From a bacterium (GTDB lineage: Bacteria > Joyebacterota > Joyebacteria > Joyebacterales > Joyebacteraceae), in assembly GCA_025782395.1 (NCBI GenBank), contig JALGZD010000218.1, forward strand, positions 4,876 through 68,875: 64,000 nt of DNA. Reading direction: 5' to 3'. Made by a program: the position numbers and the translations under genes. The notes beneath the pieces are model-generated. The model made no database searches. It saw only the letters and a program-made list of their open reading frames with translations, and had not been told where the DNA came from. Positions 1 through 64,000 of this stretch are shown here, in pieces. Position 1 is the stretch's first letter. Each line of letters opens with the position of its first letter.

Positions 1-1929
1 CATCAGATCGCCACCCCTCAGGTTCACGGATCCCTCGGCTTCCCCGTAGTCGCCAAGGTCAAGACGAGAGAGAACGATCTCGTCCTCGCTTATCACAGCA
101 TCTGCACGGAGCGGCAGGTCCACGCCACGCACAACGGCATCGTCCGATTCGAGCGACAGTTCCAGCGCACGCCGCCCCGCCTCGCCACGCATGCGACCCG
201 CCACGCGCACGTTGGCCGCACTGTCCTCTCCCGTCACACCAACAATGCCATCGATCGCTGCCGACCCGAGATCGCCGGAGATCCGGAGCGGCCCGTCCAG
301 AAAAACCGGCATCAGCATGCCGACCTCGCCGTGCAGCAGCGAATCAACCCGGAGGTCTGACAGCAAGAGCTCCAGATCCACGTGAGGCGTCGCCGGAAGA
401 CCGCTGATCTCACCGGACAGCGAATAGCCACAGTCCGGAGAGTCCAGTGTCGCGTGGAGCACGTCATCCCTGAGAAGGACATGACCGACGCCCGATCCCA
501 ATGCCACGGGACCCACGATAGCGCTCGACCAGAGAACAGGGGACTCGACCTCGATCGATTCCGCGCTTCGCGTCACCACGAAGTCGCTCAGCGAGATCGT
601 TCCGGCCGCGTGCTCAGGAGCCTGCGCTCCCAGAAGCTCCTCAAGATCGGCCGTGAGGAACTCCCCGGCGACACTGAAATCGAGCGACTCGCCGGCACCG
701 AGGCCGTCAGCCCACCCATTCAATGCTAAATGCCCACCGAAAACAGTCGCGACGAATCGGGAGAGCTCAAGTCTGCCGGACCCGAATTCTCCTTTCGCCA
801 GGAGGTCGCAGGCGTTGACGGCCTCTACATTCAGTTTTCCGGAGCTGACTTCGAAAGCCAGCGTCGGGTCCGCGAACGGTCCGGTCACGCTGACGCTCAC
901 ATCCGCTCGTCCAGCGAGCGTGATCCCCTCGTACAGGGGGGACGCCGGATCGCCCAGATCCAGCGACTCGGCCCGAATGCTCAGGTCGTCGAACAAGCCA
1001 CGGTCCAGATTGAGCCGGCCGGCTGCTCTCACCGTGCCCCCTCTCCAGCTCGCAAGGAGACCGGTGATGTCGAGGAGACCGGACTCGTACGAACAGCCGC
1101 ATTCGTCGACGGTGAGCGTATCAGACACGGCATCCAGTTCGAAAACGGCATCATTCAGACTCAGGTTGCACTTGAAATCCGCCTCCGTCCCGGCGACAAC
1201 TTCCAGGACAACGCCCGCCTCCAGCTGCCCGCTCACGGGACTGAACGGCAGGGCGTCCGTTAGCGGAAGCCCCGGCCGGAGCTCCGCCTCCGTCAGCTCG
1301 ACGGTCACTTCGAGAAGCGGCGATTCAAGATCCCATACGATGTCCGCGGCGACATTGTCGGAGGCTCCGAGGCAACCGGCTGTGACTCCGCCCCTGAAGC
1401 TATCCGCGTGCGTCCGCTCGAGCAGCAGATCAAGGCCGGACAGCTCGAGTACATTTCCCGTCTCCACGTCCTCGAGAATAACTGTCCCATCCGAGACCCC
1501 AAGGTAGTTTGGAAGCATCCGCGCGTACTGATGAAGACGTGAGATGTGATCGTTCGGTGCTCCAAGCGTGTCTCCCGGATCGACGCGGACCCTGATCACG
1601 GGGGCGTTCACTATCACCATGTCCAGACTTCGTTTTGGATCGAAACCACTCCCGATGAACCTGGCATAGCTCACGCTTGCGCTGGCATGTGGGACGAAGA
1701 CAGAACTGCCGTCCTCCGACACGATCCGAACCTCGTTCGCAGTCAGTGACGCAAGCCCGAAATCGAGTTCGCCCACGCTGACCTTGCCGCCGACAAATGG
1801 CATCACTCGCGACAGAAGAGCCAGCTTCACAGCCGGCCTCCGCGCAGCGATTCTGAGTCCCATGTATGACGCCGGCAGCACGGCGATCACGATAATTGCG
1901 AGGACTACTACCCAGCGGCGGTGTCTCAT
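1..1929 (-). CDS. AsmA/TamB-like large secreted/membrane-anchored protein, N-terminal ~640 aa (C-terminus lies beyond the window start)
   Basis: Reverse-complement read from ATG at 1929: MRHRRWVVVLAIIVIAVLPASYMG... N-terminal signal-anchor, then a long repetitive Gly/Asp/Leu-rich beta-type sequence typical of AsmA/TamB proteins. Absent from the ORF track because it has no stop codon inside the window. Frame continuity was not fully verified by eye. Confidence 0.5.
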   Translation of the reverse strand, partial: MRHRRWVVVLAIIVIAVLPASYMGLRIAARRPAVKLALLSRVMPFVGGKVSVGELDFGLASLTANEVRIVSEDGSSVFVPHASASVSYARFIGSGFDPKRSLDMVIVNAPVIRVRVDPGDTLGAPNDHISRLHQYARMLPNYLGVSDGTVILEDVETGNVLELSGLDLLLERTHADSFRGGVTAGCLGASDNVAADIVWDLESPLLEVTVELTEAELRPGLPLTDALPFSPVSGQLEAGVVLEVVAGTEADFKCNLSLNDAVFELDAVSDTLTVDECGCSYESGLLDITGLLASWRGGTVRAAGRLNLDRGLFDDLSIRAESLDLGDPASPLYEGITLAGRADVSVSVTGPFADPTLAFEVSSGKLNVEAVNACDLLAKGEFGSGRLELSRFVATVFGGHLALNGWADGLGAGESLDFSVAGEFLTADLEELLGAQAPEHAAGTISLSDFVVTRSAESIEVESPVLWSSAIVGPVALGSGVGHVLLRDDVLHATLDSPDCGYSLSGEISGLPATPHVDLELLLSDLRVDSLLHGEVGMLMPVFLDGPLRISGDLGSAAIDGIVGVTGEDSAANVRVAGRMRGEAGRRALELSLESDDAVVRGVDLPLRADAVISEDEIVLSRLDLGDYGEAEGSVNLRGGDLM

Positions 1930-2117
1930 GGCAGGATATCTCTCATCCGGAGAGCAGTGGCAGCGGGAAACCGACGGATCGGCGTGACCGCTCTATTCAC
2001 ACACCTATCCGGATCCCACGCCGGTCGTTGTCGGCGTCAGCTCCGGTGCACGTGTCTCTTTCCGGCGGATGCCGGCCGGCGGCGGCCGTACGGCCGCGGC
2101 GCCCATGTTCACGGGCG

Positions 2118-4577
2118 CTAGGCGGCTGCCTTCGCCCGTTTGCGCGACGCGCGGAAGGTCAGCTCATCTCCCTTGCGCTCGATGCTCACGGGACCACCCT
2201 TCTCAAAGCGTCCCTTCAGGATCTCGTCAGCGAGCGGGTCCTCAAGGTGGCGCTGAATCGCGCGCCTTATCGGCCTCGCCCCAAACGCGGAATCGAATCC
2301 TTTCTCGATCAGAAGCTCCTTGGCCCCGTCGCTGACCTCCAGACTGATGCCGGATTCCTCCAGCCTTGATCCGACCTCCTTAAGAAGAATGTCAACGATG
2401 AGCCGCATCTCGTCGACACCGAGCGGATGGAACACTATGGAAGCGTCCACACGATTCAGGAACTCAGGATTGAAAACCCTCTTCAGCTCCTCGATCACTT
2501 TGCCCTTTATCTGAGTGTAGGCGCTCTCCGTGTTCTCGTCCTGCTGGAAACCGATGCCTCCGCGCTTAGCGATGTCCCTGGCGCCGACGTTCGACGTCAT
2601 GATGATGACCGTGTTCCTGAAGTCAACCACGTGCCCGAAGCTGTCGGTCAGCTGTCCATCCTCCAGCACCTGCAGAAGAATGTTGAAAACATCCGGATGT
2701 GCCTTCTCGATCTCATCGAAGAGGACCACCGAGTATGGCCGTCGCCGCACCTTCTCCGTGAGCTGACCGCCCTCATCATATCCCACGTAGCCGGGAGGGG
2801 CGCCCACGAGCCTCGAGACGGCGAATCGCTCCATATACTCGGACATATCGAGCCGCACCAGAGAGTTCTTGTCCTCGAAGAGGAACTCAGCGAGCCTGCG
2901 GGCGAGTTCGGTCTTCCCAACTCCGGTCGGTCCCAGGAAGATGAACGATCCGATCGGCCTCCGAGGATCCCGAAGACCCGCGCGATTCCGCCTGACGGCC
3001 TTCGATACCTCCGTAAGAGCCTCATCCTGACCTACGACGTGCTTCCTGAGCTCGTCCTCCATCCGGAGCAGCTTTGCGCTCTCCTCCTGTGCCAGTTTCC
3101 TGACGGGGATGCCCGTCATCGAGGCGACGACCCCGGCGACATCTTCAGCGGATACGGTCGCCTTCCTCTCGTGCTTCGCCTGGATGAGTTCCTTCCGCGC
3201 ACTGTCGAGCTTGCTTCTGAGGTCGCGCTCCCGGTCCCTTAGCTCGGCTGCCCGCTCGAATGCCTGAGATTCGCTGGCGGCTCTCTTCTCTTCCATGACG
3301 GAGTCCAGCGCCTTCTCGAGTTCGCGGACCTCGATAGGAATCGTGCTTATCTCCATGCGAGCCCTCGCACCGGCCTCGTCTACGACATCTATCGCCTTGT
3401 CGGGCAGGAATCTGTCTGAGATGTAGCGGTCCGCCAGTTTCGCGGCGGCCACAAGCGCCTCGTCGGAGATGTCAGCCAGGTGATGCTCCTCGTACTTGCA
3501 CCTGAGGCCCCGCAGGATCTCGATCGTCTCCTCAACAGTCGGCGCGTCCACAATAATCGGCTGGAACCGACGCTCAAGCGCCCCGTCCTTCTCGATGTGC
3601 TTTCTGTATTCATTCAGCGTTGTGGCCCCGATGCACTGCAGCTCACCCCGAGCCAGAGCAGGTTTCAGCATGTTCGCTGCGTCGATGGCGCCTTCCGCAC
3701 CGCCCGCCCCTACGATAGTGTGAAGCTCATCGATGAAGACGATGACGTTCTCACTCTCCTTGATCTCTTTGATGAGGGTCTTCAGACGTTCTTCGAACTG
3801 CCCGCGGTACTTCGTTCCCGCAACCGTCGACGAGAGGTCGAGCATGACGAGTCGCTTGTCCTTCAGAGTGGCAGGCACCTCGTTGGCCATTATCTTTTGC
3901 GCTAGGCCCTCGACGATCGCCGTCTTCCCCACTCCGGGCTCGCCGATCAGAACGGGGTTGTTTTTCTTGCGACGCGAGAGAACCTGGAGAACGCGCTCAA
4001 TCTCGTTCGCACGACCGATGACAGGATCCAACTCCCCCTGTCGTGCCATCATGGTGAGATCCCGGCCGTACTGGTCGAGCGTGGGGGTCTCGGTCTGCTC
4101 AGTAGTCGGTACTTCCATGGCATCGACTCCACCGCCGCCACCCAGAACCTTCATCACCATCTCACGTGCCGTTCTCAAGTCCACATCCAGATCCCTGAGT
4201 GCCTTCGCCGCGACTCCGTCCCCTTCACGTATCAGCGCCAGGAGCAGATGCTCGGTTCCGATGTATTGATGGTGGAGTATCCGAGCCTCCTCGCGTGCCA
4301 GTTCGAGAACCGTCTTGGCGCGCGGAGTCCATTGGGTCTCCTTCATGGAAGCGCCATAGCTGCCGCGAGCAACATGCGACTCGACCATCTCCCTCACGGT
4401 GTCGAGGTCGACGGCGAGTTCGCGCAGAACTGTCGCCGCAACACCCTCACCCTCGCGAACGATCCCGAGCAGCAGGTGCTCTGTGCCGAGGTAGTCGTGG
4501 TGAAGACGCGTGGCTTCTTCCCGCGCGAAATAGAGAACTCGCCGAACGCGCGGGGTGAAGTCCGTATGTCTCTGCAT
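2118..4577 (-). CDS. clpC: ATP-dependent Clp protease ATP-binding subunit ClpC (class III stress AAA+ chaperone)
   Basis: 819 aa. Two Clp_N repeats ([17 protein letters not shown] / [17 protein letters not shown]), AAA1 Walker [19 protein letters not shown]-like coiled coil between the AAA modules, AAA2 [16 protein letters not shown]. McsB and McsA genes lie immediately upstream. Confidence 0.9.
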
Positions 4578-4601
4578 TCTCCCCTCCGATCGTCAGAAAA
4601 C

Positions 4602-5666
4602 TCAGACACCGTTTCCCGACGCCAGTTCCTTGCGGATGAGATCCGCCCTCATGCGATCGCGCTGCTCCGGTCCCGGATCCCGGCCATCGAAGCACTTCAG
4701 ATGCCCGGGTTGTGTGGAAACCAGAAGCCTGTTTACCGTTGCAAGATCGACCGAATCGATGAACCCCTCGGTGATGCCGAATCTCAAGGACGAGCAGAGC
4801 GCCATCATTTCCTCCGACGAGATGATCCGCGCGCTCGAGAGGATGCCGTAGGCTCTGTGTACCTCGTCCTCAATCTCCTGTCCGCCTTTCTCGCCGAGTT
4901 CGCTCCTCGCCTCGAGTTCCAGCGTGACCAATTGCCCGGCCACTCTCTCGACCGTGTAGGCGATATCGTCCTCGGACTGTCCCAGCGTCATCTGGTTCGA
5001 AACCTGGAAAAAACCTCCAAGAGCCGCGCTCTTCTCGCCGTAGAAGCCTCTCACTGAGAGACCCAGCTTCGATATGCTCCCGAGGATCTGTGCGGTCCGG
5101 TCGCTTCTCACAAGTCCCACCAGATGGATAAGCACAGACACGCGCATGCCTGTCCCCACATTCGTGGGACACGAGGTAAGATATCCCCAGTCGCTGGAGT
5201 ATGCATAATGCAAGTTCTGCTCCAGTTCGGTGTCGATGCGGTCTACCAGACGCCAGGCATCCATCGGCTGCAGACCGGACCTGAGAGATGCCAGTCTGAG
5301 GTGATCCTCTTCGTTGATCACAGCACTCACGATCTCACGATCGCCGATGATCACCGCCCGGCCGAAACCGTCCTCTGCAAACTCCTGGCCCGTGAGATGA
5401 CGCTCGACCAGGATCTGGCGTTGCGCCTTCGAACTCTCGTCCATGATCAGGACCAGCGCGTTCCCCAGGTAGTTGCCCGCGGACGCCGCAGCAAGTATGC
5501 GGTCCCTCACGCGTTCAAGGCCTGTGCGGTCGGCCCTTGCCGGGAACGCTACATCGTTGAGGTTTCGGGCCAGTCGGACCCTGGTCGAGAGAACAACATT
5601 GGAGGTCGGCCCGGATGCGTCGAGCCAGCTTGGCGGCATGGCGAGCATCTGCTCAAACGTTCCCAT
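4602..5666 (-). CDS. mcsB: protein-arginine kinase McsB (ATP:guanido phosphotransferase)
   Basis: ORF 4602..5909. Phosphagen-kinase-like motifs (LSTRVRLARNL, CPTNVGTGMRVSV). Start placed at the internal ATG at 5666 (MGTFEQ...) because the upstream extension is low-complexity and overlaps mcsA. Confidence 0.8.
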   Translation of the reverse strand: MGTFEQMLAMPPSWLDASGPTSNVVLSTRVRLARNLNDVAFPARADRTGLERVRDRILAAASAGNYLGNALVLIMDESSKAQRQILVERHLTGQEFAEDGFGRAVIIGDREIVSAVINEEDHLRLASLRSGLQPMDAWRLVDRIDTELEQNLHYAYSSDWGYLTSCPTNVGTGMRVSVLIHLVGLVRSDRTAQILGSISKLGLSVRGFYGEKSAALGGFFQVSNQMTLGQSEDDIAYTVERVAGQLVTLELEARSELGEKGGQEIEDEVHRAYGILSSARIISSEEMMALCSSLRFGITEGFIDSVDLATVNRLLVSTQPGHLKCFDGRDPGPEQRDRMRADLIRKELASGNGV

Positions 5667-6177
5667 CGCCGTCCTCCTTACGCGGCGTCGACTCGAGACT
5701 CCGGATGCGGTCACGAAACTCGGCCGCGCGCTCGTACTCCTCGTGCCGGACTGCCTTCTCCAGCTCGAGCTTGAGGCGCCTGACCTCCCGGATCGATTCG
5801 ACATCTTCGGGGGCCTTCGACGGAATGCCTCCGGTGTGGCGTGTGCTGCCGTGAATGCGACGTATGAGCGGTCTGAGTTCGTTCTCGAACGACGTGTAGC
5901 AATCTGCACACCCGAGCTTGCCGGTCCGGCGGAAGTCCTTGTACGAGAGCCCGCACCCGGGGCAGACCGGCCCCTGCAACTCGGCCGCCTCCTCCGCCCC
6001 GACTTCCTCCAGAAGCCCCATCAGCATGCTGACCAGGGGTCCGGCAAGCGGGGCAAGCGAGAGACCGATCCCTCTGGCGCTTGCGCACTCATCGCAGAGC
6101 CGCATCAACCGCATCTCGCCGTCCACCATCTCCACGAAGCGGACGGTCGCGGGTCTGCCGCACTCATCGCAGATCAT
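5653..6177 (-). CDS. mcsA: McsA-like activator of protein-arginine kinase (paired CxxC zinc fingers plus UVR domain)
   Basis: 174 aa: MICDECGRPATV...CDEC...CPGCG...CADCY, then a UvrB/C-like coiled coil (EEYERAAEFRDRIRSLE). Overlaps the mcsB start by 14 nt. Confidence 0.75.
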   Translation of the reverse strand: MICDECGRPATVRFVEMVDGEMRLMRLCDECASARGIGLSLAPLAGPLVSMLMGLLEEVGAEEAAELQGPVCPGCGLSYKDFRRTGKLGCADCYTSFENELRPLIRRIHGSTRHTGGIPSKAPEDVESIREVRRLKLELEKAVRHEEYERAAEFRDRIRSLESTPRKEDGDGNV

Positions 6178-6192
6178 CGCTCCGCTCCCCCT

Positions 6193-6894
6193 TCAGTCTT
6201 TCAGCGTCATGCCATCTCTGAGTTCCACGACCCGGTCGGCCCTCTCATAGAGCTCCGGGTTGTGGGTCACTATCACGAACGTCTGTCCAAGCTCGTCTCG
6301 CAGCCCCCAGATGAGATCGTGGAGCTCGCCGCCGCTCGCGCGATCGAGGTTACCCGAGGGCTCGTCAGCAAAGACGACGGAAGGAGCGTTGACCAGCGCC
6401 CGAGCCACAGCCACGCGCTGCTCCTCGCCCCCCGAGAGCTCTCCCGGTCTGTGGTCGCCCCGGGAAGCCAGATGCACCTGGTCCAGAGTCTGAAGGGCTC
6501 GCGCCCTGGCGTCCAAACCGCTCATCCCGGCGATTAGACAGGGCATCATCACGTTCTCCAGAGCGGTCAGCTCACGCATAAGATGATGGAACTGGAACAC
6601 GAATCCGACCGTCCTGTTTCTGAAACCCGCGCGCTCCAGTTCCGGCAGCGCGAAGACGTCCGTCGAGTCGATGAAGACGCGACCGGATGTGGGGCGGTCG
6701 AGCGCGCCCATGATGTGAAGGAGAGTGCTCTTCCCGACGCCGGACGGTCCGACGATGGCGACTATCTCGCCCCGTCGCACGGCCAGGTCGATGCCCCTGA
6801 GAACGTGGAGCTCCTCTGCTCCTGTGGTGAAGCTCTTGGTCACGTCTTCGACGATCAGCATGGCACCATTGGCGTCCCGCGAGAGATTACTCAT
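6193..6894 (-). CDS. lolD: ABC transporter ATP-binding protein, LolD/MacB-ATPase-like
   Basis: 233 aa. Walker A GPSGVGKST, ABC signature LSGGEEQRVAVARAL, Walker B VVFADEPSGNLD. Overlaps the adjacent permease gene by 8 nt. Confidence 0.8.
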   Translation of the reverse strand: MSNLSRDANGAMLIVEDVTKSFTTGAEELHVLRGIDLAVRRGEIVAIVGPSGVGKSTLLHIMGALDRPTSGRVFIDSTDVFALPELERAGFRNRTVGFVFQFHHLMRELTALENVMMPCLIAGMSGLDARARALQTLDQVHLASRGDHRPGELSGGEEQRVAVARALVNAPSVVFADEPSGNLDRASGGELHDLIWGLRDELGQTFVIVTHNPELYERADRVVELRDGMTLKD

Positions 6895-8140
6895 TGCGTA
6901 TGGCCTCCACCGGCACCAGCTTGGCTGCCTTCCACGCCGGATAGAGGGCAGCGAGGAAACTTATCAGCATCGCTGCGACTGCGACGACAACGAAGTCACT
7001 GAACCTCATGAGAACGGGAAGCGTCTCCACGGGATAGACATCTCCCGGTAGACTTATGAACTGATACCGGTCAAGAAGCGACGCCAGCACGAAACCACTG
7101 ATGCTGCCGATGAGCATTCCGAAAACTCCTATCACCAACCCCTCCGCGACGAAGATCCTGAGGATCGACCGGGCAGTAGCTCCCATCGACTTCATCACAC
7201 CGATGTCTTTCGTCTTCTCCATGACAACCATAATGAGGGTGCTCGCAATATTGAACGCGGCAACCATGATGATGAGGGACAGGATCCAGAACATCACCTT
7301 TTTCTCAGTCCTCATCCACGTGAACAGATTGCGGTTGAGATAGATCCAGTTGTTGGCGCGATACGGAAACCCTCCCACCGCCGTCACCACCGCGCTTCCG
7401 ACCTCGGGGGCACGCCAGGGGTCTTCCACCTTGATCTCGATGCCGGTAACTCCATCCTGCATACCGAACAGACGCTGCGCCTCAGTGAGATCTATGTAGA
7501 CCAGCTGCTGGTCATACTCATACATGCCCGAGCTGTAGAGCCCGACGACTCTGAACTGCGATACGGACGTCATCACTCCCATCGGCGTAACGACGTAGTC
7601 GAACGGCGACGAGAGGGCAACAGTGTCACCGACCGTAACTCTGAGCCTGTGGGCCAGTTCGTCACCGACAATCATGAGCGGGATCTCTCCCGGCTCAGCT
7701 GTCAGAGTCTCAAGACCCGGTTCGATGTTCTCCATGATGTCGGTGACTCTGCCCTCGCTCTTGAGGTCGGCGCCGCGGATGACCGCGCCATCGGACCGCT
7801 CGTACCCCTTGATGACTCCCTTCGAATAGGTGAACGGTGCCGCCGCGACGACTCCCGGCACGGTCTCGACAATATCGATGATTGTCTGGTAGTTCCGAAC
7901 CGGTTCAGCACCGTACTTGAGCAGTATCACGTGTGCGTTGATGCCGATGATCCGTCGGTGTATCTCCTCCTCGAAGCCGTTCATCACACTGAGGACAACG
8001 GTCAGCGCCATGACCCCGACGGCCACACCGACGATGGAAATAGCCGTGATTATCGAGATAAACCTGGTCTTGCGGCGCGCCCTGAGGTAGCGCCACGCGA
8101 CGAACCACTCGAATGACAAGAAGGAACTCCTCTCCTTCAT
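6887..8140 (-). CDS. lolC: lipoprotein-releasing system permease, LolC/LolE family (FtsX fold with MacB-type periplasmic domain)
   Basis: 417 aa. N-terminal TM, large periplasmic domain, three C-terminal TMs. Size and organisation fit LolC/E. Paired with the LolD-like ATPase. Confidence 0.75.
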   Translation of the reverse strand: MKERSSFLSFEWFVAWRYLRARRKTRFISIITAISIVGVAVGVMALTVVLSVMNGFEEEIHRRIIGINAHVILLKYGAEPVRNYQTIIDIVETVPGVVAAAPFTYSKGVIKGYERSDGAVIRGADLKSEGRVTDIMENIEPGLETLTAEPGEIPLMIVGDELAHRLRVTVGDTVALSSPFDYVVTPMGVMTSVSQFRVVGLYSSGMYEYDQQLVYIDLTEAQRLFGMQDGVTGIEIKVEDPWRAPEVGSAVVTAVGGFPYRANNWIYLNRNLFTWMRTEKKVMFWILSLIIMVAAFNIASTLIMVVMEKTKDIGVMKSMGATARSILRIFVAEGLVIGVFGMLIGSISGFVLASLLDRYQFISLPGDVYPVETLPVLMRFSDFVVVAVAAMLISFLAALYPAWKAAKLVPVEAIRNE

Positions 8141-8214
8141 CGGTACACCGTCTCAGTCTGGAATGCAAGCGCTCCGCACCTCTGCCGCACGGGGCCGAGA
8201 ACCCGCCGCCATAA

Positions 8215-9768
8215 CTACTCGCTTTGCTCCGGACGCATCGTCGGGAACAGAATGACGTCGCGAATCCCGGGAGAGTCCGTCATCAGCATGACCACCCTGT
8301 CTACTCCTATGCCCAGCCCACCGGTCGGTGGCATGCCGTGCCTGAGCGCCATGATGAAGTCCTCGTCCATCCCATGCGCTTCTTCATCACCTCCCGCACG
8401 CTTTTCCACCTGCGCGCTGAGGCGTCGCACCTGTTCGTCCGGGTCGTTGAGTTCCGTGAACGAATTGCCAAGTTCAATGCCGGCAATGAATATCTCGAAC
8501 CGCTCGACGATGTCCGGATCATCCGGTGTCTGCTTCGCCAGCGGCGATATCTCCAGCGGGTAGTCGATAAGAAAGGTCGGCTCCGTGAGCTTTGGCTCCA
8601 CGAGTTCGTCCAAGATCTTCTCCACGAGTTTACCGAAGCTCGGGAGCTCGTCGCCCTGTAGGTCGTCCGGGTCAAGACCGGCTGCCCGCGCCGCCACGAC
8701 CAGCGCCTCTCTGCTCCTGAGCGCATCTTCCCCCACCACCTCCGCTACGGCGTCCATCACCTTGACACGCTTCCACGGCGCCTTGACATCGATTTCCTGC
8801 CCCTGCCACGTGAACCTCGTACCGCCGTGGAGCTCGCAGGCCAGCCGCTCGAAAAGCGATTCCGTTGTCTCCATCATCACATTGTAGTCGGCGTAGGCCT
8901 GATAAAGCTCGAGTTGCGTGAACTCGGGGCTGTGCGTCCTGTCCATCCCCTCGTTACGAAAGTCCTTGCCGATCTCGAAGACCCGCTCGAATCCCCCGAC
9001 TATCAGGCGCTTGAGGTAGAGCTCGTCGGCTATCCTCAGATAGAGCGTGAGATCGAGTGAGCGATGATGCGTCTCAAAGGCGCGGGCGAAGGCCCCACCG
9101 TAGATCGGCTGGAGTATCGGCGTCTCGGCCTCAAGGAAATCCCGCTCCGTCAGGAACTCGCGCATGATACGGACGATCCTGCTCCTCGTGCGGAAGACGG
9201 CCCGCGTCTCCTCATTCGAGATGAGATCCAGGTACCGCCTGCGATATCTGAGCTCCTTGTCTTTGAGGCCGTGCCACTTCTCCGGAAGCGGAAGGAGCGC
9301 CTTCGCAAGCAGCACGAGCTTCTTCACTTTGAGGCTCACTTCATCTGATCTGGTCCTGAAGACCTCGCCGCGCGCGCCGACGATGTCACCGACGTTGAGG
9401 AGTTCCCAGACCGCGAACTGCTCGTCTCCGACCTCGTCCCGCCGCACATAAAGCTGCATCTTCCCTTTCACGTCAACAAGGTCGGCGAAGCCGGCCTTTC
9501 CGTGACCCCTCACAGCCATCAGACGCCCGGCCACCGTCACCTCACTGCCCTCAAGACGATCAAAATCGTTCACGACTTCGCGAGAATGGTGCGATCTCTC
9601 GAAACGGCGGGGATACGGATCGACCCCGTTCTCCCTCAGGCTCTCGAGATTCGCTCGCATCTGGTCCTGAGCGACGCCTTCCGGCTTCTCCAATTCACTA
9701 GCCTCCCGGCTCGCGGACACTCCCGCGATGACCCTCTGTCGATCCGGCGGAAACCCCACGGCAGCCAC
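8215..9768 (-). CDS. lysS: lysine--tRNA ligase (class II)
   Basis: Class-II aaRS motifs (FTQLELYQAYAD; GGLGIGVDRVVML), N-terminal OB/anticodon-binding region. The real start may be the internal ATG at 9660 (MRANLESLRE...). Confidence 0.9.
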   Translation of the reverse strand: MAAVGFPPDRQRVIAGVSASREASELEKPEGVAQDQMRANLESLRENGVDPYPRRFERSHHSREVVNDFDRLEGSEVTVAGRLMAVRGHGKAGFADLVDVKGKMQLYVRRDEVGDEQFAVWELLNVGDIVGARGEVFRTRSDEVSLKVKKLVLLAKALLPLPEKWHGLKDKELRYRRRYLDLISNEETRAVFRTRSRIVRIMREFLTERDFLEAETPILQPIYGGAFARAFETHHRSLDLTLYLRIADELYLKRLIVGGFERVFEIGKDFRNEGMDRTHSPEFTQLELYQAYADYNVMMETTESLFERLACELHGGTRFTWQGQEIDVKAPWKRVKVMDAVAEVVGEDALRSREALVVAARAAGLDPDDLQGDELPSFGKLVEKILDELVEPKLTEPTFLIDYPLEISPLAKQTPDDPDIVERFEIFIAGIELGNSFTELNDPDEQVRRLSAQVEKRAGGDEEAHGMDEDFIMALRHGMPPTGGLGIGVDRVVMLMTDSPGIRDVILFPTMRPEQSE

Positions 9769-9799
9769 ATTGACAACTGCGCGGCCCGGCCCGTCCGGA

Positions 9800-10930
9800 C
9801 TACTTGAACATTGTCTTCACGCGTCCCCAACTGGTCGCTTCCACAGGCGTGGCCCCGCAGCCGATGCCCAGTGCGCCCACGCCGTCGCAGTCGGGGTTGT
9901 TCTCGGCAGCACAGGGTGAATCGCTCTGGAGCGAGTACGGGCTGTCCGGATTGAGAATCCCGCAGAAGAGCGGGTCCTCCGAAATGTTGCCGTCTACGCC
10001 GTTCTGGCCGGCGATGCAGCCTACCCAGTTGCCGTACTCATTCTGGAAGACGTCGCAGCAGACGAGCGTGGCCGTGCCTCCCGCCAAACAGCATACGGCC
10101 TCTCCCTTGTAGCCGAAGGCGATGATCGTTCTATCGACGGACACGTCGGATCCACCGTCGCAGAAGATCCCGCTCCCTCCACAACCTATGCAGTGAACGA
10201 TCGTGCATCCTTCGATGACAAGTGTCGAACCGGAACAGCACGCAAGCGCCCCCCCGGAGTCAGCCGAGTTCTCGGGGAGAAGACAGTCCGTCAAGAGGAG
10301 TGAAGAGGCGTCCGTGCACGTGACACATCCTCCCGCGTCGGATGTGTTGTGAGTGAAGTAGCAGTTGCTGATCACGAGATCGGATCCGGCCGCACAGATG
10401 ATCGCCCCGCCCGAGCCATCCAGCGCCATCTCCGACGAATTGCCCTCGAAAAGGCAATTCTCGATCAGTGAAGACGACCCGTAGAACCCCATGCCGCCAC
10501 CGACATCGGGACTGCGGTTCGAACGGAAGGAGCAGTTCCTGAAGGTGGGCGACGTCGCGTTGCAGTAGATGGCCCCCCCTCCTTCGGCATACCCGTGCAT
10601 GATCGTGAAACCGTCGACGATCGACGCTGCGTTTTCCCCGTTACGGAAGCAGAAAGCGCGCGTGCCGCGCGCGCAATCGATGGTCGTCTGAGCCGCGCCG
10701 GACTCGGACATGACAACCATGTTGGTGCCTCCGAAGTTCAGCTCACAGTTGTTGGTTCCCGTGTAGGTGCCGACCGCGACCAGTACGGTGTCTCCCTCGC
10801 CGGCCGCATCGATCCCCTCCTGTATCGTCGGCTGATCCAATGGGACGTGAATGACGGTCGCCGCACTCAGGACGCTCACAACGACCAGCATGATCGCAGC
10901 AGCCACGACCAAGAGTCTTCTCTGCCTCAT
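9800..10930 (-). CDS. secreted right-handed parallel beta-helix (pectin-lyase-fold) repeat protein
   Basis: 376 aa. Signal peptide MRQRRLLVVAAAIMLVVVSVLSA. Many G/N/C/S/T-rich ~22-residue repeats (NCxFxxN, GGAIxC) typical of beta-helix proteins. Cys-rich. Distinctive C-terminal tail ...ATPVEATSWGRVKTMFK. Confidence 0.6.
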   Translation of the reverse strand: MRQRRLLVVAAAIMLVVVSVLSAATVIHVPLDQPTIQEGIDAAGEGDTVLVAVGTYTGTNNCELNFGGTNMVVMSESGAAQTTIDCARGTRAFCFRNGENAASIVDGFTIMHGYAEGGGAIYCNATSPTFRNCSFRSNRSPDVGGGMGFYGSSSLIENCLFEGNSSEMALDGSGGAIICAAGSDLVISNCYFTHNTSDAGGCVTCTDASSLLLTDCLLPENSADSGGALACCSGSTLVIEGCTIVHCIGCGGSGIFCDGGSDVSVDRTIIAFGYKGEAVCCLAGGTATLVCCDVFQNEYGNWVGCIAGQNGVDGNISEDPLFCGILNPDSPYSLQSDSPCAAENNPDCDGVGALGIGCGATPVEATSWGRVKTMFK

Positions 10931-11064
10931 GTCGCCCTCCCTGAGTGAGTCCCGCTCCGAGTAAGTCCCTCTCCCCTACACATACACCCGTTTAGTATAT
11001 CCCATATCAGCGCCTCAGCGTGTGTGCAATCCTCCAACGGTCGGCCCCGTACAATCGCAGGTTT

Positions 11065-12157
11065 CTACCCCGTCGCCTTCAGATATGCCTCGATGAACCT
11101 GTCGAGGTCACCATCCAGAACTCCGTTCACGTCGGACGTCTCGACTCCGGTCCGGTTGTCCTTGACCATCTGGTACGGATGGAGAACATAGGAGCGTATC
11201 TGGCTGCCCCACGCGATCTCGAGTTTCTCCCCTGCCTTCGCCTGCTGTTCCTTTCTGCGCTCTTCCTCACGGATGGCGTACAGACGGGATTTCAGTACCT
11301 TCATCGCGTTCTCGCGGTTCCGGAACTGCGACCGTTCACTCTGACACGAGACAACAATCCCGGTCGACAGATGCGTCAATCGAATGGCTGTGGAACTCTT
11401 GTTGACGTGCTGGCCACCGGGACCACTTGCACCGAAGACGTCCGTCCTGATGTCCGACTCGCTCACCTCAATGGCTGTTTCCTCATCCACTTCCGGATAG
11501 ACAGCAACGGATGCGAACGACGTGTGTCGACGGTGGTTCGCATCGAATGGCGAGAGACGAACCAGACGGTGAACGCCGATCTCAGCCTTCAGGTAGCCGT
11601 ACGCGTACGGCCCCTTCACGAGAACCGTGGCGCTCTTGATGCCGGCTTCGTCGGCCGACTGAATGTCCATGATTTCCGCCGAGAGACCGCCCTTCTCTAT
11701 CCAGGCCATGTACATCCTGAAGAGCATCCGCGCCCAGTCCTGCGAGTCGGTACCGCCGGCACCCGGATGGACCGAGAGGATCGCATTCCGCTCGTCGTCC
11801 TTCCCGGAGAGCATCTTCCGGAACTCCAGGTCATCAAGCTCCTTCTCGGCGGCGGCGAGTTCCTTTGCCGCCTCCTCCTCCGCCTCGCCACCTTCCTCCT
11901 CAGCCATCTCGAGCAGGGCCTCCAGATCCGAAAGGCGCACTCGGAGCGATGCCACGGGCGCGAGCCAGGCCTTGAGCGAGGATATCTCCTCCACGACTCC
12001 CCTGGCACGCTGCGGATCCTGCCAGAAATCGGAAGCCGCAGTCATCACCTCGAGTTCGCCCATCCGCTTCTTCTTGCCGGCGATGTCAAAGATACTCCTC
12101 GAGCTCACCTACGCGCCGGGCGATGTCCTTCAGTGCTTTCTCTCTGTCGTTGCTCAT
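11065..12157 (-). CDS. prfB: peptide chain release factor 2, made by a programmed +1 ribosomal frameshift at CTT TGA C (about 12086-12091)
   Basis: The track ORF 11065..12108 has the RF2 motifs SPF and GGQHVNK. A frame-0 ATG at 12157 reads MSNDREKALKDIARRVGELEEYL then TGA. The site GAGGAG TAT CTT TGA C nearly matches the E. coli prfB autoregulatory frameshift site, including the internal SD-like GAGGAG. Confidence 0.9.
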
Positions 12158-12771
12158 GTGTCGCTCCTTTCCCCGGACACAAACTCAGTCCAGAACTGTT
12201 TGATCCTTGCACCAAGCTCCTCGATCGAACCATCGTTCTCAATGATCACATCCGCCGCTTCAAGGAGTCGCTCGCGCGGCAGCTGCGCCCGCATTCTGGC
12301 CTCGGCGACATCCTTGGAGAGCCCTGCGCCCGCAAGTCTGTCGAACCTGGTCTTGAACGGCGCATCAATGACGAGCACGATGTCAAAGAGACCCAGAATG
12401 TCCCATTCGGCAAGGAGAGCGGCTTCAACCACAAGCACGTCGGACTCGCCGGCCTTCTCCACACGCTCGATGGTCGCCCTTATCGCATTCACAAGCGGTG
12501 GGTGTGTTGCGGCGTTCAATCTCGCCAGCGCGTCCTCCGAGGCAAACGCCACCTCGGCCAGCCTGGTCCGATCCAACCGTCCGTCGGTCGAGAGGATCTC
12601 GTCACCGAACTCTCCGACGAGGGCGTCGAGAACGACCGACCCCGGTATCACGAGGTCGCGCGCCAGGTCGTCCGCAGTAACAATGCGCGCGCCGAGCTGC
12701 GCGAGCACTCTTGCCGCCTCGCTCTTCCCGGAACCGATCCCTCCGGTAAGACCAATCTTGATCATCGTCAC
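12154..12771 (-). CDS. coaE: dephospho-CoA kinase
   Basis: 205 aa. P-loop IGLTGGIGSGKS. The stop overlaps the prfB start (ATGA). Confidence 0.85.
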   Translation of the reverse strand: MTMIKIGLTGGIGSGKSEAARVLAQLGARIVTADDLARDLVIPGSVVLDALVGEFGDEILSTDGRLDRTRLAEVAFASEDALARLNAATHPPLVNAIRATIERVEKAGESDVLVVEAALLAEWDILGLFDIVLVIDAPFKTRFDRLAGAGLSKDVAEARMRAQLPRERLLEAADVIIENDGSIEELGARIKQFWTEFVSGERSDT

Positions 12772-12802
12772 CTCAGTGTGTCTCGAGCCAGCTCCGAGCC
12801 CA

Positions 12803-15502
12803 TCAGTGTGCCTCGAACCAGTTCCTGCCGTGGCCGATATCGACCACGACGGGAACGGACAGCTCGAGCCCCTTCGGTCCCGTCATCTCTTCCCGAACGA
12901 TCGCGGCAACCTCATCGATCGCCCTTGTCTCCACTTCGAGAACCAGCTCGTCGTGAACCTGGAGGACCAGAGCACACGGGAGCTTCTCCCTCTCGATCCG
13001 GCCGGCGAGTCCAATCATTGCGACTTTGATCATGTCGGCAGCACTTCCCTGGATCGGCGTATTCACAGCCACCCTCTCGGCCATGCTCCGGATGCGTCCG
13101 TTCTCTGAATCAAGTCCCGGTACCCGACGCCTTCGCCCCAGGAGCGTCGAGACATATCCGGTCTCGAGACCCTCCTGCTTGACGCGCTCCGTGTACTCAA
13201 GCACGCCCGGGTAGCTTTCGAAATAGCGGTCAATGAAGGCCGCGGCCTCACCGTTTGAGATCCCGAGCTGCCGCGCCAGTCCGAACGAGCTCATGCCGTA
13301 CATGATCCCGAAGTTCACTGTCTTCGCCCAATCCCGCTCAGACGGTTCGACGCCGTCCTCACCCTTCTCGAATACCAGCGCGGCCGTGGCTCTGTGGAGG
13401 TCCTTCCCCGCCTCGAATGCCGCCTTCATGCTCTCATCGTTGGAGATGTGAGCCATGATCCTGAGCTCGATCTGAGAGTAGTCCGCCGACATCAGGACCG
13501 AGCCATCCTTCGCAACGAAGGCCTTTCTGATCTCCCGTCCCAGCTCGGTTCTGGTCGGGATGTTCTGGAGGTTGGGGTTGCTGCTCGAGAGCCGTCCGGT
13601 GGCCGCTACCGCCTGATTGAACGATGTGTGAACGCGTCCGGTCTTTTCGTTCACCAGTCTCGGAAGCGCGTCGATGTACCCGGACTTCAGTTTGGTGAGC
13701 TGACGATACGACAGTATCAGGCGCGCTATTCCGTGCTCATGGCTGAGAGCGCTCAGAACGCGATTGTCCGTCGAGTACCCTGTCTTGGTCCTTCTCCCTC
13801 TGGGAAGCTCGAGACGTTCAAAGAGGACCTCGCTCACCTGCTTCGGCGAGTCGATATTGAACTCGACTCCGGAGAGCTGGTGCACCTCCGCGCGGAGTTC
13901 ATTTATCGTCTTCCCGAACCGGTCGCCAAGCTCACGGAGGATGCCGGTATCAAGAGCCACACCCTCCAGCTCCATGTGCGCCAGCACGCGCAGGAGCGGC
14001 ATTTCAACGTCCGTCATGAGTGCCGTGAGACCAGCATCGAAAAGCTTTGGCCGCAGTTCCTTTGTCAGCGCGTACGCGACTTCGGCATCCTCGCAAGCGT
14101 AGTCGCCGGCTACATCCACATCGACGTCTGCAAACGAGAGCTGGTTTGCGCCTTTGCCTATCAGGCTCTCTATCGGAGTGACGTTTCTCCCCAGATGCTC
14201 GAGCGCGAGAGCGGCGAGGTTGTGGCGGCGCTTCCCCGGATCCAGCAGGTAGGAGGCAAGCATCGTATCAAACTCGATGCCGCGCATCTCGACCCCGTGC
14301 ACTCTGAGAACCTCGTAGTCGTACTTCAGATTCTGTCCGCATTTTCTGATGCCGGCGTCCTCCAGAAGAGGGCCCAGTCTTTTCAGCAGGCTCCTTGTCT
14401 GCACACCGGCAGAACCCTTCTTCCTGACGGGTATGTACCTGCCCTCTCCGACGGCAGACGAGACCGACACCCCGACTATCTTCGCCAGGATCGGGTCGAG
14501 CGACGTCGTCTCGAGATCGATTGCGAACGCGCCGGCTGCGGCGAGCTCAACGACGAGTTGATCGAGCTCCTGAAGGGACTTGACAAGCCCGTACTCGAGC
14601 TCGCCCGAACCGGTCTTCGCGGCCGGCAGACGCTTGAGAAGCGATGGGAACTCCAGTTCTCTGAAGAGCTCAGTCGCGCGCTCTACGTCTATGGGTCCGG
14701 TCGACAGATCCTCCATGCCCGCATCGACCGGAGCGTTGAGCTCGATCGTGACAAGAACCCGGCTTTCGAGCGCCTGGTCCCGATACGTGTCGAGATTCTC
14801 GCGCCTCTTCGTGCCGCTTACCGAATCCAGGTTCTTGAGTACGCCCTCAATGGTCCCGTACGACCGAATGAGATCTACCGCCGTCTTCTTGCCGATCCCG
14901 GGGACTCCCGGGACATTGTCCGATGAGTCTCCCATCAGTCCAAGGACCTCGATGACCTGTCCCGGCGGCACGCCGAACTGCTCTACTACGCGGTCGGAGT
15001 CGTACTGGATCTTCTTGCCCGGATCGTAGATCGAAACGTCATCACCCACGAGCTGGAAGAAGTCCTTGTCGCCCGAGATGATCGTCGTATGGACGTCGAT
15101 CGCGTGCGCGCGAACGGCCAGCGTCCCGATGACATCGTCGGCTTCGTAGCCCGGAGACTCGACCACTGGGATTCCGAGCGCATCCATGATCCTCCGGATC
15201 GTCGGAAGCTGTTCTATCATCTCTTCGGGAGCTGCTTCCCGCGTCGCCTTGTAGTCCTCGAAGATCTCGTGACGGAAAGTCGGCTCCGGCGTGTCGAAAA
15301 CGACCGCGACGTACTTCGGCTCGAATCGGTCAAGCAGATCCATCACCGACGTGACGAACCCGAAGACGGCACTCACATTCTCGCCCTTCGAGTTTATGAG
15401 CGGGTTCCGGATGAAGGCGTAGTGTGATCTGTAGACCAAGGCGCTCCCGTCGATGAGACAGAGGACCGGGATGCCCCGTCCTGCGGGTTCGACGCTGGTC
15501 AT
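12803..15502 (-). CDS. polA: DNA polymerase I
   Basis: 899 aa. 5'-3' exonuclease N-terminus, 3'-5' exo-like domain, family-A polymerase motifs (DYSQIELRIMAH, QVHDELVLE). Confidence 0.95.
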   Translation of the reverse strand: MTSVEPAGRGIPVLCLIDGSALVYRSHYAFIRNPLINSKGENVSAVFGFVTSVMDLLDRFEPKYVAVVFDTPEPTFRHEIFEDYKATREAAPEEMIEQLPTIRRIMDALGIPVVESPGYEADDVIGTLAVRAHAIDVHTTIISGDKDFFQLVGDDVSIYDPGKKIQYDSDRVVEQFGVPPGQVIEVLGLMGDSSDNVPGVPGIGKKTAVDLIRSYGTIEGVLKNLDSVSGTKRRENLDTYRDQALESRVLVTIELNAPVDAGMEDLSTGPIDVERATELFRELEFPSLLKRLPAAKTGSGELEYGLVKSLQELDQLVVELAAAGAFAIDLETTSLDPILAKIVGVSVSSAVGEGRYIPVRKKGSAGVQTRSLLKRLGPLLEDAGIRKCGQNLKYDYEVLRVHGVEMRGIEFDTMLASYLLDPGKRRHNLAALALEHLGRNVTPIESLIGKGANQLSFADVDVDVAGDYACEDAEVAYALTKELRPKLFDAGLTALMTDVEMPLLRVLAHMELEGVALDTGILRELGDRFGKTINELRAEVHQLSGVEFNIDSPKQVSEVLFERLELPRGRRTKTGYSTDNRVLSALSHEHGIARLILSYRQLTKLKSGYIDALPRLVNEKTGRVHTSFNQAVAATGRLSSSNPNLQNIPTRTELGREIRKAFVAKDGSVLMSADYSQIELRIMAHISNDESMKAAFEAGKDLHRATAALVFEKGEDGVEPSERDWAKTVNFGIMYGMSSFGLARQLGISNGEAAAFIDRYFESYPGVLEYTERVKQEGLETGYVSTLLGRRRRVPGLDSENGRIRSMAERVAVNTPIQGSAADMIKVAMIGLAGRIEREKLPCALVLQVHDELVLEVETRAIDEVAAIVREEMTGPKGLELSVPVVVDIGHGRNWFEAH

Positions 15503-16080
15503 GAGTAGAGGTTCTTCTCTCGAATGTAGGATTCGACGGCGGGTGGAACGAGATAGCGAATCGAGCGCCCTTCGCCGGCGCGCCGTCTGATGTCGCTGCT
15601 TGATATCTCCATAAGGGGACTGTCGAGAATCAGGATCTTCTCAAGCGCCGCAGGATCCGTTTCACGCTCGTTCACTCCCGGCCTGCGGACAACGACAATC
15701 TGGACCTCATCAAGCAGGTGCTCGGGTGCCTTCCATGATGAAAGCTGTGTCAGGCTGTCCGCTCCCATGATGAAACAGATGCGTTCATTCGGACCGAGCG
15801 CAGCCTTCAGTTCCCGGATCGTCTCGATCGTGTACGACTTGCCCTTGCGTCGCGTCTCGATGTCGGAGAGTCCAAGACGGGGATTGCCCTCGATCGCAAC
15901 CCGAACCATCGCGATCCGATCCTCGATCGAGCTCACCCCGTCTTCGTGCTTGTGAGGAGGGCGGGCCGACGGAACGAACAGAACCCGGTCGAGACCACAC
16001 TGCTCCAGCGCCACCTCCGCAATTATGAGATGCGCGATGTGGATCGGATCGAAGGTCCCTCCCATCAATCCTGTTGCCAC
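15499..16080 (-). CDS. nadD: nicotinate-nucleotide adenylyltransferase
   Basis: 193 aa. GGTFDPIHIAHL nucleotidyltransferase motif. 4-nt overlap with the polA start. Confidence 0.85.
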   Translation of the reverse strand: MATGLMGGTFDPIHIAHLIIAEVALEQCGLDRVLFVPSARPPHKHEDGVSSIEDRIAMVRVAIEGNPRLGLSDIETRRKGKSYTIETIRELKAALGPNERICFIMGADSLTQLSSWKAPEHLLDEVQIVVVRRPGVNERETDPAALEKILILDSPLMEISSSDIRRRAGEGRSIRYLVPPAVESYIREKNLYS

Positions 16081-16099
16081 GAGTGGCCTCCTCCGAACC

Positions 16100-16879
16100 C
16101 TATTGTTCAGAGCCGCCCGGGTCGACCAGGAGATTCCTTGCCTCCTCGGCCTCAGCGGTGTCCGGGTAGAGTTCGTCCAGGCGACTCAGGATCTCCTGCG
16201 CGTGTGCCGTCTCCCCCGCGACAACGTAGCTTCGCACGAGCTCGAGCAATGCTCTGGGAGCCCAGGGCGTCTTCGGATACTCGAGAGGAATCGACTCCAG
16301 GTAGACTCTGGCCGCGGCGGGGCTTTCGAGCTTAACGTAGAGCATCGCCGTCTCGAAATCCTTCTGCGCGAGACGCGCTGTCAGTTCCGCCAGGCGCTCC
16401 CTCGCGCTATCCGAGAACTCGCAGTCCGGATGGTCACAAAGAAAACGCCGGAACTGCGCCATGGCTTCTTCCGTCGTCGATTGGTCCAAGGCAGCCGGCT
16501 TCGACTGTTCGAAGTAGACAAGTCCAAGTTTGTACTCGGCCTCCGGCGCAAGCTCGGACCGGGGATAATCCGAAAGCAGTCTCTGATACTCCAACTCCGC
16601 GGACGCGTAGTCGTCCATATCAAGGTGCGTATCCCCCAGCCCCATCAGAGCGTCGTCCGCCCTCTCATCCAGTGGCCAGGACATGGAAATGCGTTTGAAG
16701 GCCTCGATGGCCACGATGTAGTCCCCACGCTCCCGCGCGTCCAGTCCTATCGTGTACACTTCCTCCACGCTGGCTTCACCGAACTCAGGGATCGGCGAAC
16801 AACCGAAAGCGAGCGCGACAGCGATAGTTGAGAGAAGGAGAGCGACTCCTCCGCGTGCGTGGGCCTGCGAAAACGACAT
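16100..16879 (-). CDS. bamD: outer-membrane lipoprotein with TPR-like repeats, BamD (YfiO)-like
   Basis: 259 aa. Lipobox LAFGC, TPR-like helical repeats, overall BamD architecture. Confidence 0.6.
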   Translation of the reverse strand: MSFSQAHARGGVALLLSTIAVALAFGCSPIPEFGEASVEEVYTIGLDARERGDYIVAIEAFKRISMSWPLDERADDALMGLGDTHLDMDDYASAELEYQRLLSDYPRSELAPEAEYKLGLVYFEQSKPAALDQSTTEEAMAQFRRFLCDHPDCEFSDSARERLAELTARLAQKDFETAMLYVKLESPAAARVYLESIPLEYPKTPWAPRALLELVRSYVVAGETAHAQEILSRLDELYPDTAEAEEARNLLVDPGGSEQ

Positions 16880-16891
16880 TCTGTGACCTCC

Positions 16892-18433
16892 CTAGTCACT
16901 CGACTTGCTTGAGTAGAAGAGGTAGATGAGTCCCCCCACGATCCCGGCCACAACGACCGGCTCGATGACCTTGTCCCATCCCCCGGGTTCGATCTCTGGT
17001 GATGCAAACGCCTGTCCCGGCGTACGCAGACCCTCGAGCCGCGAACCAGGCACGATGTCCCTCCGCTCGCGCTCTTCGCTGCCGGCCCAGACGACGGTCT
17101 TTGAGGCACCGGCAAGCTGAAAGTAGACGTCGACCGACGACCGCCGCTCGGCTTTCCTTGCTCCTACCAACCACTCGCGCCACACACGCGTGTACGCGGT
17201 TTCGCAGGACACGATGCGATAGGCTACCTCGTACGACTCCATTTCGTCGACATGGGCCACCATGCCGCCCCCGGCGGGCGGCGTCGCAGCAGTCCTTACG
17301 GTGTGACCACACCCCGTCAGCTCCTCCAGAAAGATCGACTGTACGAGCCAGTTCGCCGCGTGCGAATCGATCTGCCTGATACTCACTTCGGCACCGACCG
17401 GGATGCCCATCTTGTCCAGGGCAGTGGCTATCACGCTACGCGTGAGGTCGGAGAGAACGTTGATGTTCGACGTTGGAATCGTCAGCTCTTCGGCTGTCCC
17501 TCTGTAGGTCGTCTCCTCCGCCCCCCCTGCCGAAAGCTCGCTGCCGAGTCCGGCCGTGAGCGCCAGCCAGTGTGTCCCTCCGAGATCGGTTGGACGATAG
17601 GCGTAGTCGATCGCCCACCGCTCGTCCCAATTCAGCCCGACACCACCGGTGAAAGACGAGAGAGCCGTGTCACCACCGAGTATCATCCCGCCCCTGAGCG
17701 CGAGGTAGCGCACCGGGGAATACTCCACGCCGGCGCGCGTTGTGACTTCTGAATCGTTCACCTTCTCGAAATCGAGCGCGAAGACGGCGTCGTTCCAGAG
17801 ATACGAGCCGCCGACCGTGATCGTCGCAGGCAACGGATCACTCTCCACCTCGAAGGTCAGTCCGGGCCCGAGGTTCCTGACTGCGGCGCCGATCGTGGCC
17901 GACTTCGATAGCGCATAGACGGCGCCGATATCGAGTGCATAGGAGGAGGCGCCGGCGTCACCCAACGAACTCCTGAGGTACTTGACACTTCCGCCCACTC
18001 CGAGGTTCGGGCGGAGACGGCGAGCGTAGCCGACCACGCCGGAGAAATCACCAGCCTCGAAGGTGCCGCTGCCCGTATTGTCCCACGACAGGGATCCCTG
18101 CTCGAGTGCAAGTCCCACCGACCCGTTCGAACCCAGCGGAGTGGCGAACGACGCGTACTCATATGAAGCGTCATCCAGCCATGAGACGTGCGACACACTC
18201 AGCCGCATCCGGGTGGTCTGCGAAAGCCCGGCCGGGTTCCAGTAGAGCGCGGACCCGTCGGTGGCGAGGGAAACGTACGCACCACCCATACCCACAGACC
18301 GCGCACCCATACCTATCCCGAGGAACTGCGCCCCCGACGTCCCCTGCGACCAGCACTCGACAGACGGGACGACCACAAGAAACAGGACAGTAAGAACCAC
18401 GAACCGCTTCGACACCATGCTCGAACCTCCCAT
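16892..18433 (-). CDS. FadL/PorV-PorQ-family outer-membrane beta-barrel protein with an unusual ~200-aa C-terminal extension ending in a hydrophobic segment
   Basis: 513 aa. Signal peptide. N-terminal motif GIGMGARSVGMGGAYVSLATDGSALYWNPAGL shared with three other ORFs in the window (NPAGL-type FadL/PorV signature). Residues ~300-513 are non-barrel-like and end ...EPVVVAGIVGGLIYLFYSSKSSD. Confidence 0.6.
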   Translation of the reverse strand: MGGSSMVSKRFVVLTVLFLVVVPSVECWSQGTSGAQFLGIGMGARSVGMGGAYVSLATDGSALYWNPAGLSQTTRMRLSVSHVSWLDDASYEYASFATPLGSNGSVGLALEQGSLSWDNTGSGTFEAGDFSGVVGYARRLRPNLGVGGSVKYLRSSLGDAGASSYALDIGAVYALSKSATIGAAVRNLGPGLTFEVESDPLPATITVGGSYLWNDAVFALDFEKVNDSEVTTRAGVEYSPVRYLALRGGMILGGDTALSSFTGGVGLNWDERWAIDYAYRPTDLGGTHWLALTAGLGSELSAGGAEETTYRGTAEELTIPTSNINVLSDLTRSVIATALDKMGIPVGAEVSIRQIDSHAANWLVQSIFLEELTGCGHTVRTAATPPAGGGMVAHVDEMESYEVAYRIVSCETAYTRVWREWLVGARKAERRSSVDVYFQLAGASKTVVWAGSEERERRDIVPGSRLEGLRTPGQAFASPEIEPGGWDKVIEPVVVAGIVGGLIYLFYSSKSSD

Positions 18434-18439
18434 GTTCCT

Positions 18440-20146
18440 CTACTTGATAACGGCTACCTTGCGGACCGCGTTGCCCTCATCCGTGACTATGCTGAGGAAG
18501 TAGACACCGCTCGCGACCAATCGGCCGCCGTCATTGCAGCCGTTCCACGTCAGGCTCTGCGCGTCCGATGCCTCCAACCTTCTGACCAGTGAGCCGGTCA
18601 TGTTGAATATCTCGATGACGATCTCCCCGGAGTAGGATCCAAGATTCACTTCCAGCACGTCACCTTCTGCCGGATTGAAGAAGTTGCGGTCCAGCGACAG
18701 CCCCGACGGCTCGCCGGAACCGGCGAGCAGAATCACGGTTACCGAGGAATCGGCCAGAGAGCGCTCAAAATGATCAGTCGCTTCTATTCTCACTTGCGCC
18801 GCCGAGACCGGCGTAATCGCGTTCGACGAGACTGTGTAGATCACGGTGTATACGCCGGTCGCCGAGCCGGAGACCTGGACCTCTTCGGGATCGAAGTTGC
18901 TGTCTACGCCACTGAAATCGGCCTCCACATCGTAGCCGTCGTCATCCCACTCGCTCCATATGGTGATCGTCTGACCGGGGTAGTAGACGTTGTCATCATC
19001 CTGAATCGTGCTCTCGATGTGAGAAGGACCGGCGACGTCGAACGTGACCACGAAGGAGAGAAGCGGCGGAGTGCTTCCAGTGCCGTTGACGTGCCCCTCA
19101 CCGTCAGCCGTAGCGACGCCGTCATGCCCGCGCACGTAGACCGCAAGAGTTCCGTCGCTTGAGTCGGGAACACAGTCGGTGCACGTGAGCGTCTGCTCCC
19201 ACCAGACCGTGTCCGGACCCGAAAACGAGATCTCGACCCAGTCCACCTGGTCAAGCGAGAGTTCGACACCCGTGACGCCCGCGCGATCGTACGCCCAGCC
19301 GTTCACAACCGCCAGGGTATCGTTCACCCTCACCTCGGTCAAAGTGCTGTCGGGATAGATCACACCCAGATACGGAGCGTACAGGTCAAGATCGATCAGA
19401 AGCTCAGTCTGCGACACATTGCCGGCCGGATCACGAGCTTCGATATCCACCGAGTAGAGTGCGTCAGGCGACTCGGTACCGTCGCTGGAGATGCCGTCCC
19501 AGTGGACGAGCACCGACTCCGCACTCACGGATGAGAAAAGCTCATCGACCTCCTCGCCCTGCAGATCACGCACGACAACCGAAACCTGTCCCCCTCCACC
19601 CGTGTAATCCACCTCGAGCGAAACCGCAACGCTGTCGGCGACTCCATCGCCATCGGGGGTGAAACGATTGGGGACCGCGCTGAGATCAGAGATGATGGGC
19701 GCCTCCGTATCGACCGCGACGGGGATCTCCACATCTTCCGGTCCACCCTCCTGAGGAATGGCCTGGATCAGGAAGTAGTAATCACCATCGGGGACCATTG
19801 CTCTCTCCTCGCTCCCATCCCACCAGTGCCGATGCTCCCCCGGGTTCTCCCATCCTGACCAAAGCATCAGGATCTCCGACAGAGTCGAGTCGGCCACGGA
19901 CACGACGACAGCGGCCGTGTCTGAGAGCGTGTAGAAGACCGCCGTGGAGTCGTAGACTCCATCCGCATTCGGCGAGAAAGGGCTGGGTATGGCCCCGGTG
20001 TCGCTGATCAGCCCTGCCGCAGCCGCCTGGACGAGCCCCGCGAGGATGACGAAAGCCAGCCAGCCCGATCGGATCGGGGTCGCTCTCTGCATAACACCTC
20101 CAGATTCTGTTTTGGGCGACGGGCCCCCGAAGGGACTACTCCGCAA
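18440..20146 (-). CDS. secreted multi-domain protein with FlgD-Ig-like repeats and a type-A T9SS C-terminal sorting domain
   Basis: 568 aa. Signal peptide around MQRATPIRSGWLAFVILAGLVQAAAA. Repeated FSPNADGVYD / FTPDGDGVAD motifs. C-terminus ...GEIVIEIFNMTGSLVRRLEA...LTWNGCNDGGRLVASGVYFLSIVTDEGNAVRKVAVIK matches the T9SS type-A CTD pattern. Confidence 0.7.
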   Translation of the reverse strand: MRSSPFGGPSPKTESGGVMQRATPIRSGWLAFVILAGLVQAAAAGLISDTGAIPSPFSPNADGVYDSTAVFYTLSDTAAVVVSVADSTLSEILMLWSGWENPGEHRHWWDGSEERAMVPDGDYYFLIQAIPQEGGPEDVEIPVAVDTEAPIISDLSAVPNRFTPDGDGVADSVAVSLEVDYTGGGGQVSVVVRDLQGEEVDELFSSVSAESVLVHWDGISSDGTESPDALYSVDIEARDPAGNVSQTELLIDLDLYAPYLGVIYPDSTLTEVRVNDTLAVVNGWAYDRAGVTGVELSLDQVDWVEISFSGPDTVWWEQTLTCTDCVPDSSDGTLAVYVRGHDGVATADGEGHVNGTGSTPPLLSFVVTFDVAGPSHIESTIQDDDNVYYPGQTITIWSEWDDDGYDVEADFSGVDSNFDPEEVQVSGSATGVYTVIYTVSSNAITPVSAAQVRIEATDHFERSLADSSVTVILLAGSGEPSGLSLDRNFFNPAEGDVLEVNLGSYSGEIVIEIFNMTGSLVRRLEASDAQSLTWNGCNDGGRLVASGVYFLSIVTDEGNAVRKVAVIK

Positions 20147-20205
20147 CAGGATACAACGCTATCCGTCTGCTGTGTCAAGCCCAAACGGGCGCCGGTTCCT
20201 GAACA

Positions 20206-21291
20206 TCAGAAATGAAGCAGAACAGAGATGAGATGTCGCGGTCCGGTCCCGCTCTTGAGAAGGACCGCGTAGCCCAGAACGAAGCTGTCCGCTCGAAGGG
20301 CATCTCGTCCCTTGAAACACGCGATCATCGGGATGGCACCCACACCAAGGGACAGGACGACCGACTCACCGTCGTCTTCACGATAGAGACCGCCCCTGAT
20401 GGCTCCTTGTCCCCAGAGATTCCACTCGGCGCCGATTCGTGGCTCCAGCGCCGTCTCAGAATGCTTCTCGGCCAGATCTCTGAGATCGAATGCCAGAATG
20501 AGACTCTTCGTCGGCCTGAACGTCAGGCCCGCATTCATGGTGCGACCTGCCAGTCCCTCGATGTCGCGGCGGTAGCTGTCGAAGCTTTCGGCAACATCAT
20601 AGTAGATGAACCCGACCGTAACGCGATCGTTGGGATCCAGCATTGCACCATAGACGCGACCTCCTCCGTAGAGGCGCTCCCCCGAACCGTCCCATCCGCT
20701 GAAGATCACCTGGCTGACACCGATGGAAACGGTTGGTGCAAGGCTGAAGCCGATAGTCAGTGTAGAATAGTACGCATCGAGAAGACGAGTCGGATCGGAC
20801 AGGCCCTGAGCCTCTTCGAGGCCGACAGGATCCAGATACTCCTCGAGAAGCAGGAGCCCTACGGCCAGGCCACCCCGGCGTATTGTCACTCCCTTGACGA
20901 CACTCCCGACGGCGACTGCAAACTTCTCTCCAACGGGCAGCCCACTGTATGGCTTGGTATGCACACCGGACAGAAGACCCGTCTCTCTGATTACCGCGGG
21001 ACCGCCGAGGATGTTGGCGTGTATCCGCAGATTGACCCCGGTCCGGCATTGCGGAGGCTTGAGCCCGGCGGGATTCCACGCCATGGCCGCGAGTTCATCG
21101 GGAACAGCCACGAAGGCGCCCCCCATGGCCAACGGGCGCGGTGCAATCGTGCTCACGCTCCCGACGCCGCTTGCGGGAGAAGATGCAAGCGACAGACAAA
21201 GCATAGCCATAAGGGAACTCAGAACGAGTCCCGTGCTCCGCACATATCGAGAATAGCGCACCATGGCAGGCAGTATAGCACCCCGGAACAC
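20206..21291 (-). CDS. FadL/PorV-PorQ-family outer-membrane beta-barrel protein
   Basis: 361 aa. Signal peptide. Motif LAMGGAFVAVPDELAAMAWNPAGL. Paralog of 16892..18433, 41271..42341 and 42331..43302. Confidence 0.65.
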   Translation of the reverse strand: MFRGAILPAMVRYSRYVRSTGLVLSSLMAMLCLSLASSPASGVGSVSTIAPRPLAMGGAFVAVPDELAAMAWNPAGLKPPQCRTGVNLRIHANILGGPAVIRETGLLSGVHTKPYSGLPVGEKFAVAVGSVVKGVTIRRGGLAVGLLLLEEYLDPVGLEEAQGLSDPTRLLDAYYSTLTIGFSLAPTVSIGVSQVIFSGWDGSGERLYGGGRVYGAMLDPNDRVTVGFIYYDVAESFDSYRRDIEGLAGRTMNAGLTFRPTKSLILAFDLRDLAEKHSETALEPRIGAEWNLWGQGAIRGGLYREDDGESVVLSLGVGAIPMIACFKGRDALRADSFVLGYAVLLKSGTGPRHLISVLLHF

Positions 21292-21434
21292 CGATCACAA
21301 GCAGCCCTGACCCCTACCTGATCGCGTTCACTGCCCGTTTGCCGTTGACACCCTGGAGTTCCCCTGATAGGTTGCATCTGAGAGATACATGAGCAAAGGC
21401 AATCCGAGGCCACAGGAAGGAAGGTGAATTCATC

Positions 21435-21953
21435 ATGAGGTGGGTACTCGTTTTCCTGGTAGGCACACTGCTCGTGGTAGGCGGCGTTTCTGCTGTCGCT
21501 GTGGGTCCGGGTGACGGCACGGGAACGATCCCGACATCTTCTCCCCCTGCGCGGTCGCTCTCGTCCACGGGATTCTCCGGCTCGAGTGAGACGTCCATCG
21601 ACGGCAAGGTCATGAACCTCGATGGTGATCCGCTCGGTGACGTTACCGTAAAGCTGTACGTGGGTGGGCTTCTCCTCGCGGAGATGATGACGTCACCGGA
21701 TGGCACGTACGAGATTGTAGAACTGATTGACTACGGCAGGGACGTGACGATCACGCTCTGGTTCGTCCCGACCGATCCGACGCTGGTCATGGAGAACGTT
21801 ATCCTGAAGGAGAGCACGGCCGCTTTGCAGCGGAGCCTCTACAGCCCGTGCATCAAGCGGATCAGGATCGACCCTCTCACCTATGCGCCCATAAGACTCA
21901 TGAGTCTCGACAGCAGAATCCGTCGGCTGGGTGAGTCCGACTGCGCGGGCTAG
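21435..21953 (+). CDS. small secreted protein with a carboxypeptidase-regulatory-like (CarbopepD_reg) beta-sandwich domain
   Basis: 172 aa. Signal peptide MRWVLVFLVGTLLVVGGVSAVA. GKVMNLDGDPLGDVTVKLY...TSPDGTYEI pattern typical of CarbopepD_reg domains. Confidence 0.45.
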   Translation: MRWVLVFLVGTLLVVGGVSAVAVGPGDGTGTIPTSSPPARSLSSTGFSGSSETSIDGKVMNLDGDPLGDVTVKLYVGGLLLAEMMTSPDGTYEIVELIDYGRDVTITLWFVPTDPTLVMENVILKESTAALQRSLYSPCIKRIRIDPLTYAPIRLMSLDSRIRRLGESDCAG

Positions 21954-21995
21954 CAAGGGATCCGACGACGAGATTGATCGATGAACCAAGCAACA

Positions 21996-22023
21996 GGCGC
22001 CCGGCTCTTCACTCGCCGGGCGC
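21996..22023. terminator. GC-rich hairpin (GGCGCCCGGC-9 nt-GCCGGGCGC) between convergent genes, candidate bidirectional terminator
   Basis: 9-10 bp inverted repeat seen directly in sequence between the stop of 21435..21953(+) and the stop of lpdA(-). No clear U-tract. Confidence 0.35.
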
Positions 22024-22114
22024 TTGATTACTGTGCTCCGGCTTTCGTATCCTCCGGTTCCCCGGGCGCCTCGTCGTCTGCCACTGTCCGACCGTCGGGA
22101 CTGCACCCGTGCCG

Positions 22115-23497
22115 CTAGGCGGTATGGATGGCGACGCCGAGAACAGCCTCCGCCGCCTCCATTACTGACTCGGACAGCGTTGGGTGCGCATGGATAACAG
22201 CCGCGATCTTTTCTGCCGAGAGATCGTTCGCTATCGCAATGCCGATCTCGTGGACGAGCACGCTCGCATTGGCGCCTGCAACGACGCCGCCAACCACGCG
22301 GCCGGAACCTGATTCGGCCATCACCTTCACAAAGCCTGCGGTCTCTCCCCCGGCGACGGCCTTCCCTGAGGCAGAGAACGGGAATCGCCCCACATCCACT
22401 TCGAGGCCCCGCTCGGCAGCCTCGACCTCCGTGATACCAACACTGGCTATCTCCGGATGAGTGAACGTACAGCGTGGGACTGCCCGGTAGTCCATAGAGA
22501 GGTCGTGCCCGGCTGCGCAACTCGCGGCGACGATGCCCTCACGGGATGCGACGTGCGCCAGCAGCCAGCCGCCGATCAGGTCACCTATCGCATAGACACC
22601 TTCGAGTGACGTCTCCATGTGGTCGTTGACTGCAACGGCCCCGTTCCTGATCTCGATTCCGCTTTCAATGAGCCACTCATCTTCCACGGCCGGCTTCCGC
22701 CCCATGGCCAGGAGGACGACCACGGCCTCAAGGGAATCCCCTTCCGACAGCTCTGCTCTGACACGTGTGTCGCCCGGAGTGAGTGACTCGACTCTGGTAC
22801 CGGTTCTGATGTCCACTCCGCGCTTCTTGAGAGCTCTCTTCAGGAGTCTCACCGCCGACGCGTCCTCCCCCGGGAGTATCTCCGGCAGCATCTCGAGCAG
22901 CGTCACTTCGACGCCCATCGCAGCGTAGAAACCGGCGAACTCACATCCGATTGCGCCGGTTCCGATCACGATCAGGCTCTCCGGAAGGTCCACCATCGCG
23001 AGAGCCTCGGCACTCGTGATGACTCGCTTCCCGTCGTAACCGAAGGCCGACGGCACGACAGGTGTGGACCCTGTTGCCAGGATGACGCGCGACGACTCCA
23101 GCAGACGTTCTCCGTCAGCTTCTCTCACCCTCACGATACCCGGTCCGAGAAGTGTTCCTTCGCCCCGCACGACAGTGACAGCCCGTTTCTTCAGGAGCTC
23201 CTCAACCCCACCTCTGAGCCGCGCCACGATCGCGTCCTTCCTCGCAAAGATGGCCGGCAGATCGGCGCGGAAATCACGCACCTCAATCCCGTACTCCCCT
23301 GCTCGTCCGAGGTTCTCGAGAAGCTCAGCGCTCGCGAGGAGCGCCTTCGTCGGGATGCATCCCTCATTCAGGCAGACCCCCCCGAACTCACGCCTTTCGA
23401 TCAGAGCAACCTTGAGACCGAGCTGTGCGGCTCGAATGGCCGCGACATAGCCGCCGGGACCACCGCCAACCACAGTCAGGTCGAATCTCTCCGGCAT
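22115..23497 (-). CDS. lpdA: dihydrolipoyl dehydrogenase (E3 / L-protein)
   Basis: FAD motif GGGPGGYVAAIRAAQLG, redox-active disulfide GGVCLNEGCIPTK, NAD site, C-terminal HAHPTLSE. Start placed at ATG 23497 (MPERFDL...). Confidence 0.9.
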   Translation of the reverse strand: MPERFDLTVVGGGPGGYVAAIRAAQLGLKVALIERREFGGVCLNEGCIPTKALLASAELLENLGRAGEYGIEVRDFRADLPAIFARKDAIVARLRGGVEELLKKRAVTVVRGEGTLLGPGIVRVREADGERLLESSRVILATGSTPVVPSAFGYDGKRVITSAEALAMVDLPESLIVIGTGAIGCEFAGFYAAMGVEVTLLEMLPEILPGEDASAVRLLKRALKKRGVDIRTGTRVESLTPGDTRVRAELSEGDSLEAVVVLLAMGRKPAVEDEWLIESGIEIRNGAVAVNDHMETSLEGVYAIGDLIGGWLLAHVASREGIVAASCAAGHDLSMDYRAVPRCTFTHPEIASVGITEVEAAERGLEVDVGRFPFSASGKAVAGGETAGFVKVMAESGSGRVVGGVVAGANASVLVHEIGIAIANDLSAEKIAAVIHAHPTLSESVMEAAEAVLGVAIHTA

Positions 23498-23695
23498 CGG
23501 TTCCTCGCTTTCCACGCCCAGAGCACTTCTCATCGCTTTCGGGGCAAGCCTATCGGTCGCGACCTCCCCGTGTCAACCAGTGGCTCACTGGAATGAGCGG
23601 AAACGGGGATTCCACAGCGGTCTACTCAACTGCGCGGCCGCCCGCTCCCCTTCTGCTTCCAGCGAAGATGGTACGAAGCAATACGCCGTCTGATC

Positions 23696-23750
23696 CGTCA
23701 GACACATTGACCCGTGAGACGCCTTGATCCGTCAGACACATTGACGCGCG
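23696..23750. promoter_or_regulatory. two copies of a 21-bp direct repeat (TGATCCGTCAGACACATTGAC) in the lpdA/lysC divergent intergenic region, candidate operator sites
   Basis: Exact repeat at 23696-23716 and 23730-23750, about 50-100 bp upstream of the lysC ATG (23801). Confidence 0.3.
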
Positions 23751-23800
23751 AAACACAATGTGCTACACGAGTGAAACAGATGATTGTGGAAGGTGGATCA

Positions 23801-24970
23801 ATGGCCCTTATCGTACAGAAATACGGTGGCACGTCGGTTCAGGATCACGAGCTGGTCCTGCGCGTCGCCCACAGGGTGGCCGATCTCAGGAAGCGGGGGG
23901 ACGACGTGGTCGTCGTGGTCTCCGCCCGTGGTGAGACGACCGACCGGCTGGTGCAGGAAGCCAGGAGCTTCACTGACGCGCCCGCACAACGTGAGCTCGA
24001 CATGCTCATGAGCGCCGGAGAACGCATATCGATGTCGCTTCTGGCGATAGCTCTCAATTCGATCGGATGCCCGGCGGTCTCCTTCACCGGTTCGCAGGCC
24101 GGAATAATCACCGACACCCGGCACACCGACGCGCGTGTCCTTGAGGTGAAACCGTTCAGGGTTGTGAGAGAACTTGAGCGGGGAAACGTCGTCGTCATCG
24201 GCGGATTCCAGGGCGTCAGCACGGCAAAGGATGTCACCACACTCGGCCGCGGGGGATCGGACACTACGGCCGTCGCCCTCGCAGCCGCTCTCAAGGCCGA
24301 TCTCTGTGAGATCCTGACCGACGTGGATGCGGTCCACACCGCTGACCCCCGCCTTGTGCCGACGGCGCGACCGATCGACGAGATAGCGTACGAGGACATG
24401 GCCGAACTGGCCCGGTTCGGTGCGAGGATACTCAAAGAAGAGGCGGTCCGCTTCGCAGAGCGCAGCGGCATCGAGATCCACATTGCAGGGAGCGAAGGCG
24501 ACGCCGCTGGGACAATCATTCTGGAGAAGCCACACGGGGAGGAACCGCCTGTAGTCGGCCTCTCGCTTCTCGAACGCCAGACCTTTCTGTCAGCCCGGAG
24601 GGCGGATCGCGCCCTGATGACGCGGTGGATGGAACCAACGGAATCCCCGTTGCTCATCGTTCATTCGGGCGACCGGATCGAAATCGTGGTGTCGCCCAAC
24701 ACGCCCGAACGCGCTCTCTGGGACGACGCCGGGGAGCTCGATGCCTCAGAGCTGCCTTCCGGCGTCACTGCGATGGATGTGGACGTGATCTCCATCGTGG
24801 GCAGCGACGCAGCATACCGCGAAGTGATCACCAGATCCATCGCTGAACTGGAAAGATCCGGTATCGAATGCATCTGCTCCGTCGCCACGGGACGCTCCAC
24901 GCTGCTCGTGCTGCCGGCCGCCAGCGGCGCACGCGCCGAACTGTGCCTGCACGATCTTCTCATTGGATGA
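23801..24970 (+). CDS. lysC: aspartate kinase
   Basis: [13 protein letters not shown]...[12 protein letters not shown] kinase N-lobe, C-terminal ACT-like region. Start at ATG 23801, preceded by AAGGTGGA. Confidence 0.85.
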
Positions 24971-25004
24971 GGATACTGACAAGAACGGCGATCGCCCAGG
25001 CAAC

Positions 25005-26540
25005 CTAGGCAGGGCAGGCGAGCCTGCGCCCCTTTCCATAGAGACCGGTGACTGCTATCTCGCGTATGCTGTCCGGTGAAACCTCGAACGGATCTTCCCC
25101 AAGCACGACGAAGCTGGCCTCCTTGCCGGGTTCCAGCGTTCCCCTCCTCCCTTCATCGAACGAGATCCAGGCTGCAGCATTTGTGAACAACGACACGGCA
25201 TCGAAAACGGATATGCGCTCGGCTTCATTCGGCCTGTTGACTGCTGCGTGAATGCCCAGAAGGGAATCCATCGGGGTTACGTACGAGTCAGACCCGCCCG
25301 CCAAAGGAACGCCGGCCTCAAGCAAGCTCCTGTACGGGTTACTGCGTGCCGCTCTTGAGCCCCCGAGACGCTTCTCCATCATCCCACCGGGACCGCCCCA
25401 CATGAGCTCGAACGTCGGTTGGACACACGGTGCTATGCCGAGCCTCAGAATGGACGCGATGTGTCCGGCTGAAGGAAGCTCACAGTGCTCTATCCTGTGC
25501 CTGGCGGACGCGCAATCCTGTCCGCACGCTGCCTCGTAGCACGCGAGCGCCTGCCCTATGGCTCGTCCGCCGAGGGCGTGCACGGAGATCTGAAGACCGC
25601 GCTCGTGTGCGGACCGAAAGAACCCGGTCAGCTCGTCATCGGTGTAGTAGAGAACGCCTCGCCCTTCACGGTCTGTGTACGGATCCGCAAGCGCCGCGGT
25701 TCCCGAACTGAACGAACCATCGAGAAGAAGACAGCCTCCGATTCTGGGAAGCCCAAGACCCGCCACGCGCCCGACGTCCTCAGTCTGTGCAAACACGACA
25801 AGCTCTATCGGCAATTCATCCTGCACGTCCAGAATCAGCTCAATGTCGGAATCACTCGGGTCCTTGTTTCCCACCAGCGCGTGCACGACACCGATCCCTC
25901 GCTCAACGGCTTTCCATGCGGCTGAGTGGAAGCACGAGATCCGCTCATCCCTGGTCAGCGATTCCCTCGATGCGAGCGCGGCGACGCCGTTGGCTTCGAG
26001 CCTCAGTACACCGGTTGCGCGTCCGGTCCCGTCTTTCTCGACTCCGGGGAGATCGTCGCTCACACCGAGCATGGTCATCGCTCGACTGTTGACCACGCAG
26101 GAATGCCCGTCGCGGCGCCTGATGAAGATGGGGAGATCGTTCGATATCGCATCCAGCTCATCTCTCGTGAGATAGCGCCCGCCGGCAAGAAGATCCGGAT
26201 CGAACGAGTGAGCTCTGAGCATGGAGCCGGAAGGTGATCGAGAAGCCTCAAAGATGAGTTCCAGAATATCCTCAAAGCGAGTTGCCTGCCCGAGATCGAG
26301 ATCTATCTCGAGAAGGCCGGTCTCAAGGAAGTGAACGTGGCAATCACAGAAGGCCGGCAGAATGGTCTCTTCCGACAGATCCAGCTCGAGCAGATCGTTC
26401 CCGGGCGATTCCGGAACCGGACCGCGACCGAGACGCTCAATGATCCCGTCGCTGACAATCATCCAGTCGTGCGGTTCCTCCGCCCCGGCCATCGAGCGAA
26501 TGCGGCCTCGTACGAGAGTCCTCACCAGCTCCTCCTGCAC
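25005..26540 (-). CDS. amidohydrolase-family metal-dependent hydrolase (Amidohydro_3-like)
   Basis: 511 aa. Metal-binding HxH (CDCHVHFLETG), conserved C-terminal hydrolase region. Exact start uncertain. Confidence 0.65.
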   Translation of the reverse strand: MQEELVRTLVRGRIRSMAGAEEPHDWMIVSDGIIERLGRGPVPESPGNDLLELDLSEETILPAFCDCHVHFLETGLLEIDLDLGQATRFEDILELIFEASRSPSGSMLRAHSFDPDLLAGGRYLTRDELDAISNDLPIFIRRRDGHSCVVNSRAMTMLGVSDDLPGVEKDGTGRATGVLRLEANGVAALASRESLTRDERISCFHSAAWKAVERGIGVVHALVGNKDPSDSDIELILDVQDELPIELVVFAQTEDVGRVAGLGLPRIGGCLLLDGSFSSGTAALADPYTDREGRGVLYYTDDELTGFFRSAHERGLQISVHALGGRAIGQALACYEAACGQDCASARHRIEHCELPSAGHIASILRLGIAPCVQPTFELMWGGPGGMMEKRLGGSRAARSNPYRSLLEAGVPLAGGSDSYVTPMDSLLGIHAAVNRPNEAERISVFDAVSLFTNAAAWISFDEGRRGTLEPGKEASFVVLGEDPFEVSPDSIREIAVTGLYGKGRRLACPA

Positions 26541-26547
26541 AACTATG

Positions 26548-27759
26548 CTAGATGCGCGTCACCTCGACGAGCCTGTAGTCTCCGAAACCCTGCCTGTCCA
26601 CGAACGTGAATCTCTTGTGCTCACCATAGTAGTACCAGGTCTCCCAGGCGTGCACGGTCTGCCAGCCTTCGATGAGCGACGTGAACCGAGTGTTCGCGTA
26701 GCCCAACCGTTGTAGGAACTCCTCCTTGAATTCGTTCCTGTCCGTCGTGGGGTTGGGGTCGCGGTCCTTCCAGAAGACGTCCCATGCCTCGTCCCGCTCA
26801 TCGGGGGATGCCGAAGTCAGTCTGGAGATCTCATCGCGAGTTGCGACGTAGCCGATCTGCGCGATCATCTTCTCGAAATCGTCGCCCCAGCTCCTTGGAG
26901 AGGTCAGGACACGAAACCGCGACTCGGTGTGCCTCTCGCCGCCCCCGGATGGCAGAGCTCTCACGTGCAGAAGATAGTCCCCCACCTCAAGGTCGACCAC
27001 GGAGAACTGCCGCACATGTCTTGTCACCCACGCGGTCTGCAAGACCGTGTCGCGCATGGTCATCCTGGTCCGGTTGTCGAGCGTCGTAACGGAAAGCTCG
27101 AGCGCGTAGGTGATGCCGCTGTCCCCGTAAGCGGGTACTTGCACGCGAACGACGGGACGCTCCTCCTCGTACTGTCTCGACGGGTTCGGAACAAATCTCA
27201 GGACGTCGGGAGACAGGCTTGGGGCCGCCACGTCGAACTCGACCGTACCGAGCGCGACAAGGCCCTCTGCGAGCGCACCGACCTCTACCCGCCTTTCAAC
27301 AACGCCGCTTCTTCGGGAGTCGAGACTCGAGAGCTCCACCTTGAGCCTGTAGGAACCCTCTTTCGCGTCTATGCGAAGGACGTCCCTCGCGGCGCTCTTC
27401 CTGGAGTTCGTCCCGACGTAGGTCTCGACGTCCACCGACCTCACCCAGGAGTCGCCGGCGACCTGCCTGCCGCGGCTGTCGTACAGGATCGCCGTGATCT
27501 CGTAGCGAGCTCGGTAGCCGTCACCACGCTTCAGAAACATCAGTTCATCATAGACGACTGAGCAGCCTATCTCGACGGTGCTGCCGCCCCGGACGGTCGG
27601 TAGCACCGTCACATCCAGAGTGAACCGTATGTCTCCGAAACTGGACGGCGTGATCGCATAAGGAGACACGGTCTGCGCGCCGACGTTTGAGGCCGTCGCC
27701 GGAAACAGGACGAGTGCCGCCGGTAGCAGCACTCTTTCACACCACCGCGCCATACGCAT
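26548..27759 (-). CDS. secreted GWxTD-domain-like protein (variant motif GWQTV...WYYYG)
   Basis: 403 aa. Signal peptide. C-terminal ...LIEGWQTVHAWETWYYYGEHKRFTFVDRQGFGDYRLV resembles the GWxTD domain signature. Confidence 0.45.
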   Translation of the reverse strand: MRMARWCERVLLPAALVLFPATASNVGAQTVSPYAITPSSFGDIRFTLDVTVLPTVRGGSTVEIGCSVVYDELMFLKRGDGYRARYEITAILYDSRGRQVAGDSWVRSVDVETYVGTNSRKSAARDVLRIDAKEGSYRLKVELSSLDSRRSGVVERRVEVGALAEGLVALGTVEFDVAAPSLSPDVLRFVPNPSRQYEEERPVVRVQVPAYGDSGITYALELSVTTLDNRTRMTMRDTVLQTAWVTRHVRQFSVVDLEVGDYLLHVRALPSGGGERHTESRFRVLTSPRSWGDDFEKMIAQIGYVATRDEISRLTSASPDERDEAWDVFWKDRDPNPTTDRNEFKEEFLQRLGYANTRFTSLIEGWQTVHAWETWYYYGEHKRFTFVDRQGFGDYRLVEVTRI

Positions 27760-29091
27760 CTATTCGTACCTCAGTGACTCGATTGGATCGAGTTTCGCTG
27801 CCTTCGACGCTGGATAGAAGCCGAAGAAAACGCCGACGGATATGGACACGCCGAGTGCGAGGACGATCGACCAGAGCTCCATCGACGCCGGTATCGGCGT
27901 TGCAGAGGCGATCACCTTCGTCAAGCCTATGGCCGCCAGAAGGCCGAAGAGACCCCCGATGCCGGAGAGCACAGCAGCTTCAACGAGGAACTGCGCGAGC
28001 ACGTCGCGCGACCGCGCGCCCACGGCCTTCCGGATCCCGATCTCCCTCGTGCGCTCGGTGACGGAGACCATCATGATGTTCATGATGCCCACGCCGCCGA
28101 CGACGAGCGCAATCGCAGACACACCGATCATTACAATCCAAGTGACTTTGGTCAAGTTCTCATACATCTCCGTCAGTTGTGATTGCGTGATGATCTCGAA
28201 GTTGTTGCGTTCCTCCGGCCTCAGTCCTCGACGAATCCTGAGGACAGTCTCGACCTGTTCAAGCGCAGCATCGAGCGCTTCTCCGCTTCCGGCTTTGACT
28301 GAGAGCCTGGTCATCAGCTTAGAACCGTACAGCTTGCTGACTGTCCTGAACGGAATGATTACGTAGTCGTCGAGACTCTGACCAAACATCTCTCCCATCG
28401 GCCTCATTACTCCAACCACACGGAAGCGTCTGTTGCCCACGAGAACAGTCTGGCCTATGGGATCCCGCTCGCCGAAGAGATGCTCGGCCACCGGATGCCC
28501 GAGCACGGCCACCTGCCGCTTGCGGTCCGATTCCGGCCACGCGAAGAAGCGACCGTCGCCCAGGTCTGTGTCCGAGACGTACTGATACTCCGGAGTCACA
28601 CCGAGAACGCCTATTGCCTTTGTGGATCTCGATCCGCGCTTGATCTTTCTGAGAACGATCGCCTGAGGGGAAACGGCGACTACCGCCGGGCACTGCTCAG
28701 CGATCGCCTCGGCGTCCGCGTACGTGAAGTCGGGACGTCTCATGAACTCAAGGTACTCGGCATAATTGAAGTTGCCGGCCGGCATCTTCGTCACGACAAA
28801 CGAATTGGTGCCCATCGAGCTGAACAGGTCCGCGACGCTCCGGTTGACACCGGAGATGATGCCGACCATGCCGACGACATTCATGACGCCTATCAGAATG
28901 CCGAGCGAGGTGAGAAGAGAACGCATGCGATTCGCTCGAATGGTCTTGAGGGCAGACACCACGCTCTCGAGAAAGCTGCTCGTCGGCAGGAGCCATCCGC
29001 TCGCTTCCGCCCGCGCTTCGCCCCCGCCACCGCCGGCACTGCCGTGCAACACCCGCGTCGTCTTTCTGATCTTGTCTTGTTCGCTCATCAT
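27760..29091 (-). CDS. ABC transporter permease, MacB/FtsX family
   Basis: 443 aa. N-terminal TM, periplasmic MacB_PCD-like domain, three C-terminal TMs. Confidence 0.8.
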   Translation of the reverse strand: MMSEQDKIRKTTRVLHGSAGGGGGEARAEASGWLLPTSSFLESVVSALKTIRANRMRSLLTSLGILIGVMNVVGMVGIISGVNRSVADLFSSMGTNSFVVTKMPAGNFNYAEYLEFMRRPDFTYADAEAIAEQCPAVVAVSPQAIVLRKIKRGSRSTKAIGVLGVTPEYQYVSDTDLGDGRFFAWPESDRKRQVAVLGHPVAEHLFGERDPIGQTVLVGNRRFRVVGVMRPMGEMFGQSLDDYVIIPFRTVSKLYGSKLMTRLSVKAGSGEALDAALEQVETVLRIRRGLRPEERNNFEIITQSQLTEMYENLTKVTWIVMIGVSAIALVVGGVGIMNIMMVSVTERTREIGIRKAVGARSRDVLAQFLVEAAVLSGIGGLFGLLAAIGLTKVIASATPIPASMELWSIVLALGVSISVGVFFGFYPASKAAKLDPIESLRYE

Positions 29092-30299
29092 TCGTAGGTC
29101 AGCGCCTGTATAGGATTGAGCCGTCCCGCTCTGATGGCCGGATAGACCCCGAAGACGATACCGGTCATCAGCGAGAATGCGATGGCCAGTCCCACGGCCC
29201 CGGGAGTTGTGGCCGCCGGCAGGGGTGTCGCGACGCGGACGAGGAGACCGATTCCAACTCCCCCACCTATGCCGAGAGCACCTCCCGATGCTGTAAGGAT
29301 GACCGACTCGATCAGGAACTGAGACGTCACATCACGCCGGCGGGCTCCGATAGCCTTCCTCACACCAATCTCCCTGGTGCGCTCTGCTACCGATACGAGC
29401 ATCACGTTCATGACGCCGATGCCACCGACGAGCAGCGCCAGTGCGACGATGCCTGTCATTGCGAAGTAGAGAACACCCGTGAGCTGCTTGTAGGAGGAGG
29501 TCAGATCCTCCTGCGTGTTGACGGCAAAGTCGTCAGGATTGTCCCGCGGAACCTGTCTCCGGACCCGCATGAGCGCACGGATGTCATCCATGGCGCGTTC
29601 CATGGGCACGCCATCCGCCGGCTGGCAGTCCACAACGACCGACCTCCGCGAACCGAAGGCTTTCCTGAACGTCGTGATGGGAATGATCACATGCTCGTCA
29701 AGGCTCTCACCGAAGATGTCACCCTTCTCCTCGAGGATCCCGATGACCAGGAACTTCTTTCCCCCGACATGCATGTCCTTCCCGAGGGGGTCCCGGAGGC
29801 CGAACAGTTTCTCTGAGACATCCGAACCGATGACGACAACCTGGCGCCTCCGCTCGACATCGAACTGAGTAATGAAGCGTCCGGACTCTACAGAATAGTT
29901 GTCGATCGTCTCATACTCGGGTGTGGTCCCGGAAACGTGCACACGCCTCACGCTCTCTCTGCCGTACGACATGCCCCGTCTGGTATGTATGTTGGGAGCC
30001 ACAAGGCCGATTGAGGGCAGACCCGCGATCGCGTCCGAATCGTGCACGGTGATGTTCTTGCGGTTTCGGTACTCGTCGGAGTCGCCCATCTGTACCCACG
30101 GGTATTTGCTGACGGAGATGATGTCGGTTCCGACCGACTGGAACTGCACGGCAACACTCTGGTTGAGCCCGGCGATAAGCGACATCACGGCGACGAGCGA
30201 ACCGGCCCCGATGATGATCCCGAGCATTGTGAGAGCAGACCGCATCTTGTGCGAGCCGAGCGTCCTCAGCGCGCTCAGGAAGGTCTCGCGCAACTCCAT
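29088..30299 (-). CDS. ABC transporter permease, MacB/FtsX family (second copy)
   Basis: Same architecture as its neighbour. Start placed at MELRETF (30299), abutting the ATPase stop. Confidence 0.8.
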   Translation of the reverse strand: MELRETFLSALRTLGSHKMRSALTMLGIIIGAGSLVAVMSLIAGLNQSVAVQFQSVGTDIISVSKYPWVQMGDSDEYRNRKNITVHDSDAIAGLPSIGLVAPNIHTRRGMSYGRESVRRVHVSGTTPEYETIDNYSVESGRFITQFDVERRRQVVVIGSDVSEKLFGLRDPLGKDMHVGGKKFLVIGILEEKGDIFGESLDEHVIIPITTFRKAFGSRRSVVVDCQPADGVPMERAMDDIRALMRVRRQVPRDNPDDFAVNTQEDLTSSYKQLTGVLYFAMTGIVALALLVGGIGVMNVMLVSVAERTREIGVRKAIGARRRDVTSQFLIESVILTASGGALGIGGGVGIGLLVRVATPLPAATTPGAVGLAIAFSLMTGIVFGVYPAIRAGRLNPIQALTYE

Positions 30300-30300
30300 G

Positions 30301-31026
30301 TCACGCCCCCTCGAACAAGCCGGCAGACCGCGAACGTGTGACCCCGCCGGTCGCGCGCTCATCACTGGAAATCAGCCCATCGTGCAACCTGATGATCCTC
30401 TTCGCGTGCTCGGCTATGTACTCCTCGTGAGTGACGAGGATGATCGTGTTCCCGACCCTGTGAAGTCCCTCGAAAACCTGCATGATCTCTTCGCCCGTCA
30501 CGGAGTCCAGGTTTCCGGTGGGTTCGTCCGCGAGGATAATCGAGGGGCTGTTGATGAGGGCTCTTGCGATAGCGACGCGCTGGCGCTGTCCGCCCGACAA
30601 CTCATTCGGGCGGTGCGTCGCCCGCTCACTGAGACCGACTGCGTCCATGACGGTCCAGACGCGCTCAGCCCGCGTCCGTCTGTCCGCCTTGCTGTAGATA
30701 AGCGGCAGTTCGACGTTCTGGAAAGCAGTCATTCTCGGAAGCAGATTAAAGGTCTGGAAAACGAAACCTATTTCGGCGCTCCTGATCTCCGCCAGCTCGT
30801 CGTCATCGAGATCCCCCACCTCCCGATCCTTCAAGCGATATGAGCCCGAGGTGGGGGTGTCCAGACAGCCGATGACGTTCATCAGCGTCGACTTGCCGGA
30901 GCCGGATGGTCCCATGATAGCAAGATACTCGTTCTTCTCAATGGAGAGCGAGACGCCCCCGAGCGCGTTGACCTTCTCAGTTCCGACTTCGTAGATCTTG
31001 GTCACGCCCTCAAGCTGGATCAGCAC
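30301..31026 (-). CDS. ABC transporter ATP-binding protein (MacB-type ATPase)
   Basis: 241 aa. Walker [10 protein letters not shown], signature [15 protein letters not shown], Walker [12 protein letters not shown]. Confidence 0.9.
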
Positions 31027-31029
31027 GGG

Positions 31030-32268
31030 CTACTCCTTCCCATCATCCGACGAGTCTTTCTCGTCTATCTTGAGAGCAGCGCCGTTCTTGAGATTCCTGA
31101 GGACCTTGTACGGCCCGGAGACCACCCTCTGCCCTTCCTCCAGTTCTCCCTCAACTTCGAGGCTGAGATCGTCGGCAACCCCTGTCACGACGGGCACGAA
31201 ACGGGCCTCGTCGTTCCCCTCGACGATGAATACACCCTCGAGCTCCTTCTCATCCTTCCGCTCGCTTCTCTTGAGTTTCGGCTCGGTCTTGTCCTTGTCC
31301 TTGTCCTCCTCCAGCTCGGAAGGCGTACGGGAGACCACTGCCTGGATAGGAACATTGAGCACATCCGCGTGCTCCGCAGTCACGATACTCACCGTCGCCG
31401 TCATGCCCGGCTTGAGCCCAGGGTGAGCATCGTCAAGGAGAACGGTCACGAGGAAGTTCGTCACCTCCTCCTGAGTCCCGGCCATACCGGTGATCCCCGA
31501 GTTGCCGACCTCAGTAACCGTCCCGACCAGGGTTGTGTCGGCAAGAGCCTCCACCTCCACCTCGGCTTTCTGACCGATGGCGACGTCAACGATATCCGTC
31601 TCGTCGATCTCGATCTGCACCTCCATGTGAGACATGTCGGAGATCGTCATTATGACGGTGCCGGGAGCGTTCATGGTTCCTGTGACGACGTTCTCGCCCT
31701 CCTCAACATTCAGGCGCGTCACGACACCGGAGATCGGAGAGTAGAAAATCGTCTTGTTGAGCTGGTCCTCGGCCGCCCTCAGTGATGCGAGCGCCTCCTG
31801 GTACGTCTGACGGTAGGCGACGGCAGTCGCCCGAACCTCATCGCGCTCACGTTCAGAGACCAACCCGGCAGCGAACTGTTCCTCATAGTCCGACAGATCA
31901 CGCTCCGCGGTCGAGAGCTGAGCCTGAGCCCGCTGGACGCCGGCCTTGGCCTGCTCGACTCGTGACCTGTGGTAAACATCATCCAGCGCGAGAAGGAACT
32001 CGCCCTCCTCCACGGTATCGCCCTCGTCGACACCGAGCCGCACTACCTTGGCCATGACGCTTGAACTGATCTGAACCTTGGTCTCAGCCCTTACTCTGCC
32101 GGGTCCTGACACCTTGGCAACAAGGTCTCCGCGCTCGACCTCCTCGACTGTGACCTTGGTTCTGTCCTTCCTGTCAATGCCGAGGTTGGCAAAGAGAGCA
32201 GCCGCAATGACGATCGCGACCGCGACAAGGATGATAGTGTTCCTTCGTTTGCTGGCCATGAACCACAC
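31030..32268 (-). CDS. efflux periplasmic adaptor (membrane fusion protein, HlyD/MacA family)
   Basis: 412 aa. N-terminal TM anchor, coiled-coil hairpin, beta-barrel/lipoyl-like segments. Confidence 0.85.
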   Translation of the reverse strand: MWFMASKRRNTIILVAVAIVIAAALFANLGIDRKDRTKVTVEEVERGDLVAKVSGPGRVRAETKVQISSSVMAKVVRLGVDEGDTVEEGEFLLALDDVYHRSRVEQAKAGVQRAQAQLSTAERDLSDYEEQFAAGLVSERERDEVRATAVAYRQTYQEALASLRAAEDQLNKTIFYSPISGVVTRLNVEEGENVVTGTMNAPGTVIMTISDMSHMEVQIEIDETDIVDVAIGQKAEVEVEALADTTLVGTVTEVGNSGITGMAGTQEEVTNFLVTVLLDDAHPGLKPGMTATVSIVTAEHADVLNVPIQAVVSRTPSELEEDKDKDKTEPKLKRSERKDEKELEGVFIVEGNDEARFVPVVTGVADDLSLEVEGELEEGQRVVSGPYKVLRNLKNGAALKIDEKDSSDDGKE

Positions 32269-32301
32269 CCCCGGATGCTCTGTGTGTTTCCCTGCGCCTG
32301 G

Positions 32302-33603
32302 CTAGTAGCCGAGCACCGTCCTGAGCTCGGCTTCTGCGATCTCGTGGTCGTAGCGTGCTTCGATCAGACCTGCTCTCGCCCGCGAGTAGGCCAACCTCGC
32401 GTAGATAAGATCGAGCATGCTCGCAGCGCGAAGACGGAATCGCTCCTCAGAGATCCTGAGCTCCTCGCCCGCCTGTTCCACGACCTTCTCCGACACCCTT
32501 ATGTTCCGACGCTGCTCGATCACGCTGATGCGCGCAGTCTCGATCTCGTATGCGGCATAGAGCCTTGTGTCCCGCAATGAAAGCTCGTAGCTCCTCAGGC
32601 TCGCCCTGCTGTTGTCGATGCTCGCCTTGGTCGCGAGGCCGTCAAAGATAGGCAGGGACAGGCTCAGGCCGAGCGAACGTGTGTAGTCCTCATCGTAGTT
32701 CTCCCCGAGATCACCCAAGGTATTCCCGCCTGTTCCGTACGATGCAGTGAGAGAGAGCGACGGCAGACGACCCGCCTTTGCCGCAGAGAACGATCTTCTG
32801 GCGGCCTCGAGCGCTTCCTCCTGTGCACGCACGTCCGGACGGCGCTTGAGCGCCGTTTCCACATCGAAGTCGATAACCTCGTTCTCGGTGAGCTCGGCAG
32901 GATCGGTAACCTCTATCTCTGTGCCGATGTCGATGCCGATAGTATACAGAAGCCAGAGAGAGGCCGTGCGCACGCCCGAATCCGCCGCGATCCGCGCCAG
33001 CTCGGCTTGCCCGACCTCGACTTCGGCCTTCAGGTAGTCCGATTTCGAAGCTGACCCCAGCTTGTAGAGACTGTCGGCCTTTCTCAGCTGCTCCTTAGCC
33101 AGATCGAGCGCTTCTTCCTGCACCTCAAGGAGTTTTTCGGCCTTGAGCAGTCCATAGTAGGCTCGTCTCGTCGCCAACGCAGCATTACGTCTCGACGACT
33201 CCAGCGAGTGAGCGGCCCCGCTCCTGGTGTGGCGAGCACCGGAGATCCCCGAGAATGTGCCCCAGTCGAAGAGCGTCTGCCTCAGATTGATGTCGCCACC
33301 GTAACTCTCGCTTCCGGTCTTCATTCCCCCAACGGCGGTCGTGACATCGCTGTAGGACAGGCTCGCGGAGACGTGCGGAAGAATGCCCGACCAGCTCGAC
33401 ATCAGTCCCGCATCTGCGCTTGACAAGCTCGCCTGCGATTTTGCGAGCGAAATGTTGTTTGCGTCAGCGATCTCGAGACACTCGTCCAGTTCATAGATGC
33501 GAGCGTCGACGTCCGTCACCGGAGCAACCATGAGTCCGGCTGCTACGACGAGGAAACCGAGAGTCCGCCGGGGATTCACTCTAGCCCGAAACACCGAATC
33601 CAC
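32302..33603 (-). CDS. TolC-family outer-membrane efflux protein
   Basis: 433 aa. Two OEP repeat halves. Heads the efflux operon. Confidence 0.8.
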   Translation of the reverse strand: MDSVFRARVNPRRTLGFLVVAAGLMVAPVTDVDARIYELDECLEIADANNISLAKSQASLSSADAGLMSSWSGILPHVSASLSYSDVTTAVGGMKTGSESYGGDINLRQTLFDWGTFSGISGARHTRSGAAHSLESSRRNAALATRRAYYGLLKAEKLLEVQEEALDLAKEQLRKADSLYKLGSASKSDYLKAEVEVGQAELARIAADSGVRTASLWLLYTIGIDIGTEIEVTDPAELTENEVIDFDVETALKRRPDVRAQEEALEAARRSFSAAKAGRLPSLSLTASYGTGGNTLGDLGENYDEDYTRSLGLSLSLPIFDGLATKASIDNSRASLRSYELSLRDTRLYAAYEIETARISVIEQRRNIRVSEKVVEQAGEELRISEERFRLRAASMLDLIYARLAYSRARAGLIEARYDHEIAEAELRTVLGY

Positions 33604-34384
33604 CTCCTGGTAGCATTGCGATGAGTGCCGACATGACGAGCCAGGCGAGCACCACGACGGTCGCGGCCTTGCTCTTCGAAACCCTGTATCCGATGGCCAG
33701 ACCTATGATGAGAATGACAAGCCACCATATCGAGAACAGGTCAAAGCCCGTGAAGAGGAACTTGTAGAGCTTGTCGGACGGCTCCAGTGCGGGAAGGAAG
33801 ATCGTCGGACCCAGTTCAACGAACATCGTCTCCTTGGAGATCATTATCGGGAGCTTCACAAGACTCCCGATGGTAGTGATGATCATGCCGTACCCGACTA
33901 CGGCGCGCGCGTTTCTGAACGAGCCTTTTCCGCCGACCATACGGAAGAGCAGATGGAAGATGCCGGCGATCACAAAGAGCATCGCAAACGTCTGGACCGC
34001 CGCGCCGATGACAGCGGACGGAATCGCGAATTTGGATGCCATGGAGAGTGCCATCTCAGCATCCTCCGGGCTACCTCCACGCTCGACGATCGATGCGCGG
34101 ATCGCCTCCGCCTGCATCGGCATCACGATGTGGGGGACGATGTACAGGGAGATCGCGATCGCGACGACTGCGGCAACGACGACTGGAAGCCACCAGTTCG
34201 TGTGGTCTCGTGTCTTGTCGGGATTGGCTGGTTCCTTGACTGCCACGTTCCCGGCGATCTGCGTGAACGTATCGCCCGGATCGACCACGACTCCGGCCAT
34301 CCATCCCCATGGATTGGGGCGATTGCCTGTAGGCGTGCGCTCAGGAACGACTGTGGTCCCTCCGTCCATTTCTCTGTTCGACAT
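33581..34384 (-). CDS. Yip1-family-like integral membrane protein
   Basis: Five predicted TM helices after a ~60-aa N-terminal domain. Start at ATG 34384 (MSNREM...) with a consensus SD (ACAGGAGGAGAAATG). Confidence 0.45.
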   Translation of the reverse strand: MSNREMDGGTTVVPERTPTGNRPNPWGWMAGVVVDPGDTFTQIAGNVAVKEPANPDKTRDHTNWWLPVVVAAVVAIAISLYIVPHIVMPMQAEAIRASIVERGGSPEDAEMALSMASKFAIPSAVIGAAVQTFAMLFVIAGIFHLLFRMVGGKGSFRNARAVVGYGMIITTIGSLVKLPIMISKETMFVELGPTIFLPALEPSDKLYKFLFTGFDLFSIWWLVILIIGLAIGYRVSKSKAATVVVLAWLVMSALIAMLPGGGFGVSG

Positions 34385-34607
34385 TTCTCCTCCTGTGTCT
34401 CGCCCGAGACGCCAAGCGGCTGTTCCGCCACCAATGACCACCCTGCTGTGGGCGGCGCGGCATCTCTCAGGCCTTCTGCCATCCCCCTGAAATAGACAAG
34501 AGGGCAGCGGCTCGGGCCCGCGCTGCCCTCTTTGACACACACAACCTCATTGTGGTTTCATGCACCAAGGCTTTTCGACGCACACCGTGCGCCTGTGCCC
34601 AGCCGGG

Positions 34608-35240
34608 CTACCCTCTGAGCTCAAACCTGATCGGCACAGCGATCTGCACCGGGACAGCGATGTCTCTCTGTTTGGCCGGTCTGAACTTCCATTGGTAGAC
34701 GGCGTCGAGTGCCGCCTGATCGAGGCCGGGCACCGACGACAGGATTTTCGCTTCCACCACATTCCCGAACTCGTCGATCCCGATCTGCACTTGCACCACA
34801 CCCTCCTGCTCCGCCTCCCTCGCCATGTCGGGATACACCGGCATAACCTGCTTGATAAGCTCAGGTGGATCATCGTACGACAGGAAGAATGTTGGTCTCG
34901 TCGGCGCCGGAGGAAGCTCCGGCGGAGCATCGACGTCCAGCTCCGTCGTCGCGATCGTCTCTTCCGCAGCTGCGTCGTCACTCGGTGCGATCTCCGTGAC
35001 GATCTTCTTCTTCACCTCTTCCACAGGGGGCGGCGGAATCTCGAACTGGTCCGGAATCGCTATCGCCTCGATCGACTGTTTCTCACGAAGCCGATACGGA
35101 CGGATCTTGAGTTCCGGGACCGTGAGGAAAGCCACGACGTGCACAACGATCGCGATCAGGAACGCATTCCTGAACATCCTGGCATACGAATCCTTGAGGC
35201 GCTGCTCTGCCGTCATGTGCACCAACATATATGGACTCAT
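34608..35240 (-). CDS. tonB: energy transducer TonB
   Basis: 210 aa. N-terminal TM, Pro-rich spacer (PPPPVEE, PPELPPAP), C-terminal TonB domain. Confidence 0.8.
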   Translation of the reverse strand: MSPYMLVHMTAEQRLKDSYARMFRNAFLIAIVVHVVAFLTVPELKIRPYRLREKQSIEAIAIPDQFEIPPPPVEEVKKKIVTEIAPSDDAAAEETIATTELDVDAPPELPPAPTRPTFFLSYDDPPELIKQVMPVYPDMAREAEQEGVVQVQIGIDEFGNVVEAKILSSVPGLDQAALDAVYQWKFRPAKQRDIAVPVQIAVPIRFELRG

Positions 35241-35301
35241 TCTCTCACGCCTTTCACTTCATCTTCTTCCGGTCACTGAAGTCCGGGCGACCCCGATCCC
35301 A

Positions 35302-35709
35302 CTAGCTCTCTTCCAGCGCTGTAGTGAACGAGACGCTCAGAGCGTTCGCTCGCTTCAACTGCTCCATCGCATCGTCCATCACTCCGTACGGTGCATTCGA
35401 ATCAGTGTTGAATGCGATGATGAGCGCCGGATTCCCCCGCAGCTTTGCCAGCACGAGAGGTTCGATATCGCTCATGCCAACTACGAGATCATCGATAGCG
35501 ACAGTCCCCGCAGCGTCTACCCAGATGTGAGCTATCTTCTCCCTCGGAATCTTCTCACCGGCCTCCGTCCTCGGCAACGAAATCGGCAGCCCTTCCTCAA
35601 GCTTGAAGATCGTAGTGACCATGAAGAAGATGATCAGCAGGAACGCGATATCCGCCATGGAAGATGTCGGAATCCTCGCTCCACTTCCCTCTTTTCTTCT
35701 CAGGTCCAA
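35302..35709 (-). CDS. exbD: biopolymer transport protein ExbD/TolR
   Basis: Track ORF 35302..35868. Start placed at TTG 35709 (GGAGGT 5 nt upstream), giving (M)DLRRKEGS...MADIAFLLIIFFMV, 136 aa. Confidence 0.75.
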   Translation of the reverse strand: MDLRRKEGSGARIPTSSMADIAFLLIIFFMVTTIFKLEEGLPISLPRTEAGEKIPREKIAHIWVDAAGTVAIDDLVVGMSDIEPLVLAKLRGNPALIIAFNTDSNAPYGVMDDAMEQLKRANALSVSFTTALEES

Positions 35710-35725
35710 TTGATACCTCCAACTG

Positions 35726-36178
35726 CTATTCCAATTCGAGTTCGAGCGCCTTGAGCGCGATGCGTTTCTCTCGCTTTGTGCCGGCCTGCGCGAGTTCGTC
35801 GTACACGACCCAGACAGCATCCAGCACCTCAACCATGCTCGCATACGGCGCGTCGGGATGAGTCTCAATCGAAATGATCAGATTCTCATTGTCTGCCAGT
35901 CGCTCCTTCAGGAGCACCTTGATCTGCGGCAACTCGGTGGCCGTCTTCTCAAGGTTGATGAAGTGAGCACCGCTCCTCGCGGTCACGACCTGCATGACGT
36001 TCTCGCGCTTGATCTGCTTCACGTCGCCCGACGCGCTCGGCAGGATCAGCGGAAGACCGATCTCCGGAAACGTCGTGCTGACAATGAAAAAGACCAAGAG
36101 CAGAAAAGCGACATCGGACATAGCCGAATCACCGACCATATCGGCAGATATTTTTGACCTTCTGCTGAACATTGCCAT
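35726..36178 (-). CDS. exbD: biopolymer transport protein ExbD/TolR (second paralog)
   Basis: 150 aa. ...MSDVAFLLLVFFIVSTTF TM, then periplasmic ExbD domain. Confidence 0.75.
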   Translation of the reverse strand: MAMFSRRSKISADMVGDSAMSDVAFLLLVFFIVSTTFPEIGLPLILPSASGDVKQIKRENVMQVVTARSGAHFINLEKTATELPQIKVLLKERLADNENLIISIETHPDAPYASMVEVLDAVWVVYDELAQAGTKREKRIALKALELELE

Positions 36179-36217
36179 TCGAGGACCTTCCTCGCGTTGC
36201 GGACAGCTGTTACCCTG

Positions 36218-37066
36218 CTACTTGCTGATCAGATTCATATCGTGCAAGGTATCGAGCATCTCGGAAGCGCTGTCCTCCATCTCGACCACGAAGCGGTCGA
36301 TGCGCTGGACGTACAGGTTGTGCGCGATCTGGAACGGAATCGCAATCACAAGACCTGTCATGGTGGTAATCAGGGCCTCCGAAATACCGCTGGCGACGAG
36401 CTTCGCGCTGACCTGCTCTGCCTGGGCGATCGCTTCGAATGCCGAGATCATTCCCGAAACCGTTCCCAGGAAACCGAGAAGCGGAGCGACGTTAGCGACG
36501 GTCGCGAGAAGAATCAGTCCTCTTTCCAGGAACGACATCTCAATAATGCCGGCCGTTTGGATGGACTTCTCTATCGATTCTGCGTCCTTGCCCTTCTCGG
36601 CCTTCAGAAGACCTGCATGAAGAATCTGCGGGATTGGGCCACGGGTGTCGGCGCAGATTGCGAGGGCATCATCCGTCTTGCCCTTCTTCAGAGCGCCCAC
36701 TACACCTTCCATAAGCTTGCGGACGTCGGTGCTGGCCTTGTGAAGCGTGATGCCTCTCTCGATGGTAACGGCCAGGCCCAGAATCGAAAGCGCCAGAAGC
36801 GCCCACATGAACCTGCCGCCCTTATTGAAGAACCTGACGAGACCGCTTGTACGGAAGCCGCCGCCGGAGGTTGTCTCGACGACCGGCGCGGCGGGCTCTT
36901 CCATCACAGCTGCCAATGAATCAACGGCCGTGGTATCTACCAATGCGGTGTCGACGGCGGTGGTCTCCGCCATCGTCGCTGCACCACCCTCCATCTGCGC
37001 ACTTGCCGGTCCGGCCAGCATCAGGGCTGTCAGCACGACTGGAATGACGTAGAGGACTCTTCTCAT
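36218..37066 (-). CDS. exbB: MotA/TolQ/ExbB proton-channel protein with N-terminal signal peptide and Ala/Thr-rich periplasmic extension
   Basis: 282 aa. Signal peptide (ALMLAGPASAQ), ~70-aa low-complexity region, then three TMs. Confidence 0.8.
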   Translation of the reverse strand: MRRVLYVIPVVLTALMLAGPASAQMEGGAATMAETTAVDTALVDTTAVDSLAAVMEEPAAPVVETTSGGGFRTSGLVRFFNKGGRFMWALLALSILGLAVTIERGITLHKASTDVRKLMEGVVGALKKGKTDDALAICADTRGPIPQILHAGLLKAEKGKDAESIEKSIQTAGIIEMSFLERGLILLATVANVAPLLGFLGTVSGMISAFEAIAQAEQVSAKLVASGISEALITTMTGLVIAIPFQIAHNLYVQRIDRFVVEMEDSASEMLDTLHDMNLISK

Positions 37067-37419
37067 TACTCTGATTCCCCCCTCTGTGCCACGCCCCTAC
37101 CGTGGGTCCGGGCGGGCAGACTCTAATGCTCGGGTGAGCCGCATCATCCGGGCTCAGCATCATCTTCAGGGGCCTGGCAAAGACCCCGGCCTGCACTAAG
37201 TCCCAACTCCCTCCTGTGCATCTTGCCTGACAACCGCAGGGAGTCCGGTCGCACACTCTCTCATGGTATGGTCAGGAGCCGGGACAGTTACCCTGAGCTC
37301 CACCTGTTCCGAATTCTACAAACGTGTACTCCCGGTGTCAACCGAATTGTGCCCTTCCGGAATCGTCTAACCTCTTGCGGGATACGTAATCGCACAGTCT
37401 GGAGGGACGGTTTTTGGTA

Positions 37420-37447
37420 TTGACATGTGTCCCCCTGACGGTATAAT
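37420..37447 (+). promoter_or_regulatory. near-consensus sigma70-type promoter (TTGACA-16 nt-TATAAT) with a long (~185 nt) structured leader before the lipoprotein gene
   Basis: TTGACA at 37420-37425 and TATAAT at 37442-37447 seen directly. A G/C-run hairpin (CCCCCCCGTTCCAAGG...CCTTGCGGGGGG) follows at 37458-37496. Confidence 0.35.
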
Positions 37448-37637
37448 GAGCGTGCGGTCCCCCCCCGTTCCAAGGTGAATCCTTGCGGGGGGAATGGTTA
37501 TTCGGTCTCTGCACGTCGTGCGATCTCTGCTGTGTTCATCTTCGACAGACAGGGTTGCAGGTGTAGAGTCCATTGAACCAGCCCCCAAGACAAGTGCGCA
37601 CCTTTACCACAATCAGAGTACGGAGGGACAGACAATC

Positions 37638-39056
37638 ATGATTTCGTTCCGGAGACTGGCGGCCGGTACCCTCGCAGCTGTTTTACTCGCGCTACCGCTG
37701 GTGGCGATGATCTTCCTGACGGGCTGTCGCAAGGAGGAGAAGATCCTGATCGATACGAACCTCGCCCCCAACACGCGCCTGACGAGCGCCCCGGCACCTT
37801 ACGACCAGATGAACTACAGAGTGCACATGCGCTGGGCTGGGACCGATCCGGATGGGTTCGTGGTAGGCTACTACTTCGCATGGGACGATACGATACCCGG
37901 CGTGGGAGCAGACCCCAGCGCCTGGACGTTCACAGACAGTACACACCAGCTCTTCAAGGCACAGATCGATACTGCCGGCGAGACAAGGCGGCATACGTTC
38001 TACGTGCGCGCAGTCGACAATGAGGGCTCGCTTGATCCAACCCCGGCGCGAATTCGGTTCGACGCCTGGACCATCCAGCCCGTTGTCGATTCGCTGTACA
38101 GGGCAAACGGCCCCGAGGATGCCGGCGGCGACAACTACAACCCAGGCTACAAGGATACGGTGCTGATGTATACTCCCTGTGTCTTCATCTGGGGAGGCCA
38201 TGACCCCGATGGTCAGGGAGCCCCGGTCGAGTTCAGCTACAGGCTCGACTCGGCCCCCTTCACAGAGTGGGCAGACATCACCACCGCGACAGTTGAGAAC
38301 ATCACGAGCGGCACGCACTTCTTCTATGTCAAAGCCAGAGATGAAACCGGTTCGGAGAACTTCCCTGAGAACGCGAAGTTCGTCATGAACTATGATCCTG
38401 ATTCTGAGATCCTCGAGCCCACCGAGCCGACCGGTACGCTCACCATCTCCGACCGCGACACGATCTGGTTCCGCTGGGACGCTCGCGATCGCGAGGAGGA
38501 CGAGGGTCTTGAGGGTGGCGTCATCGAGGTCTGGATCACGCTCGATGTCGGATTCCAGAAGAGGTTTACCTACGACGGTCCACCCTACACGGGCGAGTGG
38601 TACTTCACGTCGAACACTTTCGCGTCAGACGAGCACTACATATCCAGCATCAACAAACCGACGGGCGGCAACAACAGCCACTTTTTCGCGATCTATGCCA
38701 AGGATGTCGAGAATCGCTTTGAGACGACCAGTGAGCTCGAGTCCGACCACGAACTATACATGTTCTGGTACAACTTCCCTCCAACGTCCGAGATCACATT
38801 CCCAGCCGCAGGTAACATGGTTCCTCAGGACTTCACGGTGACGTGGGAAGGAACCGACATCGACGGCGAGATCGTCCACTACCAGTATGTTCTCGACCCC
38901 TTGATCAACAGCTGGCAGATAACCGAGGACAACTTCATGGAGTATGAGGACATCGAAGTGGGCGAGCACAAGTTCAACGTTCGCGCATTGGATAACGCCG
39001 GATGCTGGGAAGAGGGTTACCAGGAAGTGATATTTCACGTGTCAGACAGCAAATAG
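37638..39056 (+). CDS. lipoprotein with PKD-like Ig-fold repeats (W-x-G-x-D-x-D-G-x-I-x-x-Y)
   Basis: 472 aa. Lipobox LTGC. Start ATG 37638 after GGAGGG. Four repeats such as NYRVHMRWAGTDPDGFVVGYYFAWDD and FTVTWEGTDIDGEIVHYQYVLDP. Confidence 0.65.
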   Translation: MISFRRLAAGTLAAVLLALPLVAMIFLTGCRKEEKILIDTNLAPNTRLTSAPAPYDQMNYRVHMRWAGTDPDGFVVGYYFAWDDTIPGVGADPSAWTFTDSTHQLFKAQIDTAGETRRHTFYVRAVDNEGSLDPTPARIRFDAWTIQPVVDSLYRANGPEDAGGDNYNPGYKDTVLMYTPCVFIWGGHDPDGQGAPVEFSYRLDSAPFTEWADITTATVENITSGTHFFYVKARDETGSENFPENAKFVMNYDPDSEILEPTEPTGTLTISDRDTIWFRWDARDREEDEGLEGGVIEVWITLDVGFQKRFTYDGPPYTGEWYFTSNTFASDEHYISSINKPTGGNNSHFFAIYAKDVENRFETTSELESDHELYMFWYNFPPTSEITFPAAGNMVPQDFTVTWEGTDIDGEIVHYQYVLDPLINSWQITEDNFMEYEDIEVGEHKFNVRALDNAGCWEEGYQEVIFHVSDSK

Positions 39057-39107
39057 GAGTGAGGGACTCCCCCTGTGTGCAACAGATACAAGGAGGAACA
39101 GGAGACG

Positions 39108-41045
39108 ATGATCGGTTTCAAGCGAACTCTGGCAGTGCTCCTGATCACCGGGATCTTGATCGTGGTTCTGCTGGCTGGATGCACCAAGTTCAGCCCAGGC
39201 CGTGTGGACGAGAACATCCCCCCGGAAACGACGCTCTCCTTCGCACCGGATGAGGGCGATCACGCGAACTATCGTGTGAGGATGAACTGGTTCGGCTGGG
39301 ATCCCGACGGAGAGATAAATTACTACTGGACCAAGTGGGACACGTTCGACTGGGTAAGGGTGGTGAGCACGGACAGCGTTTTCCATGTTTCCGCGCATGC
39401 CGACAGCGTCGACTCGCTGAAGGGGTACGAGTACCACAGCTTCAGCGTGAAGGCCGTCGACAACGAGGGGGCCGAGGACCCGTCACCGGAGAATATCTCC
39501 TTCACTGCGTTCACTCTGGTTCCGGATACGCACATCCTGCGAGGACCGTCCGGTGTCACCGGACCGATGGTCACGTTCGAGTGGAGTGGCACAGACCGTG
39601 ACGGTGTCATCGCGTCCTATGCGTACAGGCTCTTCCGCTGGGAAACATCCGTGCCGGGCTGGATTGAGGTTGCAAACCAGGACAGCCTGGGTGCGGAGCA
39701 TACGGTCGCGAACTTCGGGCCTCTGGCGGGCCTCCACAAGTTCGAGGTGTGCGCAACCGACGATGCTGGAGCGTCGGATCAGAGTCCCGCCGTGAGAGAG
39801 TTCACGTGCAACCCGGAGCTCGCCGGTCCCAAGCTCTACGCCTACTCCAACATCTTCGGCCTGAGGGTGTTTCGCGGGCCGGTGTGGAATCCCGACTACA
39901 ACCTACCCACACCGATCTTTGCAGGAGAAAGGCTTTCTTTCCGGTGGGCAGCATCGGCTGAGTCGTACGGCGGTCAGGTAATGGGGTACCGCCACGCATA
40001 CGACGACACCTCCACCTGGCCGGCATGGTCCGTCTATGACATGGAGTTCACTGTCACGCCAACGCTCGGCAGACACTCGCTCTATGTCAGCGCTATCGAC
40101 AACTCCAACGTCGTGACACGGGGCAGATTCTCCTTCGATGTTGTAGAGGCCACTCTCGACGAGTTCATCCTGATTGTCGACGACTGGGATGACGACGAGG
40201 GATCGGCTAGCCGACCGACCGACGAGGAACGGAACGCGTTCTGGAATGGCTTGCTCGCCGGCTACGAACACCAGCGCCTGGAGTGGCAGCCGGACCAGCA
40301 TCAACACAGCGGCGAACCGCAACCACCGGACGTTGAGACATTGAGGAGCGCCTCTACAGTGATCTGGTATGCGGACCTCTGGGATGAGACATCGGAACTT
40401 GCTGACCTGTTCAATCCGCAGCTCCAGGGGTACAATACGCTGGCGGGCTACATGCGGGTCGGCGGGAATCTCATCTTGTCCGGATACAACTGCCTCGAGC
40501 AGATAACGCAACAGTCCTACCCGATGGAGATCACCGATACGGACACGACCGAGGGAGCTCGCTTCGTCAGAGACATCCTCCACATCGGCGCGGCCGACGC
40601 AAGCGGAAACAATTACAACAAGAACTCGCCGTGGGCATACGGCTATTGCTTCTACGGCGACATACCGAGCGACGCCGGTGAGTCCTACGGGTTCGAACCC
40701 ATGTATATCGACAGCGTGGGTCCCGGTGGCTATCCCGAGCCCGGGAAATGGTGGATGTACACGTCGTCACACGTGAACTTGTCCCGGTGTGGTTTCCCCG
40801 ATGTGGAGAAGCTGCAAACGTACCACGGCTCCGGTCTCGAGATCTTCACCATCCACCCGTATCTCAACATGAACTACGATGGCATGACATCCGCTGTTCT
40901 CTACCTCTCGGGTGATGACCGTGGCAACACATGCTACTTCGGCCACCCGCTCTATTTCCTCCAGACGGACCAGGTCGCCCCCAATTTCGACCGTGTCATG
41001 GCCCTCTTTGGAGAACAGAAGGCGGTGCTGATCGGGCAAGACTAG
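39108..41045 (+). CDS. paralogous lipoprotein with PKD-like Ig-fold repeats
   Basis: 645 aa. Lipobox LLAGC. Start ATG 39108 after AAGGAGG. Repeats NYRVRMNWFGWDPDGEINYYWTKWD and VTFEWSGTDRDGVIASYAYRL. Confidence 0.65.
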   Translation: MIGFKRTLAVLLITGILIVVLLAGCTKFSPGRVDENIPPETTLSFAPDEGDHANYRVRMNWFGWDPDGEINYYWTKWDTFDWVRVVSTDSVFHVSAHADSVDSLKGYEYHSFSVKAVDNEGAEDPSPENISFTAFTLVPDTHILRGPSGVTGPMVTFEWSGTDRDGVIASYAYRLFRWETSVPGWIEVANQDSLGAEHTVANFGPLAGLHKFEVCATDDAGASDQSPAVREFTCNPELAGPKLYAYSNIFGLRVFRGPVWNPDYNLPTPIFAGERLSFRWAASAESYGGQVMGYRHAYDDTSTWPAWSVYDMEFTVTPTLGRHSLYVSAIDNSNVVTRGRFSFDVVEATLDEFILIVDDWDDDEGSASRPTDEERNAFWNGLLAGYEHQRLEWQPDQHQHSGEPQPPDVETLRSASTVIWYADLWDETSELADLFNPQLQGYNTLAGYMRVGGNLILSGYNCLEQITQQSYPMEITDTDTTEGARFVRDILHIGAADASGNNYNKNSPWAYGYCFYGDIPSDAGESYGFEPMYIDSVGPGGYPEPGKWWMYTSSHVNLSRCGFPDVEKLQTYHGSGLEIFTIHPYLNMNYDGMTSAVLYLSGDDRGNTCYFGHPLYFLQTDQVAPNFDRVMALFGEQKAVLIGQD

Positions 41046-41091
41046 AACCTCGAATCACCACCAAACCGCAGGTTCGGCGAACTACACACAC

Positions 41092-41123
41092 GAGCGCCTG
41101 GAGCAGAAATGCTCCAGGCGCTC
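41092..41123. terminator. perfect 14-bp inverted repeat with GAAA tetraloop between convergent genes, probable bidirectional intrinsic terminator
   Basis: GAGCGCCTGGAGCA-GAAA-TGCTCCAGGCGCTC read directly. Lies between the stop of 39108..41045(+) and the stop of 41271..42341(-). Confidence 0.5.
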
Positions 41124-41270
41124 GTCGTTGCCGCACATACCCTTCCCGCACGATGCCACACGGAAACGCCCAGAGACAATCACTGCCCCTGGGCATTCCC
41201 TTCTGCACATTCCTCTACCGCACCCACCAACACCATTCCGGGAGACCCACCGAGATACACACGGTAGTAC

Positions 41271-42341
41271 CTAGAAGATGAAAGTCACTGAGAATCTGTC
41301 AATGTGGTCCAGATTCCCCATGTCCGCGTAGGCATAGTCGACCCGAACCGACGCCTCGCTGGTCGGGAAAAGCAGGCCGGCTCCGAGTGTCAATCCCTCT
41401 TCATCATAGTTGAAGCGGTAGCCGGCACGCCCAAACAGGAAGAGACTGTCCCTGTTGAACGTATACTCGGTCCCGACGCTCATGCGATCGGCCCCATCCG
41501 GCGTTCGCTTGTAGTCCCCTGCTACGGTGACGCGGTGGGTCACCACATCGAAAACCCTCATCGATGCGCCGGCTCTGTACGTGGTCGGCATCGGGAAGTC
41601 ATCTCCGAACCCACTCTCTGAACCCGTTCGGGACCAGTGGTTGGCAGGACCGAGATTCATCACCGAGGCTCCCACCCGCAGATTCCGAATGCGGGTCTCA
41701 TAGAGAACACCGAGATCCCCGGTCAGGCCTTCACAGAACGCCTCGGCCATCCCGAGGTGATACCACCGGACCGTCCCGCCGACCGAGAGACCGTCGCCGA
41801 AATCCCAGCAGTAGCTGCCTCCGAACGCCATGTCCCCCGCGTCGACCTTTTCCCCAGTACCGATTCCGAATTCGCTGTCGGGATTGTAGTACTCGGTCTT
41901 CTCGGCGTAGGGACTCATCTGCATCACGGCCCAGCTGAACGCGAACGTGCCCGGTAGAACGCTGTGATGAAACCCGTAGCTCACGTGCTGGTATGAGATG
42001 TCCCCGGGCCACGTCGATGTTTCGATATGGATCTCGCTGGCCTCCATGAGCCTGAGTCCAGCCGGATTGTAGAACACGGTCAGTGCATCGTCAGCGAGCC
42101 CTGTGAATGCGCCTCCCAGCCCGATCTGCCTCGCGCCTACGTCCATTTCGAGGAAGCTGGCGAGATGTGTCCCGGCTCCACCGGCGAAGCCCGCCTGTGG
42201 AACGCAGAGCAGCAGTGATAGCGCGCCTATCACAAGCAGGTGTCGTCGCAAGTAGTATCTCCTTTCAACATCCCCCGATCGAAGGCATACAGAAGGGGGA
42301 TACTTCACCTTGGGAACAAGCAGATCCGTATCAGAAAGCAA
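41271..42341 (-). CDS. FadL/PorV-PorQ-family outer-membrane beta-barrel protein
   Basis: 356 aa. Motif VGARQIGLGGAFTGLADDALTVFYNPAGL. The true start is probably internal, near the signal peptide LLVIGALSLLLCVPQAGFA. Confidence 0.6.
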   Translation of the reverse strand: MLSDTDLLVPKVKYPPSVCLRSGDVERRYYLRRHLLVIGALSLLLCVPQAGFAGGAGTHLASFLEMDVGARQIGLGGAFTGLADDALTVFYNPAGLRLMEASEIHIETSTWPGDISYQHVSYGFHHSVLPGTFAFSWAVMQMSPYAEKTEYYNPDSEFGIGTGEKVDAGDMAFGGSYCWDFGDGLSVGGTVRWYHLGMAEAFCEGLTGDLGVLYETRIRNLRVGASVMNLGPANHWSRTGSESGFGDDFPMPTTYRAGASMRVFDVVTHRVTVAGDYKRTPDGADRMSVGTEYTFNRDSLFLFGRAGYRFNYDEEGLTLGAGLLFPTSEASVRVDYAYADMGNLDHIDRFSVTFIF

Positions 42342-43302
42342 CCGTCATCCCGACGCGATGAACGCCTCCGAGATAGCCGAAGTCCGCATAGCTGTAGTCG
42401 ACACCGACCCAACCGAGAGACCCGACAAAGACCTTTGCCCCACCTCCGGCTGAGAACGTTTCCTCATCGTAGTTCATCTTGTAGCCGACGCGCGCGAAGT
42501 ACGTCTCATTGAGAGCGTACTCCGCTCCCACATTGATCTTCTCGGATGTGTCGGACGGGTGCCGAAACTCGGCCGCGACCGTCACCCTTTGCCCGGGTGT
42601 ATCGATAACCCTCATCGAGATTCCGAACTTGAACGTCGCCGGCACCGGGACATCTTCGTCAATGTAAGCGCCGCCCGGACCCATGTTCTGGATTGCAAGG
42701 CCGATCTTCAACGATCGGAAGCCAGTGTCGTATAGAGTCCCGAAATCCAACAGGAATCCCTCGATGTAGTAGTCGCCGAGCCCCTCGACCCCCAGCACAG
42801 AAAGATCCCCTAGACTGGAGTGAACCCACTTCATCGTGCCGCCGGCTGCAAACTTGTCGGTAAAGATCCTCGCGTACGTAACTCCAACGGCCAGATCACT
42901 GCACTGGAAATCAACCCCCACACCCTCCGGGACATCAGCAGTCCTCACGGCCATCGGATCCATGGAAAGCGAAGTCACGCTGACACCGAGAATCCCGGGA
43001 ATGAAACCGGGGCGCATGGCGTAGCCGAAGTACTGATGGGCGATATCGGCAGGCCACGCGGCATACGTGAAGAGAACCGTTGGCTCGGTCACATACCTGA
43101 GCCCAGCGGCGTTCCAGTAAAGCGACTCGATCCCCTCTGCCGCCCCTACCATCGCCTCACCCATCGCCGTCCCACGAGCCCCCGCTCCGATCTCAAGGAA
43201 TTGAAAGCCGGCTGTGCCGACCTTCTCGAACATCTCCGTGGCTGACGCCGGCACCGCCAGAACACCCACAGCCAGCAGAATCAGCAGAAGCTTCCGAGTC
43301 AA
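42331..43302 (-). CDS. FadL/PorV-PorQ-family outer-membrane beta-barrel protein
   Basis: 323 aa. Signal peptide MTRKLLLILLAVGVLAVPASA. Motif IGAGARGTAMGEAMVGAAEGIESLYWNAAGL. Confidence 0.6.
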   Translation of the reverse strand: MTRKLLLILLAVGVLAVPASATEMFEKVGTAGFQFLEIGAGARGTAMGEAMVGAAEGIESLYWNAAGLRYVTEPTVLFTYAAWPADIAHQYFGYAMRPGFIPGILGVSVTSLSMDPMAVRTADVPEGVGVDFQCSDLAVGVTYARIFTDKFAAGGTMKWVHSSLGDLSVLGVEGLGDYYIEGFLLDFGTLYDTGFRSLKIGLAIQNMGPGGAYIDEDVPVPATFKFGISMRVIDTPGQRVTVAAEFRHPSDTSEKINVGAEYALNETYFARVGYKMNYDEETFSAGGGAKVFVGSLGWVGVDYSYADFGYLGGVHRVGMTVAF

Positions 43303-43364
43303 GAACTTCCTCCTTCCGCCGGTCGGCAGGCGCGTCCGGGCTCATGCCGCCGGCACCACATCAG

Positions 43365-45692
43365 CTACTTGATGATCGCGAACTTGCCGATCGTTTCTCC
43401 CACAGGTGAGTCGATGTGGTACAGATAGACACCACTCACAATGATCTGATTGTTTCGAGATATCATGTTCCAGCACGCGTCACCGCCTGATTCCTCAGCA
43501 TCCGGATGGAGTGTCTTAACGAGCTCCCCTCCAAGTGAGTAAATCCTGACGATCGCATCGCGTGGCAGATTCTGGAAGCAGATTTTCTCTCCGGTTGGAT
43601 CCGTGTCGTCGGGCGCAAGGTTCCAGCGCGCCATGTACTCATGATCGACGTAGGGATTCGGTACTACGCGCACATCGTCCAACGTGTTGTGCACGGCCGA
43701 ACCGGGGATGACGAGAGTCTTGTTCTGCGAGTATTTCCCGTAGTGATAGCCTTCTGCCGTGCTGTCATACGCGGTGACGGAGTACCAGTAGGCGAAACCG
43801 TTCTTCACCAGCGTGTCGACGAAGGCATACTTCCCGATGCCCTCAAGCCCTGTGTCCCATTCCTCCAGCTCGACGCCACCATCGCCCTTGTCTATATCAA
43901 GGATGAGCTGCCAGTCCTGGTCGCGTGGCTCGGTCGATTCCCTCGTCCACCCGACGGCCTTCCAGACCTGGTAGCCGAAGAAGTCTCTGATTCTCGTCAA
44001 CGGATCTTCGAGCTCCTCAGGATAGTCGTCCCACTCGATGCGAACGAAGCGATCTCCCGACGTGATCTCCTGGGCCGGCGGAGGCGGAGGCGTATCGGCC
44101 ACCCAGTGGATGCGCACGCTCTCCGGCTCGCCTATGCAGTTGGGAACGGTCTGAGTGATGCCATTATAGATCTGCTGCGCCGTCGCAGCGTTCTCCAGCA
44201 TTCCATCGAAACCCTGCCCCAGCACGAACGCGTACTGAAACTCGAGTGTGTCGCCCGGCACGATCTCTCTGAAGGGCCCGGCTGAGAGGAGAAGGCGGTA
44301 GTCCTGCGGCGATTCCGCGTCCCGGTCGATGTTGACCATGTACTCGTCTTCTTCGTCGATATCGCCATCGTTGTCGTTATCGATGCCGTCCAGAAGCGGA
44401 TAGTCGGCTTCCCCTCTCAGGAGGCGATAACGATCCCTGTCGTGATTCGGATCCTCAGCACCGATCGACCAGATGCTGAACGCGTGGACCTGGACCCTCG
44501 TGGGGGCACTCGGCAGATTCCCCGGCAGCAACGTATCGGCGCTGATCGTCGGGTGACCGAGGAACATGCAACCAATGTAGCCGCCGGCCGTGTTGCCGTC
44601 CTGCCCATATGGATCGTCGAACATGTAGCAGAGTGACATCCGCAGAGTGTCGAGTTTTGCGGGGTCGTTCGGATTCTGGCTTGTGACCGTCGTGTCGATG
44701 TAGCCGCCGCGGTCATCTTGCCAATAGAAGAGATCGTTCTCGTCGGGACCGGCGTCCGCATCTACCATGAAGCCGACGTACGCCATGCGAATCGTGTCGT
44801 CACCTACGTTCGTGACCTGGTAGTTGATTCCGACAAAATCGTCCGTCTTCTCGCTCGTCCACTGGTAGCTTTCCTGAATGACTCTGAGACCCAGGCTCTT
44901 GTGAAGATCGATCGACGCGTTCCCGTTGACGTCCTCTTCATAAATGTCCGCGTAGATCATCCGGAACATCTGCTGCGAGATAGCAGCGAAATCTTCGTCT
45001 ACGAGGCCGTCGTCGTCATTGTCGACGCCGTCCAGCGGATCTTCATCGTACCATTCAAACGGCGCATCTTCGAAAAAGACGTGATCCGAGCAGTCGCCGT
45101 CATCGTCTGCGAATCTTGTGCTGTTCGCGCCGCCCTCCCAGGCTTCGTAGATTACCGCCAGAAAGTCATCAGGATCGGGGCGGAATTCCTGCTGGTAGAC
45201 GGCCGCCGTGACCAGCGTGTCGGGAGCTCCAGTCACATCATCCCGAACAATGCCCCCGAACCACAGACCTGCTGCATAGAGATACTCGTTGTTGCTGCCC
45301 GCCGGCCACTCGCAGGATGGATTGTTGAGATCGCCGCCGAATCTGCCGAAGAAACCCAGATTGCTGACGTGAAGCAGCACCTGCCCGACATTATGATACC
45401 AACCGAAATAGACATAGATCCGGCTCTCAATTTCACGCATCGCCTTTTCGTAGCCTGGATCGCTCGGGTCCATCCGTGCATCCGCGTCGCCTGGAATATA
45501 GACGACCATCATCGAGATGAGAGACACGAGCACGATCGCTGCTGCCAGCCGTCGTGCCGCAGGGAAAATGGTGCGTCCTCTTTTCTGACTAATCGTGCCA
45601 AGAATCATCAACAACCTCCGTACCGATTTCCCGGCGATCGTTACGCGTCGGTCGACCGGATCCAGGAAAACCCTCTGATCGACCAGACACAA
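43365..45692 (-). CDS. large secreted acidic protein with calcium-binding-type DxDxDG repeats and a type-A T9SS C-terminal sorting domain
   Basis: 775 aa. Signal peptide near LAAAIVLVSLISMMVVYIPGDADA. Repeated DGVDNDDDGLVDED and DGIDNDNDGDIDEED motifs. C-terminus ...IVRIYSLGGELVKTLHPDAEE...SGVYLYHIDSPVGETIGKFAIIK matches the type-A CTD. No HExxH motif seen. Confidence 0.7.
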   Translation of the reverse strand: MCLVDQRVFLDPVDRRVTIAGKSVRRLLMILGTISQKRGRTIFPAARRLAAAIVLVSLISMMVVYIPGDADARMDPSDPGYEKAMREIESRIYVYFGWYHNVGQVLLHVSNLGFFGRFGGDLNNPSCEWPAGSNNEYLYAAGLWFGGIVRDDVTGAPDTLVTAAVYQQEFRPDPDDFLAVIYEAWEGGANSTRFADDDGDCSDHVFFEDAPFEWYDEDPLDGVDNDDDGLVDEDFAAISQQMFRMIYADIYEEDVNGNASIDLHKSLGLRVIQESYQWTSEKTDDFVGINYQVTNVGDDTIRMAYVGFMVDADAGPDENDLFYWQDDRGGYIDTTVTSQNPNDPAKLDTLRMSLCYMFDDPYGQDGNTAGGYIGCMFLGHPTISADTLLPGNLPSAPTRVQVHAFSIWSIGAEDPNHDRDRYRLLRGEADYPLLDGIDNDNDGDIDEEDEYMVNIDRDAESPQDYRLLLSAGPFREIVPGDTLEFQYAFVLGQGFDGMLENAATAQQIYNGITQTVPNCIGEPESVRIHWVADTPPPPPAQEITSGDRFVRIEWDDYPEELEDPLTRIRDFFGYQVWKAVGWTRESTEPRDQDWQLILDIDKGDGGVELEEWDTGLEGIGKYAFVDTLVKNGFAYWYSVTAYDSTAEGYHYGKYSQNKTLVIPGSAVHNTLDDVRVVPNPYVDHEYMARWNLAPDDTDPTGEKICFQNLPRDAIVRIYSLGGELVKTLHPDAEESGGDACWNMISRNNQIIVSGVYLYHIDSPVGETIGKFAIIK

Positions 45693-45698
45693 AGGCGA

Positions 45699-48428
45699 CT
45701 ACCAGTCGATGGCGACTCCAACCCTGATGACGCGCCCCTCGAAAAAGGTGGACGGATCGTGCAGGGGTTCGAGAACTTCACGTCCCTCGGGATCAGTCTC
45801 GACATAGGCTCCGCCCAGATTCCCGGTCTCCGTGTAGTACTCGGCCCCGTAGTTGCCCAGACCCGTGACGTTCCGCTTGTCGAACACGTTGAGCGCCTCA
45901 AAGAAGAGCCGGAACTCGCGTCCATAGAGCCTGTACTTCTTCGTACCCCGCAGATTGACCGTCGTGTGAGACGGGAGCCTGCCGGAGTTCACGGACTCGG
46001 GATCGATCTGCTTTTGACCAAGATAGACCGGGGTGTAGGGCGTCCCACTGCCGTAGCTGTAGTCGAATGTCATTTCCCAGTTACCCGGATCACTGACGAA
46101 GAGAAAACCGGTCAGCGTGTGACGTTCGTCCCAATCGAGAGGGATCTCCTTCAGCGGCTGCCTCGGAAGTCCGAGAGCCTCTGCATTGGCGCCCTGGTTC
46201 TCATCCGAACTCACGCCCGTGGCCTGAAGCCACGTGTACGATACATTGCCGGAGAAGAAATTCGAGAATCTCTTCGTGAGTCTGAACTCGACTCCCTGAA
46301 CGGACGAGTAGTCCTTGTTCACGTATGTGTAGACGGAGCCTTCAGTCGGACCTCTCTGGTACTCCTCCGTAGCGAGGAGACCGAAGATGTCCTTGTAGAA
46401 GCCCGTGATATCCACGGCAACGTTCTGCGAGAACTGATGCTCCGCTCCGAACTGGTACGAAGTCGTAACCTCCGGCTCCAACCCCGAGTATCCAATGACC
46501 CTGCCCCCTGCAGCCTCAGCAATATCCTCGCCCGCGGCATAGTACGCGACAAGGCGGGGCATCTGATAGAAACGGCCGTAGTGGAAATGAAGGGCGTCCC
46601 GATCGGAGATCGGATGCGCGATTCCGAGCCTTGGACTCACGACCGCGGAGATCCTCTCCCGCCAGATCTCGTACTCACCGATACCCGATGACGAACCAGG
46701 ATCCGACCAGTCGAGCCTCAACCCCGCGCGGACAATCATGCCCTCATAGCGCATGCGATCTTGAACATAGAAGGCGCCGTTCGCCGGGAAGCCTTCGTAG
46801 ATATTGTGGCGGAAGCGCTCGCTCGTGTTGAGAGCCTCGTCCCAGTCGAAAAACTCGAAACTCGGATCGAGAGTATCGGTCGCACTCGGAATCAACGCCC
46901 CCAGACTGAGGCTCTTGACGAAAAGCTCGTTGTAAATCACTTCCAGACCCGTTCTGAACTGATGCGTCTCGTTCGGCTGATTCGTGACATCGGCCTTGAA
47001 AGTCGTCGCGGTCGTGGTCTGGTATGACCAACCCAGATTGTCCCCCCAGGCCCGGAAATAGCCGGTCTCAGGGTTCAGATCGTTGTCCGAATCCGGATCC
47101 GTCGTCCTGTTCCCACCGACGTAGGCCTCCCACCAGTAGTCGTTCGGATCCTCGTGGAGCCAGAATTTCTCCTCCGATTCGAAATGCGCGAACCTCACTG
47201 TGTAGAAAACGGACGGGCTGACGGTGTCACGCCAGACCAGCTTCTTCTGGGTGAACTGACTCCTGACAGTCGGCGTGTGCTCGGCTGCATTGTAGTATTT
47301 GTACGTCTCATCGAGCGGCACGTGCGACCAGTCTTCGTCTTCAACCGACCAGTAGCCCGATCGTGAGTACCTGTGGCTGTAGAAATCACGCTTGGTACTC
47401 GACAGCAGATACTCCGCTGTGAGCTTCCGCGTGGGTGTCACGAAGTACGACAGTTTTGCCTGGGTCGTGGCGAACATGCTCTGGCGGGGTCTGAACTCTA
47501 TTCCCCAGAACAGGTCTTCACTCTCGCGTGCCTCATTCGTCTTGAGGTACGTATCTGCGAAGCGCCCCTCGCCCGAAACATAGTATCGGACTTTCTCCGT
47601 GAACAGAGGGCCGCCGAAGCCAAATGCGAGGTTATCGAAATTGTCGAACGTCTTCTCCGGAGCTCCGTAGTCATCGGTCATGTACTTTATCTCGCCCGAG
47701 AAAGCGCGACCACCTTCGCGGGTCGCAAGGTTGATAACACCCGACTGCACGTTGCCGTACTCGGCGTCGAAACCTCCGGAAAGGAGATCGAACTCCGAAA
47801 GCGATGAGAGGCTGACCTCGAGCCCCGTCCCTCCCGTCGCACTGTTGGAGATAGCGATACCGTCAACATACATCTTCACTTCTGAGGCACGGCCGCCTCT
47901 GACGTGTATCTCTCCATCATGCAGAACAACGCCCGGCTGAGTCGCAATGGCCTCTGCAACTGTGTTGATGGGCCGGATCTTCGTCTCTTCGGTGTCTATG
48001 AAGCGGCGGGTCCCGCTGTCTTCTACGTCGATCATCGGACGCTCCGCCTGGACGACGACCTCAGGCGCCTGGAGTACCTCGGCCACCAGAGTGAGATTTA
48101 CCTCGGTGGAACGATCAGCGTCAACCACCACATCGTCAACACGTTGAGCCTCGTAACCCATGTAGCTGACCTGAATAACGTAGGTCCCGACAGGGATAAG
48201 ATCGATGATGTACTCGCCGTTCGGATTCGTCATGCTCCCGTAGGGCGTGCCCAGGATCGAGACATTGGCAAACGCCAGCACCGCGCCACCATCGCTCCTG
48301 ACAGTGCCGACGATCTTGCCGGTGCTCTGAGCAAGTGCCGGCGCGGCCCCGAGCACAACACCCACAAGGCAGAGTACGGCGACGCACGTTAGAGCACAAT
48401 CCCGGGACTTCGGTCTCGGAAGTTTCAT
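45699..48428 (-). CDS. TonB-dependent outer-membrane receptor with N-terminal carboxypeptidase-regulatory-like domain
   Basis: 909 aa. Signal peptide. CarbopepD_reg region (GKIVGTVRSDGGAVLAFANVSILG...NPNGEY), plug domain, long beta-barrel, C-terminal aromatic residue (…GVAIDW). Confidence 0.9.
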   Translation of the reverse strand: MKLPRPKSRDCALTCVAVLCLVGVVLGAAPALAQSTGKIVGTVRSDGGAVLAFANVSILGTPYGSMTNPNGEYIIDLIPVGTYVIQVSYMGYEAQRVDDVVVDADRSTEVNLTLVAEVLQAPEVVVQAERPMIDVEDSGTRRFIDTEETKIRPINTVAEAIATQPGVVLHDGEIHVRGGRASEVKMYVDGIAISNSATGGTGLEVSLSSLSEFDLLSGGFDAEYGNVQSGVINLATREGGRAFSGEIKYMTDDYGAPEKTFDNFDNLAFGFGGPLFTEKVRYYVSGEGRFADTYLKTNEARESEDLFWGIEFRPRQSMFATTQAKLSYFVTPTRKLTAEYLLSSTKRDFYSHRYSRSGYWSVEDEDWSHVPLDETYKYYNAAEHTPTVRSQFTQKKLVWRDTVSPSVFYTVRFAHFESEEKFWLHEDPNDYWWEAYVGGNRTTDPDSDNDLNPETGYFRAWGDNLGWSYQTTTATTFKADVTNQPNETHQFRTGLEVIYNELFVKSLSLGALIPSATDTLDPSFEFFDWDEALNTSERFRHNIYEGFPANGAFYVQDRMRYEGMIVRAGLRLDWSDPGSSSGIGEYEIWRERISAVVSPRLGIAHPISDRDALHFHYGRFYQMPRLVAYYAAGEDIAEAAGGRVIGYSGLEPEVTTSYQFGAEHQFSQNVAVDITGFYKDIFGLLATEEYQRGPTEGSVYTYVNKDYSSVQGVEFRLTKRFSNFFSGNVSYTWLQATGVSSDENQGANAEALGLPRQPLKEIPLDWDERHTLTGFLFVSDPGNWEMTFDYSYGSGTPYTPVYLGQKQIDPESVNSGRLPSHTTVNLRGTKKYRLYGREFRLFFEALNVFDKRNVTGLGNYGAEYYTETGNLGGAYVETDPEGREVLEPLHDPSTFFEGRVIRVGVAIDW

Positions 48429-48504
48429 GGTCTCATCATCTCCTCGGGGGGTTTCCGAATACAGATACCCACCTCATCGTCCTGGATGGACGAGGGTCGG
48501 TTGC

Positions 48505-48533
48505 TCATCGTCTCTCTAAGCGGCATACTACAA
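48505..48533 (-). promoter_or_regulatory. consensus-like sigma70 promoter (TTGACA-17 nt-TAGTAT) upstream of the TBDR operon
   Basis: On the minus strand, TTGACA is the complement of 48528-48533 and TAGTAT the complement of 48505-48510. About 75 nt upstream of the TBDR ATG at 48428. Confidence 0.4.
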
Positions 48534-48569
48534 CCGACTATCACTGTTGTCAATAGCTTTTTCCCCGCG

Positions 48570-49376
48570 TTAACTCGCCGTGTCGTACTCAGTTGCGAGC
48601 ATTTGAGCCACCTCGATTTCATCCTTGCTGAGCTCTCCTTCACTGAGCTTCAGACCCCATGCCTCAACGAACCCGGACATGACAGCGCGGGCGACCTCCT
48701 CGAAACCGACAGTACGATTGAGAAGAGCTGAAAGATCGGTCGTTCTGGAACGCAATAGCCGCCGCACGATTCCGCGCCGCTCCTCGCTGTCGATGAGCAT
48801 CAAATCGGCAAGCTGCTCGTGCGTGGAGTCCATAAGAAGCGAGCCGTGCTGCAGCATGCCTCTCCCCACGCGGCGTTGTGCGCTGCCTATCAGCTTCCGG
48901 CCGACGACGACGATCTCGTAGCGCCCGGAACCTACGAAGCAGGGTGGACTTGCCCCACCATCGCGGCCCCGTGCCGCAGGGACGACCGAGGCCAGTTCAG
49001 CCTCGACCCCCAACAGCCGGAGTCCCGCCAGGAGGGCGTCCGCAATCGCGCTGTACGCTTCCATGATCGAAGTGCCGATCGGCGATGTTCCCGACGGGGC
49101 GATGACCGAGTACGTGAGCTCCCCCGCGTGGAAGACGGCACGCCCGCCGGTAGGTCGCCGGACAACTCCGGCGCCGGCGCGCATGCATGCGCCAATGTCG
49201 AGCTCCGAATCGAGCGCTTGGGAGTACCCTATCGACACGGTCGGCGGCTCCCACGCGTAGACGCGAATGGTGGGTGGCGTCGTCCCCTGATTGACGCCCA
49301 GGAGCATGGCTTCATCGATGGCCATGTTCGTAGCGCCATCGTGGGCGCCGTCATTGAGAAAACGCCACGTCTGCAT
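48570..49376 (-). CDS. lipoate-protein ligase / octanoyltransferase family protein (BPL_LplA_LipB catalytic domain only)
   Basis: 268 aa. ...RRPTGGRAVFH...GRKLIGSAQRR motifs of the LplA/LipB/LipM catalytic domain. No C-terminal LplA accessory domain. Confidence 0.7.
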   Translation of the reverse strand: MQTWRFLNDGAHDGATNMAIDEAMLLGVNQGTTPPTIRVYAWEPPTVSIGYSQALDSELDIGACMRAGAGVVRRPTGGRAVFHAGELTYSVIAPSGTSPIGTSIMEAYSAIADALLAGLRLLGVEAELASVVPAARGRDGGASPPCFVGSGRYEIVVVGRKLIGSAQRRVGRGMLQHGSLLMDSTHEQLADLMLIDSEERRGIVRRLLRSRTTDLSALLNRTVGFEEVARAVMSGFVEAWGLKLSEGELSKDEIEVAQMLATEYDTAS

Positions 49377-49431
49377 CGGTGCTCTTTCTCTGCAGTAGCA
49401 TCGCTGGAGGGCAGTGCGGTCGAAGTGAACA

Positions 49432-50115
49432 TCAATCCATCAGATGCAACCAGTCTCTGAGCATGAACTGCATTCGTCCGATGAGAAGCGAGATACGGCC
49501 CATCACCGTGTAACCGAACGATGCACCGAACGCCACCATCAGAAACCAGATGCCGAGTCTCGCCACTCCGCCCAGAATTCCCTTGTGCTCCTTGGAGAAG
49601 AAGAAGTAGATGAGCGTTGAGAAAATCCCTGCAATGGCGATTGCGTTCAGGATGATCGCGAGAGGGCCTCCGGAGTCCAGGGGCATGGTCATCGTTGCAT
49701 GGATCTGGGCAACGAAGTCGCCCTGCGCGAAACCCGTGATGTTCACCGCGGCGTACATCCCGACGATGAACCCAAGCGACCACCGTGACAGCCACGAGAG
49801 CTTCGGGAAAAAGCGGAGCAGCATGAAGATGGCGAGGATCCCCGGAAAGATGCGAATCCACCGGACCGGGTCCCCACTCTCCCCCGGGAAGAGCGGAGTA
49901 ATCAGCTTGGGTACGAGGGTCTCGTGGTAGAGAAGCGCGAGCCAGTACGCAGCCCCGACGCCCACAAACAGGCTCTCAGCAAACTTGTAGAGCGGGTTGT
50001 CCTTGTAGAGGAAACTGTAGATGCAGATGGTCAGTATGGCGGCGACCCAACAGCCCCAGACCACGGAGGGTGGCGTTCCGGGCGGACCGTTGAACAGCAT
50101 GTGTAACCAGCTCAT
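49432..50115 (-). CDS. cassette copy 1 gene D: polytopic inner-membrane protein of unknown function (paralog of 52866..53501)
   Basis: Track ORF 49432..50178. Start placed at ATG 50115 (GAGGAA 3 nt upstream). 5-6 predicted TMs. Conserved YSFLYKDNP(L/F)YKFAE and C-terminal GASFGYTVM(G/S)R(I/V)SLLIGR. Confidence 0.55.
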   Translation of the reverse strand: MSWLHMLFNGPPGTPPSVVWGCWVAAILTICIYSFLYKDNPLYKFAESLFVGVGAAYWLALLYHETLVPKLITPLFPGESGDPVRWIRIFPGILAIFMLLRFFPKLSWLSRWSLGFIVGMYAAVNITGFAQGDFVAQIHATMTMPLDSGGPLAIILNAIAIAGIFSTLIYFFFSKEHKGILGGVARLGIWFLMVAFGASFGYTVMGRISLLIGRMQFMLRDWLHLMD

Positions 50116-50122
50116 GGTTTCC

Positions 50123-50968
50123 TCACTGGACGTCCCGTGCCCGACGCTTTTCCGAACGTCGCGAGATGAAGTAGACAATGTTCCCGAGCAAGATGAAGAC
50201 CACGATCAGCGCGTGAACGACCGACTGCGCGTCCATGCCGGATGTCGCATCGCCCGGTGCACCGACAAGAATCTCGTACTCTGCGGCGCCCTTCAGGCCA
50301 CCGAGAAGACCCGCCAGCTGCCCGCTCTGGATGTAGGGATAGAAGTTCGGCGCCCCGACGGCCGTCGTCCCGGAACCGAGAATCACGCGGAATCTGCTCC
50401 GGACCTGCTGGACCCACTCACGGGTGCCCGGAGTCCCCGCCGACACCTCCATGACGAACGCGATGTCGTCGAAATTCCGGACCTCCTGCATCAACGGGAT
50501 CTCCCCTACCGGCGTCCCGCCGTAGTCCGTCGGGAAGGTCTCGGGGATGCTCGCTCCCATACCGAGCAGCGTTACTATGCCGCCCGCCATGTAGCCGAGA
50601 TTCACGTAGTCCGTGCCGTACTCTTTGCCGAACTCCTCAGCCAGTGGACCAAGTGCCTGTTCCACCAACGGCGGCGATGCAGGCCACAGACACGCAACGA
50701 CGATCCTCAGATTCCTGCGGAATGCGTGCCTGATGAATGTCTGAGCCATCGGTTGAAGCTCCGGCATCGTGTCCGGGCTGTAGTCGCCCGCGAGCATGAC
50801 AATCGACCCCTCGGGCACGGCCTCAATCGCATCGTAGAGATCCTGCACCGGAGGCGAGACACCCATCGGCAGCTTGAGCGGCTGAAGCAGCGGCCACACG
50901 ACGGCCACCAGGACCAGCACGAAGATCAGCCGACGATCTATGTTTCTGATGTCGAACCCCTTGGCCAT
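50123..50968 (-). CDS. cassette copy 1 gene C: bitopic membrane protein (N- and C-terminal TM anchors flanking a ~220-aa alpha/beta domain), unknown function
   Basis: 281 aa. N-terminal TM (LIFVLVLVAVVWPLL), C-terminal TM (HALIVVFILLGNIVYFI) followed by basic tail RRSEKRRARDVQ. Paralog 53575..54420. Confidence 0.55.
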   Translation of the reverse strand: MAKGFDIRNIDRRLIFVLVLVAVVWPLLQPLKLPMGVSPPVQDLYDAIEAVPEGSIVMLAGDYSPDTMPELQPMAQTFIRHAFRRNLRIVVACLWPASPPLVEQALGPLAEEFGKEYGTDYVNLGYMAGGIVTLLGMGASIPETFPTDYGGTPVGEIPLMQEVRNFDDIAFVMEVSAGTPGTREWVQQVRSRFRVILGSGTTAVGAPNFYPYIQSGQLAGLLGGLKGAAEYEILVGAPGDATSGMDAQSVVHALIVVFILLGNIVYFISRRSEKRRARDVQ

Positions 50969-50971
50969 CGG

Positions 50972-51616
50972 CTACTTGTCTCCACCGAGATAGGAACGCT
51001 CGATCCCCAGGATAACGCGAAGCCCCATGGCCATCACGCCGAGAGCGGCACCCATCAGGATCCCGCGAAAGGCTGCCATGTTCGGGTAGGCCATGATCAT
51101 CTCTGTCAGCCACGGCAGCGTCGCCTGCTCAGGCAGCCCTCTCGTCAGGAGCTGGCCGAGCGGAACGCGCCCGAGCATAACGATGATGGCAGAGATGAGC
51201 AGCATGCTGGACTCCACCGAACGCAATCTGAAGGCGCGATAGGCGGCAGAAGCGATGAAGAACGCCAGCAGCGAGAACATCGTGCTCTGCAGCGGCACCT
51301 GCACATTGAGGAACATCCAGTTGAAGGCCGACCCTTCCTGGATCGTTCCCCAGGGGCCGCCGAAAAAGAGCATGATCGCCATCACCGACATGGTGACGAT
51401 ACTGTAGCCCCAACCTTCCTGCTTGCGGCTTATCTTCTTGTAATGGACGCGGATGAGATTTCCGACTCCGAGCAGGATCGATGCGGCTATCACGATCGTT
51501 CCCCACTGCTTCATCTCCGCGGCCGCCGAGCTGACCGCATGGTGCGGCACGAAAAAATCGACGAGCATGAACATGCCGACGAGGAACGTTATCGCAAGTG
51601 GTATTTCACGTCTCAT
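50972..51616 (-). CDS. cassette copy 1 gene B: polytopic inner-membrane protein of unknown function
   Basis: 214 aa, ~6 hydrophobic segments. Conserved LIRVHY(K/H)KI and FLNVQVP(L/I)(Q/E)(S/A)TMFSLLAF. Paralog 54467..55096. Confidence 0.55.
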   Translation of the reverse strand: MRREIPLAITFLVGMFMLVDFFVPHHAVSSAAAEMKQWGTIVIAASILLGVGNLIRVHYKKISRKQEGWGYSIVTMSVMAIMLFFGGPWGTIQEGSAFNWMFLNVQVPLQSTMFSLLAFFIASAAYRAFRLRSVESSMLLISAIIVMLGRVPLGQLLTRGLPEQATLPWLTEMIMAYPNMAAFRGILMGAALGVMAMGLRVILGIERSYLGGDK

Positions 51617-51631
51617 GAATATCGACTCCGA

Positions 51632-52855
51632 CTACTGCGTTTGGAACCAGGCCACGAACCACTCAAGACCGACGATGTGCGCGACGATGCCCGCCACCAT
51701 GAGAACAATGCTTACGACCTTCATCCAGTCGGAACCCTTGAGTCCCCCCAGAAGTTTCGGCTCTCTGGAGAGATATGCGCTTGCGGCGTAGAGCTCCTCG
51801 CCCATCAGGGTGAAATCACACGCCGTCACGAAGAAGGGAAGCTGGGAAACCATCGCCGTGCCGGCCACCTGGATGGCGCCGGCCTCAAAACCGGTCTCTG
51901 CCAGAAGCAACGACTCCGCCCAGAAAGCGCCCATGTAGAGATTGGCCGCCGGCTTCTCCCGCAGCATGATGCCGTTGACGGCCCCCGCGAAGGCGAACTG
52001 CGCGTCCGACAGATAGCGTATGTTGTCGGGATTGTAGGCGTCGGGATTGCCGACCTCGGCGTAGGCCTGCTTCACCACTTCCTCCGCCGCGGACATGACG
52101 ACGGCCCGGGCGGTCGGAACGATCAGCGGTGTGTCGTATCGTGCCGTGATCTTGGCGACGTGCGAGAGGATGTTGAGACTCGCGATGGTCATGATGTTGT
52201 CGATCTCGCCGATGCCCGGAACGTAGAGAACGGGGCGCCCCATCTCAGTGGCGCGTCCGACTGCCTCCTCGATGGCATTGAGGCCCGGAATGCGCCGCAC
52301 GAAGAGCTTCGCTCCTTTTCCGGCCGCCGCAGTGAACCACGTAACCATCGCGAAGAAAAGGAGCATCAACACAAGGACCGAGAGGCGAGACCACTGGAAC
52401 AGGTTGACCCGTCCGGCGACGGGTCCTGCCCACACGCGCTCGGAGCTGTTCGTGCCGTCGTACGCCTCCAGGCTGTAGTAGTACTCGACACCCGGTTCGA
52501 CCGACACATCCACGTAGTGCGTGGCACCGCTCGCGATCTCCTCGAGCACATCTCCCACTTCGCCCTCTGCGAGCGAACGCGACAGAACATAGCCCGTGAC
52601 ATCTCCGGCTCCGGAACCGTCATCCGGTGAGAGCCCCCACTCGATCTCGATCTTGTCGCCGGAGTCCGAGTGCTCAAGGTAGTCACGCACGGTGAGCGCG
52701 CACGGTGGACCGGGCGGAACGATGTCGAGAGCGGCCGATTCGATCCCGTCCTGTGGCGCGGTCTCCTGAGCCCGGACAGACCCGACTGCCGCCGCGGCAA
52801 GCGCAAGCGAAACGAGCAGTATGCGGCGAACTTGATTCATACGTGCTTTCCCCAA
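51632..52855 (-). CDS. cassette copy 1 gene A: secreted FN3-like domain, TM helix, ~230-aa conserved domain and C-terminal TM; unknown function
   Basis: 407 aa. Signal peptide LLVSLALAAAAVGSVRAQ. FN3-like region (EIEWGLSPDDGSG...YYYSLEAYDG). TM (LSVLVLMLLFFAMVTWF). Conserved VGRATEMG(R/K)P(V/I)L, GVNGIM(L/V)R, LAETG, TQLPFF(V/I)T(A/S)CD(F/Y)TL(M/I)GEELYAASAYLSREP. C-terminal TM. Paralog 55175..56380. Confidence 0.55.
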   Translation of the reverse strand: MGKARMNQVRRILLVSLALAAAAVGSVRAQETAPQDGIESAALDIVPPGPPCALTVRDYLEHSDSGDKIEIEWGLSPDDGSGAGDVTGYVLSRSLAEGEVGDVLEEIASGATHYVDVSVEPGVEYYYSLEAYDGTNSSERVWAGPVAGRVNLFQWSRLSVLVLMLLFFAMVTWFTAAAGKGAKLFVRRIPGLNAIEEAVGRATEMGRPVLYVPGIGEIDNIMTIASLNILSHVAKITARYDTPLIVPTARAVVMSAAEEVVKQAYAEVGNPDAYNPDNIRYLSDAQFAFAGAVNGIMLREKPAANLYMGAFWAESLLLAETGFEAGAIQVAGTAMVSQLPFFVTACDFTLMGEELYAASAYLSREPKLLGGLKGSDWMKVVSIVLMVAGIVAHIVGLEWFVAWFQTQ

Positions 52856-52865
52856 ACCGTCCCCG

Positions 52866-53501
52866 CTAGATCAGATGCAAGCAGTCGTGCAACAGGAAGC
52901 TCACGCGCCCGATCAGAAGAGATACTCGTGACATCACCGTGTATCCGAACGATGCGCCGAAACCCACCATCAGGAAGACAATGCCTACTCTGGCCATCAC
53001 ACCGAGGACGCCCTTGTGCTTCATCGAGAAGAAGAAATACGTGAGCGTTCCAAGAAGGCCTCCGACCACAAGGATGTTCGTAACAGATGTCAGTGGCAGT
53101 GCATTCGCACCTATCTGATCCAGCACGCGCGCCTGCATGATGGGCGAAAGACCGAGCCCGGCGTAGCCACCAACGTAGATGCCGAGCGGCCAGCGCCCCA
53201 CCCACCCGATCTTCGGGAAGAACCGCGTGTAAAGCAAGAGACCGAGAAGACCGGGTATCAGAGCCAGCCACCACGTGTTACTCCCAAGTCCTATCGCCTC
53301 ACCACCGAGCCGAAGCTGGAAGACGGGTGACACAACGTTCGGCTGGATGAAGTTGAAGTAGTAGATGACGAGATAGTAGCCGGCGGAGATGCCGACGACC
53401 AGATGCTCGGCGAATTTGTAGAACGGATTGTCCTTGTACAGAAAGCTGTACACGGAAAGCGTGAGCACTGCCCCGATCGTTGTCCAGATTATTGCCGCCA
53501 T
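52866..53501 (-). CDS. cassette copy 2 gene D (paralog of 49432..50115)
   Basis: Track ORF 52866..53645. Start at ATG 53501 (GGAGGAATCGATG). MAAIIWTTIGAVLTLSVYSFLYKDNPFYKFAEHL... Confidence 0.55.
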   Translation of the reverse strand: MAAIIWTTIGAVLTLSVYSFLYKDNPFYKFAEHLVVGISAGYYLVIYYFNFIQPNVVSPVFQLRLGGEAIGLGSNTWWLALIPGLLGLLLYTRFFPKIGWVGRWPLGIYVGGYAGLGLSPIMQARVLDQIGANALPLTSVTNILVVGGLLGTLTYFFFSMKHKGVLGVMARVGIVFLMVGFGASFGYTVMSRVSLLIGRVSFLLHDCLHLI

Positions 53502-53574
53502 CGATTCCTCCAGATGCTGCTTGTGGGTCGTACTCCGCCGCCGTTCATCGGCCGCGGCGCGGAAGAGCGCGAGA

Positions 53575-54420
53575 CTAGGCCGCGTTCCTCTCCTGCTCGC
53601 GTTTCTTCCGTCTGGCCCCAAAGTAGGCGATGTTGCCGAGAACAATCAGGATAATGATCAGGATGTGGATCACCGACTGCGAGTCCATGCCTCGAACTCC
53701 TGCGTCATGATGATCGATGAGCCCCTCGTACTCCGCCGCCCCACGCATCCCTCCCAGGAGCCCTACGAGCTGCCCGGTATCGAGGTACGGGTAGAAGTCC
53801 GTGGCCATGACCGCAGTAACGCCGGCTCCGACGTCCTGTCCATACGGCTGGTGCGCGTAGTAGACCCACGCCTCAGCCGCCGACCATCCCGCCAGACTGA
53901 TGAGAAGTGGAATGTCGTCGTAGTTCCTGACGCCGTCCAGTATCGGGATCTCACTCAGAGGTGTTCCGTACGCGTCTTCGGGGAAGACGTTCCGGATGTT
54001 CACCCCCATGCCGAGAATGACGGCCGAGATTCCGGGCTGGAACCCCAGGAAGCAGTAGTCCTCACCGTAGACCTGTCCCATCTCCTCCGCCACCTGGTTC
54101 ATCGCCCGTTCGGCCAGGCCGTAGCCTGCCGGATGCAGCGTCAGCACAGCCACGTTGACGTCGTTGCTGAACGCATGGCGCAGAAGTGCCAGGGACATGG
54201 GCTCAAGCTCCGGCAGCGTTGCCGGCGCGTAGTCGATCGCCAGAAGAAGCGGCTGCCCGTTCGGCGGAATCTCGTCGAGCGCGTCATACAGGTTCTGCAC
54301 GGGCTCCGTCACAACGACGGGTAGTCCTAAAGGGAAGAAAAACGGGATGATAACGGCGATTCCGATAGCAAGGAATATCCACCGGCGATCTATCTCCATG
54401 AATCTCTCAAAAATGTTCAT
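53575..54420 (-). CDS. cassette copy 2 gene C (paralog of 50123..50968)
   Basis: Track ORF 53575..54504. Start at ATG 54420 (MNIFERFMEIDRRWIFLAIG...), 281 aa, same bitopic architecture and basic C-terminal tail (RRKKREQERNAA). Confidence 0.55.
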   Translation of the reverse strand: MNIFERFMEIDRRWIFLAIGIAVIIPFFFPLGLPVVVTEPVQNLYDALDEIPPNGQPLLLAIDYAPATLPELEPMSLALLRHAFSNDVNVAVLTLHPAGYGLAERAMNQVAEEMGQVYGEDYCFLGFQPGISAVILGMGVNIRNVFPEDAYGTPLSEIPILDGVRNYDDIPLLISLAGWSAAEAWVYYAHQPYGQDVGAGVTAVMATDFYPYLDTGQLVGLLGGMRGAAEYEGLIDHHDAGVRGMDSQSVIHILIIILIVLGNIAYFGARRKKREQERNAA

Positions 54421-54466
54421 CGCTACCTCCGGATGCCTGGACAGCGGCGCGCGAGATCGGGAACCG

Positions 54467-55096
54467 CTAGTCTCCGCCTCCCATCCATGCCCGTTCGATC
54501 CCAAGAATAATCTTGAGCGATGTCGCCATCATCCCCAGACCGACGCCTATCATGATCCCCCGCTTGGCAGCCAGATTGGGAACCTCCAGGATCCAGCGTG
54601 TGGCCATCGGAATCGAGCTGTGAATCATGTCGCCGATCGGAACACGACCGAGCATGACTATGCAGGCCGCAACAAGAAGCAGGGTAGACTCGAGCGTCCT
54701 TGCCCTGAACGCCCTGAAGGCCGCTGATGCAACGTAGAATGCCAGGAGCGAGAACATCGTGGCCTCAATGGGAACCTGAACGTTCTGGAACATCTTATCG
54801 AACGGAGAACCTTGAGCATGGTGCGCGGAATGGAAGAACCCCAGCCCGATCATCAGGCAGAGCGCAAGTAGCGTCACCCAGCTGTAACCTCGATCGTCCG
54901 CCCTGTGTCTGATCTTGTGGTAGTGGACCCGAATCAGGCTGACCGTCCCCAGAAGAAATGCGAAGGCCAGGAGGGTCTGCAGCCATATGAGCAACCGCTC
55001 GTACATATCCTGCACCATAGGGTGCGGGATGAAGTACTGGACTGCCATGAAAAGCCCCGAGATGAAACAAAGGGCCAGTGGAAACTGACGACGCAT
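54467..55096 (-). CDS. cassette copy 2 gene B (paralog of 50972..51616)
   Basis: 209 aa polytopic membrane protein, conserved motifs as in copy 1. Confidence 0.55.
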   Translation of the reverse strand: MRRQFPLALCFISGLFMAVQYFIPHPMVQDMYERLLIWLQTLLAFAFLLGTVSLIRVHYHKIRHRADDRGYSWVTLLALCLMIGLGFFHSAHHAQGSPFDKMFQNVQVPIEATMFSLLAFYVASAAFRAFRARTLESTLLLVAACIVMLGRVPIGDMIHSSIPMATRWILEVPNLAAKRGIMIGVGLGMMATSLKIILGIERAWMGGGD

Positions 55097-55174
55097 CGTA
55101 CCATCCTCTCAGAATCGTCCCTGCGAAGCCGCACCGGAAACCCCAGCGGCGCGCGACCCGCTCGAGAACGCTAC

Positions 55175-56380
55175 CTAGCCTGTCGCAAGCAACGGGAGCA
55201 CAAAATTGCTCTCAATGACCCCGGTAGCCGTCAGCGTCGCAGCGATCACACCAACAACAAGGACCGCTGCGGCAATCAGTTTGAACATGTCCTGTCCCTT
55301 GAGACCACCCAGGAGGATAGGCTCTCTGGAGAGGTAGGCACTGGCCGCGTAGAGTTCTTCTCCGATGAGTGTATAATCGCACGACGTAATGAAGAACGGA
55401 AGTTGAGTCACGGCATCCGTTCCGGCTATCTGAATGGCCCCGATAGAAGAGCCTGTCTCCGCAAGAACAAGTGACTCTGCGTAGAACATGCCCATATAGA
55501 GAATCGTCGCGGGGCGCTGGCGAACCATGATTCCGTTGACACCGGCGACGTATGCGAACTGGCTTCGAGTCAGATAGAAGACATCGTCCTCGTTGTAGGC
55601 GTCGGGCCTTCCGGCCTTCGCGTACGCCTCCTTAACGACCTCCTGCTCGACAGCCATCACAATCGGATCCGCGCAGGGAACGATGAGCTTCGTGTTGTAC
55701 TCCGCCGTCTTCTTCGCGACTTCTCCCAGAATATTGATCGCCGCAATCGTCGCTACGTCAGAGACTGAGGAGAGACCTGAGATGAAGAGGATCGGCTTGC
55801 CCATTTCCGTCGCGCGGCCGACGGCGTTGTCCATCTCATCGAGCCCCGCCAGGCGCCGGATAAACAGCTCTTTCCCCGACTTTGCCGCCGTGACGAAGTA
55901 GACAATCGATACAACGAAGATGATGACGGCCACCATCACATTGAGCCGAGACCTATTGAACCACTGAGAAAAGGCCTCCACGGGGCCGAACGTCCCCGAG
56001 AAGAACAGGGACTCGTCCGTATCGAGGGCCGCCACACGGTAGTATGTCGGCTCGCTGTTGTCTATCCCGCTGTCGCGGTACTCGGTCTCCCCATGGGGGA
56101 CCCGGCCCACGAAGACGAAACCCGTCTCCGGATGGGCGGACCGAAAAACCTCGTACCCGGCAACGATGCCATCATTGTCATCGTCCGCTGACAGCTCCCA
56201 CGTTACATCGATGGAGCTGCCACGATCGTTCGGCGTATCGACAGCCATCAGACCCGTGGGCGGCGCGATGGGCAAGAGCGTCTCCAGCGCAACCGTTTCC
56301 GTCTCTTCCTGTGCAAACACCGCGACAGGACATAAGAAAAGGGCCGCCACTGCTACGGAGAGCGCAACGAACCCTGCCAT
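55175..56380 (-). CDS. cassette copy 2 gene A (paralog of 51632..52855): FN3-like domain, TM, conserved domain, C-terminal TM
   Basis: Track ORF 55175..56461. Start placed at the ATG giving MAGFVALSVAVAALFLCPVAVFAQEE (signal peptide). Shares the long conserved block with copy 1 A. Confidence 0.5.
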   Translation of the reverse strand: MAGFVALSVAVAALFLCPVAVFAQEETETVALETLLPIAPPTGLMAVDTPNDRGSSIDVTWELSADDDNDGIVAGYEVFRSAHPETGFVFVGRVPHGETEYRDSGIDNSEPTYYRVAALDTDESLFFSGTFGPVEAFSQWFNRSRLNVMVAVIIFVVSIVYFVTAAKSGKELFIRRLAGLDEMDNAVGRATEMGKPILFISGLSSVSDVATIAAINILGEVAKKTAEYNTKLIVPCADPIVMAVEQEVVKEAYAKAGRPDAYNEDDVFYLTRSQFAYVAGVNGIMVRQRPATILYMGMFYAESLVLAETGSSIGAIQIAGTDAVTQLPFFITSCDYTLIGEELYAASAYLSREPILLGGLKGQDMFKLIAAAVLVVGVIAATLTATGVIESNFVLPLLATG

Positions 56381-56556
56381 TGGGCCTATGCCGCCAGACC
56401 GCCCTCTGTCACCGAGCATCAACCGCTCCTTTCGTGCTTCCGTAACGTCGAGGGTTCCCATGGAACCCCCGACGCACTCTGCATTCGATTGCCAAGAAGG
56501 CTATCAGACGATTCAGTCGGTGTCAAGCCTAAGGGACGTCGGCATGAGGAAGCTTG

Positions 56557-57681
56557 CTACCGCTCTATCATTTCCACGTTGGCGCGCGGCAGCACGGTCT
56601 CGGACCCGTCGGCGAGCTTCACCCCTAGAACACGCACCATCGACTCGGACTCCATCTTCCGGAGTTCGTTCGGGAGCTCCGTAACAACGCCGAGGCTGCC
56701 GAAGTGAGGCTCCCGGATGATGCGAATGCTGCTTCCGATCTCGAGTCCGGCGGAACTCGACGCGTCTTGGCCGTCAGGCAGCTCAGCATCCGGCATCGGA
56801 ATGACGATCTCCGGCCGCATGACCCCGGCCCTGATCTGGGTTGCGCCGTTGATAGATGCCTTCTTCCCCTCTCTCGATTTCAGGAGGCTGAATGTACCTC
56901 CGGCCATTGCCATCGCGCCGAATCCCTCAGTCAGGATCAGCGTTGTCGCAATGTCCTCGGAACCGGTGATGGCGACACCGAGGTCCTTTCCCAGAAGCTT
57001 CTTGAGATCCGGGTCATCGAACCCACCGACCACTATGCCGCTCACCCCCATCTTCATCGCCTGCTGAAACCCGGCCCAGTCGACGTGCGAGCCGCCGATC
57101 ACGACCTTGTTCTTCATCGACTTGTCAAAAAGGGAAGCCTCAAGCTTTTGGTCGGGGCTGTCGACGGCAACGCGTATCTCCCCCGCCGTCTCCCCGCCTA
57201 CGCCGAAGATACCCTGGATGAACGACCCCTTGACCTCGATCGCTACACCTTCGTTCTCGAAAACCTCAACTACCTCCCCGTCCACGTATGCGTCCACTTG
57301 GATTGGCATGGGAGGCTCGCGAAGGATAACCTGCCCCGTGATGGTAGAAATGCTGTCGAGAGTACCGTCACACGGCGAGTTGACGGTCGCCTTGAAGAGA
57401 CCGAAGAATCCCTTCGTCATGGCGATCGGTTTCCCCCTCTCAATGGGATCTCCCGCCTTCCTGATCATGACGGACGGGAGGTCCTCCGGCGGGAGACCGA
57501 GCTTGCTTGCAACATTGACTAGCTGCACGTTGCCGGGAAGATGAGTTCGAGCCACGATCGTGTCCGATGAGACGTGATCGCCCTTGGAGACGATCACCTC
57601 TCCCTTGATGGGCAGGCGTCGCTCCTTTCTGAGCACGGTCATCTCTGAAACTCGCAACCCTGGCGTGTATGCGTGGGCCAT
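56557..57681 (-). CDS. hypothetical protein with N-terminal barrel-sandwich-hybrid (NqrA/RnfC-N-like) domain and a Gly-rich alpha/beta domain
   Basis: 374 aa. N-terminal KGDHVSSDTIVART...NSPCDGTLDSI pattern resembles the NqrA/RnfC N-terminal hybrid barrel. No lipoyl-lysine motif, no TM. Confidence 0.35.
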   Translation of the reverse strand: MAHAYTPGLRVSEMTVLRKERRLPIKGEVIVSKGDHVSSDTIVARTHLPGNVQLVNVASKLGLPPEDLPSVMIRKAGDPIERGKPIAMTKGFFGLFKATVNSPCDGTLDSISTITGQVILREPPMPIQVDAYVDGEVVEVFENEGVAIEVKGSFIQGIFGVGGETAGEIRVAVDSPDQKLEASLFDKSMKNKVVIGGSHVDWAGFQQAMKMGVSGIVVGGFDDPDLKKLLGKDLGVAITGSEDIATTLILTEGFGAMAMAGGTFSLLKSREGKKASINGATQIRAGVMRPEIVIPMPDAELPDGQDASSSAGLEIGSSIRIIREPHFGSLGVVTELPNELRKMESESMVRVLGVKLADGSETVLPRANVEMIER

Positions 57682-57717
57682 GATCTGTTCTCCTCATTTT
57701 TGAGCGAATCGCCGGTG

Positions 57718-59520
57718 CTACGCCGGGTAGGCGTCAAGGGCCCTCGCCCACTTTTCCAGCTTCTGGACGCGCTTGTGCTCGTCGGTCGGAAGTTCGAAGG
57801 GACGTCCTCTGGTATCCACTATGAGTCCAACCACGCCACCGGTGAGTGTGCACTCGAGCGGCTTGCCGGCCCCCGCGCCCAGGTTGAATCCCTTCGCCGG
57901 AGTGAGCTTGGCGTTCACGGACTCTCCGATGGCGAGTGGGTAGACGATCATCTCACCGAACGGGATGTCATCGTTGACCACCGTGCCGTTCGGCAGCCTC
58001 GCCTCTACCTTCAGACAGGGCTTACCTTCCTGGGAAATCCCCACAGGAGACACGAGCGTCCCAAGGTAGATGAGGCAGTCTTTCTCGAACACCTCGGTCG
58101 CAGCCTTCTCGTGGACGCCCGCCAGAACCCCGAGCTGCGGCATCATGAAGATGGAGTCGACCGCCAGCTGCGTTATCCCCGCCGGCAAGAACGCATCTAT
58201 CATCATGAGAGCGGCCTGCTGTCTCCGCGGAGCATGAGAGAGAACACCGCCGGAACCGACCAGGATATCAAGATCCATCATGTTGACGAGCGTCTCACCT
58301 GAAGCCGACTGGCTGAACGCCTCGGAGATGGTTCGCTCCTGCTGGACGCCCTTCAAGCCTACCGCGAACGACTTGTGCTGGACGAATGCCAGCCTGAGCG
58401 CCTCTCGTGCTATCGCCTGCTCGATCTTGAGGTCTTCGAGCGACTGAGGAACCGTCGTCGGCCGGATCATCTTGTTCTTGATCCGGTTCCGCACCGACAG
58501 TTCCGGGAGCTTGAACGGAACCCACCGCATGACATTGTCGATCCCGGCCTCAGCCAGCACGTTTGAGACCGAGTAGCTCATGCCGAGGTTGGCGGAGACG
58601 GTTCGATTGAAGGTGTGCTGAAAGACTGAGAAGATGTCCGTCGTGGCTCCCCCGATATCGACGCCGACAACCTCGATTCCCCGCTGCTCTGCGATGGTCT
58701 GCATGATCAAACCGACGGCTCCCGGAGTCGGCATGATGGGCGCATCCGTCCAGCCCATCAGCTTGTTGTACCCGGGCGCCTGCGCCATGACGTGCTCCAT
58801 GAAAAGCTCGTGGATCTCTTCCCTCGCGGGTCCCAGGTTCTCCCTCTCCAGGACGGGACGGAGATTGTCGACCATCGAGAGGGCGGTCTTTTCGGCGAGC
58901 AAGTCGGTGACCTCGTCGCGGGCGTCTACATTGCCGGCGAAGATGACCGGAAGGTTGTAGCCCATACCCAGACGAGGCTTGGGATCGGCTGCGGAGATGA
59001 CCTGGCCCAGCTCGACTACGTGCGTAACTGTCCCGCCGTCGATGCCGCCCGAGAGCAGTATCATGTCGGGCCTTAGATGTCTGATCCGCTCGATCTGCTC
59101 GTGAGGAAGCCTCCCGTCGTTGGAAGCCAGGACGTCCATCACGATGGCGCCCGCGCCCAGCGCTGCTCTCTCCGCGCTCTCGGCCGTCATGCTCTTCACC
59201 ACACCCGCCACCATCATCTGGAGGCCACCGCCCGCGCTCGAGGTAGACAGGTAGAGATCGACACCTCTGTCTCCTCCGTCGCTTGGATGGATGAACGTCT
59301 CTCCATCCAGAATCGTGTGCCCGGACAGCTCCTCCACCTCCCGAACCGCGTTCAACACGCCTCTGGTCACATCCTCGAACGGAGCCTCGACCGTCGTCGG
59401 CGCCTCTCCCCTGACGACGAGCCTGTACTCCCCGTCGACCAGCTTGATGAGAATCGCCTTCGTGGTCGTGCTCCCGCAGTCGGTGGCGACTATGGCCCTG
59501 ATCTTCCCGTTCTCACTCAT
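57718..59520 (-). CDS. ASKHA-fold (actin-like ATPase) protein of the GlmL/MutL glutamate-mutase-accessory-like family, unusually long (~600 aa)
   Basis: Track ORF to 59541; start probably MSENGKIRAIVATDCGSTTTKAILI (D-x-GST-x-TK phosphate-1 motif). Second nucleotide-binding block VGVDIGGATTDIFSV. No GlmE/GlmS genes nearby. Confidence 0.4.
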   Translation of the reverse strand: MSENGKIRAIVATDCGSTTTKAILIKLVDGEYRLVVRGEAPTTVEAPFEDVTRGVLNAVREVEELSGHTILDGETFIHPSDGGDRGVDLYLSTSSAGGGLQMMVAGVVKSMTAESAERAALGAGAIVMDVLASNDGRLPHEQIERIRHLRPDMILLSGGIDGGTVTHVVELGQVISAADPKPRLGMGYNLPVIFAGNVDARDEVTDLLAEKTALSMVDNLRPVLERENLGPAREEIHELFMEHVMAQAPGYNKLMGWTDAPIMPTPGAVGLIMQTIAEQRGIEVVGVDIGGATTDIFSVFQHTFNRTVSANLGMSYSVSNVLAEAGIDNVMRWVPFKLPELSVRNRIKNKMIRPTTVPQSLEDLKIEQAIAREALRLAFVQHKSFAVGLKGVQQERTISEAFSQSASGETLVNMMDLDILVGSGGVLSHAPRRQQAALMMIDAFLPAGITQLAVDSIFMMPQLGVLAGVHEKAATEVFEKDCLIYLGTLVSPVGISQEGKPCLKVEARLPNGTVVNDDIPFGEMIVYPLAIGESVNAKLTPAKGFNLGAGAGKPLECTLTGGVVGLIVDTRGRPFELPTDEHKRVQKLEKWARALDAYPA

Positions 59521-59887
59521 CAGCACCTTCCTCTGGTTCATCGGCCGCGCGCTTCGCCTCCTTACGCCGCCTCTTTTCTTTCCTGGTCTTCTGTTGCTCC
59601 TCCGCCTCGAGTTCCTCTATGCGTCGAAGAAGACGCTCCACGTTCTCCCTGTCTTCCAGGAGCGTCATGATATCGTCGTAGCTCTTGAAGGTGAAGATGC
59701 TCTGAACGATGGGCTGGAAAAAGACCATCGTCTGGTTTCCGAGGAACGACAGGGGCTTGACCGACTCCAGAAACAGGATCGCCGGGGTTGCGAGCCGTCG
59801 CTCGACGATTTTCTGAGCGAACCGGTCCAGCACCTCAGACGGCTCCTTGTCCTCCGTCTCCTCCTTTGCCGCTCTCATCGACCACAT
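59513..59887 (-). CDS. small acidic/basic coiled-coil hypothetical protein
   Basis: 124 aa. C-terminal EELEAEEQQKTRKEKRRRKEAKRAADE charged helix. Confidence 0.3.
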   Translation of the reverse strand: MWSMRAAKEETEDKEPSEVLDRFAQKIVERRLATPAILFLESVKPLSFLGNQTMVFFQPIVQSIFTFKSYDDIMTLLEDRENVERLLRRIEELEAEEQQKTRKEKRRRKEAKRAADEPEEGADE

Positions 59888-60305
59888 CCCTCACGTCCTC
59901 CTCGCGGTTCACAATCATCCGCTCGACAACAGCCATGACCTCGTCGCGGTTGCCGTGAAACTGGAGCGACACACCGCGAAAGCGTTCGAGCCTCGAGCGA
60001 CCGACGAAGGGAGAAAGAAGCACGCCCTCACGATCCTTGTGGAAGCTCCGGAACTCGCTCCAGCTCTTTTCTTTTCTGCTCACGAGTCCCTTGACGAAGA
60101 CGCTCTCATCTGTAAGGCTGTAGTGCGTCGGCAGGTAGAAGCCGGCGACCTGCCCCCACATCAGGAGCACTGCCAGAACAGTGAAATAGCCGGTTTCGAG
60201 CCAGCTTTGAAGAGTCCACGCCAAGAGAGCGATGACGGCCAGTCCGGCCACCGCCCTGACAGGACTCCTGAGCATCGGCCAAGCCGTCCAGGAGAGCTCC
60301 GCCAC
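59835..60305 (-). CDS. membrane protein with two N-terminal TM helices and a bacterial PH-like (bPH/YdbS-type) domain
   Basis: 156 aa. Two hydrophobic segments, then SLTDESVFVKGLVSRKEKSWSEFRSFHKDREGVLL, reminiscent of membrane-proximal bPH domains. Confidence 0.35.
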   Translation of the reverse strand: MAELSWTAWPMLRSPVRAVAGLAVIALLAWTLQSWLETGYFTVLAVLLMWGQVAGFYLPTHYSLTDESVFVKGLVSRKEKSWSEFRSFHKDREGVLLSPFVGRSRLERFRGVSLQFHGNRDEVMAVVERMIVNREEDVRDVVDESGKGGDGGQGAV

Positions 60306-60307
60306 GG

Positions 60308-61801
60308 TCAGCCCCGCCTCCAGCTCACGTCCAGATCCTTGGAAGCCCGGACTTCGTCCAGTCTGCCGACAGGAGTCCGGCTCGGTGCACCTTTGACAAC
60401 CTCAGGGGTGAACTCGCTCTCACGAGCGATATCTATCATGACGCTGATGAAGTGATCGAGTGAGCGTTTGCTTTCGCTCTCCGTCGGCTCGATCATGAGC
60501 GCCTCGCTGACAATGAGGGGGAAGTAGACGGTCGGGGCGTGCACGCCGAAGTCCAGAAGCCGCTTCGCCACATCGAGCGCCTTGACGCCGTGCTCCTTCT
60601 GTCTGGATGCCGAGAGCACGAACTCGTGCTGGCAGTAGTCCTTGTATGGAAGCTCGTAGTGTCCTTCGAGCTTATGCTGCAAGTAGTTGGCATTCAGGAG
60701 AGCGTTCTCCGCGGCTCTCCTCAACCCCGCCGGGCCGAGCGTGAGGATGTACGAATACGCTTTGACCATCACAAGGAAATTGCCGTAGACCCCGTGGACC
60801 TTGCCGATCGACTTCGGGCGTTCATAGTCAAGGTAGTACTCGATTCCCCTGGATCTTGCTTCATCCCGGGCGATCACCGGATAAGGCAGATAGTCGGCCA
60901 GTCTGTTCGTCACACCTACGGGTCCGGATCCAGGACCGCCTCCGCCGTGCGGAGATGAGAACGTCTTGTGCAGGTTGAAATGCATGAGGTCGAACCCGAT
61001 GTCCCCCGGCCGAACGATGCCCATGAGGGCATTCAGATTCGCGCCATCCATGTAGACCAGCCCACCCACACCGTGCACGATCTCGATGATCTCCGAGATC
61101 CTGCTCTCGAACACGCCGAGCGTGTTCGGATTCGTTATCATGATGGCCGCCGTCTCGCTGTCGACGATCCGTCTGAGTTCATCCACATCCACGCGCCCAG
61201 AGCTATCCGACTTGATCTCGACCGCCTCGTAACCGGCGAGTGTGAGGCTGGCAGGATTCGTTCCGTGGGCGGAGTCGGGCACGATGACCTTGGATCGGGG
61301 GTTCCCCTTGTCAGTGTGGTAGGCCCTGACAATGAGCATTCCAGTCAGCTCACCGGACGCACCTGCGGGTGGCTGCAGCGAGACCTGGTCCATGCCGGAG
61401 ATAGCCGCCAGATGCTTTGCCAGATCGTGCATCAGCGCCAGTGCGCCCTGCGAGTCGGTCGCGTCCGCCTCCGGATGGAGACGCGTAAAGCCCGGCAGCT
61501 GCGCCACGTCCTCGTTCACCTTGGGGTTGTACTTCATCGTGCAGGACCCGAGAGGATAGAAACCCCGATCCACGTGGTGATTCATCTCGGCCAACCGCGT
61601 GAAATGCCTCACCACCTCCGGCTCTGTGAGCTCGGGAAAGTCGGGCTCAACGCTCCGCACCTGATTCTCGCCGAACACCTCCACCGGATCGATCGGCGGC
61701 ACGTCCAGCGGGGGAAAGCGGTAGCCCCTTCGGCCGGGTGAACTGAGTTCGAAGATGGTCGGCTCGACAACGGTCTTCTGTCTTTCAGCGGCGCCGCTCA
61801 T
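60308..61801 (-). CDS. gcvPB: glycine dehydrogenase (decarboxylating) subunit 2
   Basis: 497 aa. PLP-dependent fold, GcvPB motifs (HLNLHKTFS... with conserved Lys, GSCTMKYNPK). Confidence 0.9.
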   Translation of the reverse strand: MSGAAERQKTVVEPTIFELSSPGRRGYRFPPLDVPPIDPVEVFGENQVRSVEPDFPELTEPEVVRHFTRLAEMNHHVDRGFYPLGSCTMKYNPKVNEDVAQLPGFTRLHPEADATDSQGALALMHDLAKHLAAISGMDQVSLQPPAGASGELTGMLIVRAYHTDKGNPRSKVIVPDSAHGTNPASLTLAGYEAVEIKSDSSGRVDVDELRRIVDSETAAIMITNPNTLGVFESRISEIIEIVHGVGGLVYMDGANLNALMGIVRPGDIGFDLMHFNLHKTFSSPHGGGGPGSGPVGVTNRLADYLPYPVIARDEARSRGIEYYLDYERPKSIGKVHGVYGNFLVMVKAYSYILTLGPAGLRRAAENALLNANYLQHKLEGHYELPYKDYCQHEFVLSASRQKEHGVKALDVAKRLLDFGVHAPTVYFPLIVSEALMIEPTESESKRSLDHFISVMIDIARESEFTPEVVKGAPSRTPVGRLDEVRASKDLDVSWRRG

Positions 61802-63153
61802 CAGGCCCCCCTCGAAACGATGATGGCTTCGAGTCCGGACACGAGAGAGTCGATGTCCTCACGCGAGTGTCTCTCTGTGACCGAGACAAGAAGGCAGTTC
61901 GGCATGTCGTCGTAGTAGCATCCGCACTTGATTCCGGGCCAGATACCGACCTCGGAGAGGGCCTCCTTCGCTGTGCCGGCCTCGAACGGGAGTTCGATGA
62001 CGAACTCCCGGAAGAACGCTCCACCGAACTTGAGCTTGATGCCGCGCACGAGAGAGAGTTGCTCCGCCGCGTAGCGGGTCTTCGCGGCCACCTGCAACGC
62101 CAGCTCGCTCAGCCCCGCACGCCCGAGGAGCGACATCTGCACGGTCGCCGCGAGCGCCACGAGACCCTGATTCGTACATATGTTCGATGTCGCCTTCTCG
62201 CGACGAATGTGCTGCTCCCGCGTCTGGAGCGTCATCACATACCCGCGCCGCCCCTCGGCATCGCTGGTCGCTCCAATGATCCGACCCGGCATGCGGCGGG
62301 CGTGCTTCCGGCCGGCCGCGATGAAGCCCAGAAGCGGCCCACCGAAGGCCACTGCCACGCCGAGCGACTGCGCCTCCCCGATCGCTATGGTCGCCCCGTA
62401 CTCCGAGGGCGGCTTCAGAAGCGCAAGGGAGACGGGATCTACGGATGCGACGAGAGGCGCTCCCGACTCCCTGACGATCCCACCTATTCGGTCGACTGGT
62501 TCCAGGAGCCCAAAGAAGTTCGGATGCTGAATGAGAACGGCGCCCGCGTTCTCGAGCTTCGCTTCGAGCGCAGCGACATCCGTGACACCCGAGTCCATCG
62601 GTATCTCAACGAGCTCCAGGTCTGTCGCCATGAGATATGTCCTGAGAACGCTTCTGAGAGCTGGATTCGCGGTGCTCGAAACGAGCACTCTCTTACGGCG
62701 GCTGATGGCCGTCGCCATCAGCACCGCCTCGGCTCCGGCGGTCGCACCATCGTACAGCGAAGCGTTCGCGACATCGAAACCCGTGAGTCTCGTGATCAGC
62801 GACTGAAACTCGTAGATGGCCTGGAGGGTTCCCTGACTCACCTCAGCTTGATACGGCGTGTACGCCGTGTAGAAATGCGGCAGCCCGGTGATGTGTCCCA
62901 CCGCCGCGGCAGTAGCATGATCGTAGATGCCGCCTCCGAGGAAGGAGACAACGTCATCGGGCACCCGGTTCATAGCCGCGAGGTGCTGCATGTGGCGCGT
63001 GAGTTCGAGCTCCGACAACGGACCGGGAACGTCGAGATCGCCTTCCGTGCGCAGCTCTCTGGGAATACCGACGATCAGGTCGTCGAATGACTTCGCCCCG
63101 ATCTCGCGCAGCATCTCCCGCCGGTCTTCATCGGTGTTGGGTACGTACGGCAC
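61801..63153 (-). CDS. gcvPA: glycine dehydrogenase (decarboxylating) subunit 1
   Basis: 450 aa. MPYVPNTDEDRREMLREIG... typical GcvPA N-terminus. Stop overlaps the gcvPB start. Confidence 0.9.
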   Translation of the reverse strand: MPYVPNTDEDRREMLREIGAKSFDDLIVGIPRELRTEGDLDVPGPLSELELTRHMQHLAAMNRVPDDVVSFLGGGIYDHATAAAVGHITGLPHFYTAYTPYQAEVSQGTLQAIYEFQSLITRLTGFDVANASLYDGATAGAEAVLMATAISRRKRVLVSSTANPALRSVLRTYLMATDLELVEIPMDSGVTDVAALEAKLENAGAVLIQHPNFFGLLEPVDRIGGIVRESGAPLVASVDPVSLALLKPPSEYGATIAIGEAQSLGVAVAFGGPLLGFIAAGRKHARRMPGRIIGATSDAEGRRGYVMTLQTREQHIRREKATSNICTNQGLVALAATVQMSLLGRAGLSELALQVAAKTRYAAEQLSLVRGIKLKFGGAFFREFVIELPFEAGTAKEALSEVGIWPGIKCGCYYDDMPNCLLVSVTERHSREDIDSLVSGLEAIIVSRGA

Positions 63154-63155
63154 TT

Positions 63156-63533
63156 CTATCCTTTCGTGTGTTCCTCGTACTCGTCGGCCGTCATGAGACC
63201 GTCCACGGCGGAAGCATCGTCAACCTTGAGTTTGACGATCCAACCTTCTCCGTACGGATCGGAGTTGACGAGATCGGGACTGTCCTCCAGAGCCGCATTC
63301 GCATCGACTACGTCGCCGGCGACCGGCGCATAGATCTCGCTGACGCTCTTCACCGATTCGACCGTCGTGAGTACGTCACCGGCGGCAACGTGCGTTCCTG
63401 CTGCCGGCAGTTCGACGAAAACGATGTCTCCGAGCTCGCCCTGCGCGTAGTCGGTCAGACCAATGAGCGCGTCGTTACCCTTCATTTTCAACCACTCGTG
63501 TGATTTCGTGAATCTGAGATCCCGCTTGCTCAT
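63156..63533 (-). CDS. gcvH: glycine cleavage system H protein (lipoyl carrier)
   Basis: 125 aa. Lipoyl-lysine motif ESVKSVSEIYAPVAG. Confidence 0.9.
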   Translation of the reverse strand: MSKRDLRFTKSHEWLKMKGNDALIGLTDYAQGELGDIVFVELPAAGTHVAAGDVLTTVESVKSVSEIYAPVAGDVVDANAALEDSPDLVNSDPYGEGWIVKLKVDDASAVDGLMTADEYEEHTKG

Positions 63534-63573
63534 CCCTCACCTCATCAGATCGTTTGTCCCCGAATGCCGCTAC

Positions 63574-64000
63574 CTATCTGCTGCGCACGGTCCCGTTCCT
63601 GTAGAAAGGTAGCGAGACCGTTGCGGCAGGAATCGTCCTGTTTCGTATCTCTATCCCGAGAGGGCCGTCGGTTCCCGCCGCGACGTAGCCCATACCGATG
63701 CCTTTCTCAAGGCTCGGTGAGAATGTACCGCTCGTCACAACGCCGACCTCGCGTCCCTCAGAGAGAATCCTGTGCCCGTGTCGCGGCACTCCTCTTTCCT
63801 TGAGTTCAAACCCAACGAGGCGCTCCTCCGGCCCGCCCTGTTTCAGCTCAAGAATCGCATCTCTTCCGACGAAATCGCCCTTCTTGAGCTTTGTTATCCA
63901 CATGAGTCCGCTCTCGACCGGCGTGTGCTTCTCATCGATGTCGTTACCGTAGAGTGCGTAGCCCATCTCAAGCCGCAGAGTGTCCCGACAACCCAACCCA
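63574..64000 (-). CDS. gcvT: glycine cleavage system aminomethyltransferase T protein, C-terminal part (gene continues beyond the window end)
   Basis: C-terminal GcvT barrel domain (GREVGVVTSGTFSPSLEKGIGMGYV). Confidence 0.85.
   Translation of the reverse strand, partial: GLGCRDTLRLEMGYALYGNDIDEKHTPVESGLMWITKLKKGDFVGRDAILELKQGGPEERLVGFELKERGVPRHGHRILSEGREVGVVTSGTFSPSLEKGIGMGYVAAGTDGPLGIEIRNRTIPAATVSLPFYRNGTVRSR

What the first reader, a model, noticed from the sequence alone, without database searches (positions are those of the whole stretch)
41271..48554. Single-strand operon: sigma70-like promoter, TonB-dependent receptor, T9SS-CTD cargo, then two FadL/PorV-like barrels
Behind a near-consensus TTGACA-17-TAGTAT promoter sit four genes: a 909-aa TonB-dependent receptor, then 7 nt later a 775-aa acidic secreted protein with DxDxDG calcium-binding-type repeats and a clear type-A T9SS C-terminal sorting domain, then two paralogous PorV/PorQ-FadL-like beta-barrels. 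A perfect 14-bp GAAA-tetraloop hairpin ends the unit.

Pairing an outer-membrane importer with a T9SS-exported, probably surface-anchored binding protein and dedicated PorV-like shuttles looks like a PUL-like nutrient-capture module. It is built from T9SS cargo, not a SusD lipoprotein.
Basis: partly seen in the sequence, partly recalled or inferred. Interest (0 to 1): 0.75.

Follow-up and report, generated by a model that had tools for sequence, protein, structure and literature searches.

The report
TonB transporter with PorV-tethered surface protein
An uncultured sediment bacterium carries a conserved operon that joins a TonB-powered outer-membrane transporter to an unannotated secreted protein with a type IX secretion tail and to two PorV-like barrels. 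This gene combination recurs in several bacterial phyla, and I found no description of it in the papers I could search.

Summary

- **Transporter:** the first gene encodes a 909-aa TonB-dependent transporter with a CarboxypepD_reg extension, a TonB box and a plug.
- **Protein X:** it is 747 aa, not 775, and starts 90 nt after the transporter gene, not 7. It is acidic (pI 4.1). Its fold is a beta-supersandwich of the type found at the N-terminus of glycoside hydrolases, then FN3-like domains, then a C-terminal domain (CTD).
- **The CTD:** it fails the type-A CTD models. It is nevertheless homologous to a genuine CTD in the same window and resembles the PorZ C-terminus structurally.
- **Barrels:** both pass the PorV/PorQ family model. 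Neither is a PorV or PorQ orthologue.
- **Promoter and hairpin:** the TTGACA box is invariant in 11 relatives. The hairpin has a 16-bp stem, lies outside the given coordinates and sits between convergent genes.

X, the transporter and a PorV-like barrel stay linked in Eisenbacteria-like lineages, Calditrichota, Kryptonia and Ignavibacteria. A ThuA/GIFT-like lipoprotein and further CTD proteins usually accompany them. In this phylum ExbB-ExbD-ExbD-TonB lies alongside.

The most likely function is a surface-capture and import complex in which PorV-like barrels hold a CTD protein, in place of a SusD lipoprotein. A PorF-like role in type IX secretion and Oar-like protein export are not excluded. 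Whether the genome has the core type IX secretion genes could not be tested.

The parts
48525..48553 (-). Sigma-70-like promoter candidate, TTGACA-17-TAGTAT, directly after the stop codon of the lipoate ligase gene
   Evidence: Pattern scan, 10 of 12 matches. TTGACA is invariant in the same spacer of 11 relatives, and the -10 region is AT-rich but variable. No transcript data.
48429..48524 (-). 5' leader of the transporter gene, with a conserved hairpin (about 48496-48472, CCUCGUCC...GGACGAUGAGG) and an invariant GAGGAG Shine-Dalgarno sequence
   Evidence: Alignment and RNAalifold of 11 relatives. No Rfam match.
45699..48428 (-). TonB-dependent transporter, 909 aa: signal peptide, CarboxypepD_reg N-terminal extension (39-114), TonB-box-like PEVVVQAERP, plug (140-229), barrel ending in W
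   Evidence: Pfam PF13620 62.7 bits and PF07715 30.3 bits. TIGR01785 aligns over residues 124-907. TonB box and RGGR plug motif are conserved in orthologues from three phyla. Orthologues hit PF00593. The NCBI gene call has the same length.
43365..45608 (-). Protein X, 747 aa (the mechanical ORF runs up to 45692): Sec signal peptide, acidic Ca-binding-type loops, beta-supersandwich N-domain (about residues 65-480), PPPPP linker, FN3-like domain, C-terminal CTD-like beta-sandwich (43368-43700)
42331..43302 (-). PorV/PorQ-family outer-membrane barrel 'PorVa', 323 aa
   Evidence: NF033709 190 bits (cut-off 90). PorQ and PorV equivalog models score 69 and 68 bits (cut-offs 220 and 250). The only PDB relative is F. 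johnsoniae PorV 6h3i_F, E 1.2e-3. A PorV-family gene lies directly downstream of X in 52 of 64 loci with enough flank.
41271..42251 (-). Second PorV/PorQ-family barrel 'PorVb', 326 aa (TTG start behind AAGGAG; the mechanical ORF runs up to 42341)
   Evidence: NF033709 134 bits. 32% identical to PorVa. Start codon. Present only in the clade close to the window.
41090..41125 (.). Perfect 16-bp GC-rich hairpin with a 4-nt loop, between the convergent operon and lipoprotein genes; probable terminator for one or both directions
   Evidence: Equally strong hairpins of different sequence sit in the same spacer in six relatives. No T-run.
39075..41045 (+). Lipoprotein 'Lipo656' (lipobox LLAGC): FN3/PKD-like beta-sandwiches plus a C-terminal ThuA/GATase1/GIFT-like alpha/beta domain; probable accessory component of the module
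37494..39056 (+). Lipoprotein 'Lipo520' (likely start MISFRR..., lipobox LTGC), with repeated beta-sandwich domains and a C-terminal Y_Y_Y domain; paralogous N-terminus to Lipo656
   Evidence: Pfam Y_Y_Y 39.9 bits. Always paired with Lipo656 in relatives. Lipo520-like matches lie inside the operon in the Calditrichota-type loci L070, L073 and L075 and in L076.
34608..37066 (-). ExbB (37066..36218), ExbD (36178..35726), ExbD (about 35658..35302), TonB (35240..34608): the energising system next to the module
   Evidence: Pfam MotA_ExbB, ExbD and TonB_C. ORFs. The same cluster follows the transporter-X-PorV genes throughout the phylum.

Best explanation
The locus encodes a conserved outer-membrane complex built around a TonB-dependent transporter.

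Inferred mechanism:
1. Protein X crosses the inner membrane by the Sec pathway, using its signal peptide.
2. X reaches the cell surface through its type IX secretion-style C-terminal domain (CTD).
3. X then stays tethered because that unusually conserved CTD remains bound to a PorV/PorQ-family barrel. PorU and PorZ are held in the same way by PorV and PorQ.
4. On the surface, X uses its Ca-binding acidic loops and its glycoside-hydrolase-type beta-supersandwich domain to bind, or possibly modify, a substrate that probably contains glycan.
5. X passes the substrate to the 22-strand transporter, which the neighbouring ExbB-ExbD-ExbD-TonB system opens through the TonB box.
6. The two convergent lipoproteins act as further surface accessory proteins.

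In short, it works like a SusC/SusD-type utilisome in which a CTD protein docked on PorV replaces the SusD lipoprotein.

Shown: the identities of the components, the folds, and the conserved gene linkage. Inferred: surface location, tethering through the CTD, the direction of transport, and the nature of the substrate.
For: - Component identities.
- CTD residues VPNPY, NLP, N719, Q721 and Y728 are invariant across 36 homologues. This fits a retained docking domain better than a signal that is cut off and discarded.
- Linkage: the transporter lies directly upstream of X in 46 of 56 loci with enough flank, and a PorV-family gene directly downstream in 52 of 64. In Calditrichota, Kryptonia and Ignavibacteria the same kinds of gene recur in a different order, with overlapping stop and start codons between the transporter and PorV genes.
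- The three proteins diverge at similar rates between clades: about 42/43/41% identity, then about 26/25/33%.
- ExbBD-TonB is adjacent.
- PorV binds newly secreted CTD proteins, and PorQ-PorZ forms a barrel-plus-surface-protein subcomplex, in P. gingivalis (PMC10947112).
- The accessory lipoprotein has a ThuA/GIFT-like fold, which is also found as a domain in GH42 enzymes.
Against: - X has no recognisable catalytic domain and no predicted ligand.
- There is no SusD, regulator, carbohydrate-active enzyme or inner-membrane permease in the operon.
- The transporter fails the SusC/RagA model.
- X is much more conserved than I would expect of nutrient-specific PUL partners.
- The CTD fails TIGR04183 and PF18962.
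- The core type IX secretion genes were not seen in the 64-kb window, and the rest of the genome could not be searched.
- Some genomes hold a second X paralogue without a transporter or PorV neighbour.
Confidence: 0.45

Rival explanations
1. A type IX secretion accessory or attachment-type module. The transporter would be the counterpart of P. gingivalis PorF, a TonB-receptor-like outer-membrane protein needed for normal type IX secretion output whose role and partners are unknown. X would play a PorZ/PorU-like role as a CTD-bearing surface protein that handles glycan. The two barrels would play the PorV and PorQ roles. The module would then serve attachment or glycan supply for CTD cargo in general, not nutrient capture.
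For: - PorF is described as a TonB-dependent receptor plug-domain protein. Its mutant behaves like porQ and porZ mutants in gingipain activity, and its authors suggest that it imports glycans for A-LPS biogenesis or linkage (PMC12704123; PMC5445135).
- The X CTD matches best the C-terminal parts of the PorZ and PorU models and the PorZ structure.
- A two-barrel-plus-CTD-protein layout mirrors PorV-PorU and PorQ-PorZ.
- Very high conservation and roughly one copy per genome suit core machinery.
- The window holds genuine CTD cargo.
Against: - The N-terminal part of X has no sequence or fold similarity to PorZ (two beta-propellers, from my own knowledge) or to the PorU peptidase. No cysteine is invariant in X.
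- The barrels score far below the PorV and PorQ equivalog cut-offs, and a third or fourth paralogue sits elsewhere in the window beside its own cargo.
- Orthology of the transporter to PorF could not be tested because the PorF sequence was not obtainable with these tools.
Confidence: 0.22
2. Oar-like TonB-dependent export. The transporter would move X, and perhaps other CTD proteins of the operon, outward across the outer membrane, and the PorV-like barrel would receive and hold them. This would be a compact CTD secretion route that does not need SprA/Sov.
For: - M. xanthus Oar has the same architecture (CarboxypepD_reg extension, TonB box, plug, 22-strand barrel). It is encoded in a gene cluster with a complete Ton system and is required for secretion of the protease PopC (PMC6434023).
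- Here the transporter likewise sits beside ExbB-ExbD-ExbD-TonB.
- It is always linked to one or two proteins that have a signal peptide and a CTD.
- No core type IX secretion gene was seen in the window.
Against: - Nearly all characterised TonB-dependent transporters are importers.
- CTD cargo unlinked to any transporter exists in the window, so another translocon is needed anyway.
- Ignavibacteria, which have the module, also carry many Por-tail enzymes (PMC3534657). That fits a standard type IX secretion system.
- There is no evidence that a folded 75-kDa protein could pass a 22-strand barrel.
Confidence: 0.12
3. Conserved neighbours with no physical coupling. The transporter would be an ordinary importer kept next to the Ton genes. 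X would be an ordinary type IX secretion cargo, and the barrels general PorV-family shuttles.
For: Synteny in this phylum extends to clearly unrelated genes such as the lipoate ligase, DUF6754 and PF13941 genes. Some of the linkage therefore reflects slow genome rearrangement.
Against: - The transporter, PorV and X stay together in distant phyla where the surrounding genes differ and the order is shuffled.
- Coding regions there overlap or lie within a few bases of each other.
- The three proteins diverge at similar rates.
Confidence: 0.1

Closest known systems
SusC/SusD-type utilisomes (PULs) of Bacteroidota, including RagAB
   Same: A TonB-dependent transporter with a CarboxypepD_reg-type N-terminal extension is encoded with surface-exposed partner proteins. 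Accessory lipoproteins are built from beta-sandwich domains. The partner has a carbohydrate-binding-type fold.
   Different: There is no SusD-like gene. The transporter fails TIGR04056 (30 bits against a cut-off of 368, and only the N-terminal extension aligns). The partner carries a CTD and is encoded with PorV-family barrels instead of being a lipoprotein. No regulator or carbohydrate-active enzyme is present. The module occurs roughly once per genome and is strongly conserved, whereas PULs are many and variable.
Type IX secretion attachment complex PorU-PorV / PorZ-PorQ, and the orphan component PorF (P. gingivalis)
   Same: PorV/PorQ-family barrels are encoded beside a surface protein whose CTD resembles those of PorZ and PorU. 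A TonB-receptor-like outer-membrane protein (PorF) belongs to the type IX secretion parts list, with unknown function.
   Different: The barrels are not PorV or PorQ orthologues. X shares no N-terminal domain with PorU or PorZ. A relation between this transporter and PorF is untested. In P. gingivalis, PorF has no reported interaction partners.
Oar and its Ton system of Myxococcus xanthus
   Same: Same domain architecture: CarboxypepD_reg extension, TonB box, plug and barrel. Same genetic proximity to a dedicated ExbB/ExbD/TonB set.
   Different: Oar is not linked to PorV-like barrels or CTD proteins. Its substrate PopC has no CTD. Nothing here shows export.
PorP/SprF-like barrels encoded next to type-B CTD cargo (e.g. 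SprF-SprB)
   Same: The principle is the same: a dedicated outer-membrane barrel encoded next to the CTD protein that it carries or anchors. [quoted passage not shown]
   Different: The barrel family differs (PorV/PorQ, not PorP/SprF; the PorP model scored only 19 bits in the Ignavibacteria orthologue). The CTD is type-A-like, not type B. A TonB-dependent transporter is part of the set.

Membership tests
TonB-dependent transporter | Plug domain | tested here: met
   PF07715 30.3 bits, cut-off 23.9. The RGGR motif is invariant in orthologues.
TonB-dependent transporter | 22-strand C-terminal barrel | tested here: inconclusive
   The window protein gets no PF00593 hit at E<=0.1, but TIGR01785 aligns over residues 124-907 at E 5.9e-15. 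Orthologues hit PF00593. The barrel itself was not modelled.
TonB-dependent transporter | TonB box between the N-terminal extension and the plug | tested here: met
   PEVVVQAERP, conserved as EVVV(I/Q)(G/A)E(K/R)P in Kryptonia and Ignavibacteria orthologues. The match is to the motif only.
SusC/SusD PUL | SusC/RagA-subfamily transporter plus an adjacent SusD-like lipoprotein | tested here: not met
   TIGR04056 30 bits against a cut-off of 368. No SusD-family hit on any of the seven genes scanned in and beside the module.
PorV/PorQ family (NF033709) | Family model above its curated cut-off | tested here: met
   190 and 134 bits, cut-off 90. NCBI names close relatives 'PorV/PorQ family protein'.
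PorV or PorQ proper (NF033710 / NF033711) | Equivalog model above its cut-off | tested here: not met
   PorVa scores 68 (PorV) and 69 (PorQ); PorVb scores 23 and 55. The cut-offs are 250 and 220.
Type IX secretion type-A CTD (TIGR04183 / PF18962) | Match to the curated CTD model | tested here: not met
   No hit, even at E 10, for the whole protein or for the last 111 aa.
Type IX secretion type-A CTD (TIGR04183 / PF18962) | C-terminal beta-sandwich of about 80-100 aa, homologous to known CTDs | tested here: met
Type IX secretion system (as a system) | Core genes in the genome: SprA/Sov, PorK/L/M/N, PorU | not testable with these tools
   None was found among the window ORFs scanned.
PorF (PG0534) family | Orthology to P. 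gingivalis PorF or F. johnsoniae Fjoh_0118 | not tested
   The PorF sequence was not obtainable. The only shared feature is the general description 'TonB-dependent receptor plug-domain protein'.
Oar-type TonB-dependent transporter | CarboxypepD_reg N-terminal extension, plug and barrel, encoded near a Ton system | tested here: met
   PF13620 62.7 bits. ExbB-ExbD-ExbD-TonB lies about 4 kb downstream here and directly after the module in the sister clade. Architecture as described in PMC6434023. A role in secretion is not testable.

The most novel reading that the evidence does not exclude
The transporter/PorV-family/CTD-protein module would be a distinct, ancient way of handling CTD proteins in the FCB (Fibrobacterota-Chlorobiota-Bacteroidota) radiation. 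A TonB-energised 22-strand barrel would work directly with a PorV-like barrel, either exporting CTD proteins in the manner of Oar or feeding the glycan needed to attach them. If so, it would explain why type IX secretion in Porphyromonas needs the enigmatic TonB-receptor-like PorF.
Probability: 0.12. Interest if true: 0.9.

Novelty: new variant of a known kind. Interest (0 to 1): 0.6.

Why it matters
Three points would matter if the reading holds.

- **A second way to build a transporter complex.** It would show that surface partners of a TonB-dependent transporter can be CTD proteins docked on PorV-like barrels and need not be lipoproteins. That would tie type IX secretion to TonB-dependent transport.
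- **A role for a large unannotated family.** It would give a first functional context to X, which has about 9,000 representative clusters at 50% identity, no Pfam or NCBIfam model, and is a conserved core gene in the Ignavibacteria, Kryptonia, Calditrichota and Eisenbacteria-like genomes sampled.
- **A lead on PorF.** The consistent genetic coupling of a TonB-receptor-like protein to PorV-family barrels gives a concrete hypothesis for what PorF does in type IX secretion. Ignavibacterium, Melioribacter and Caldithrix have cultured species in which to test it, provided they carry the module.

Tried and rejected
- **RNA families:** an Rfam scan of 40900-48700 at E<=1 found nothing.
- **Sequence search of solved structures with the X profile:** only a chance hit to an acidic stretch.
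- **Domain scans of nine longer proteins that share the X N-domain:** no Pfam family in any, so no borrowed annotation was available.
- **AlphaFold-database fold search:** the library was unavailable.
- **Literature:** searches for 'Eisenbacteria' plus 'type IX secretion', and for PorV in Ignavibacterium, Melioribacter, Caldithrix or Kryptonia, gave no description of this module. The Ca. Effluviviacota genome paper mentions neither type IX secretion nor TonB.
- **Source contig:** the look-up through Lipo656 was 'not on record'.
- **Core type IX secretion genes:** 47 window ORFs were scanned. Only a weak TPR-type match of BamD to the PorW model appeared.
- **X as a PorU-like cysteine peptidase:** rejected, because X has no invariant cysteine and no peptidase fold.
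- **X as a glycoside hydrolase:** rejected, because it has only the accessory supersandwich and no catalytic domain.
- **Horizontal transfer of the operon:** rejected. GC content is flat at 57-61% across 30-56 kb, and synteny is conserved across the phylum.
- **Internal promoters or terminators in the 90-, 62- and 79-nt gaps:** none beyond chance-level weak stems.
Full report
**What is there.** The region holds four consecutive minus-strand ORFs. NCBI gene calls for identical proteins from a 153,976-nt contig give lengths of 909, 747, 323 and 326 aa.

- Protein X starts at ATG 45608, behind a GGAGG Shine-Dalgarno sequence. The fourth gene starts at TTG 42251, behind AAGGAG. Homologue lengths agree.
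- The intergenic gaps are therefore 90, 62 and 79 nt. The '7 nt' gap and the 11-nt overlap come from taking the longest possible ORFs.
- GC content is flat at 57-61%, so the region looks native.
- The closest named relatives are MAGs labelled Candidatus Eisenbacteria, or Ca. Effluviviaceae from seep and hydrothermal sediment. The latter lineage has been proposed as the phylum Ca. Effluviviacota (PMC11323493).

**Gene 1 is a TonB-dependent transporter.**

- It has a CarboxypepD_reg N-terminal extension (62.7 bits) and a plug domain (30.3 bits).
- A TonB-receptor model aligns over residues 124-907.
- A TonB-box-like PEVVVQAERP lies between the extension and the plug, and the RGGR plug motif is present. 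Both are conserved in orthologues from Eisenbacteria, Kryptonia and Ignavibacteria.
- It is not a SusC/RagA member: TIGR04056 scores 30 bits against a cut-off of 368.

**Genes 3 and 4 are PorV/PorQ-family barrels.**

- They score 190 and 134 bits on NF033709, whose cut-off is 90. They are 32% identical to each other.
- Both fall far below the PorV and PorQ equivalog cut-offs. I treat them as a separate subfamily.
- The only solved relative is F. johnsoniae PorV, at E 1.2e-3.

**Protein X belongs to a large family with no annotation.**

- It matches no Pfam or NCBIfam family.
- It has 440 close homologues, all annotated 'hypothetical'. A profile search finds 9127 representative clusters at E<=1e-3, many of them sharing only the N-terminal domain. 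Nine of those longer proteins also lack any Pfam domain.
- It has a Sec-type signal peptide and is very acidic, with mature pI 4.11.
- It carries invariant DDDxD and DED...DxDxDGxxDED blocks. A third such block is an insertion specific to this clade.
- An AlphaFold model (pLDDT 75, pTM 0.74) shows three parts:
  - a PPPPP linker followed by an FN3-like domain;
- No catalytic glycosidase domain is present.

**The C-terminal domain (CTD) is CTD-like but fails the curated models.**

- TIGR04183 and PF18962 give no hit.
- It aligns to the TIGR04183-positive CTD of another protein in the same window at E 1e-8. It also matches the C-terminal parts of the PorZ and PorU models.
- A family-wide insertion after the VPNPY strand probably explains the model failure.
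- Several CTD residues are invariant in 36 homologues.

**Promoter and terminator.**

- TTGACA-17-TAGTAT is present. Such sites occur at chance frequency here: 3 found, 3.5 expected.
- In the lipoate-ligase/transporter spacer of 11 relatives, TTGACA is invariant. The -10 region stays AT-rich, and a leader hairpin and a GAGGAG Shine-Dalgarno sequence are conserved.
It has a perfect 16-bp stem, and its loop reads GAAA only on the plus strand. It sits between convergent genes and has no T-run.
- Six relatives have equally strong hairpins of unrelated sequence in the same spacer. That supports a structural, terminator-like role.

**The genes are a conserved unit.** I scanned GTDB species-representative genomes with the X profile, then mapped the window proteins onto the loci found there and onto three found earlier by contig look-up. 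Among the 75 non-duplicate loci that carry X:

- The transporter lies directly upstream of X in 46 of 56 loci with enough flank. It lies elsewhere in the locus in 5 more.
- A PorV-family gene lies directly downstream of X in 52 of 64 loci, and elsewhere in the locus in 7 more.
- Five loci hold an orphan X paralogue with neither neighbour.

The clade close to the window adds PorVb and two convergent lipoprotein genes, followed by ExbB-ExbD-ExbD-TonB. The sister clade has a GWxTD protein in that position.

At 24-28% identity to X, the same kinds of gene recur in Calditrichota, Kryptonia and Ignavibacteria:

- The Kryptonia and Ignavibacteria-type loci (L074, L078, L079) have the order X, a second CTD protein (TIGR04183 45 bits in L079, with an ExeM/NucH-like OB-fold stretch), a lipoprotein that in L074 is homologous to Lipo656, the transporter, PorV, and a sixth gene that carries NHL repeats in L074 and L079.
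- Another locus (L071) has the order transporter, PorV, NHL lipoprotein, X, lipoprotein, CTD protein.
- In these operons, stop and start codons overlap or lie within a few bases.
- Across Ignavibacteria and Kryptonia, X orthologues are 50-58% identical and all are unannotated.

**Interpretation.** The shared anatomy is a TonB-dependent transporter, a PorV-family barrel, one or two CTD proteins and one or two lipoproteins.

*Best reading (about 0.45):* an outer-membrane capture-and-import complex.
- The difference is that the partner would be held by a CTD-barrel interaction. I think the barrel acts as an anchor for a retained CTD, not as a transient shuttle. PorU-PorV and PorZ-PorQ work this way (PMC10947112).
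- The folds of X and Lipo656 lean towards a substrate that contains glycan.
- The strong conservation, the near single copy and the absence of regulators or enzymes argue for a fixed housekeeping substrate, not a variable nutrient.

*Rival 1 (about 0.22):* a PorF-like role.
- P. gingivalis type IX secretion needs PorF, a TonB-receptor-like protein. Its partners are unknown, and glycan import for A-LPS has been suggested as its role (PMC5445135; PMC12704123).
- The module here could be a genomic footprint of that link.
- I could not obtain the PorF sequence to test orthology.

*Rival 2 (about 0.12):* Oar-like export.
- M. xanthus Oar has the same architecture, lies next to its own Ton system, and is needed for secretion of PopC (PMC6434023).

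*Rival 3 (about 0.1):* neighbours with no coupling.
- The cross-phylum linkage makes this unlikely.

**What could not be tested.**
- No core type IX secretion gene lies in the 64-kb window, and the rest of the genome was out of reach.
- Indirect support exists. The window holds a TIGR04183-positive cargo protein next to yet another PorV-family barrel, and the module's second CTD protein passes the type-A CTD models in the loci tested. Melioribacter enzymes are reported to carry Por tails (PMC3534657).
- There are no transcript data.

**Verdict.** The database annotation of the parts is ordinary (TonB receptor, hypothetical protein, PorV/PorQ family). The module as a conserved multi-phylum unit, and the X family itself, were not described in the literature I could search. 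I rate it a new variant of a known kind, with interest 0.6.

Noticed in passing
window 16892-21291 (-), with BamD at 16100-16879: A second pairing of CTD cargo with a PorV-family barrel. A 568-aa protein with FlgD-Ig repeats and a genuine type-A CTD (TIGR04183 35.9 bits) is followed directly by a 513-aa PorV/PorQ-family protein (163.6 bits) that has a C-terminal extension of about 220 aa. It is preceded by a 361-aa ORF with a weak PorV-like N-terminus. BamD lies immediately downstream. PorV-family barrels therefore seem to be expanded in this organism and paired with individual CTD proteins.
   Followed up: partly
window 49432-59541 (-): A conserved upstream block: a PF13941 'MutL' protein, a 374-aa protein, two DUF6754 proteins (428 and 407 aa), several small membrane proteins with no family, then the lipoate ligase. 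At least the PF13941 protein, one DUF6754 protein, three unannotated small proteins and the ligase recur in the same order in the sister clade (L002). The function is unknown and it is probably unrelated to the module.
   Followed up: partly
window 48570-49376 (-); L079 4224-9897: A lipoate-protein ligase gene sits directly upstream of the module here. In one Ignavibacteriales locus the ligase gene lies about 5 kb upstream of the module, in a block with lipoyl synthase (directly upstream of X) and 2-oxoacid dehydrogenase genes. This could be coincidence or very old synteny.
   Followed up: no
window 48472-48496 (-): A conserved hairpin in the 5' leader of the transporter gene, with a second upstream GACGAUGAG copy that could pair as an alternative. 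No Rfam family matches. It may be regulatory.
   Followed up: partly
window 26548-33603 (-); L002 13154-14695: GWxTD-domain proteins flank a TolC/HlyD/MacB-type efflux set beside the Ton genes. In the sister clade a 513-aa GWxTD protein takes the place of PorVb and the lipoproteins, directly after PorV.
   Followed up: no
L043, L044, L052, L056, L057: Some genomes carry a second X paralogue (about 41% identity) with no transporter or PorV gene within 10 kb. Examples are OZ244210.1 at 3.99 Mb and the MAG BC1.91.
   Followed up: partly
window 2118-5909 (-): A McsB-type protein arginine kinase (359 bits on PRK01059.1-4, just under its 385-bit cut-off) lies next to a ClpC/ClpB-like AAA+ protein. 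To my knowledge this pair is best known from Firmicutes, and here it sits in a diderm candidate phylum.
   Followed up: no
window 44295-44360 (-), X residues about 405-425: The third acidic Ca-binding-type block of X (LLDGIDNDNDGDIDEEDE) is an insertion found only in the clade close to the window. The first two blocks are invariant across the family.
   Followed up: partly

What the first reader, a model, noticed from the sequence alone, without database searches (positions are those of the whole stretch)
49432..56461. Tandem duplication of a four-gene cassette (A-B-C-D twice) of uncharacterised membrane proteins: candidate novel envelope or transport complex
Eight consecutive minus-strand genes form two complete, collinear copies of one four-gene unit. 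Copy 2 is 56380-52866 and copy 1 is 52855-49432.
- A is about 400 aa: signal peptide, FN3-like domain, a TM helix, a ~230-aa highly conserved domain, and a C-terminal TM.
- B is about 210 aa and polytopic.
- C is 281 aa and bitopic, with N- and C-terminal TM anchors and a basic C-terminal tail.
- D is about 220 aa and polytopic.

Corresponding paralogs are only about 50-65% identical by eye. Order, lengths and topology are strictly conserved and the intergenic gaps are short, 3-15 nt in copy 1. That pattern suggests an ancient duplication of an obligate multi-subunit inner-membrane complex, not a recent repeat.

I could not map any of the four to a known family. I found no Walker motifs, no resemblance to RnfA/NqrDE or ExbB/MotA, and no GldL/PorL-like cytoplasmic domain. 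The cassettes sit in one same-strand gene string between gcvT-H-PA-PB plus a GlmL-like protein upstream and a lipoate-protein ligase downstream.
Basis: partly seen in the sequence, partly recalled or inferred. Interest (0 to 1): 0.9.

Follow-up and report, generated by a model that had tools for sequence, protein, structure and literature searches.

The report
Conserved four-protein membrane complex, duplicated
Two diverged tandem copies of a four-gene set encode what is very probably a previously unstudied inner-membrane protein complex that is found, always in the same gene order, in hundreds of uncultured bacterial species from a dozen phyla, and whose function nobody has worked out.

Summary
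Eight co-oriented minus-strand genes form two collinear A-B-C-D cassettes.

A is not unmapped: it is Pfam DUF6754 plus an N-terminal FN3 domain. B, C and D match no Pfam, NCBIfam, PADLOC or PDB sequence family.

The module is strikingly conserved.
- All 109 A genes with at least 3.2 kb downstream, in 160 fetched loci, are followed by B, C and D.
- Hosts include Eisenbacteria, Zixibacteria, WOR-3, Ignavibacteria, Poribacteria and Armatimonadota.
- Arrays of 2-4 copies are common, with position-specific paralogue clades, so the duplication is ancient.
- One natural C-D fusion exists.

Topology places FN3 and C's Rossmann-like domain (AF2 pLDDT 91, only generic fold matches) in the periplasm. The near-invariant DUF6754 domain is cytoplasmic, and B and D are 6-TM subunits.

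The only cross-phylum neighbours are a GlmL/MutL-like ATPase, an uncharacterised 374-aa protein and a small protein. Linkage to gcv is lineage-specific, and no T9SS linkage appeared.

Function is unknown. My best guess, at low confidence, is a new multi-subunit translocation or uptake machine. No literature exists.

The parts
55175..56461 (-). A2. Signal peptide, periplasmic FN3, TM, cytoplasmic DUF6754 domain, C-terminal TM. The likely start is 56419, giving 414 aa.
54467..55096 (-). B2. A 209-aa subunit with 6 TM helices.
   Evidence: There is no Pfam, NCBIfam or PDB relative. The family has invariant S123, R127 and E206 (B1 numbering).
53575..54420 (-). C2. A bitopic 281-aa subunit: cytoplasmic N-terminus, TM, periplasmic Rossmann-like domain, TM, basic cytoplasmic tail.
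   Evidence: The family profile has no PDB or Pfam relative.
52866..53501 (-). D2. A subunit of about 211 aa with 6 TM helices.
   Evidence: No relatives were found.
51632..52855 (-). A1. Same architecture as A2, 407 aa.
   Evidence: Pfam DUF6754 at E 1e-115. It is 48% identical to A2 overall: 34% in FN3 and 71% in the conserved cytoplasmic C-half. It falls in a separate deep clade from A2.
50972..51616 (-). B1. A 214-aa subunit with 6 TM helices.
50123..50968 (-). C1. A bitopic 281-aa subunit with a periplasmic Rossmann-like domain.
49432..50115 (-). D1. A 227-aa subunit with 6 TM helices.
56557..57681 (-). X374. A cytoplasmic 374-aa protein of an uncharacterised, very conserved family. It is a frequent neighbour of ABCD arrays and possibly an accessory partner.
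   Evidence: There is no Pfam or NCBIfam family. It gives only sub-threshold Biotin_lipoyl and RnfC_N barrel-sandwich hits. Mean column identity across phyla is 70%. ABCD is present in 14/23 X374 loci with long flanks.
57718..59541 (-). GlmL/MutL-like ASKHA-fold ATPase, 607 aa, paired with X374.
   Evidence: Pfam MutL at E 2e-126. The NCBIfam GlmL equivalog scores 227 bits, below its cut-off of 475. It lies next to X374 in 41/54 loci.
59513..59887 (-). s124. A small protein that travels with MutL-X374 and in some lineages lies directly upstream of A.
   Evidence: tblastn synteny. No family was found.
59835..60305 (-). s156. A small, probably membrane protein that often precedes s124.
   Evidence: tblastn synteny. 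No family was found.

Best explanation
A, B, C and D are the four subunits of one obligate inner-membrane complex of a kind not yet characterised, here called the 'DUF6754 system'. The window carries two anciently diverged, subfunctionalised versions of it in one co-oriented gene string.

**Anatomy.** The sequence and model evidence supports this layout.
- B and D contribute 12 TM helices with invariant polar or charged residues: B S123, R127 and E206; D N40, E47 and R207.
- A places a variable FN3 domain in the periplasm. It places an almost invariant a/b domain (GRATEMGxP ... AESLxLAETG ... QLPFFxxCDYTLIGEELYAASAYL) in the cytoplasm, clamped between two TM helices.
- C places a Rossmann-like domain in the periplasm, also clamped between two TM helices. 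These carry invariant H252 and N263.

**Mechanism.** This part is inferred.
- The complex is a translocation machine, most likely a solute-uptake system.
- The periplasmic FN3 and C domains receive the substrate or partner and give each paralogue its specificity.
- B and D form the pathway.
- The conserved cytoplasmic DUF6754 domain is the common gate or engine. It may be serviced by the often adjacent GlmL-like ATPase, X374 and s124.

**Confidence.**
- That this is a real, conserved four-subunit membrane complex: about 0.9.
- That it is a transporter or translocator: about 0.35.
- That the substrates are amino acids or small nitrogen compounds: about 0.15.
For: **Gene order and co-inheritance.**
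- 109/109 A genes with at least 3.2 kb downstream are followed by B, C and D.
- 135/138 A genes are followed by B.
- Hosts are species representatives of Eisenbacteria, Zixibacteria, WOR-3, Stahlbacteria, Edwardsbacteria, Coatesbacteria, Latescibacterota, Ignavibacteria, Poribacteria and Armatimonadota.
- Intergenic gaps are tight.
- One natural C-D fusion exists at L075:12036-13751.

**Age of the duplication.**
- Paralogues are 42-48% identical.
- A1 and A2 lie in separate clades.
- First, second and third array positions form their own clades across loci.

**Topology and conservation.**
- Hydropathy and positive-inside counts on alignments of 66-93 sequences give the topology.
- The C model is confident.
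- In the A monomer model, the most conserved segment is the least confident. That is what an inter-subunit interface would give.
- Majority-residue frequency is 0.80 in the cytoplasmic C-half of A and 0.67-0.70 in B TM4-6 and D TM1-2 and TM5-6.
- It is 0.43 in FN3.
- A1 and A2 are 34% identical in FN3 and 71% in the C-half.

**Hints toward transport.**
- Tandem paralogues differ mainly in their periplasmic parts.
- In two phyla the cassettes lie inside operons for amino-acid oxidation.
- In Eisenbacteria-like loci that operon is gcvPA-PB ... lplA.
- In Edwardsbacteria it is Fer2_4/Pyr_redox_2/Fer4 ... SO_alpha_A3/DAO.

**Partner module.** MutL, X374 and s124 are the only operon mates that recur across phyla.
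Against: - No subunit resembles any known transporter, channel, motor or enzyme by sequence or fold.
- No internal repeats were found in B or D, and B and D are unrelated to each other.
- The module contains no ATPase or recognisable energy-coupling element.
- The amino-acid context is seen in only two or three lineages. Elsewhere the neighbours are unrelated housekeeping genes such as aroK/aroB, PPDK, adenylate kinase and cdsA.
- MutL-X374 linkage is not obligate: 14/23 from the X374 side, and about 15/80 within 10 kb from the A side.
- A few orphan A genes exist in WOR-3.
- Physical assembly was not tested.
- Position-conserved paralogue arrays could mean one hetero-oligomeric super-complex, not several substrate-specific transporters.
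Confidence: 0.35

Rival explanations
1. It is a trans-envelope energy transducer or structural envelope machine. An ion-driven or ATPase-coupled inner-membrane platform would be functionally analogous to Tol-Pal, TonB-ExbBD, PorLM or the PilMNO platform. Its periplasmic FN3 and C domains would contact peptidoglycan or outer-membrane partners.
For: - FN3 and a second periplasmic domain are tethered to the membrane.
- Invariant charged or polar residues lie in TM helices: R127 in B, E47 in D, and H252 and N263 in C.
- The system is recurrently linked to an ASKHA-fold ATPase. Pilus, secretion and division platforms use ASKHA proteins (established knowledge).
- In the window the string continues into a TonB-dependent receptor and PorV-like and FadL-like outer-membrane proteins.
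- In some lineages X374 is followed by Tol-Pal genes or a PorV-like protein.
- Position-conserved paralogue arrays fit one hetero-oligomeric machine.
Against: - The outer-membrane neighbours are lineage-specific. The operon-mate survey shows no recurrent OM partner.
- No Pfam hit to MotA_ExbB, ExbD, GldL/M or PilN/O was found, even at E <= 1.
- The system also occurs outside the FCB/T9SS phyla, in Poribacteria and Armatimonadota.
Confidence: 0.25
2. It is a membrane-bound enzyme or energy-conserving (redox or ion-pumping) complex. A's invariant cytoplasmic domain would be catalytic. The flanking dehydrogenases (glycine cleavage system, DAO/Pyr_redox_2/ferredoxin-like proteins) or X374 would be its peripheral partners. 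The layout would be loosely analogous to Rnf/Nqr.
For: - The cytoplasmic domain of A has about 60 invariant positions, including polar residues and a C-D pair (R202, T204, E205, E315, S316, E321, T322, C347, D348, E354, E355, K374, D377). That is more typical of a catalytic site than of a scaffold.
- In Edwardsbacteria the two cassettes sit between Fe-S/FAD dehydrogenase subunits on both sides.
- The subunit pattern recalls NqrD/E + NqrC + NqrA/RnfC. There are two 6-TM subunits of about 210 aa, a bitopic periplasmic subunit, and a neighbouring protein with sub-threshold RnfC_N barrel-sandwich similarity.
- Genomic neighbours in Ignavibacteria are energy-metabolism genes, PPDK and ADP-forming acetyl-CoA synthetase.
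Against: - No cofactor-binding motifs or conserved Cys/His clusters are present. Only one Cys in A and one His in C are invariant.
- The Pfam Rnf-Nqr family does not match B or D.
- B and D are not paralogues of each other, unlike NqrD/E and RnfA/E.
- The X374 profile finds no NqrA or RnfC chain in the PDB.
- C's fold is Rossmann-like, not the FMN_bind fold.
- The dehydrogenase context is confined to one or two lineages.
Confidence: 0.2
3. The four genes are merely co-located conserved hypothetical membrane proteins with separate functions. The tandem copy would be an operon-level duplication without a shared complex.
For: - No direct evidence of physical interaction was obtainable here.
- Orphan A genes exist in some WOR-3 genomes.
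Against: - Order was conserved in 109/109 cases across about a dozen phyla and through every duplication.
- Gaps are tight or overlapping.
- A C-D fusion exists.
- The four genes were always duplicated as a unit.
- The most conserved part of A cannot be modelled alone.
Confidence: 0.05

Closest known systems
Pfam DUF6754 (PF20539), 'fibronectin type III domain-containing protein' in NCBI annotation
   Same: A1 and A2 are full-length members (386 and 408 bits, profile positions 3-256 of 257). Database homologues carry the same FN3 + DUF6754 architecture.
   Different: The Pfam entry is only a catalogued domain of unknown function. It says nothing about B, C and D, the fixed four-gene module, the tandem paralogue arrays or the MutL/X374 linkage. 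No paper in the searched library mentions it.
Na+-NQR / Rnf complexes (NqrD/E or RnfA/E, NqrC/RnfG, NqrA/RnfC)
   Same: The subunit pattern is superficially similar. There are two 6-TM subunits of about 210 aa and one bitopic subunit with a periplasmic domain. A frequently adjacent soluble protein (X374) has a sub-threshold RnfC_N/biotinyl-lipoyl barrel-sandwich match.
   Different: - There are no Rnf-Nqr Pfam hits.
- B and D are not homologous to each other.
- No Fe-S or flavin motifs are present.
- C is Rossmann-like, not FMN_bind.
- The X374 profile does not find NqrA or RnfC in the PDB.
Binding-protein-dependent secondary transporters (TRAP DctPQM, TTT TctABC) and membrane-tethered substrate-binding domains
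   Different: - There is no sequence or specific fold similarity.
- C is single-lobed and anchored at both ends.
- B and D have 6 TM helices each, not the 4+12 pattern.
- A has no counterpart.
ASKHA-ATPase-coupled membrane platforms (PilM-PilNO, GspL, FtsA or MreB with MreCD) and GlmL/MutL reactivase-type chaperones
   Same: A GlmL/MutL-family ASKHA protein is the commonest cross-phylum neighbour. GlmL is described as a chaperone involved in reactivating glutamate mutase (PMC4682846).
   Different: - The window protein scores below NCBIfam's GlmL and Or-4 equivalog cut-offs.
- It is about 120 aa longer than those profiles.
- No B12 mutase is nearby.
- Its linkage to ABCD is frequent but not obligate.
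MTH777 (PDB 1kjn), an uncharacterised archaeal a/b protein

Membership tests
Pfam DUF6754 (PF20539) | Whole-protein score above the gathering cut-off (27 bits) over the full 257-position profile | tested here: met
   A1 scores 385.7 bits and A2 407.5 bits, covering profile positions 3-256 and 3-252.
Fibronectin type III domain | FN3 sequence profile and beta-sandwich fold | tested here: met
Rnf/Nqr (RnfA/E, NqrD/E) | Match to Pfam Rnf-Nqr; the two small 6-TM subunits are paralogues of each other | tested here: not met
   No such Pfam or NCBIfam hit was found at E <= 1. hhalign of B against D gives probability 0.8%, and the halves are also unrelated.
Rnf/Nqr (RnfC/NqrA-like peripheral subunit) for X374 | RnfC_N/NQRA barrel-sandwich domain above cut-off; similarity to solved RnfC or NqrA | tested here: not met
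   RnfC_N scores 16.6 bits against a cut-off of 25.6. The X374 profile finds no RnfC or NqrA chain in the PDB at E <= 10.
MotA/ExbB/TolQ-type and GldL/PorL-type stator complexes | MotA_ExbB or ExbD/TolR or GldL/GldM family match | tested here: not met
   None appears among the Pfam hits at E <= 1 for any of the eight proteins. The same library does detect genuine TolQ/TolR in a related locus.
ABC / ABC-2 (GldFG-type) transporters | ABC ATPase with Walker motifs in the module; ABC-2 membrane family match | tested here: not met
   No ABC_tran or ABC2_membrane hit was found in the eight proteins. The module always consists of A, B, C and D only.
GlmL/MutL family (neighbour 57718-59541) | Pfam MutL above cut-off; NCBIfam GlmL equivalog above cut-off for orthology | tested here: inconclusive
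   Pfam MutL scores 423 bits against 27, so that criterion is met. NCBIfam accessory_GlmL scores 226.6 against 475 and Or-4 scores 214 against 600, so those are not met. The protein is a family member but not an orthologue of characterised GlmL.
Periplasmic substrate-binding proteins | Two-lobed a/b fold with a specific structural match | tested here: inconclusive
Known anti-phage defence systems | Match to any PADLOC model | tested here: not met
   There were 0 families for all ten proteins. No relatives were found on viral contigs.
Obligate four-subunit complex (the claim itself) | Physical co-assembly of A, B, C and D | not testable with these tools
   Only indirect evidence is available: invariant synteny, a C-D fusion, and a conserved segment of A that cannot be modelled in isolation.

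The most novel reading that the evidence does not exclude
ABCD is the core of a previously unrecognised class of bacterial inner-membrane machine. It is built from four protein families with no relatives among characterised systems. Rossmann-like domains are clamped on opposite faces of the membrane, A's in the cytoplasm and C's in the periplasm. The machine is coupled to a GlmL-like ASKHA ATPase, X374 and s124. It carries out a core physiological task, either uptake or energy-coupled translocation, in a dozen largely uncultured phyla. Its 2-4 position-conserved paralogues may assemble into one hetero-oligomeric super-complex.
Probability: 0.3. Interest if true: 0.85.

Novelty: categorically new. 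Interest (0 to 1): 0.7.

Why it matters
**Scale of the gap.**
- More than 600 species-representative genomes and thousands of metagenomic proteins carry this module, often in several copies and among housekeeping genes.
- Three of its four protein families lack even a DUF number, and no paper mentions the fourth.
- These phyla (Zixibacteria, WOR-3, Eisenbacteria, Ignavibacteria, Poribacteria and others) are abundant in sediments, soils and sponges and are known almost only from genomes.
- A conserved multi-copy membrane machine of unknown function is therefore a real gap in every metabolic reconstruction of them.

**What follows from each reading.**
- If it is a new transporter or energy-coupling class, it adds a new architecture to membrane biology.
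- If it is an envelope machine, it bears on how these diderm lineages build or power their envelopes.

**Testable targets.** The work defines the invariant motifs, the predicted topology, and the A+B+C+D (± MutL/X374/s124) set for co-expression.

Tried and rejected
1. **Homology between A's DUF6754 domain and C.**
   - Both share the layout TM, a/b domain, long helix, TM, and the secondary-structure order is parallel.
   - hhalign gives only E 0.002-0.005 at probability 7-13%.
   - hmmsearch scores (at most 5.7 bits) are no better than against B or D, and little above reversed controls.
   - Homology is therefore not supported. Only the architecture is parallel.
2. **B and D as paralogues, or as internally repeated proteins.** Rejected.
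3. **Fold search for DUF6754.** The A model's hits were all FN3 and its conserved half was modelled poorly.
4. **AFDB fold search.** The library was unavailable.
6. **gcv/lipoate linkage as a general functional clue.** It is found only in Eisenbacteria-like loci.
7. **T9SS or outer-membrane linkage.** No recurrent partner was found.
8. **An amino-acid-catabolism context as a general rule.** It is present in Eisenbacteria-like and Edwardsbacteria lineages only. The operon-mate survey of 150 proteins is dominated by one lineage's aroB, aroK and sulfatase genes.
9. **Other exclusions.**
   - Defence-system models.
   - Viral origin.
   - RNA elements.
   - Promoter and terminator signals above chance.
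   - Literature under DUF6754, PF20539, MTH777 and GlmL.
10. **X374 as a lipoyl or biotinyl carrier.** The 'AMKM' in the window sequence is not conserved in the family.

Full report
**1. The observation**

The ORF list for 44-60 kb shows eight consecutive minus-strand ORFs.
- They form two collinear sets: A2-B2-C2-D2 (56461-52866) and A1-B1-C1-D1 (52855-49432).
- They have high third-position GC (0.71-0.78).
- The long plus-strand ORF at 50021-52630 has GC3 of 0.63 and is an antisense shadow.

BLASTP between corresponding members:

| Pair | Identity | E-value |
|---|---|---|
| A | 48% | 9e-114 |
| B | 47% | 2e-59 |
| C | 46% | 2e-77 |
| D | 42% | 2e-62 |

- There is no similarity between different letters.
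- DNA similarity is confined to short 70-76% blocks.
- Probable true starts give C2 = 281 aa (start 54420), D2 = 211 aa (53501) and D1 = 227 aa (50115).
- A2's database twin, P0001, starts at 56419.
- Gaps in copy 1 are 10, 15, 3 and 7 nt.
- Terminator-like and promoter-like sites in 48-64 kb were no more frequent than in shuffles. The whole window has no Rfam match.
- Nothing therefore argues against one long co-oriented transcription unit.

**2. Family assignment**

- A1 and A2 are full-length members of Pfam DUF6754 (386 and 408 bits against a cut-off of 27).
- B, C and D have no Pfam, NCBIfam or PADLOC family.
- Profiles built from 66-93 diverse members find nothing among PDB sequences.
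- Scanning every D member against Pfam gives only hydrophobic noise.
- No paper in the searchable library mentions DUF6754 or PF20539.

**3. Distribution and synteny**

- A2 has more than 8000 relatives in the protein collection (the scoring cap). Those that carry names come from Candidatus Eisenbacteria, Edwardsbacteria, TA06, Zixibacteria, Stahlbacteria, Coatesbacteria and WOR-3.
- The window itself is most like Eisenbacteria MAGs.
- The 80 best loci also include Ignavibacteria, Latescibacterota, Poribacteria and Armatimonadota.
- tblastn of all window proteins against these loci, and against 80 further loci fetched through X374, gives an unusually clean result.
- All 109 A genes with at least 3.2 kb of downstream sequence are followed by B, C and D in that order.
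- 135 of 138 A genes with at least 1 kb downstream are followed by B.
- The three exceptions are two orphan A genes in WOR-3 and one A-A tandem. A further orphan A is followed by a radical-SAM gene.
- Arrays of two, three or four cassettes are common (L010, L013, L018, L025, L036, L038, L048, L052, L055, L058, L062, L063).
- In a neighbour-joining tree of 110 A proteins, first, second and third array positions form their own clades across loci.
- In that tree the window's A1 and A2 fall into separate clades, each with its positional counterparts in related MAGs.
- A Zixibacteria chromosome carries a natural C-D fusion (L075:12036-13751).
- Third-position paralogues have a B enlarged by partial duplication of TM2-3.
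- No relative occurs on viral contigs.
A-B-C-D are syntenic essentially everywhere, and they are duplicated only as a unit.

**4. Anatomy**

Alignment-averaged hydropathy and charge counts give the following topology.

| Subunit | Layout |
|---|---|
| A | Signal peptide (VFA\|QE and VRA\|QE sites by eye), acidic periplasmic FN3, TM, K/R-rich juxtamembrane segment, cytoplasmic domain of about 200 aa, TM, short external tail |
| B | N-in, six TM helices |
| C | N-in (invariant D11-R12-R13), TM, periplasmic domain of about 215 aa, TM, basic cytoplasmic tail |
| D | About six TM helices |

- AlphaFold2 on a permitted 89-sequence alignment gives a confident model of C (pLDDT 90.9, pTM 0.84). It has an N-terminal TM helix, a six-stranded a/b sandwich, and a long helix that becomes the second TM.
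- Foldseek against the PDB finds nothing at E <= 0.001.
- The A model (pLDDT 72.5) is confident for FN3 and for the first half of the cytoplasmic a/b domain.
- It is below 50 exactly over the most conserved stretch, AESLxLAETG ... QLPFFITxCDYTLIGEELYAASAYL. I read this as an inter-subunit or membrane-facing interface (inference).
- Conservation is highest in A's cytoplasmic C-half (0.80), B TM4-6 and D TM1-2 and TM5-6 (0.66-0.70). It is lowest in FN3 (0.43).
- The window paralogues are 34% identical in FN3 and 71% in A's C-half.
- Invariant polar residues sit in or next to TM helices: B S123, R127 and E206; D N40, Y43, E47 and R207; C H252 and N263.
- B and D are unrelated to each other and have no detectable internal repeats.

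**5. A tempting idea that did not hold**

- A's cytoplasmic domain and C share the layout TM, a/b domain, long helix, TM. Their secondary-structure order is parallel, which would make them inverted-topology paralogues.
- Profile-profile comparison gives only E 0.002-0.005 at 7-13% probability.
- HMM-versus-sequence scores are indistinguishable from controls.
- I record the parallel architecture but do not claim homology.

**6. Genomic partners**

- I clustered all flanking ORFs and surveyed 150 same-strand operon mates. Only three families recur across phyla.
  - The GlmL/MutL-like ASKHA ATPase (window 57718-59541). It scores 423 bits on Pfam MutL but falls below NCBIfam's GlmL and Or-4 equivalog cut-offs.
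  - The 374-aa protein upstream of A2 (X374).
  - The small protein s124.
- X374 has no family of its own. It gives only sub-threshold barrel-sandwich hits and finds nothing in the PDB.
- Yet X374 is 70% conserved column-wise across phyla.
- In the reciprocal scan through X374, MutL is adjacent in 41/54 loci. ABCD is present in 14/23 loci with long flanks.
- In 14 loci lacking both MutL and ABCD, X374 is followed by a PorV-like protein, accA and era. In others it is followed by Tol-Pal genes.
- The linkage is therefore strong but not obligate.
- gcvPA-PB upstream and lplA downstream are found only in Eisenbacteria-like loci.
- In Edwardsbacteria, two cassettes lie between Fer2_4/Pyr_redox_2/Fer4 genes and SO_alpha_A3/DAO genes. 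From established knowledge of the families, this set resembles HcnABC/heterotetrameric proline or sarcosine dehydrogenases.
- Two different amino-acid-oxidising operons that enclose the cassettes are a hint toward uptake of small amino acids.
- Elsewhere the neighbours are unrelated housekeeping genes such as aroK/aroB, sulfatase, PPDK, ADP-forming acetyl-CoA synthetase, adenylate kinase and cdsA.
- No T9SS linkage emerged.

**7. Interpretation**

What the evidence shows:
- A fixed four-gene module is inherited and duplicated only as a unit.
- It has complementary membrane topologies, a conserved cytoplasmic and membrane core, and variable periplasmic parts.

What I infer:
- The four proteins form one complex (about 0.9).
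- The complex moves something across, or transmits something through, the inner membrane.

Ranked readings:

| Reading | Confidence |
|---|---|
| Solute or ion translocation machine, with paralogue-specific periplasmic recognition | about 0.35 |
| Trans-envelope transducer or platform | about 0.25 |
| Membrane enzyme or energy-conserving complex | about 0.2 |
| Mere co-location | about 0.05 |

None of the known systems considered passes a membership test. These were Rnf/Nqr, MotA/ExbB-type stators, ABC/ABC-2, binding-protein-dependent transporters and defence systems.

**8. Novelty and verdict**

- The corrections are these: DUF6754 exists as a catalogued domain, paralogue identity is lower than stated, and the gcv context is lineage-specific.
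- The system lies outside every characterised kind I could test.
- It is very widespread in uncultured phyla and has no literature.
- Its function remains unknown. The decisive experiments are multimer modelling or cryo-EM, phylogenetic profiling, and expression and transport assays. They are specified in the next-steps field.

Noticed in passing
window 56557-57681 (-); L081-L160: X374 is an uncharacterised 374-aa protein family with no Pfam or NCBIfam model, yet it has 70% mean column identity across phyla. Its N-terminus (MxHxYTPGL) is invariant, and it carries the motifs FxQGIFGxGGE, GVAITG, TEGFG, NGATQIRAGVxRPE and PRANVE. It occurs at 588 or more places in metagenome contigs and looks enzyme-like.
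   Followed up: partly
window 57718-59541 (-): This GlmL/MutL-family ASKHA protein is 607 aa, about 120 aa longer than the GlmL profiles. It scores below the NCBIfam equivalog cut-offs, no B12 mutase is nearby, and it is tightly paired with X374 (41/54 loci).
   Followed up: partly
window 59513-59887 and 59835-60305 (-): Two small family-less proteins, s124 and s156, travel with MutL-X374. In several lineages s124 sits directly between X374 and A (L139, L140, L148, L156).
   Followed up: partly
L161/L162 3732-14797; L163; L164: In Edwardsbacteria-type contigs, two ABCD cassettes are embedded between Fer2_4, Pyr_redox_2 and Fer4 genes upstream and SO_alpha_A3/Fer2_BFD and DAO genes downstream. 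The set resembles HcnABC or heterotetrameric amino-acid dehydrogenases.
   Followed up: partly
L075:12036-13751: A natural C-D fusion protein (571 aa) occurs in a Zixibacteria chromosome (CP070824.1).
   Followed up: yes
L055, L063, L048, L058, L075, L043 (third-position cassettes); L010:11136-12914: B is enlarged to about 270 aa by partial duplication of the TM2-3 region in one paralogue clade. One Ignavibacteria B carries an insertion of about 390 aa (592 aa in total).
   Followed up: partly
L030:10001-10996, L074:2526-3533, L165:10001-11101, L029:8810-9790: Orphan DUF6754 genes without B-C-D occur in some WOR-3 genomes, and in L165 the orphan is followed by a radical-SAM HemN-like gene. L029 has an A-A tandem before one B-C-D.
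   Followed up: no
L083, L090, L092, L099, L102, L103, L116, L124, L125, L132, L138, L142, L144, L145: In a lineage that lacks adjacent MutL and ABCD, X374 is followed directly by a PorV-like outer-membrane protein, and in most of these loci by accA and era further downstream. In L089, L101, L113 and L118 it is followed by TolQ-TolR-TonB_C-...-OmpA (Tol-Pal-like).
   Followed up: partly
window 41271-48428 (-): Downstream of the lipoate ligase, the same strand encodes a TonB-dependent receptor with a CarboxypepD_reg domain (45699-48428). It also encodes a 775-aa protein with no Pfam hit (43365-45692), a PorV-like protein just under cut-off (42331-43302, 26.2 against 27 bits) and a FadL-like protein (41271-42341). 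The same TBDR and 775-aa pair follows ABCD in related loci (L121).
   Followed up: no
window 50021-52630 (+): An 869-aa plus-strand ORF lies antisense to A1-B1-C1. Its low GC3 (0.63 against 0.71-0.78) marks it as a shadow ORF of high-GC DNA and not a gene.
   Followed up: yes

Follow-up and report, generated by a model that had tools for sequence, protein, structure and literature searches.

The window, a stretch of 64,000 nucleotides, carries four minus-strand open reading frames between positions 56557 and 60305 (Table 1), as had been read in the first-pass annotation, which had also placed two small proteins (here p124 and p156) between the larger pair and gcvPB. An alternative start of p607 at M8 would give a protein of 600 aa, identical to the NCBI call. 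Homologue searches returned thousands of homologues for p607 and for p374, and p607 is 64-71% identical across phyla, so that both are considered as genuine genes. No literature on a p607-p374 module was found.

Table 1. Features of the p607-p374 locus and its flanks (positions in the window).
Feature	Position	Strand	Basis or description
gcvT, 3' part	63574 to beyond 63996	-	presumably gcvT, named by position and by a gene cluster conserved in related loci
gcvH	63156-63533	-	PDB 1onl, E 8e-39
gcvPA	61801-63153	-	PDB 1wyt, E 1e-100
gcvPB	60308-61801	-	PDB 1wyt, E 5e-149
Upstream flank (gcvPB to gcvT 3' part)	60308-63996	-	PDB matches except gcvT
p156, small protein, 156 aa	59835-60305	-	frequent accessory, between gcvPB and p124
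p124, small accessory protein, 124 aa	59513-59887	-	conserved directly upstream of p607
p607, predicted ASKHA-fold ATPase, Pfam MutL family, 607 aa	57718-59541	-	PF13941, 423 bits
p374, partner protein of p607, 374 aa	56557-57681	-	AF2 model, Foldseek, weak Pfam matches
Membrane cassette 1 (A1-D1)	52866-56461	-	DUF6754 in A1, hydropathy
A1	55175-56461	-	signal sequence, Fn3, TM, DUF6754, TM
B1	54467-55096	-	polytopic
C1	53575-54504 (probable start 54423)	-	TM, ~220-aa extracytoplasmic domain, TM
D1	52866-53645	-	polytopic
Membrane cassette 2 (A2-D2)	49432-52855	-	alignments to cassette 1
A2	51632-52855	-	
B2	50972-51616	-	
C2	50123-50968	-	
D2	49432-50178	-	
Lipoate-protein ligase, LplA/LipB-type (downstream flank)	48570-49376	-	PF21948, E 2e-38

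Both motif blocks reported previously for p607 were located, KIRAIVATDCGSTTTKAILI at residues 14-33 and VGVDIGGATTD at residues 291-301. No variation occurs among 32 homologues in the phosphate-1 (DCGSTTTK), phosphate-2 (DIGGATTD) and adenosine (GSGGVLSHAP) motifs. The whole Pfam MutL model aligns to residues 17-489, and the GlmL model (459 positions) to residues 18-487; p607 is thus collinear with GlmL/MutL and Or-4 over ~470 residues, shares their DxGSTxTK and DIGGATTD motifs and exceeds GlmL by ~148 aa (17 aa N-terminal and 120 aa C-terminal), in agreement with the earlier estimate of about 150. The C-terminal addition (residues ~490-607) is modelled as a beta-sandwich followed by a helix, with a pLDDT above 90 in an AF2 model of 72.6 overall. 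The best NCBIfam models are GlmL and Or-4, with scores less than half of their equivalog cut-offs (227 against 475, and 214 against 600), and TIGR01319 (glmL_fam) gave 159 against 204, so that p607 lies below every curated cut-off of this group (NF040745, NF040744, TIGR01319). No PDB sequence match was found; Foldseek returned Hsp70, N-methylhydantoinase, acetone carboxylase, acetophenone carboxylase and Ppx. p607 surpasses every other gene of the locus in conservation, with a median identity of 67.5% across 19 genomes (in the same genomes, 45-56% for its neighbours and 53% for GcvPB).

The GlmL/MutL-like label of the first-pass annotation is therefore retained at the level of Pfam family and ASKHA fold only: sub-threshold scores, the extra C-terminal beta domain and the lack of a glmS/glmE context make a GlmL function wrong for p607. 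The reported absence of B12 mutase subunits holds for the direct neighbours of p607, neither of which has a B12-binding or mutase E match in Pfam, and no such gene occurs in 13 Pfam-annotated related loci. p607 is best read as a deep paralogue of GlmL/MutL rather than a B12-mutase helper, and represents a distinct ~600-aa subfamily of Pfam MutL.

The AF2 model of p374 (pLDDT 85.5) begins with a half of barrel-sandwich-hybrid/beta type (~11-171), continues into a Rossmann-like alpha/beta domain (~193-295) and closes with a KOW/SH3-like barrel (~318-372); close to the N-terminus, the motif AHAYTPGL is conserved. KOW domains were the only Foldseek matches in the PDB, with none to the whole chain. 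In the p374 of the window, RnfC_N and Biotin_lipoyl stay below threshold; among 35 homologues RnfC_N was found in 30, Biotin_lipoyl in 28 and NQRA_N in 9, the latter reaching 41 bits in a Bacillota homologue (cut-off 25). The hybrid barrel proposed earlier, like that of NqrA or RnfC, is thus upheld as a fold; the resemblance extends to a following Rossmann-like domain and to a soluble cytoplasmic protein encoded beside membrane subunits. It does not extend to the other NqrA/RnfC domains, to Fe-S or flavin motifs, or to Nqr/Rnf-type membrane subunits. The hybrid barrel has no conserved lysine, and in the whole p374 alignment neither Lys, Cys, His, Asp nor Ser is invariant at any position, which suggests an adaptor more than a catalyst.

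The small protein p124 has a hydrophobic or amphipathic central segment, a charged tail and no Pfam match; it is present in 33 of 85 p374-seeded loci, and is also found upstream of a fused p607~p374 gene (L088) and in L093. For p156, which starts 2 nt after gcvPB, occurs in 28 of the same 85 loci and has a weak homologue in L093, hydropathy indicates N-terminal hydrophobic segments (residues 11-36). Its description as a bPH-like membrane protein was not borne out: p156 and four homologues match no bPH or any other Pfam model, even at E<=1.

Each of the two membrane cassettes comprises four genes, A-B-C-D, whose order is invariant in 80 A-seeded loci. DUF6754 was detected in A1 with an E value of 2e-122 (Pfam), and its Fn3 domain was identified from PDB profile matches to titin; B, C and D have no match in Pfam or PDB, and B and D show no homology to one another. 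At 45-48% identity, cassette 2 appears as an old paralogue of cassette 1, and in related Eisenbacteria loci either cassette is matched by orthologues of its own (71-83% identity). Between one and three cassettes may stand in tandem, and lone copies also occur elsewhere; the neighbour genes of the latter vary, are mostly housekeeping and show no metabolic theme.

The suspected linkage of the pair to the duplicated cassettes was supported by gene order. The order p124-p607-p374-(A-B-C-D)n, with n = 1-3, recurs in many FCB-group phyla, a Chloroflexota locus contains the complete A-B-C-D-p607-p374 set (HMM E values from 5e-32 to 2e-117), and in a marine locus A-B-C-D is immediately preceded by a fused p607~p374 gene. 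On this conserved synteny, the module is widespread and usually adjoins four-gene membrane cassettes, yet the neighbourhood comparison showed that the pair is not always accompanied by cassettes or gcv genes, and that many cassettes stand apart from it. A single pair was present in each p374-seeded FCB-type locus examined, and two full-length p607 paralogues in one Bacillota locus (L090). The glycine-cleavage genes are probably co-transcribed with the module here (neither promoter nor terminator signals exceeded the shuffled control at this flank) but do not belong to its core. In many loci the cassettes are followed by a cluster labelled lplA-like because the window gene matches it in tblastn; the gcv…lplA frame, however, is kept in only part of the FCB-group loci, and gcv is absent from the module's flank in Ignavibacteria, Zixibacteria, Synergistia, Chloroflexota and Bacillota. 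A mechanistic tie to glycine cleavage, as considered earlier, thus finds no support.

Fusion proteins were found for both junctions. In several lineages p607 and p374 form one chain, with p374 fused to the C-terminus of p607 in P0242 (46% identity, E 9e-111), in P0252 (by eye) and in P0311; distant Cloacimonadota forms are likewise fused. P0270 carries p124 as an N-terminal fusion to a p607 homologue (43% identity over 74 aa, E 1e-15). As encoded chains, these show p607-p374 and p124-p607 physically coupled, and p607 and p374 are read as acting as one unit, which is sometimes a single protein. Membrane-anchored relatives are shown by predicted TM segments ahead of p607 in P0244, P0249 and P0251, with a large ectodomain in P0244 and P0249 (including Peptidase_M1 in the latter). 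An XRE-type HTH precedes p607~p374 in P0348, and Zn-ribbon-like Cys pairs (P0317 and P0379) and a possible second HTH (P0379) were read by eye only.

We tentatively favour, at somewhat less than even probability, a pair acting as a cytoplasmic ATP-driven switch that serves DUF6754-type ABCD membrane complexes. p124, p607 and p374 would form one cytoplasmic unit at the inner face of the membrane, built around p607, which would bind and hydrolyse ATP through its intact actin-fold motifs; p374 would be a non-catalytic adaptor held beside the extra C-terminal beta domain of p607, with p124 on its N-terminal side. In this organism the unit may dock on subunit A, at its cytoplasmic DUF6754 domain, and nucleotide-driven lobe closure, as in Hsp70/reactivase-type ASKHA proteins, would drive or gate the transmembrane action of the complexes. 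It is inferred that p607 is a competent ATPase, that the unit docks on subunit A and that it is shared in trans (see below). In NqrA, a peripheral subunit on the cytoplasmic side of a membrane complex, the N-terminus has the hybrid-barrel fold seen in p374, which may be counted as a precedent. The reactivases and Hsp70-type proteins (DdrA/DdrB, EutA, DnaK/Hsc70) are likewise two-lobed ASKHA ATPases whose closure is thought to remodel a dedicated partner, and in Hsp70, as in p607, the ASKHA domain is followed by a beta-rich domain and then by a terminal helix. The best Foldseek matches include Hsc70 and DnaK, although with low TM-scores (0.2-0.28), neither DdrA nor EutA is among the best 50 structural matches, and p607 differs from the whole group by its unrelated partners.

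Several observations count against this reading. p607 or p374 lies within 10 kb in only 8 of 32 long A-seeded loci, and p374 occurs alone in Poribacteria and in many WOR-3 and Stahlbacteria loci. Bacillota pairs, near which no ABCD genes were found, adjoin an ABC/FtsX transporter with its own ATPase or bear their own ectodomain, and the fused gene of Cloacimonadota is isolated and monocistronic, without membrane partners in its vicinity. The p607 model is only of moderate quality and, no transporter or mechanotransducer is known to us to be driven by an ASKHA ATPase. Finally, the HTH and Zn-ribbon-like relatives point to sensing or regulation rather than energising.

These last forms, together with the isolated Cloacimonadota gene, the variable N-terminal additions (typical of signalling modules) and the lack of catalytic-type invariant residues in p374, would fit a ligand- or nucleotide-sensing regulator rather than a motor, which would sense a metabolite or the energy state and gate ABCD or control transcription, as do ROK/Mlc-type regulators shuttling between a membrane transporter and DNA. 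This is considered unlikely: the HTH and Zn-ribbon forms come from a distant branch of fused proteins (~39-42% identity to p607), no DNA-binding domain is present in the window p607, its ATP-hydrolysis motifs are strictly invariant, and a ligand sensor would not usually be conserved at 67% across phyla.

Somewhat less probable still is a soluble ATP-dependent enzyme of the hydantoinase/oxoprolinase/acetone carboxylase group, acting on a compound of amino-acid or peptide catabolism with ABCD as mere importers. Hydantoinase_A (PF01968) is the next Pfam match of p607 and its nearest non-MutL family, this group accounts for three of the Foldseek matches listed above, and the context could be metabolic (gcv here, aldehyde dehydrogenase and aminotransferase in L088, the M1 aminopeptidase ectodomain in Bacillota). 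The whole-protein score of 25.5 bits (cut-off 22.9), however, comes from 45 residues around the phosphate-2 motif, and no single stretch passes. p607 has neither a Hydantoinase_B-type partner nor a duplicated ASKHA architecture, the residue pattern of p374 is not that of a catalyst, TM-tethered and HTH-fused variants fit poorly, and the neighbours of lone cassettes suggest no pathway.

It is also rather improbable that p607 forms polymers or serves as an ASKHA scaffold, organising an envelope machine in the manner of FtsA, PilM or MreB, with p374 and p124 as adaptors. Polymers have evolved repeatedly in the actin superfamily (PMC5597319), high conservation over the whole length of p607 fits many interfaces, some relatives are membrane-anchored, and certain loci contain tolQ/R/A-like neighbours (from ORF sizes and order) or, in L093, bactofilin, mreB and mreC. 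PilM (with PilN), FtsA and GspL are, as is proposed for p607, actin-fold proteins coupled to bitopic or polytopic membrane proteins with periplasmic domains. They are, however, mainly scaffolds, their partners are known pilus, divisome and secretion components, and they show no sequence or family relationship to p607, which groups with the non-polymerising enzyme/chaperone branch (MutL, hydantoinase, Hsp70); the neighbour genes, moreover, vary and are mostly housekeeping.

A genuine GlmL-type chaperone for a B12-dependent mutase encoded elsewhere in the genome, which the full-length MutL match, the top-ranking GlmL and Or-4 models and the published role of MutL/GlmL in reactivating glutamate mutase (PMC4682846) might suggest, is very improbable and largely refuted by the scores, by the neighbours, by constant partners that are p374 (an obligatory BSH-Rossmann-KOW protein), p124 and ABCD instead of GlmS/GlmE, and by fusions with p374, with TM plus ectodomain and with HTH, but never with a mutase subunit.

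Under the favoured reading of an ATP-driven switch, the process driven by the unit can be named speculatively: the action of the ABCD complexes might consist in transport or in controlling their Fn3 and periplasmic domains. One p607-p374 pair probably serves several paralogous cassettes in trans, which would explain the exceptional conservation of p607.

The unit of interest is an assembly of three proteins, p124 (124 aa), p607 (an ASKHA-fold ATPase of 607 aa) and p374 (its 374-aa downstream partner), which often lies beside DUF6754-type membrane cassettes of four genes (A-B-C-D) and is widespread and deeply conserved. All genes of the window from 48.5 kb to its end lie on the minus strand, and neighbouring genes abut or overlap in the stretch from the glycine-cleavage (gcv) genes to the lipoate ligase gene lplA. 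A simple scan for promoters and terminators gave nothing exceeding the shuffled control. The gene run is compatible with one long operon, which is not proof of it.

Coordinates of the gcv-to-lplA gene run in the window, of the ORF that follows it, and of the extra gene found in three related loci
Feature	Position	Strand	Remarks
gcvT (3' part)	63574 to beyond 63996	-	position and synteny only
gcvH	63156-63533	-	125 aa; matched to solved structure
gcvPA	61801-63153	-	450 aa; matched to solved structure
gcvPB	60308-61801	-	497 aa; matched to solved structure
p156	59835-60305	-	156 aa
p124	59513-59887	-	124 aa
p607	57718-59541	-	607 aa
p374	56557-57681	-	374 aa
Cassette 1 (A1-B1-C1-D1)	52866-56461	-	four genes
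Cassette 2 (A2-B2-C2-D2)	49432-52855	-	four genes
LplA-type lipoate ligase	48570-49376	-	268 aa
909-aa ORF	45699-48428	-	TonB-receptor-like (TonB-dependent receptor) by eye
Extra gene between p607 and p374	L025 9196-9972; L078 9150-9971; L059 6773-7555		258-273 aa

Start sites differ between public pipelines: p607 has 607 aa in JGI and 600 aa in NCBI (start at M8), and p374 has 374 aa in NCBI and 361 aa in JGI; with the long starts, p124 and p156 overlap by 53 nt and p607 and p124 by 29 nt. An exact-sequence look-up of the window's own p374 returned no record. The small protein p156, described as bPH-like in the first-pass annotation, lost that label, no Pfam match at E ≤ 1 being obtained for it or for four homologues. 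In the window (56000-60500) and related loci, at about 60% G+C, long ORFs on the opposite strand within p607, p374 and the cassette genes group into cross-locus "conserved" clusters; these clusters (1, 3 and 4) were taken as shadows of conserved sense genes and rejected as genes. Downstream of lplA (window 41271-48428) come the 909-aa ORF, a protein of 775 aa that matches no Pfam model, and two candidates for outer-membrane beta-barrels, one with a sub-threshold PorV-like match (42331-43302) and one with a FadL/Toluene_X-like match (41271-42341); a receptor-like gene comes after the module in many related loci. None of the 8 module proteins matched the PADLOC anti-phage defence models at E ≤ 0.01.

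A p374 profile search gave 1439 relatives at E ≤ 1e-10, and a p374 profile scan of one genome per species gave at least 594 loci. For neighbourhood comparison, the best 80 of these and five loci from p374 homologues were clustered (85 in all), and p607 was directly upstream of p374 in 51 of them. When a cultured carrier of p374 was sought by profile search, every named match among the 120 matches listed was a MAG record. The order uvrA-gcvT-gcvH-gcvPA-gcvPB-p156-p124-p607-p374-(A-B-C-D)1-3-lplA is common to Eisenbacteria, Fermentibacteria/Aegiribacteria and several unclassified MAGs, and the next gene is often TonB-receptor-like. Ignavibacteria, Zixibacteria and Synergistia carry the core p124-p607-p374 and up to three cassettes without gcv. 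In the first two of these, TolQ/R/A-like (TolQ/TolR/TonB-like) genes come after p374, and an extra gene of about 260 codons stands between p607 and p374; in locus L025 the N-terminus of its product is signal-like and a hydrophobic segment lies towards the C-terminus, and in locus L059 the product has no Pfam match. Where the two gene starts are about 2.6 kb apart, an intein or insertion in p607 was considered and rejected in favour of this separate gene. A marine FCB-type contig has a fused p607~p374 gene followed directly by A-B-C-D. A Chloroflexota contig reads A-B-C-D-p607-p374, with all six genes found by HMMs built on FCB sequences (E 5e-32 to 2e-117) and the C subunit expanded to 1081 aa. 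In a 5-Mb genome, p156-p124-p607-p374-A lies near bactofilin and mreBC genes.

The suspected link of the pair to the membrane cassettes is upheld by this synteny, which links p124-p607-p374 to the DUF6754 cassettes across FCB phyla and Chloroflexota; the suspected link to glycine cleavage is not. Only some of the FCB-group loci retain the gcv and lplA flanks, which are missing elsewhere; the flanks are treated as inherited gene order, perhaps co-expressed, and not as mechanism. The pair often adjoins cassettes but does not always do so. In Bacillota it adjoins an ABC/FtsX transporter, or p607 itself bears an ectodomain, and no A-B-C-D was found nearby; in Cloacimonadota the fused gene stands alone; in Poribacteria and many WOR-3/Stahlbacteria loci p374 is unlinked from p607, other WOR-3/Stahlbacteria keeping the pair adjacent. 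In L084 (10001-13540), similar WOR-3/Stahlbacteria loci, L039, L041 and L067, p607 is absent and p374 is followed by a gene for a 278-aa protein without Pfam match, accA and a PatA_N gene. The 278-aa family and PatA_N also occur at the far end of full gcv...lplA clusters, and these neighbours look like the remnant of an older gene order. As partners of the module, uvrA, accA, PatA_N and the 278-aa protein were discarded as leftovers of lineage gene order. In a WOR-3 locus, the 1060-aa ORF upstream of p374, considered as a giant MutL, is TMEM260-like with TPR repeats.

Subunit A of the cassette consists of a signal peptide, an Fn3 domain, a TM segment, DUF6754 and a second TM segment, and C of a domain of about 220 aa between two TM segments; B and D are polytopic. 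Judging by the charge distribution, the DUF6754 part of A probably faces the cytoplasm; the domain of C probably faces outward. For B, C and D neither Pfam nor PDB gave a match, and single-sequence and profile searches of the PDB with p607, p374, A and C returned nothing beyond the Fn3 of A. With hhalign, the pairs A/C and B/D showed no homology, nor did any cassette subunit to p374, so that an Nqr/Rnf-like origin of the cassettes is not supported and was dropped; on these comparisons the four families are unrelated to each other and to p374. The two cassettes of the window (49432-56461) are 45-48% identical, and related genomes have separate orthologues of each. In a reciprocal metagenome scan with A as the seed, the gene order was A-B-C-D throughout, with one, two or three copies in tandem, and p607 or p374 was present in only 8 of the 32 A-seeded loci of 12 kb or more; lone cassettes stand among unrelated housekeeping genes of no common theme (purF-like, Wza-like, ahcY, pmbA/tldD, C25 peptidase). 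Cassettes are thus multi-copy and often remote from the pair. A single pair is found in each p374-seeded FCB-type locus examined.

No Pfam or NCBIfam model is matched above threshold by p374. Its AlphaFold model (pLDDT 85.5) comprises a beta-rich N-terminal half (about 11-171), a Rossmann-like alpha/beta domain (about 193-295) and a small C-terminal barrel (about 318-372); only the last 60 residues find Foldseek matches, to KOW/SH3 barrels of NusG and Spt5. The hybrid barrel like that of NqrA or RnfC, proposed from the sequence alone, is right as a statement on fold rather than on family, since matches are weak but consistent among 35 homologues scanned singly (RnfC_N 30/35, Biotin_lipoyl 28/35, NQRA_N 9/35) and a Bacillota homologue passes NQRA_N (41 bits, cut-off 25); the window's own p374 reaches 16.6 bits with RnfC_N (cut-off 25.6). 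There are no other Nqr/Rnf Pfam domains in p374, and Nqr/Rnf membrane subunits were not found. A biotin or lipoyl carrier was considered and dropped because no Lys is invariant anywhere in the 35 homologues; of the candidate hairpin positions, mapped by inference, residue 89 varies among K, Q, A, G and S, and R121 is an invariant Arg. The alignment likewise contains no invariant Cys, His, Asp or Ser, and for lack of these residues p374 looks, on its sequence, less like a catalyst than like an adaptor.

Among 1.84 billion representative proteins searched exhaustively with p607, many of the matches were 950-1050 aa long. P0242 (995 aa) and P0252 (1003 aa, Ozemobacteraceae) carry p607 and then p374 in one chain, the p374 part of P0242 being 46% identical (E 9e-111). 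The distant Cloacimonadota proteins P0311, P0315 and P0306 are also p607~p374 fusions, the KOW end being missing from P0311 as aligned, and P0270 has a p124-like segment ahead of p607 (43% over 74 residues, E 1e-15). Because they occur fused in single chains, p124, p607 and p374 are shown to be physically coupled. P0249 (Bacillota) and P0244 have, N-terminal to p607, a TM helix and a large extracytoplasmic region, which in P0249 includes a Peptidase_M1 domain, and P0251 (Chloroflexota) bears an N-terminal TM segment only; these predicted membrane-anchored relatives show that the p607 unit can work at the membrane. Besides an ectodomain-type p607, the Bacillota locus L090 (10001-13999) encodes one more full-length p607 paralogue as well as a fragment. 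Distant fused proteins have other N-terminal additions, an XRE/Cro-type HTH in P0348 (CylR2, E 2.4e-10) and, read by eye, Zn-ribbon-like cysteine pairs in P0317 and P0379, which hint at a role in transcription control for one branch of the family.

The reading tentatively preferred here, possible rather than probable, is that of a cytoplasmic ATP-driven conformational switch. The p607 unit would dock on subunit A, its ATP-driven conformational change would drive or gate the ABCD complexes, and one p607-p374 pair would serve several paralogous cassettes; this arrangement would also explain why p607 is exceptionally constrained. In median identity over 19 genomes beyond the closest relatives, p607 stands at 67.5%, p374 at 55.8%, GcvPB at 53.0%, GcvPA at 47.2%, A to D at 45-51% and LplA at 33%. 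In one related locus (L024, about 2400-2600) a masked N stretch interrupts the p607 homologue, so that a spurious frameshifted tail appears in alignments.

A role of the unit as a sensor or regulator, for which the HTH fusion and the stand-alone fused genes speak, appears unlikely. A soluble hydantoinase-like enzyme, more doubtful still, would agree with hydantoinases being the nearest non-MutL family and with the structural neighbours of p607. The p607 model (pLDDT 72.6, moderate) has the two-lobed ASKHA fold, and its phosphate-1, phosphate-2 and adenosine motifs (D21/K28, D295-D302 and G429-G432) show no variation in 32 sequences; both motifs quoted in the first-pass annotation are present. 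Foldseek relates the model, with probability of about 1.0 and low TM-scores, to generic actin-fold proteins (Hsc70/DnaK of the Hsp70 family, N-methylhydantoinase, acetone and acetophenone carboxylase, Ppx/GppA, sugar kinases). Hydantoinase_A (PF01968) scores 25.5 over the whole protein against a cut-off of 22.9, but no single stretch passes and the match, on the scale of 45 residues, covers residues 274-319 only, and no HyuB-like (Hydantoinase_B) partner gene is present. A scaffold or polymer would fit the whole-length conservation of p607 and the envelope-gene neighbours, and is considered improbable.

The proposed GlmL relationship of p607 was confirmed at the level of the Pfam family: PF13941 (MutL) matches residues 17-489 over profile positions 1-450 of 450 (423 bits, cut-off 27). 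The curated NCBIfam cut-offs were all missed by p607, those of the GlmL equivalog NF040745 (226.6 bits, cut-off 475), the TIGR01319 subfamily (159.3, cut-off 204) and Or-4 NF040744 (214, cut-off 600), and these models stop at about residue 487. GlmL is a single ASKHA module of about 460 aa, whereas p607 has 607 aa, residues of about 490-607 forming an extra beta-sandwich and helix that is confident in the AlphaFold model and conserved across the subfamily. As first noticed, mutase genes are lacking around p607: there are no oraS/oraE-type aminomutase genes in its neighbourhood, neither of the flanking proteins p124 and p374 matches a B12-binding or mutase E model, and such genes are absent from all 13 related loci with precomputed Pfam annotation. 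A B12 reactivase of the GlmL type, failing on three defining features (curated score, mutase context and architecture), is scarcely credible.

In databases p607 relatives are named "glutamate mutase L", "methylaspartate mutase" or "TIGR01319 family", and p374 relatives "hypothetical" or "KOW domain-containing". The glutamate-mutase label is very likely wrong for the p607 subfamily. In the literature searched for DUF6754, TIGR01319, PF13941 and GlmL nothing was found on this subfamily, nor any mention of the first three terms; MutL/GlmL is described only as a glutamate mutase chaperone (PMC4682846), and glutamate mutase is placed with the actin-fold enzymes that do not polymerise (PMC5597319). 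Of the components, p607 alone falls in a family with a named function; A matches Fn3 and DUF6754, and the others match no family. The ATPase is thus a new branch of a known family, and the assembly as a whole, its function being inferred, is without described counterpart. At its broadest, the conformational-switch reading becomes somewhat unlikely: the assembly would be an unrecognised envelope machine in which a highly conserved actin-fold ATPase unit powers or gates in trans paralogous A-B-C-D complexes, with a housekeeping role in numerous phyla, most of them uncultivated (the FCB group and Chloroflexota among them), and a principle of energy coupling unlike that of ABC, P-type or rotary ATPases or of motors driven by ion-motive force.

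The mutase label on the p607 subfamily will mislead metabolic reconstructions of uncultivated phyla. The fusion proteins indicate directly which parts touch, which makes the assembly experimentally approachable. More conserved than GcvP and without known role, p607 is a strong candidate for a part of basic cell biology that has been overlooked in the FCB group, in Chloroflexota and in neighbouring groups.
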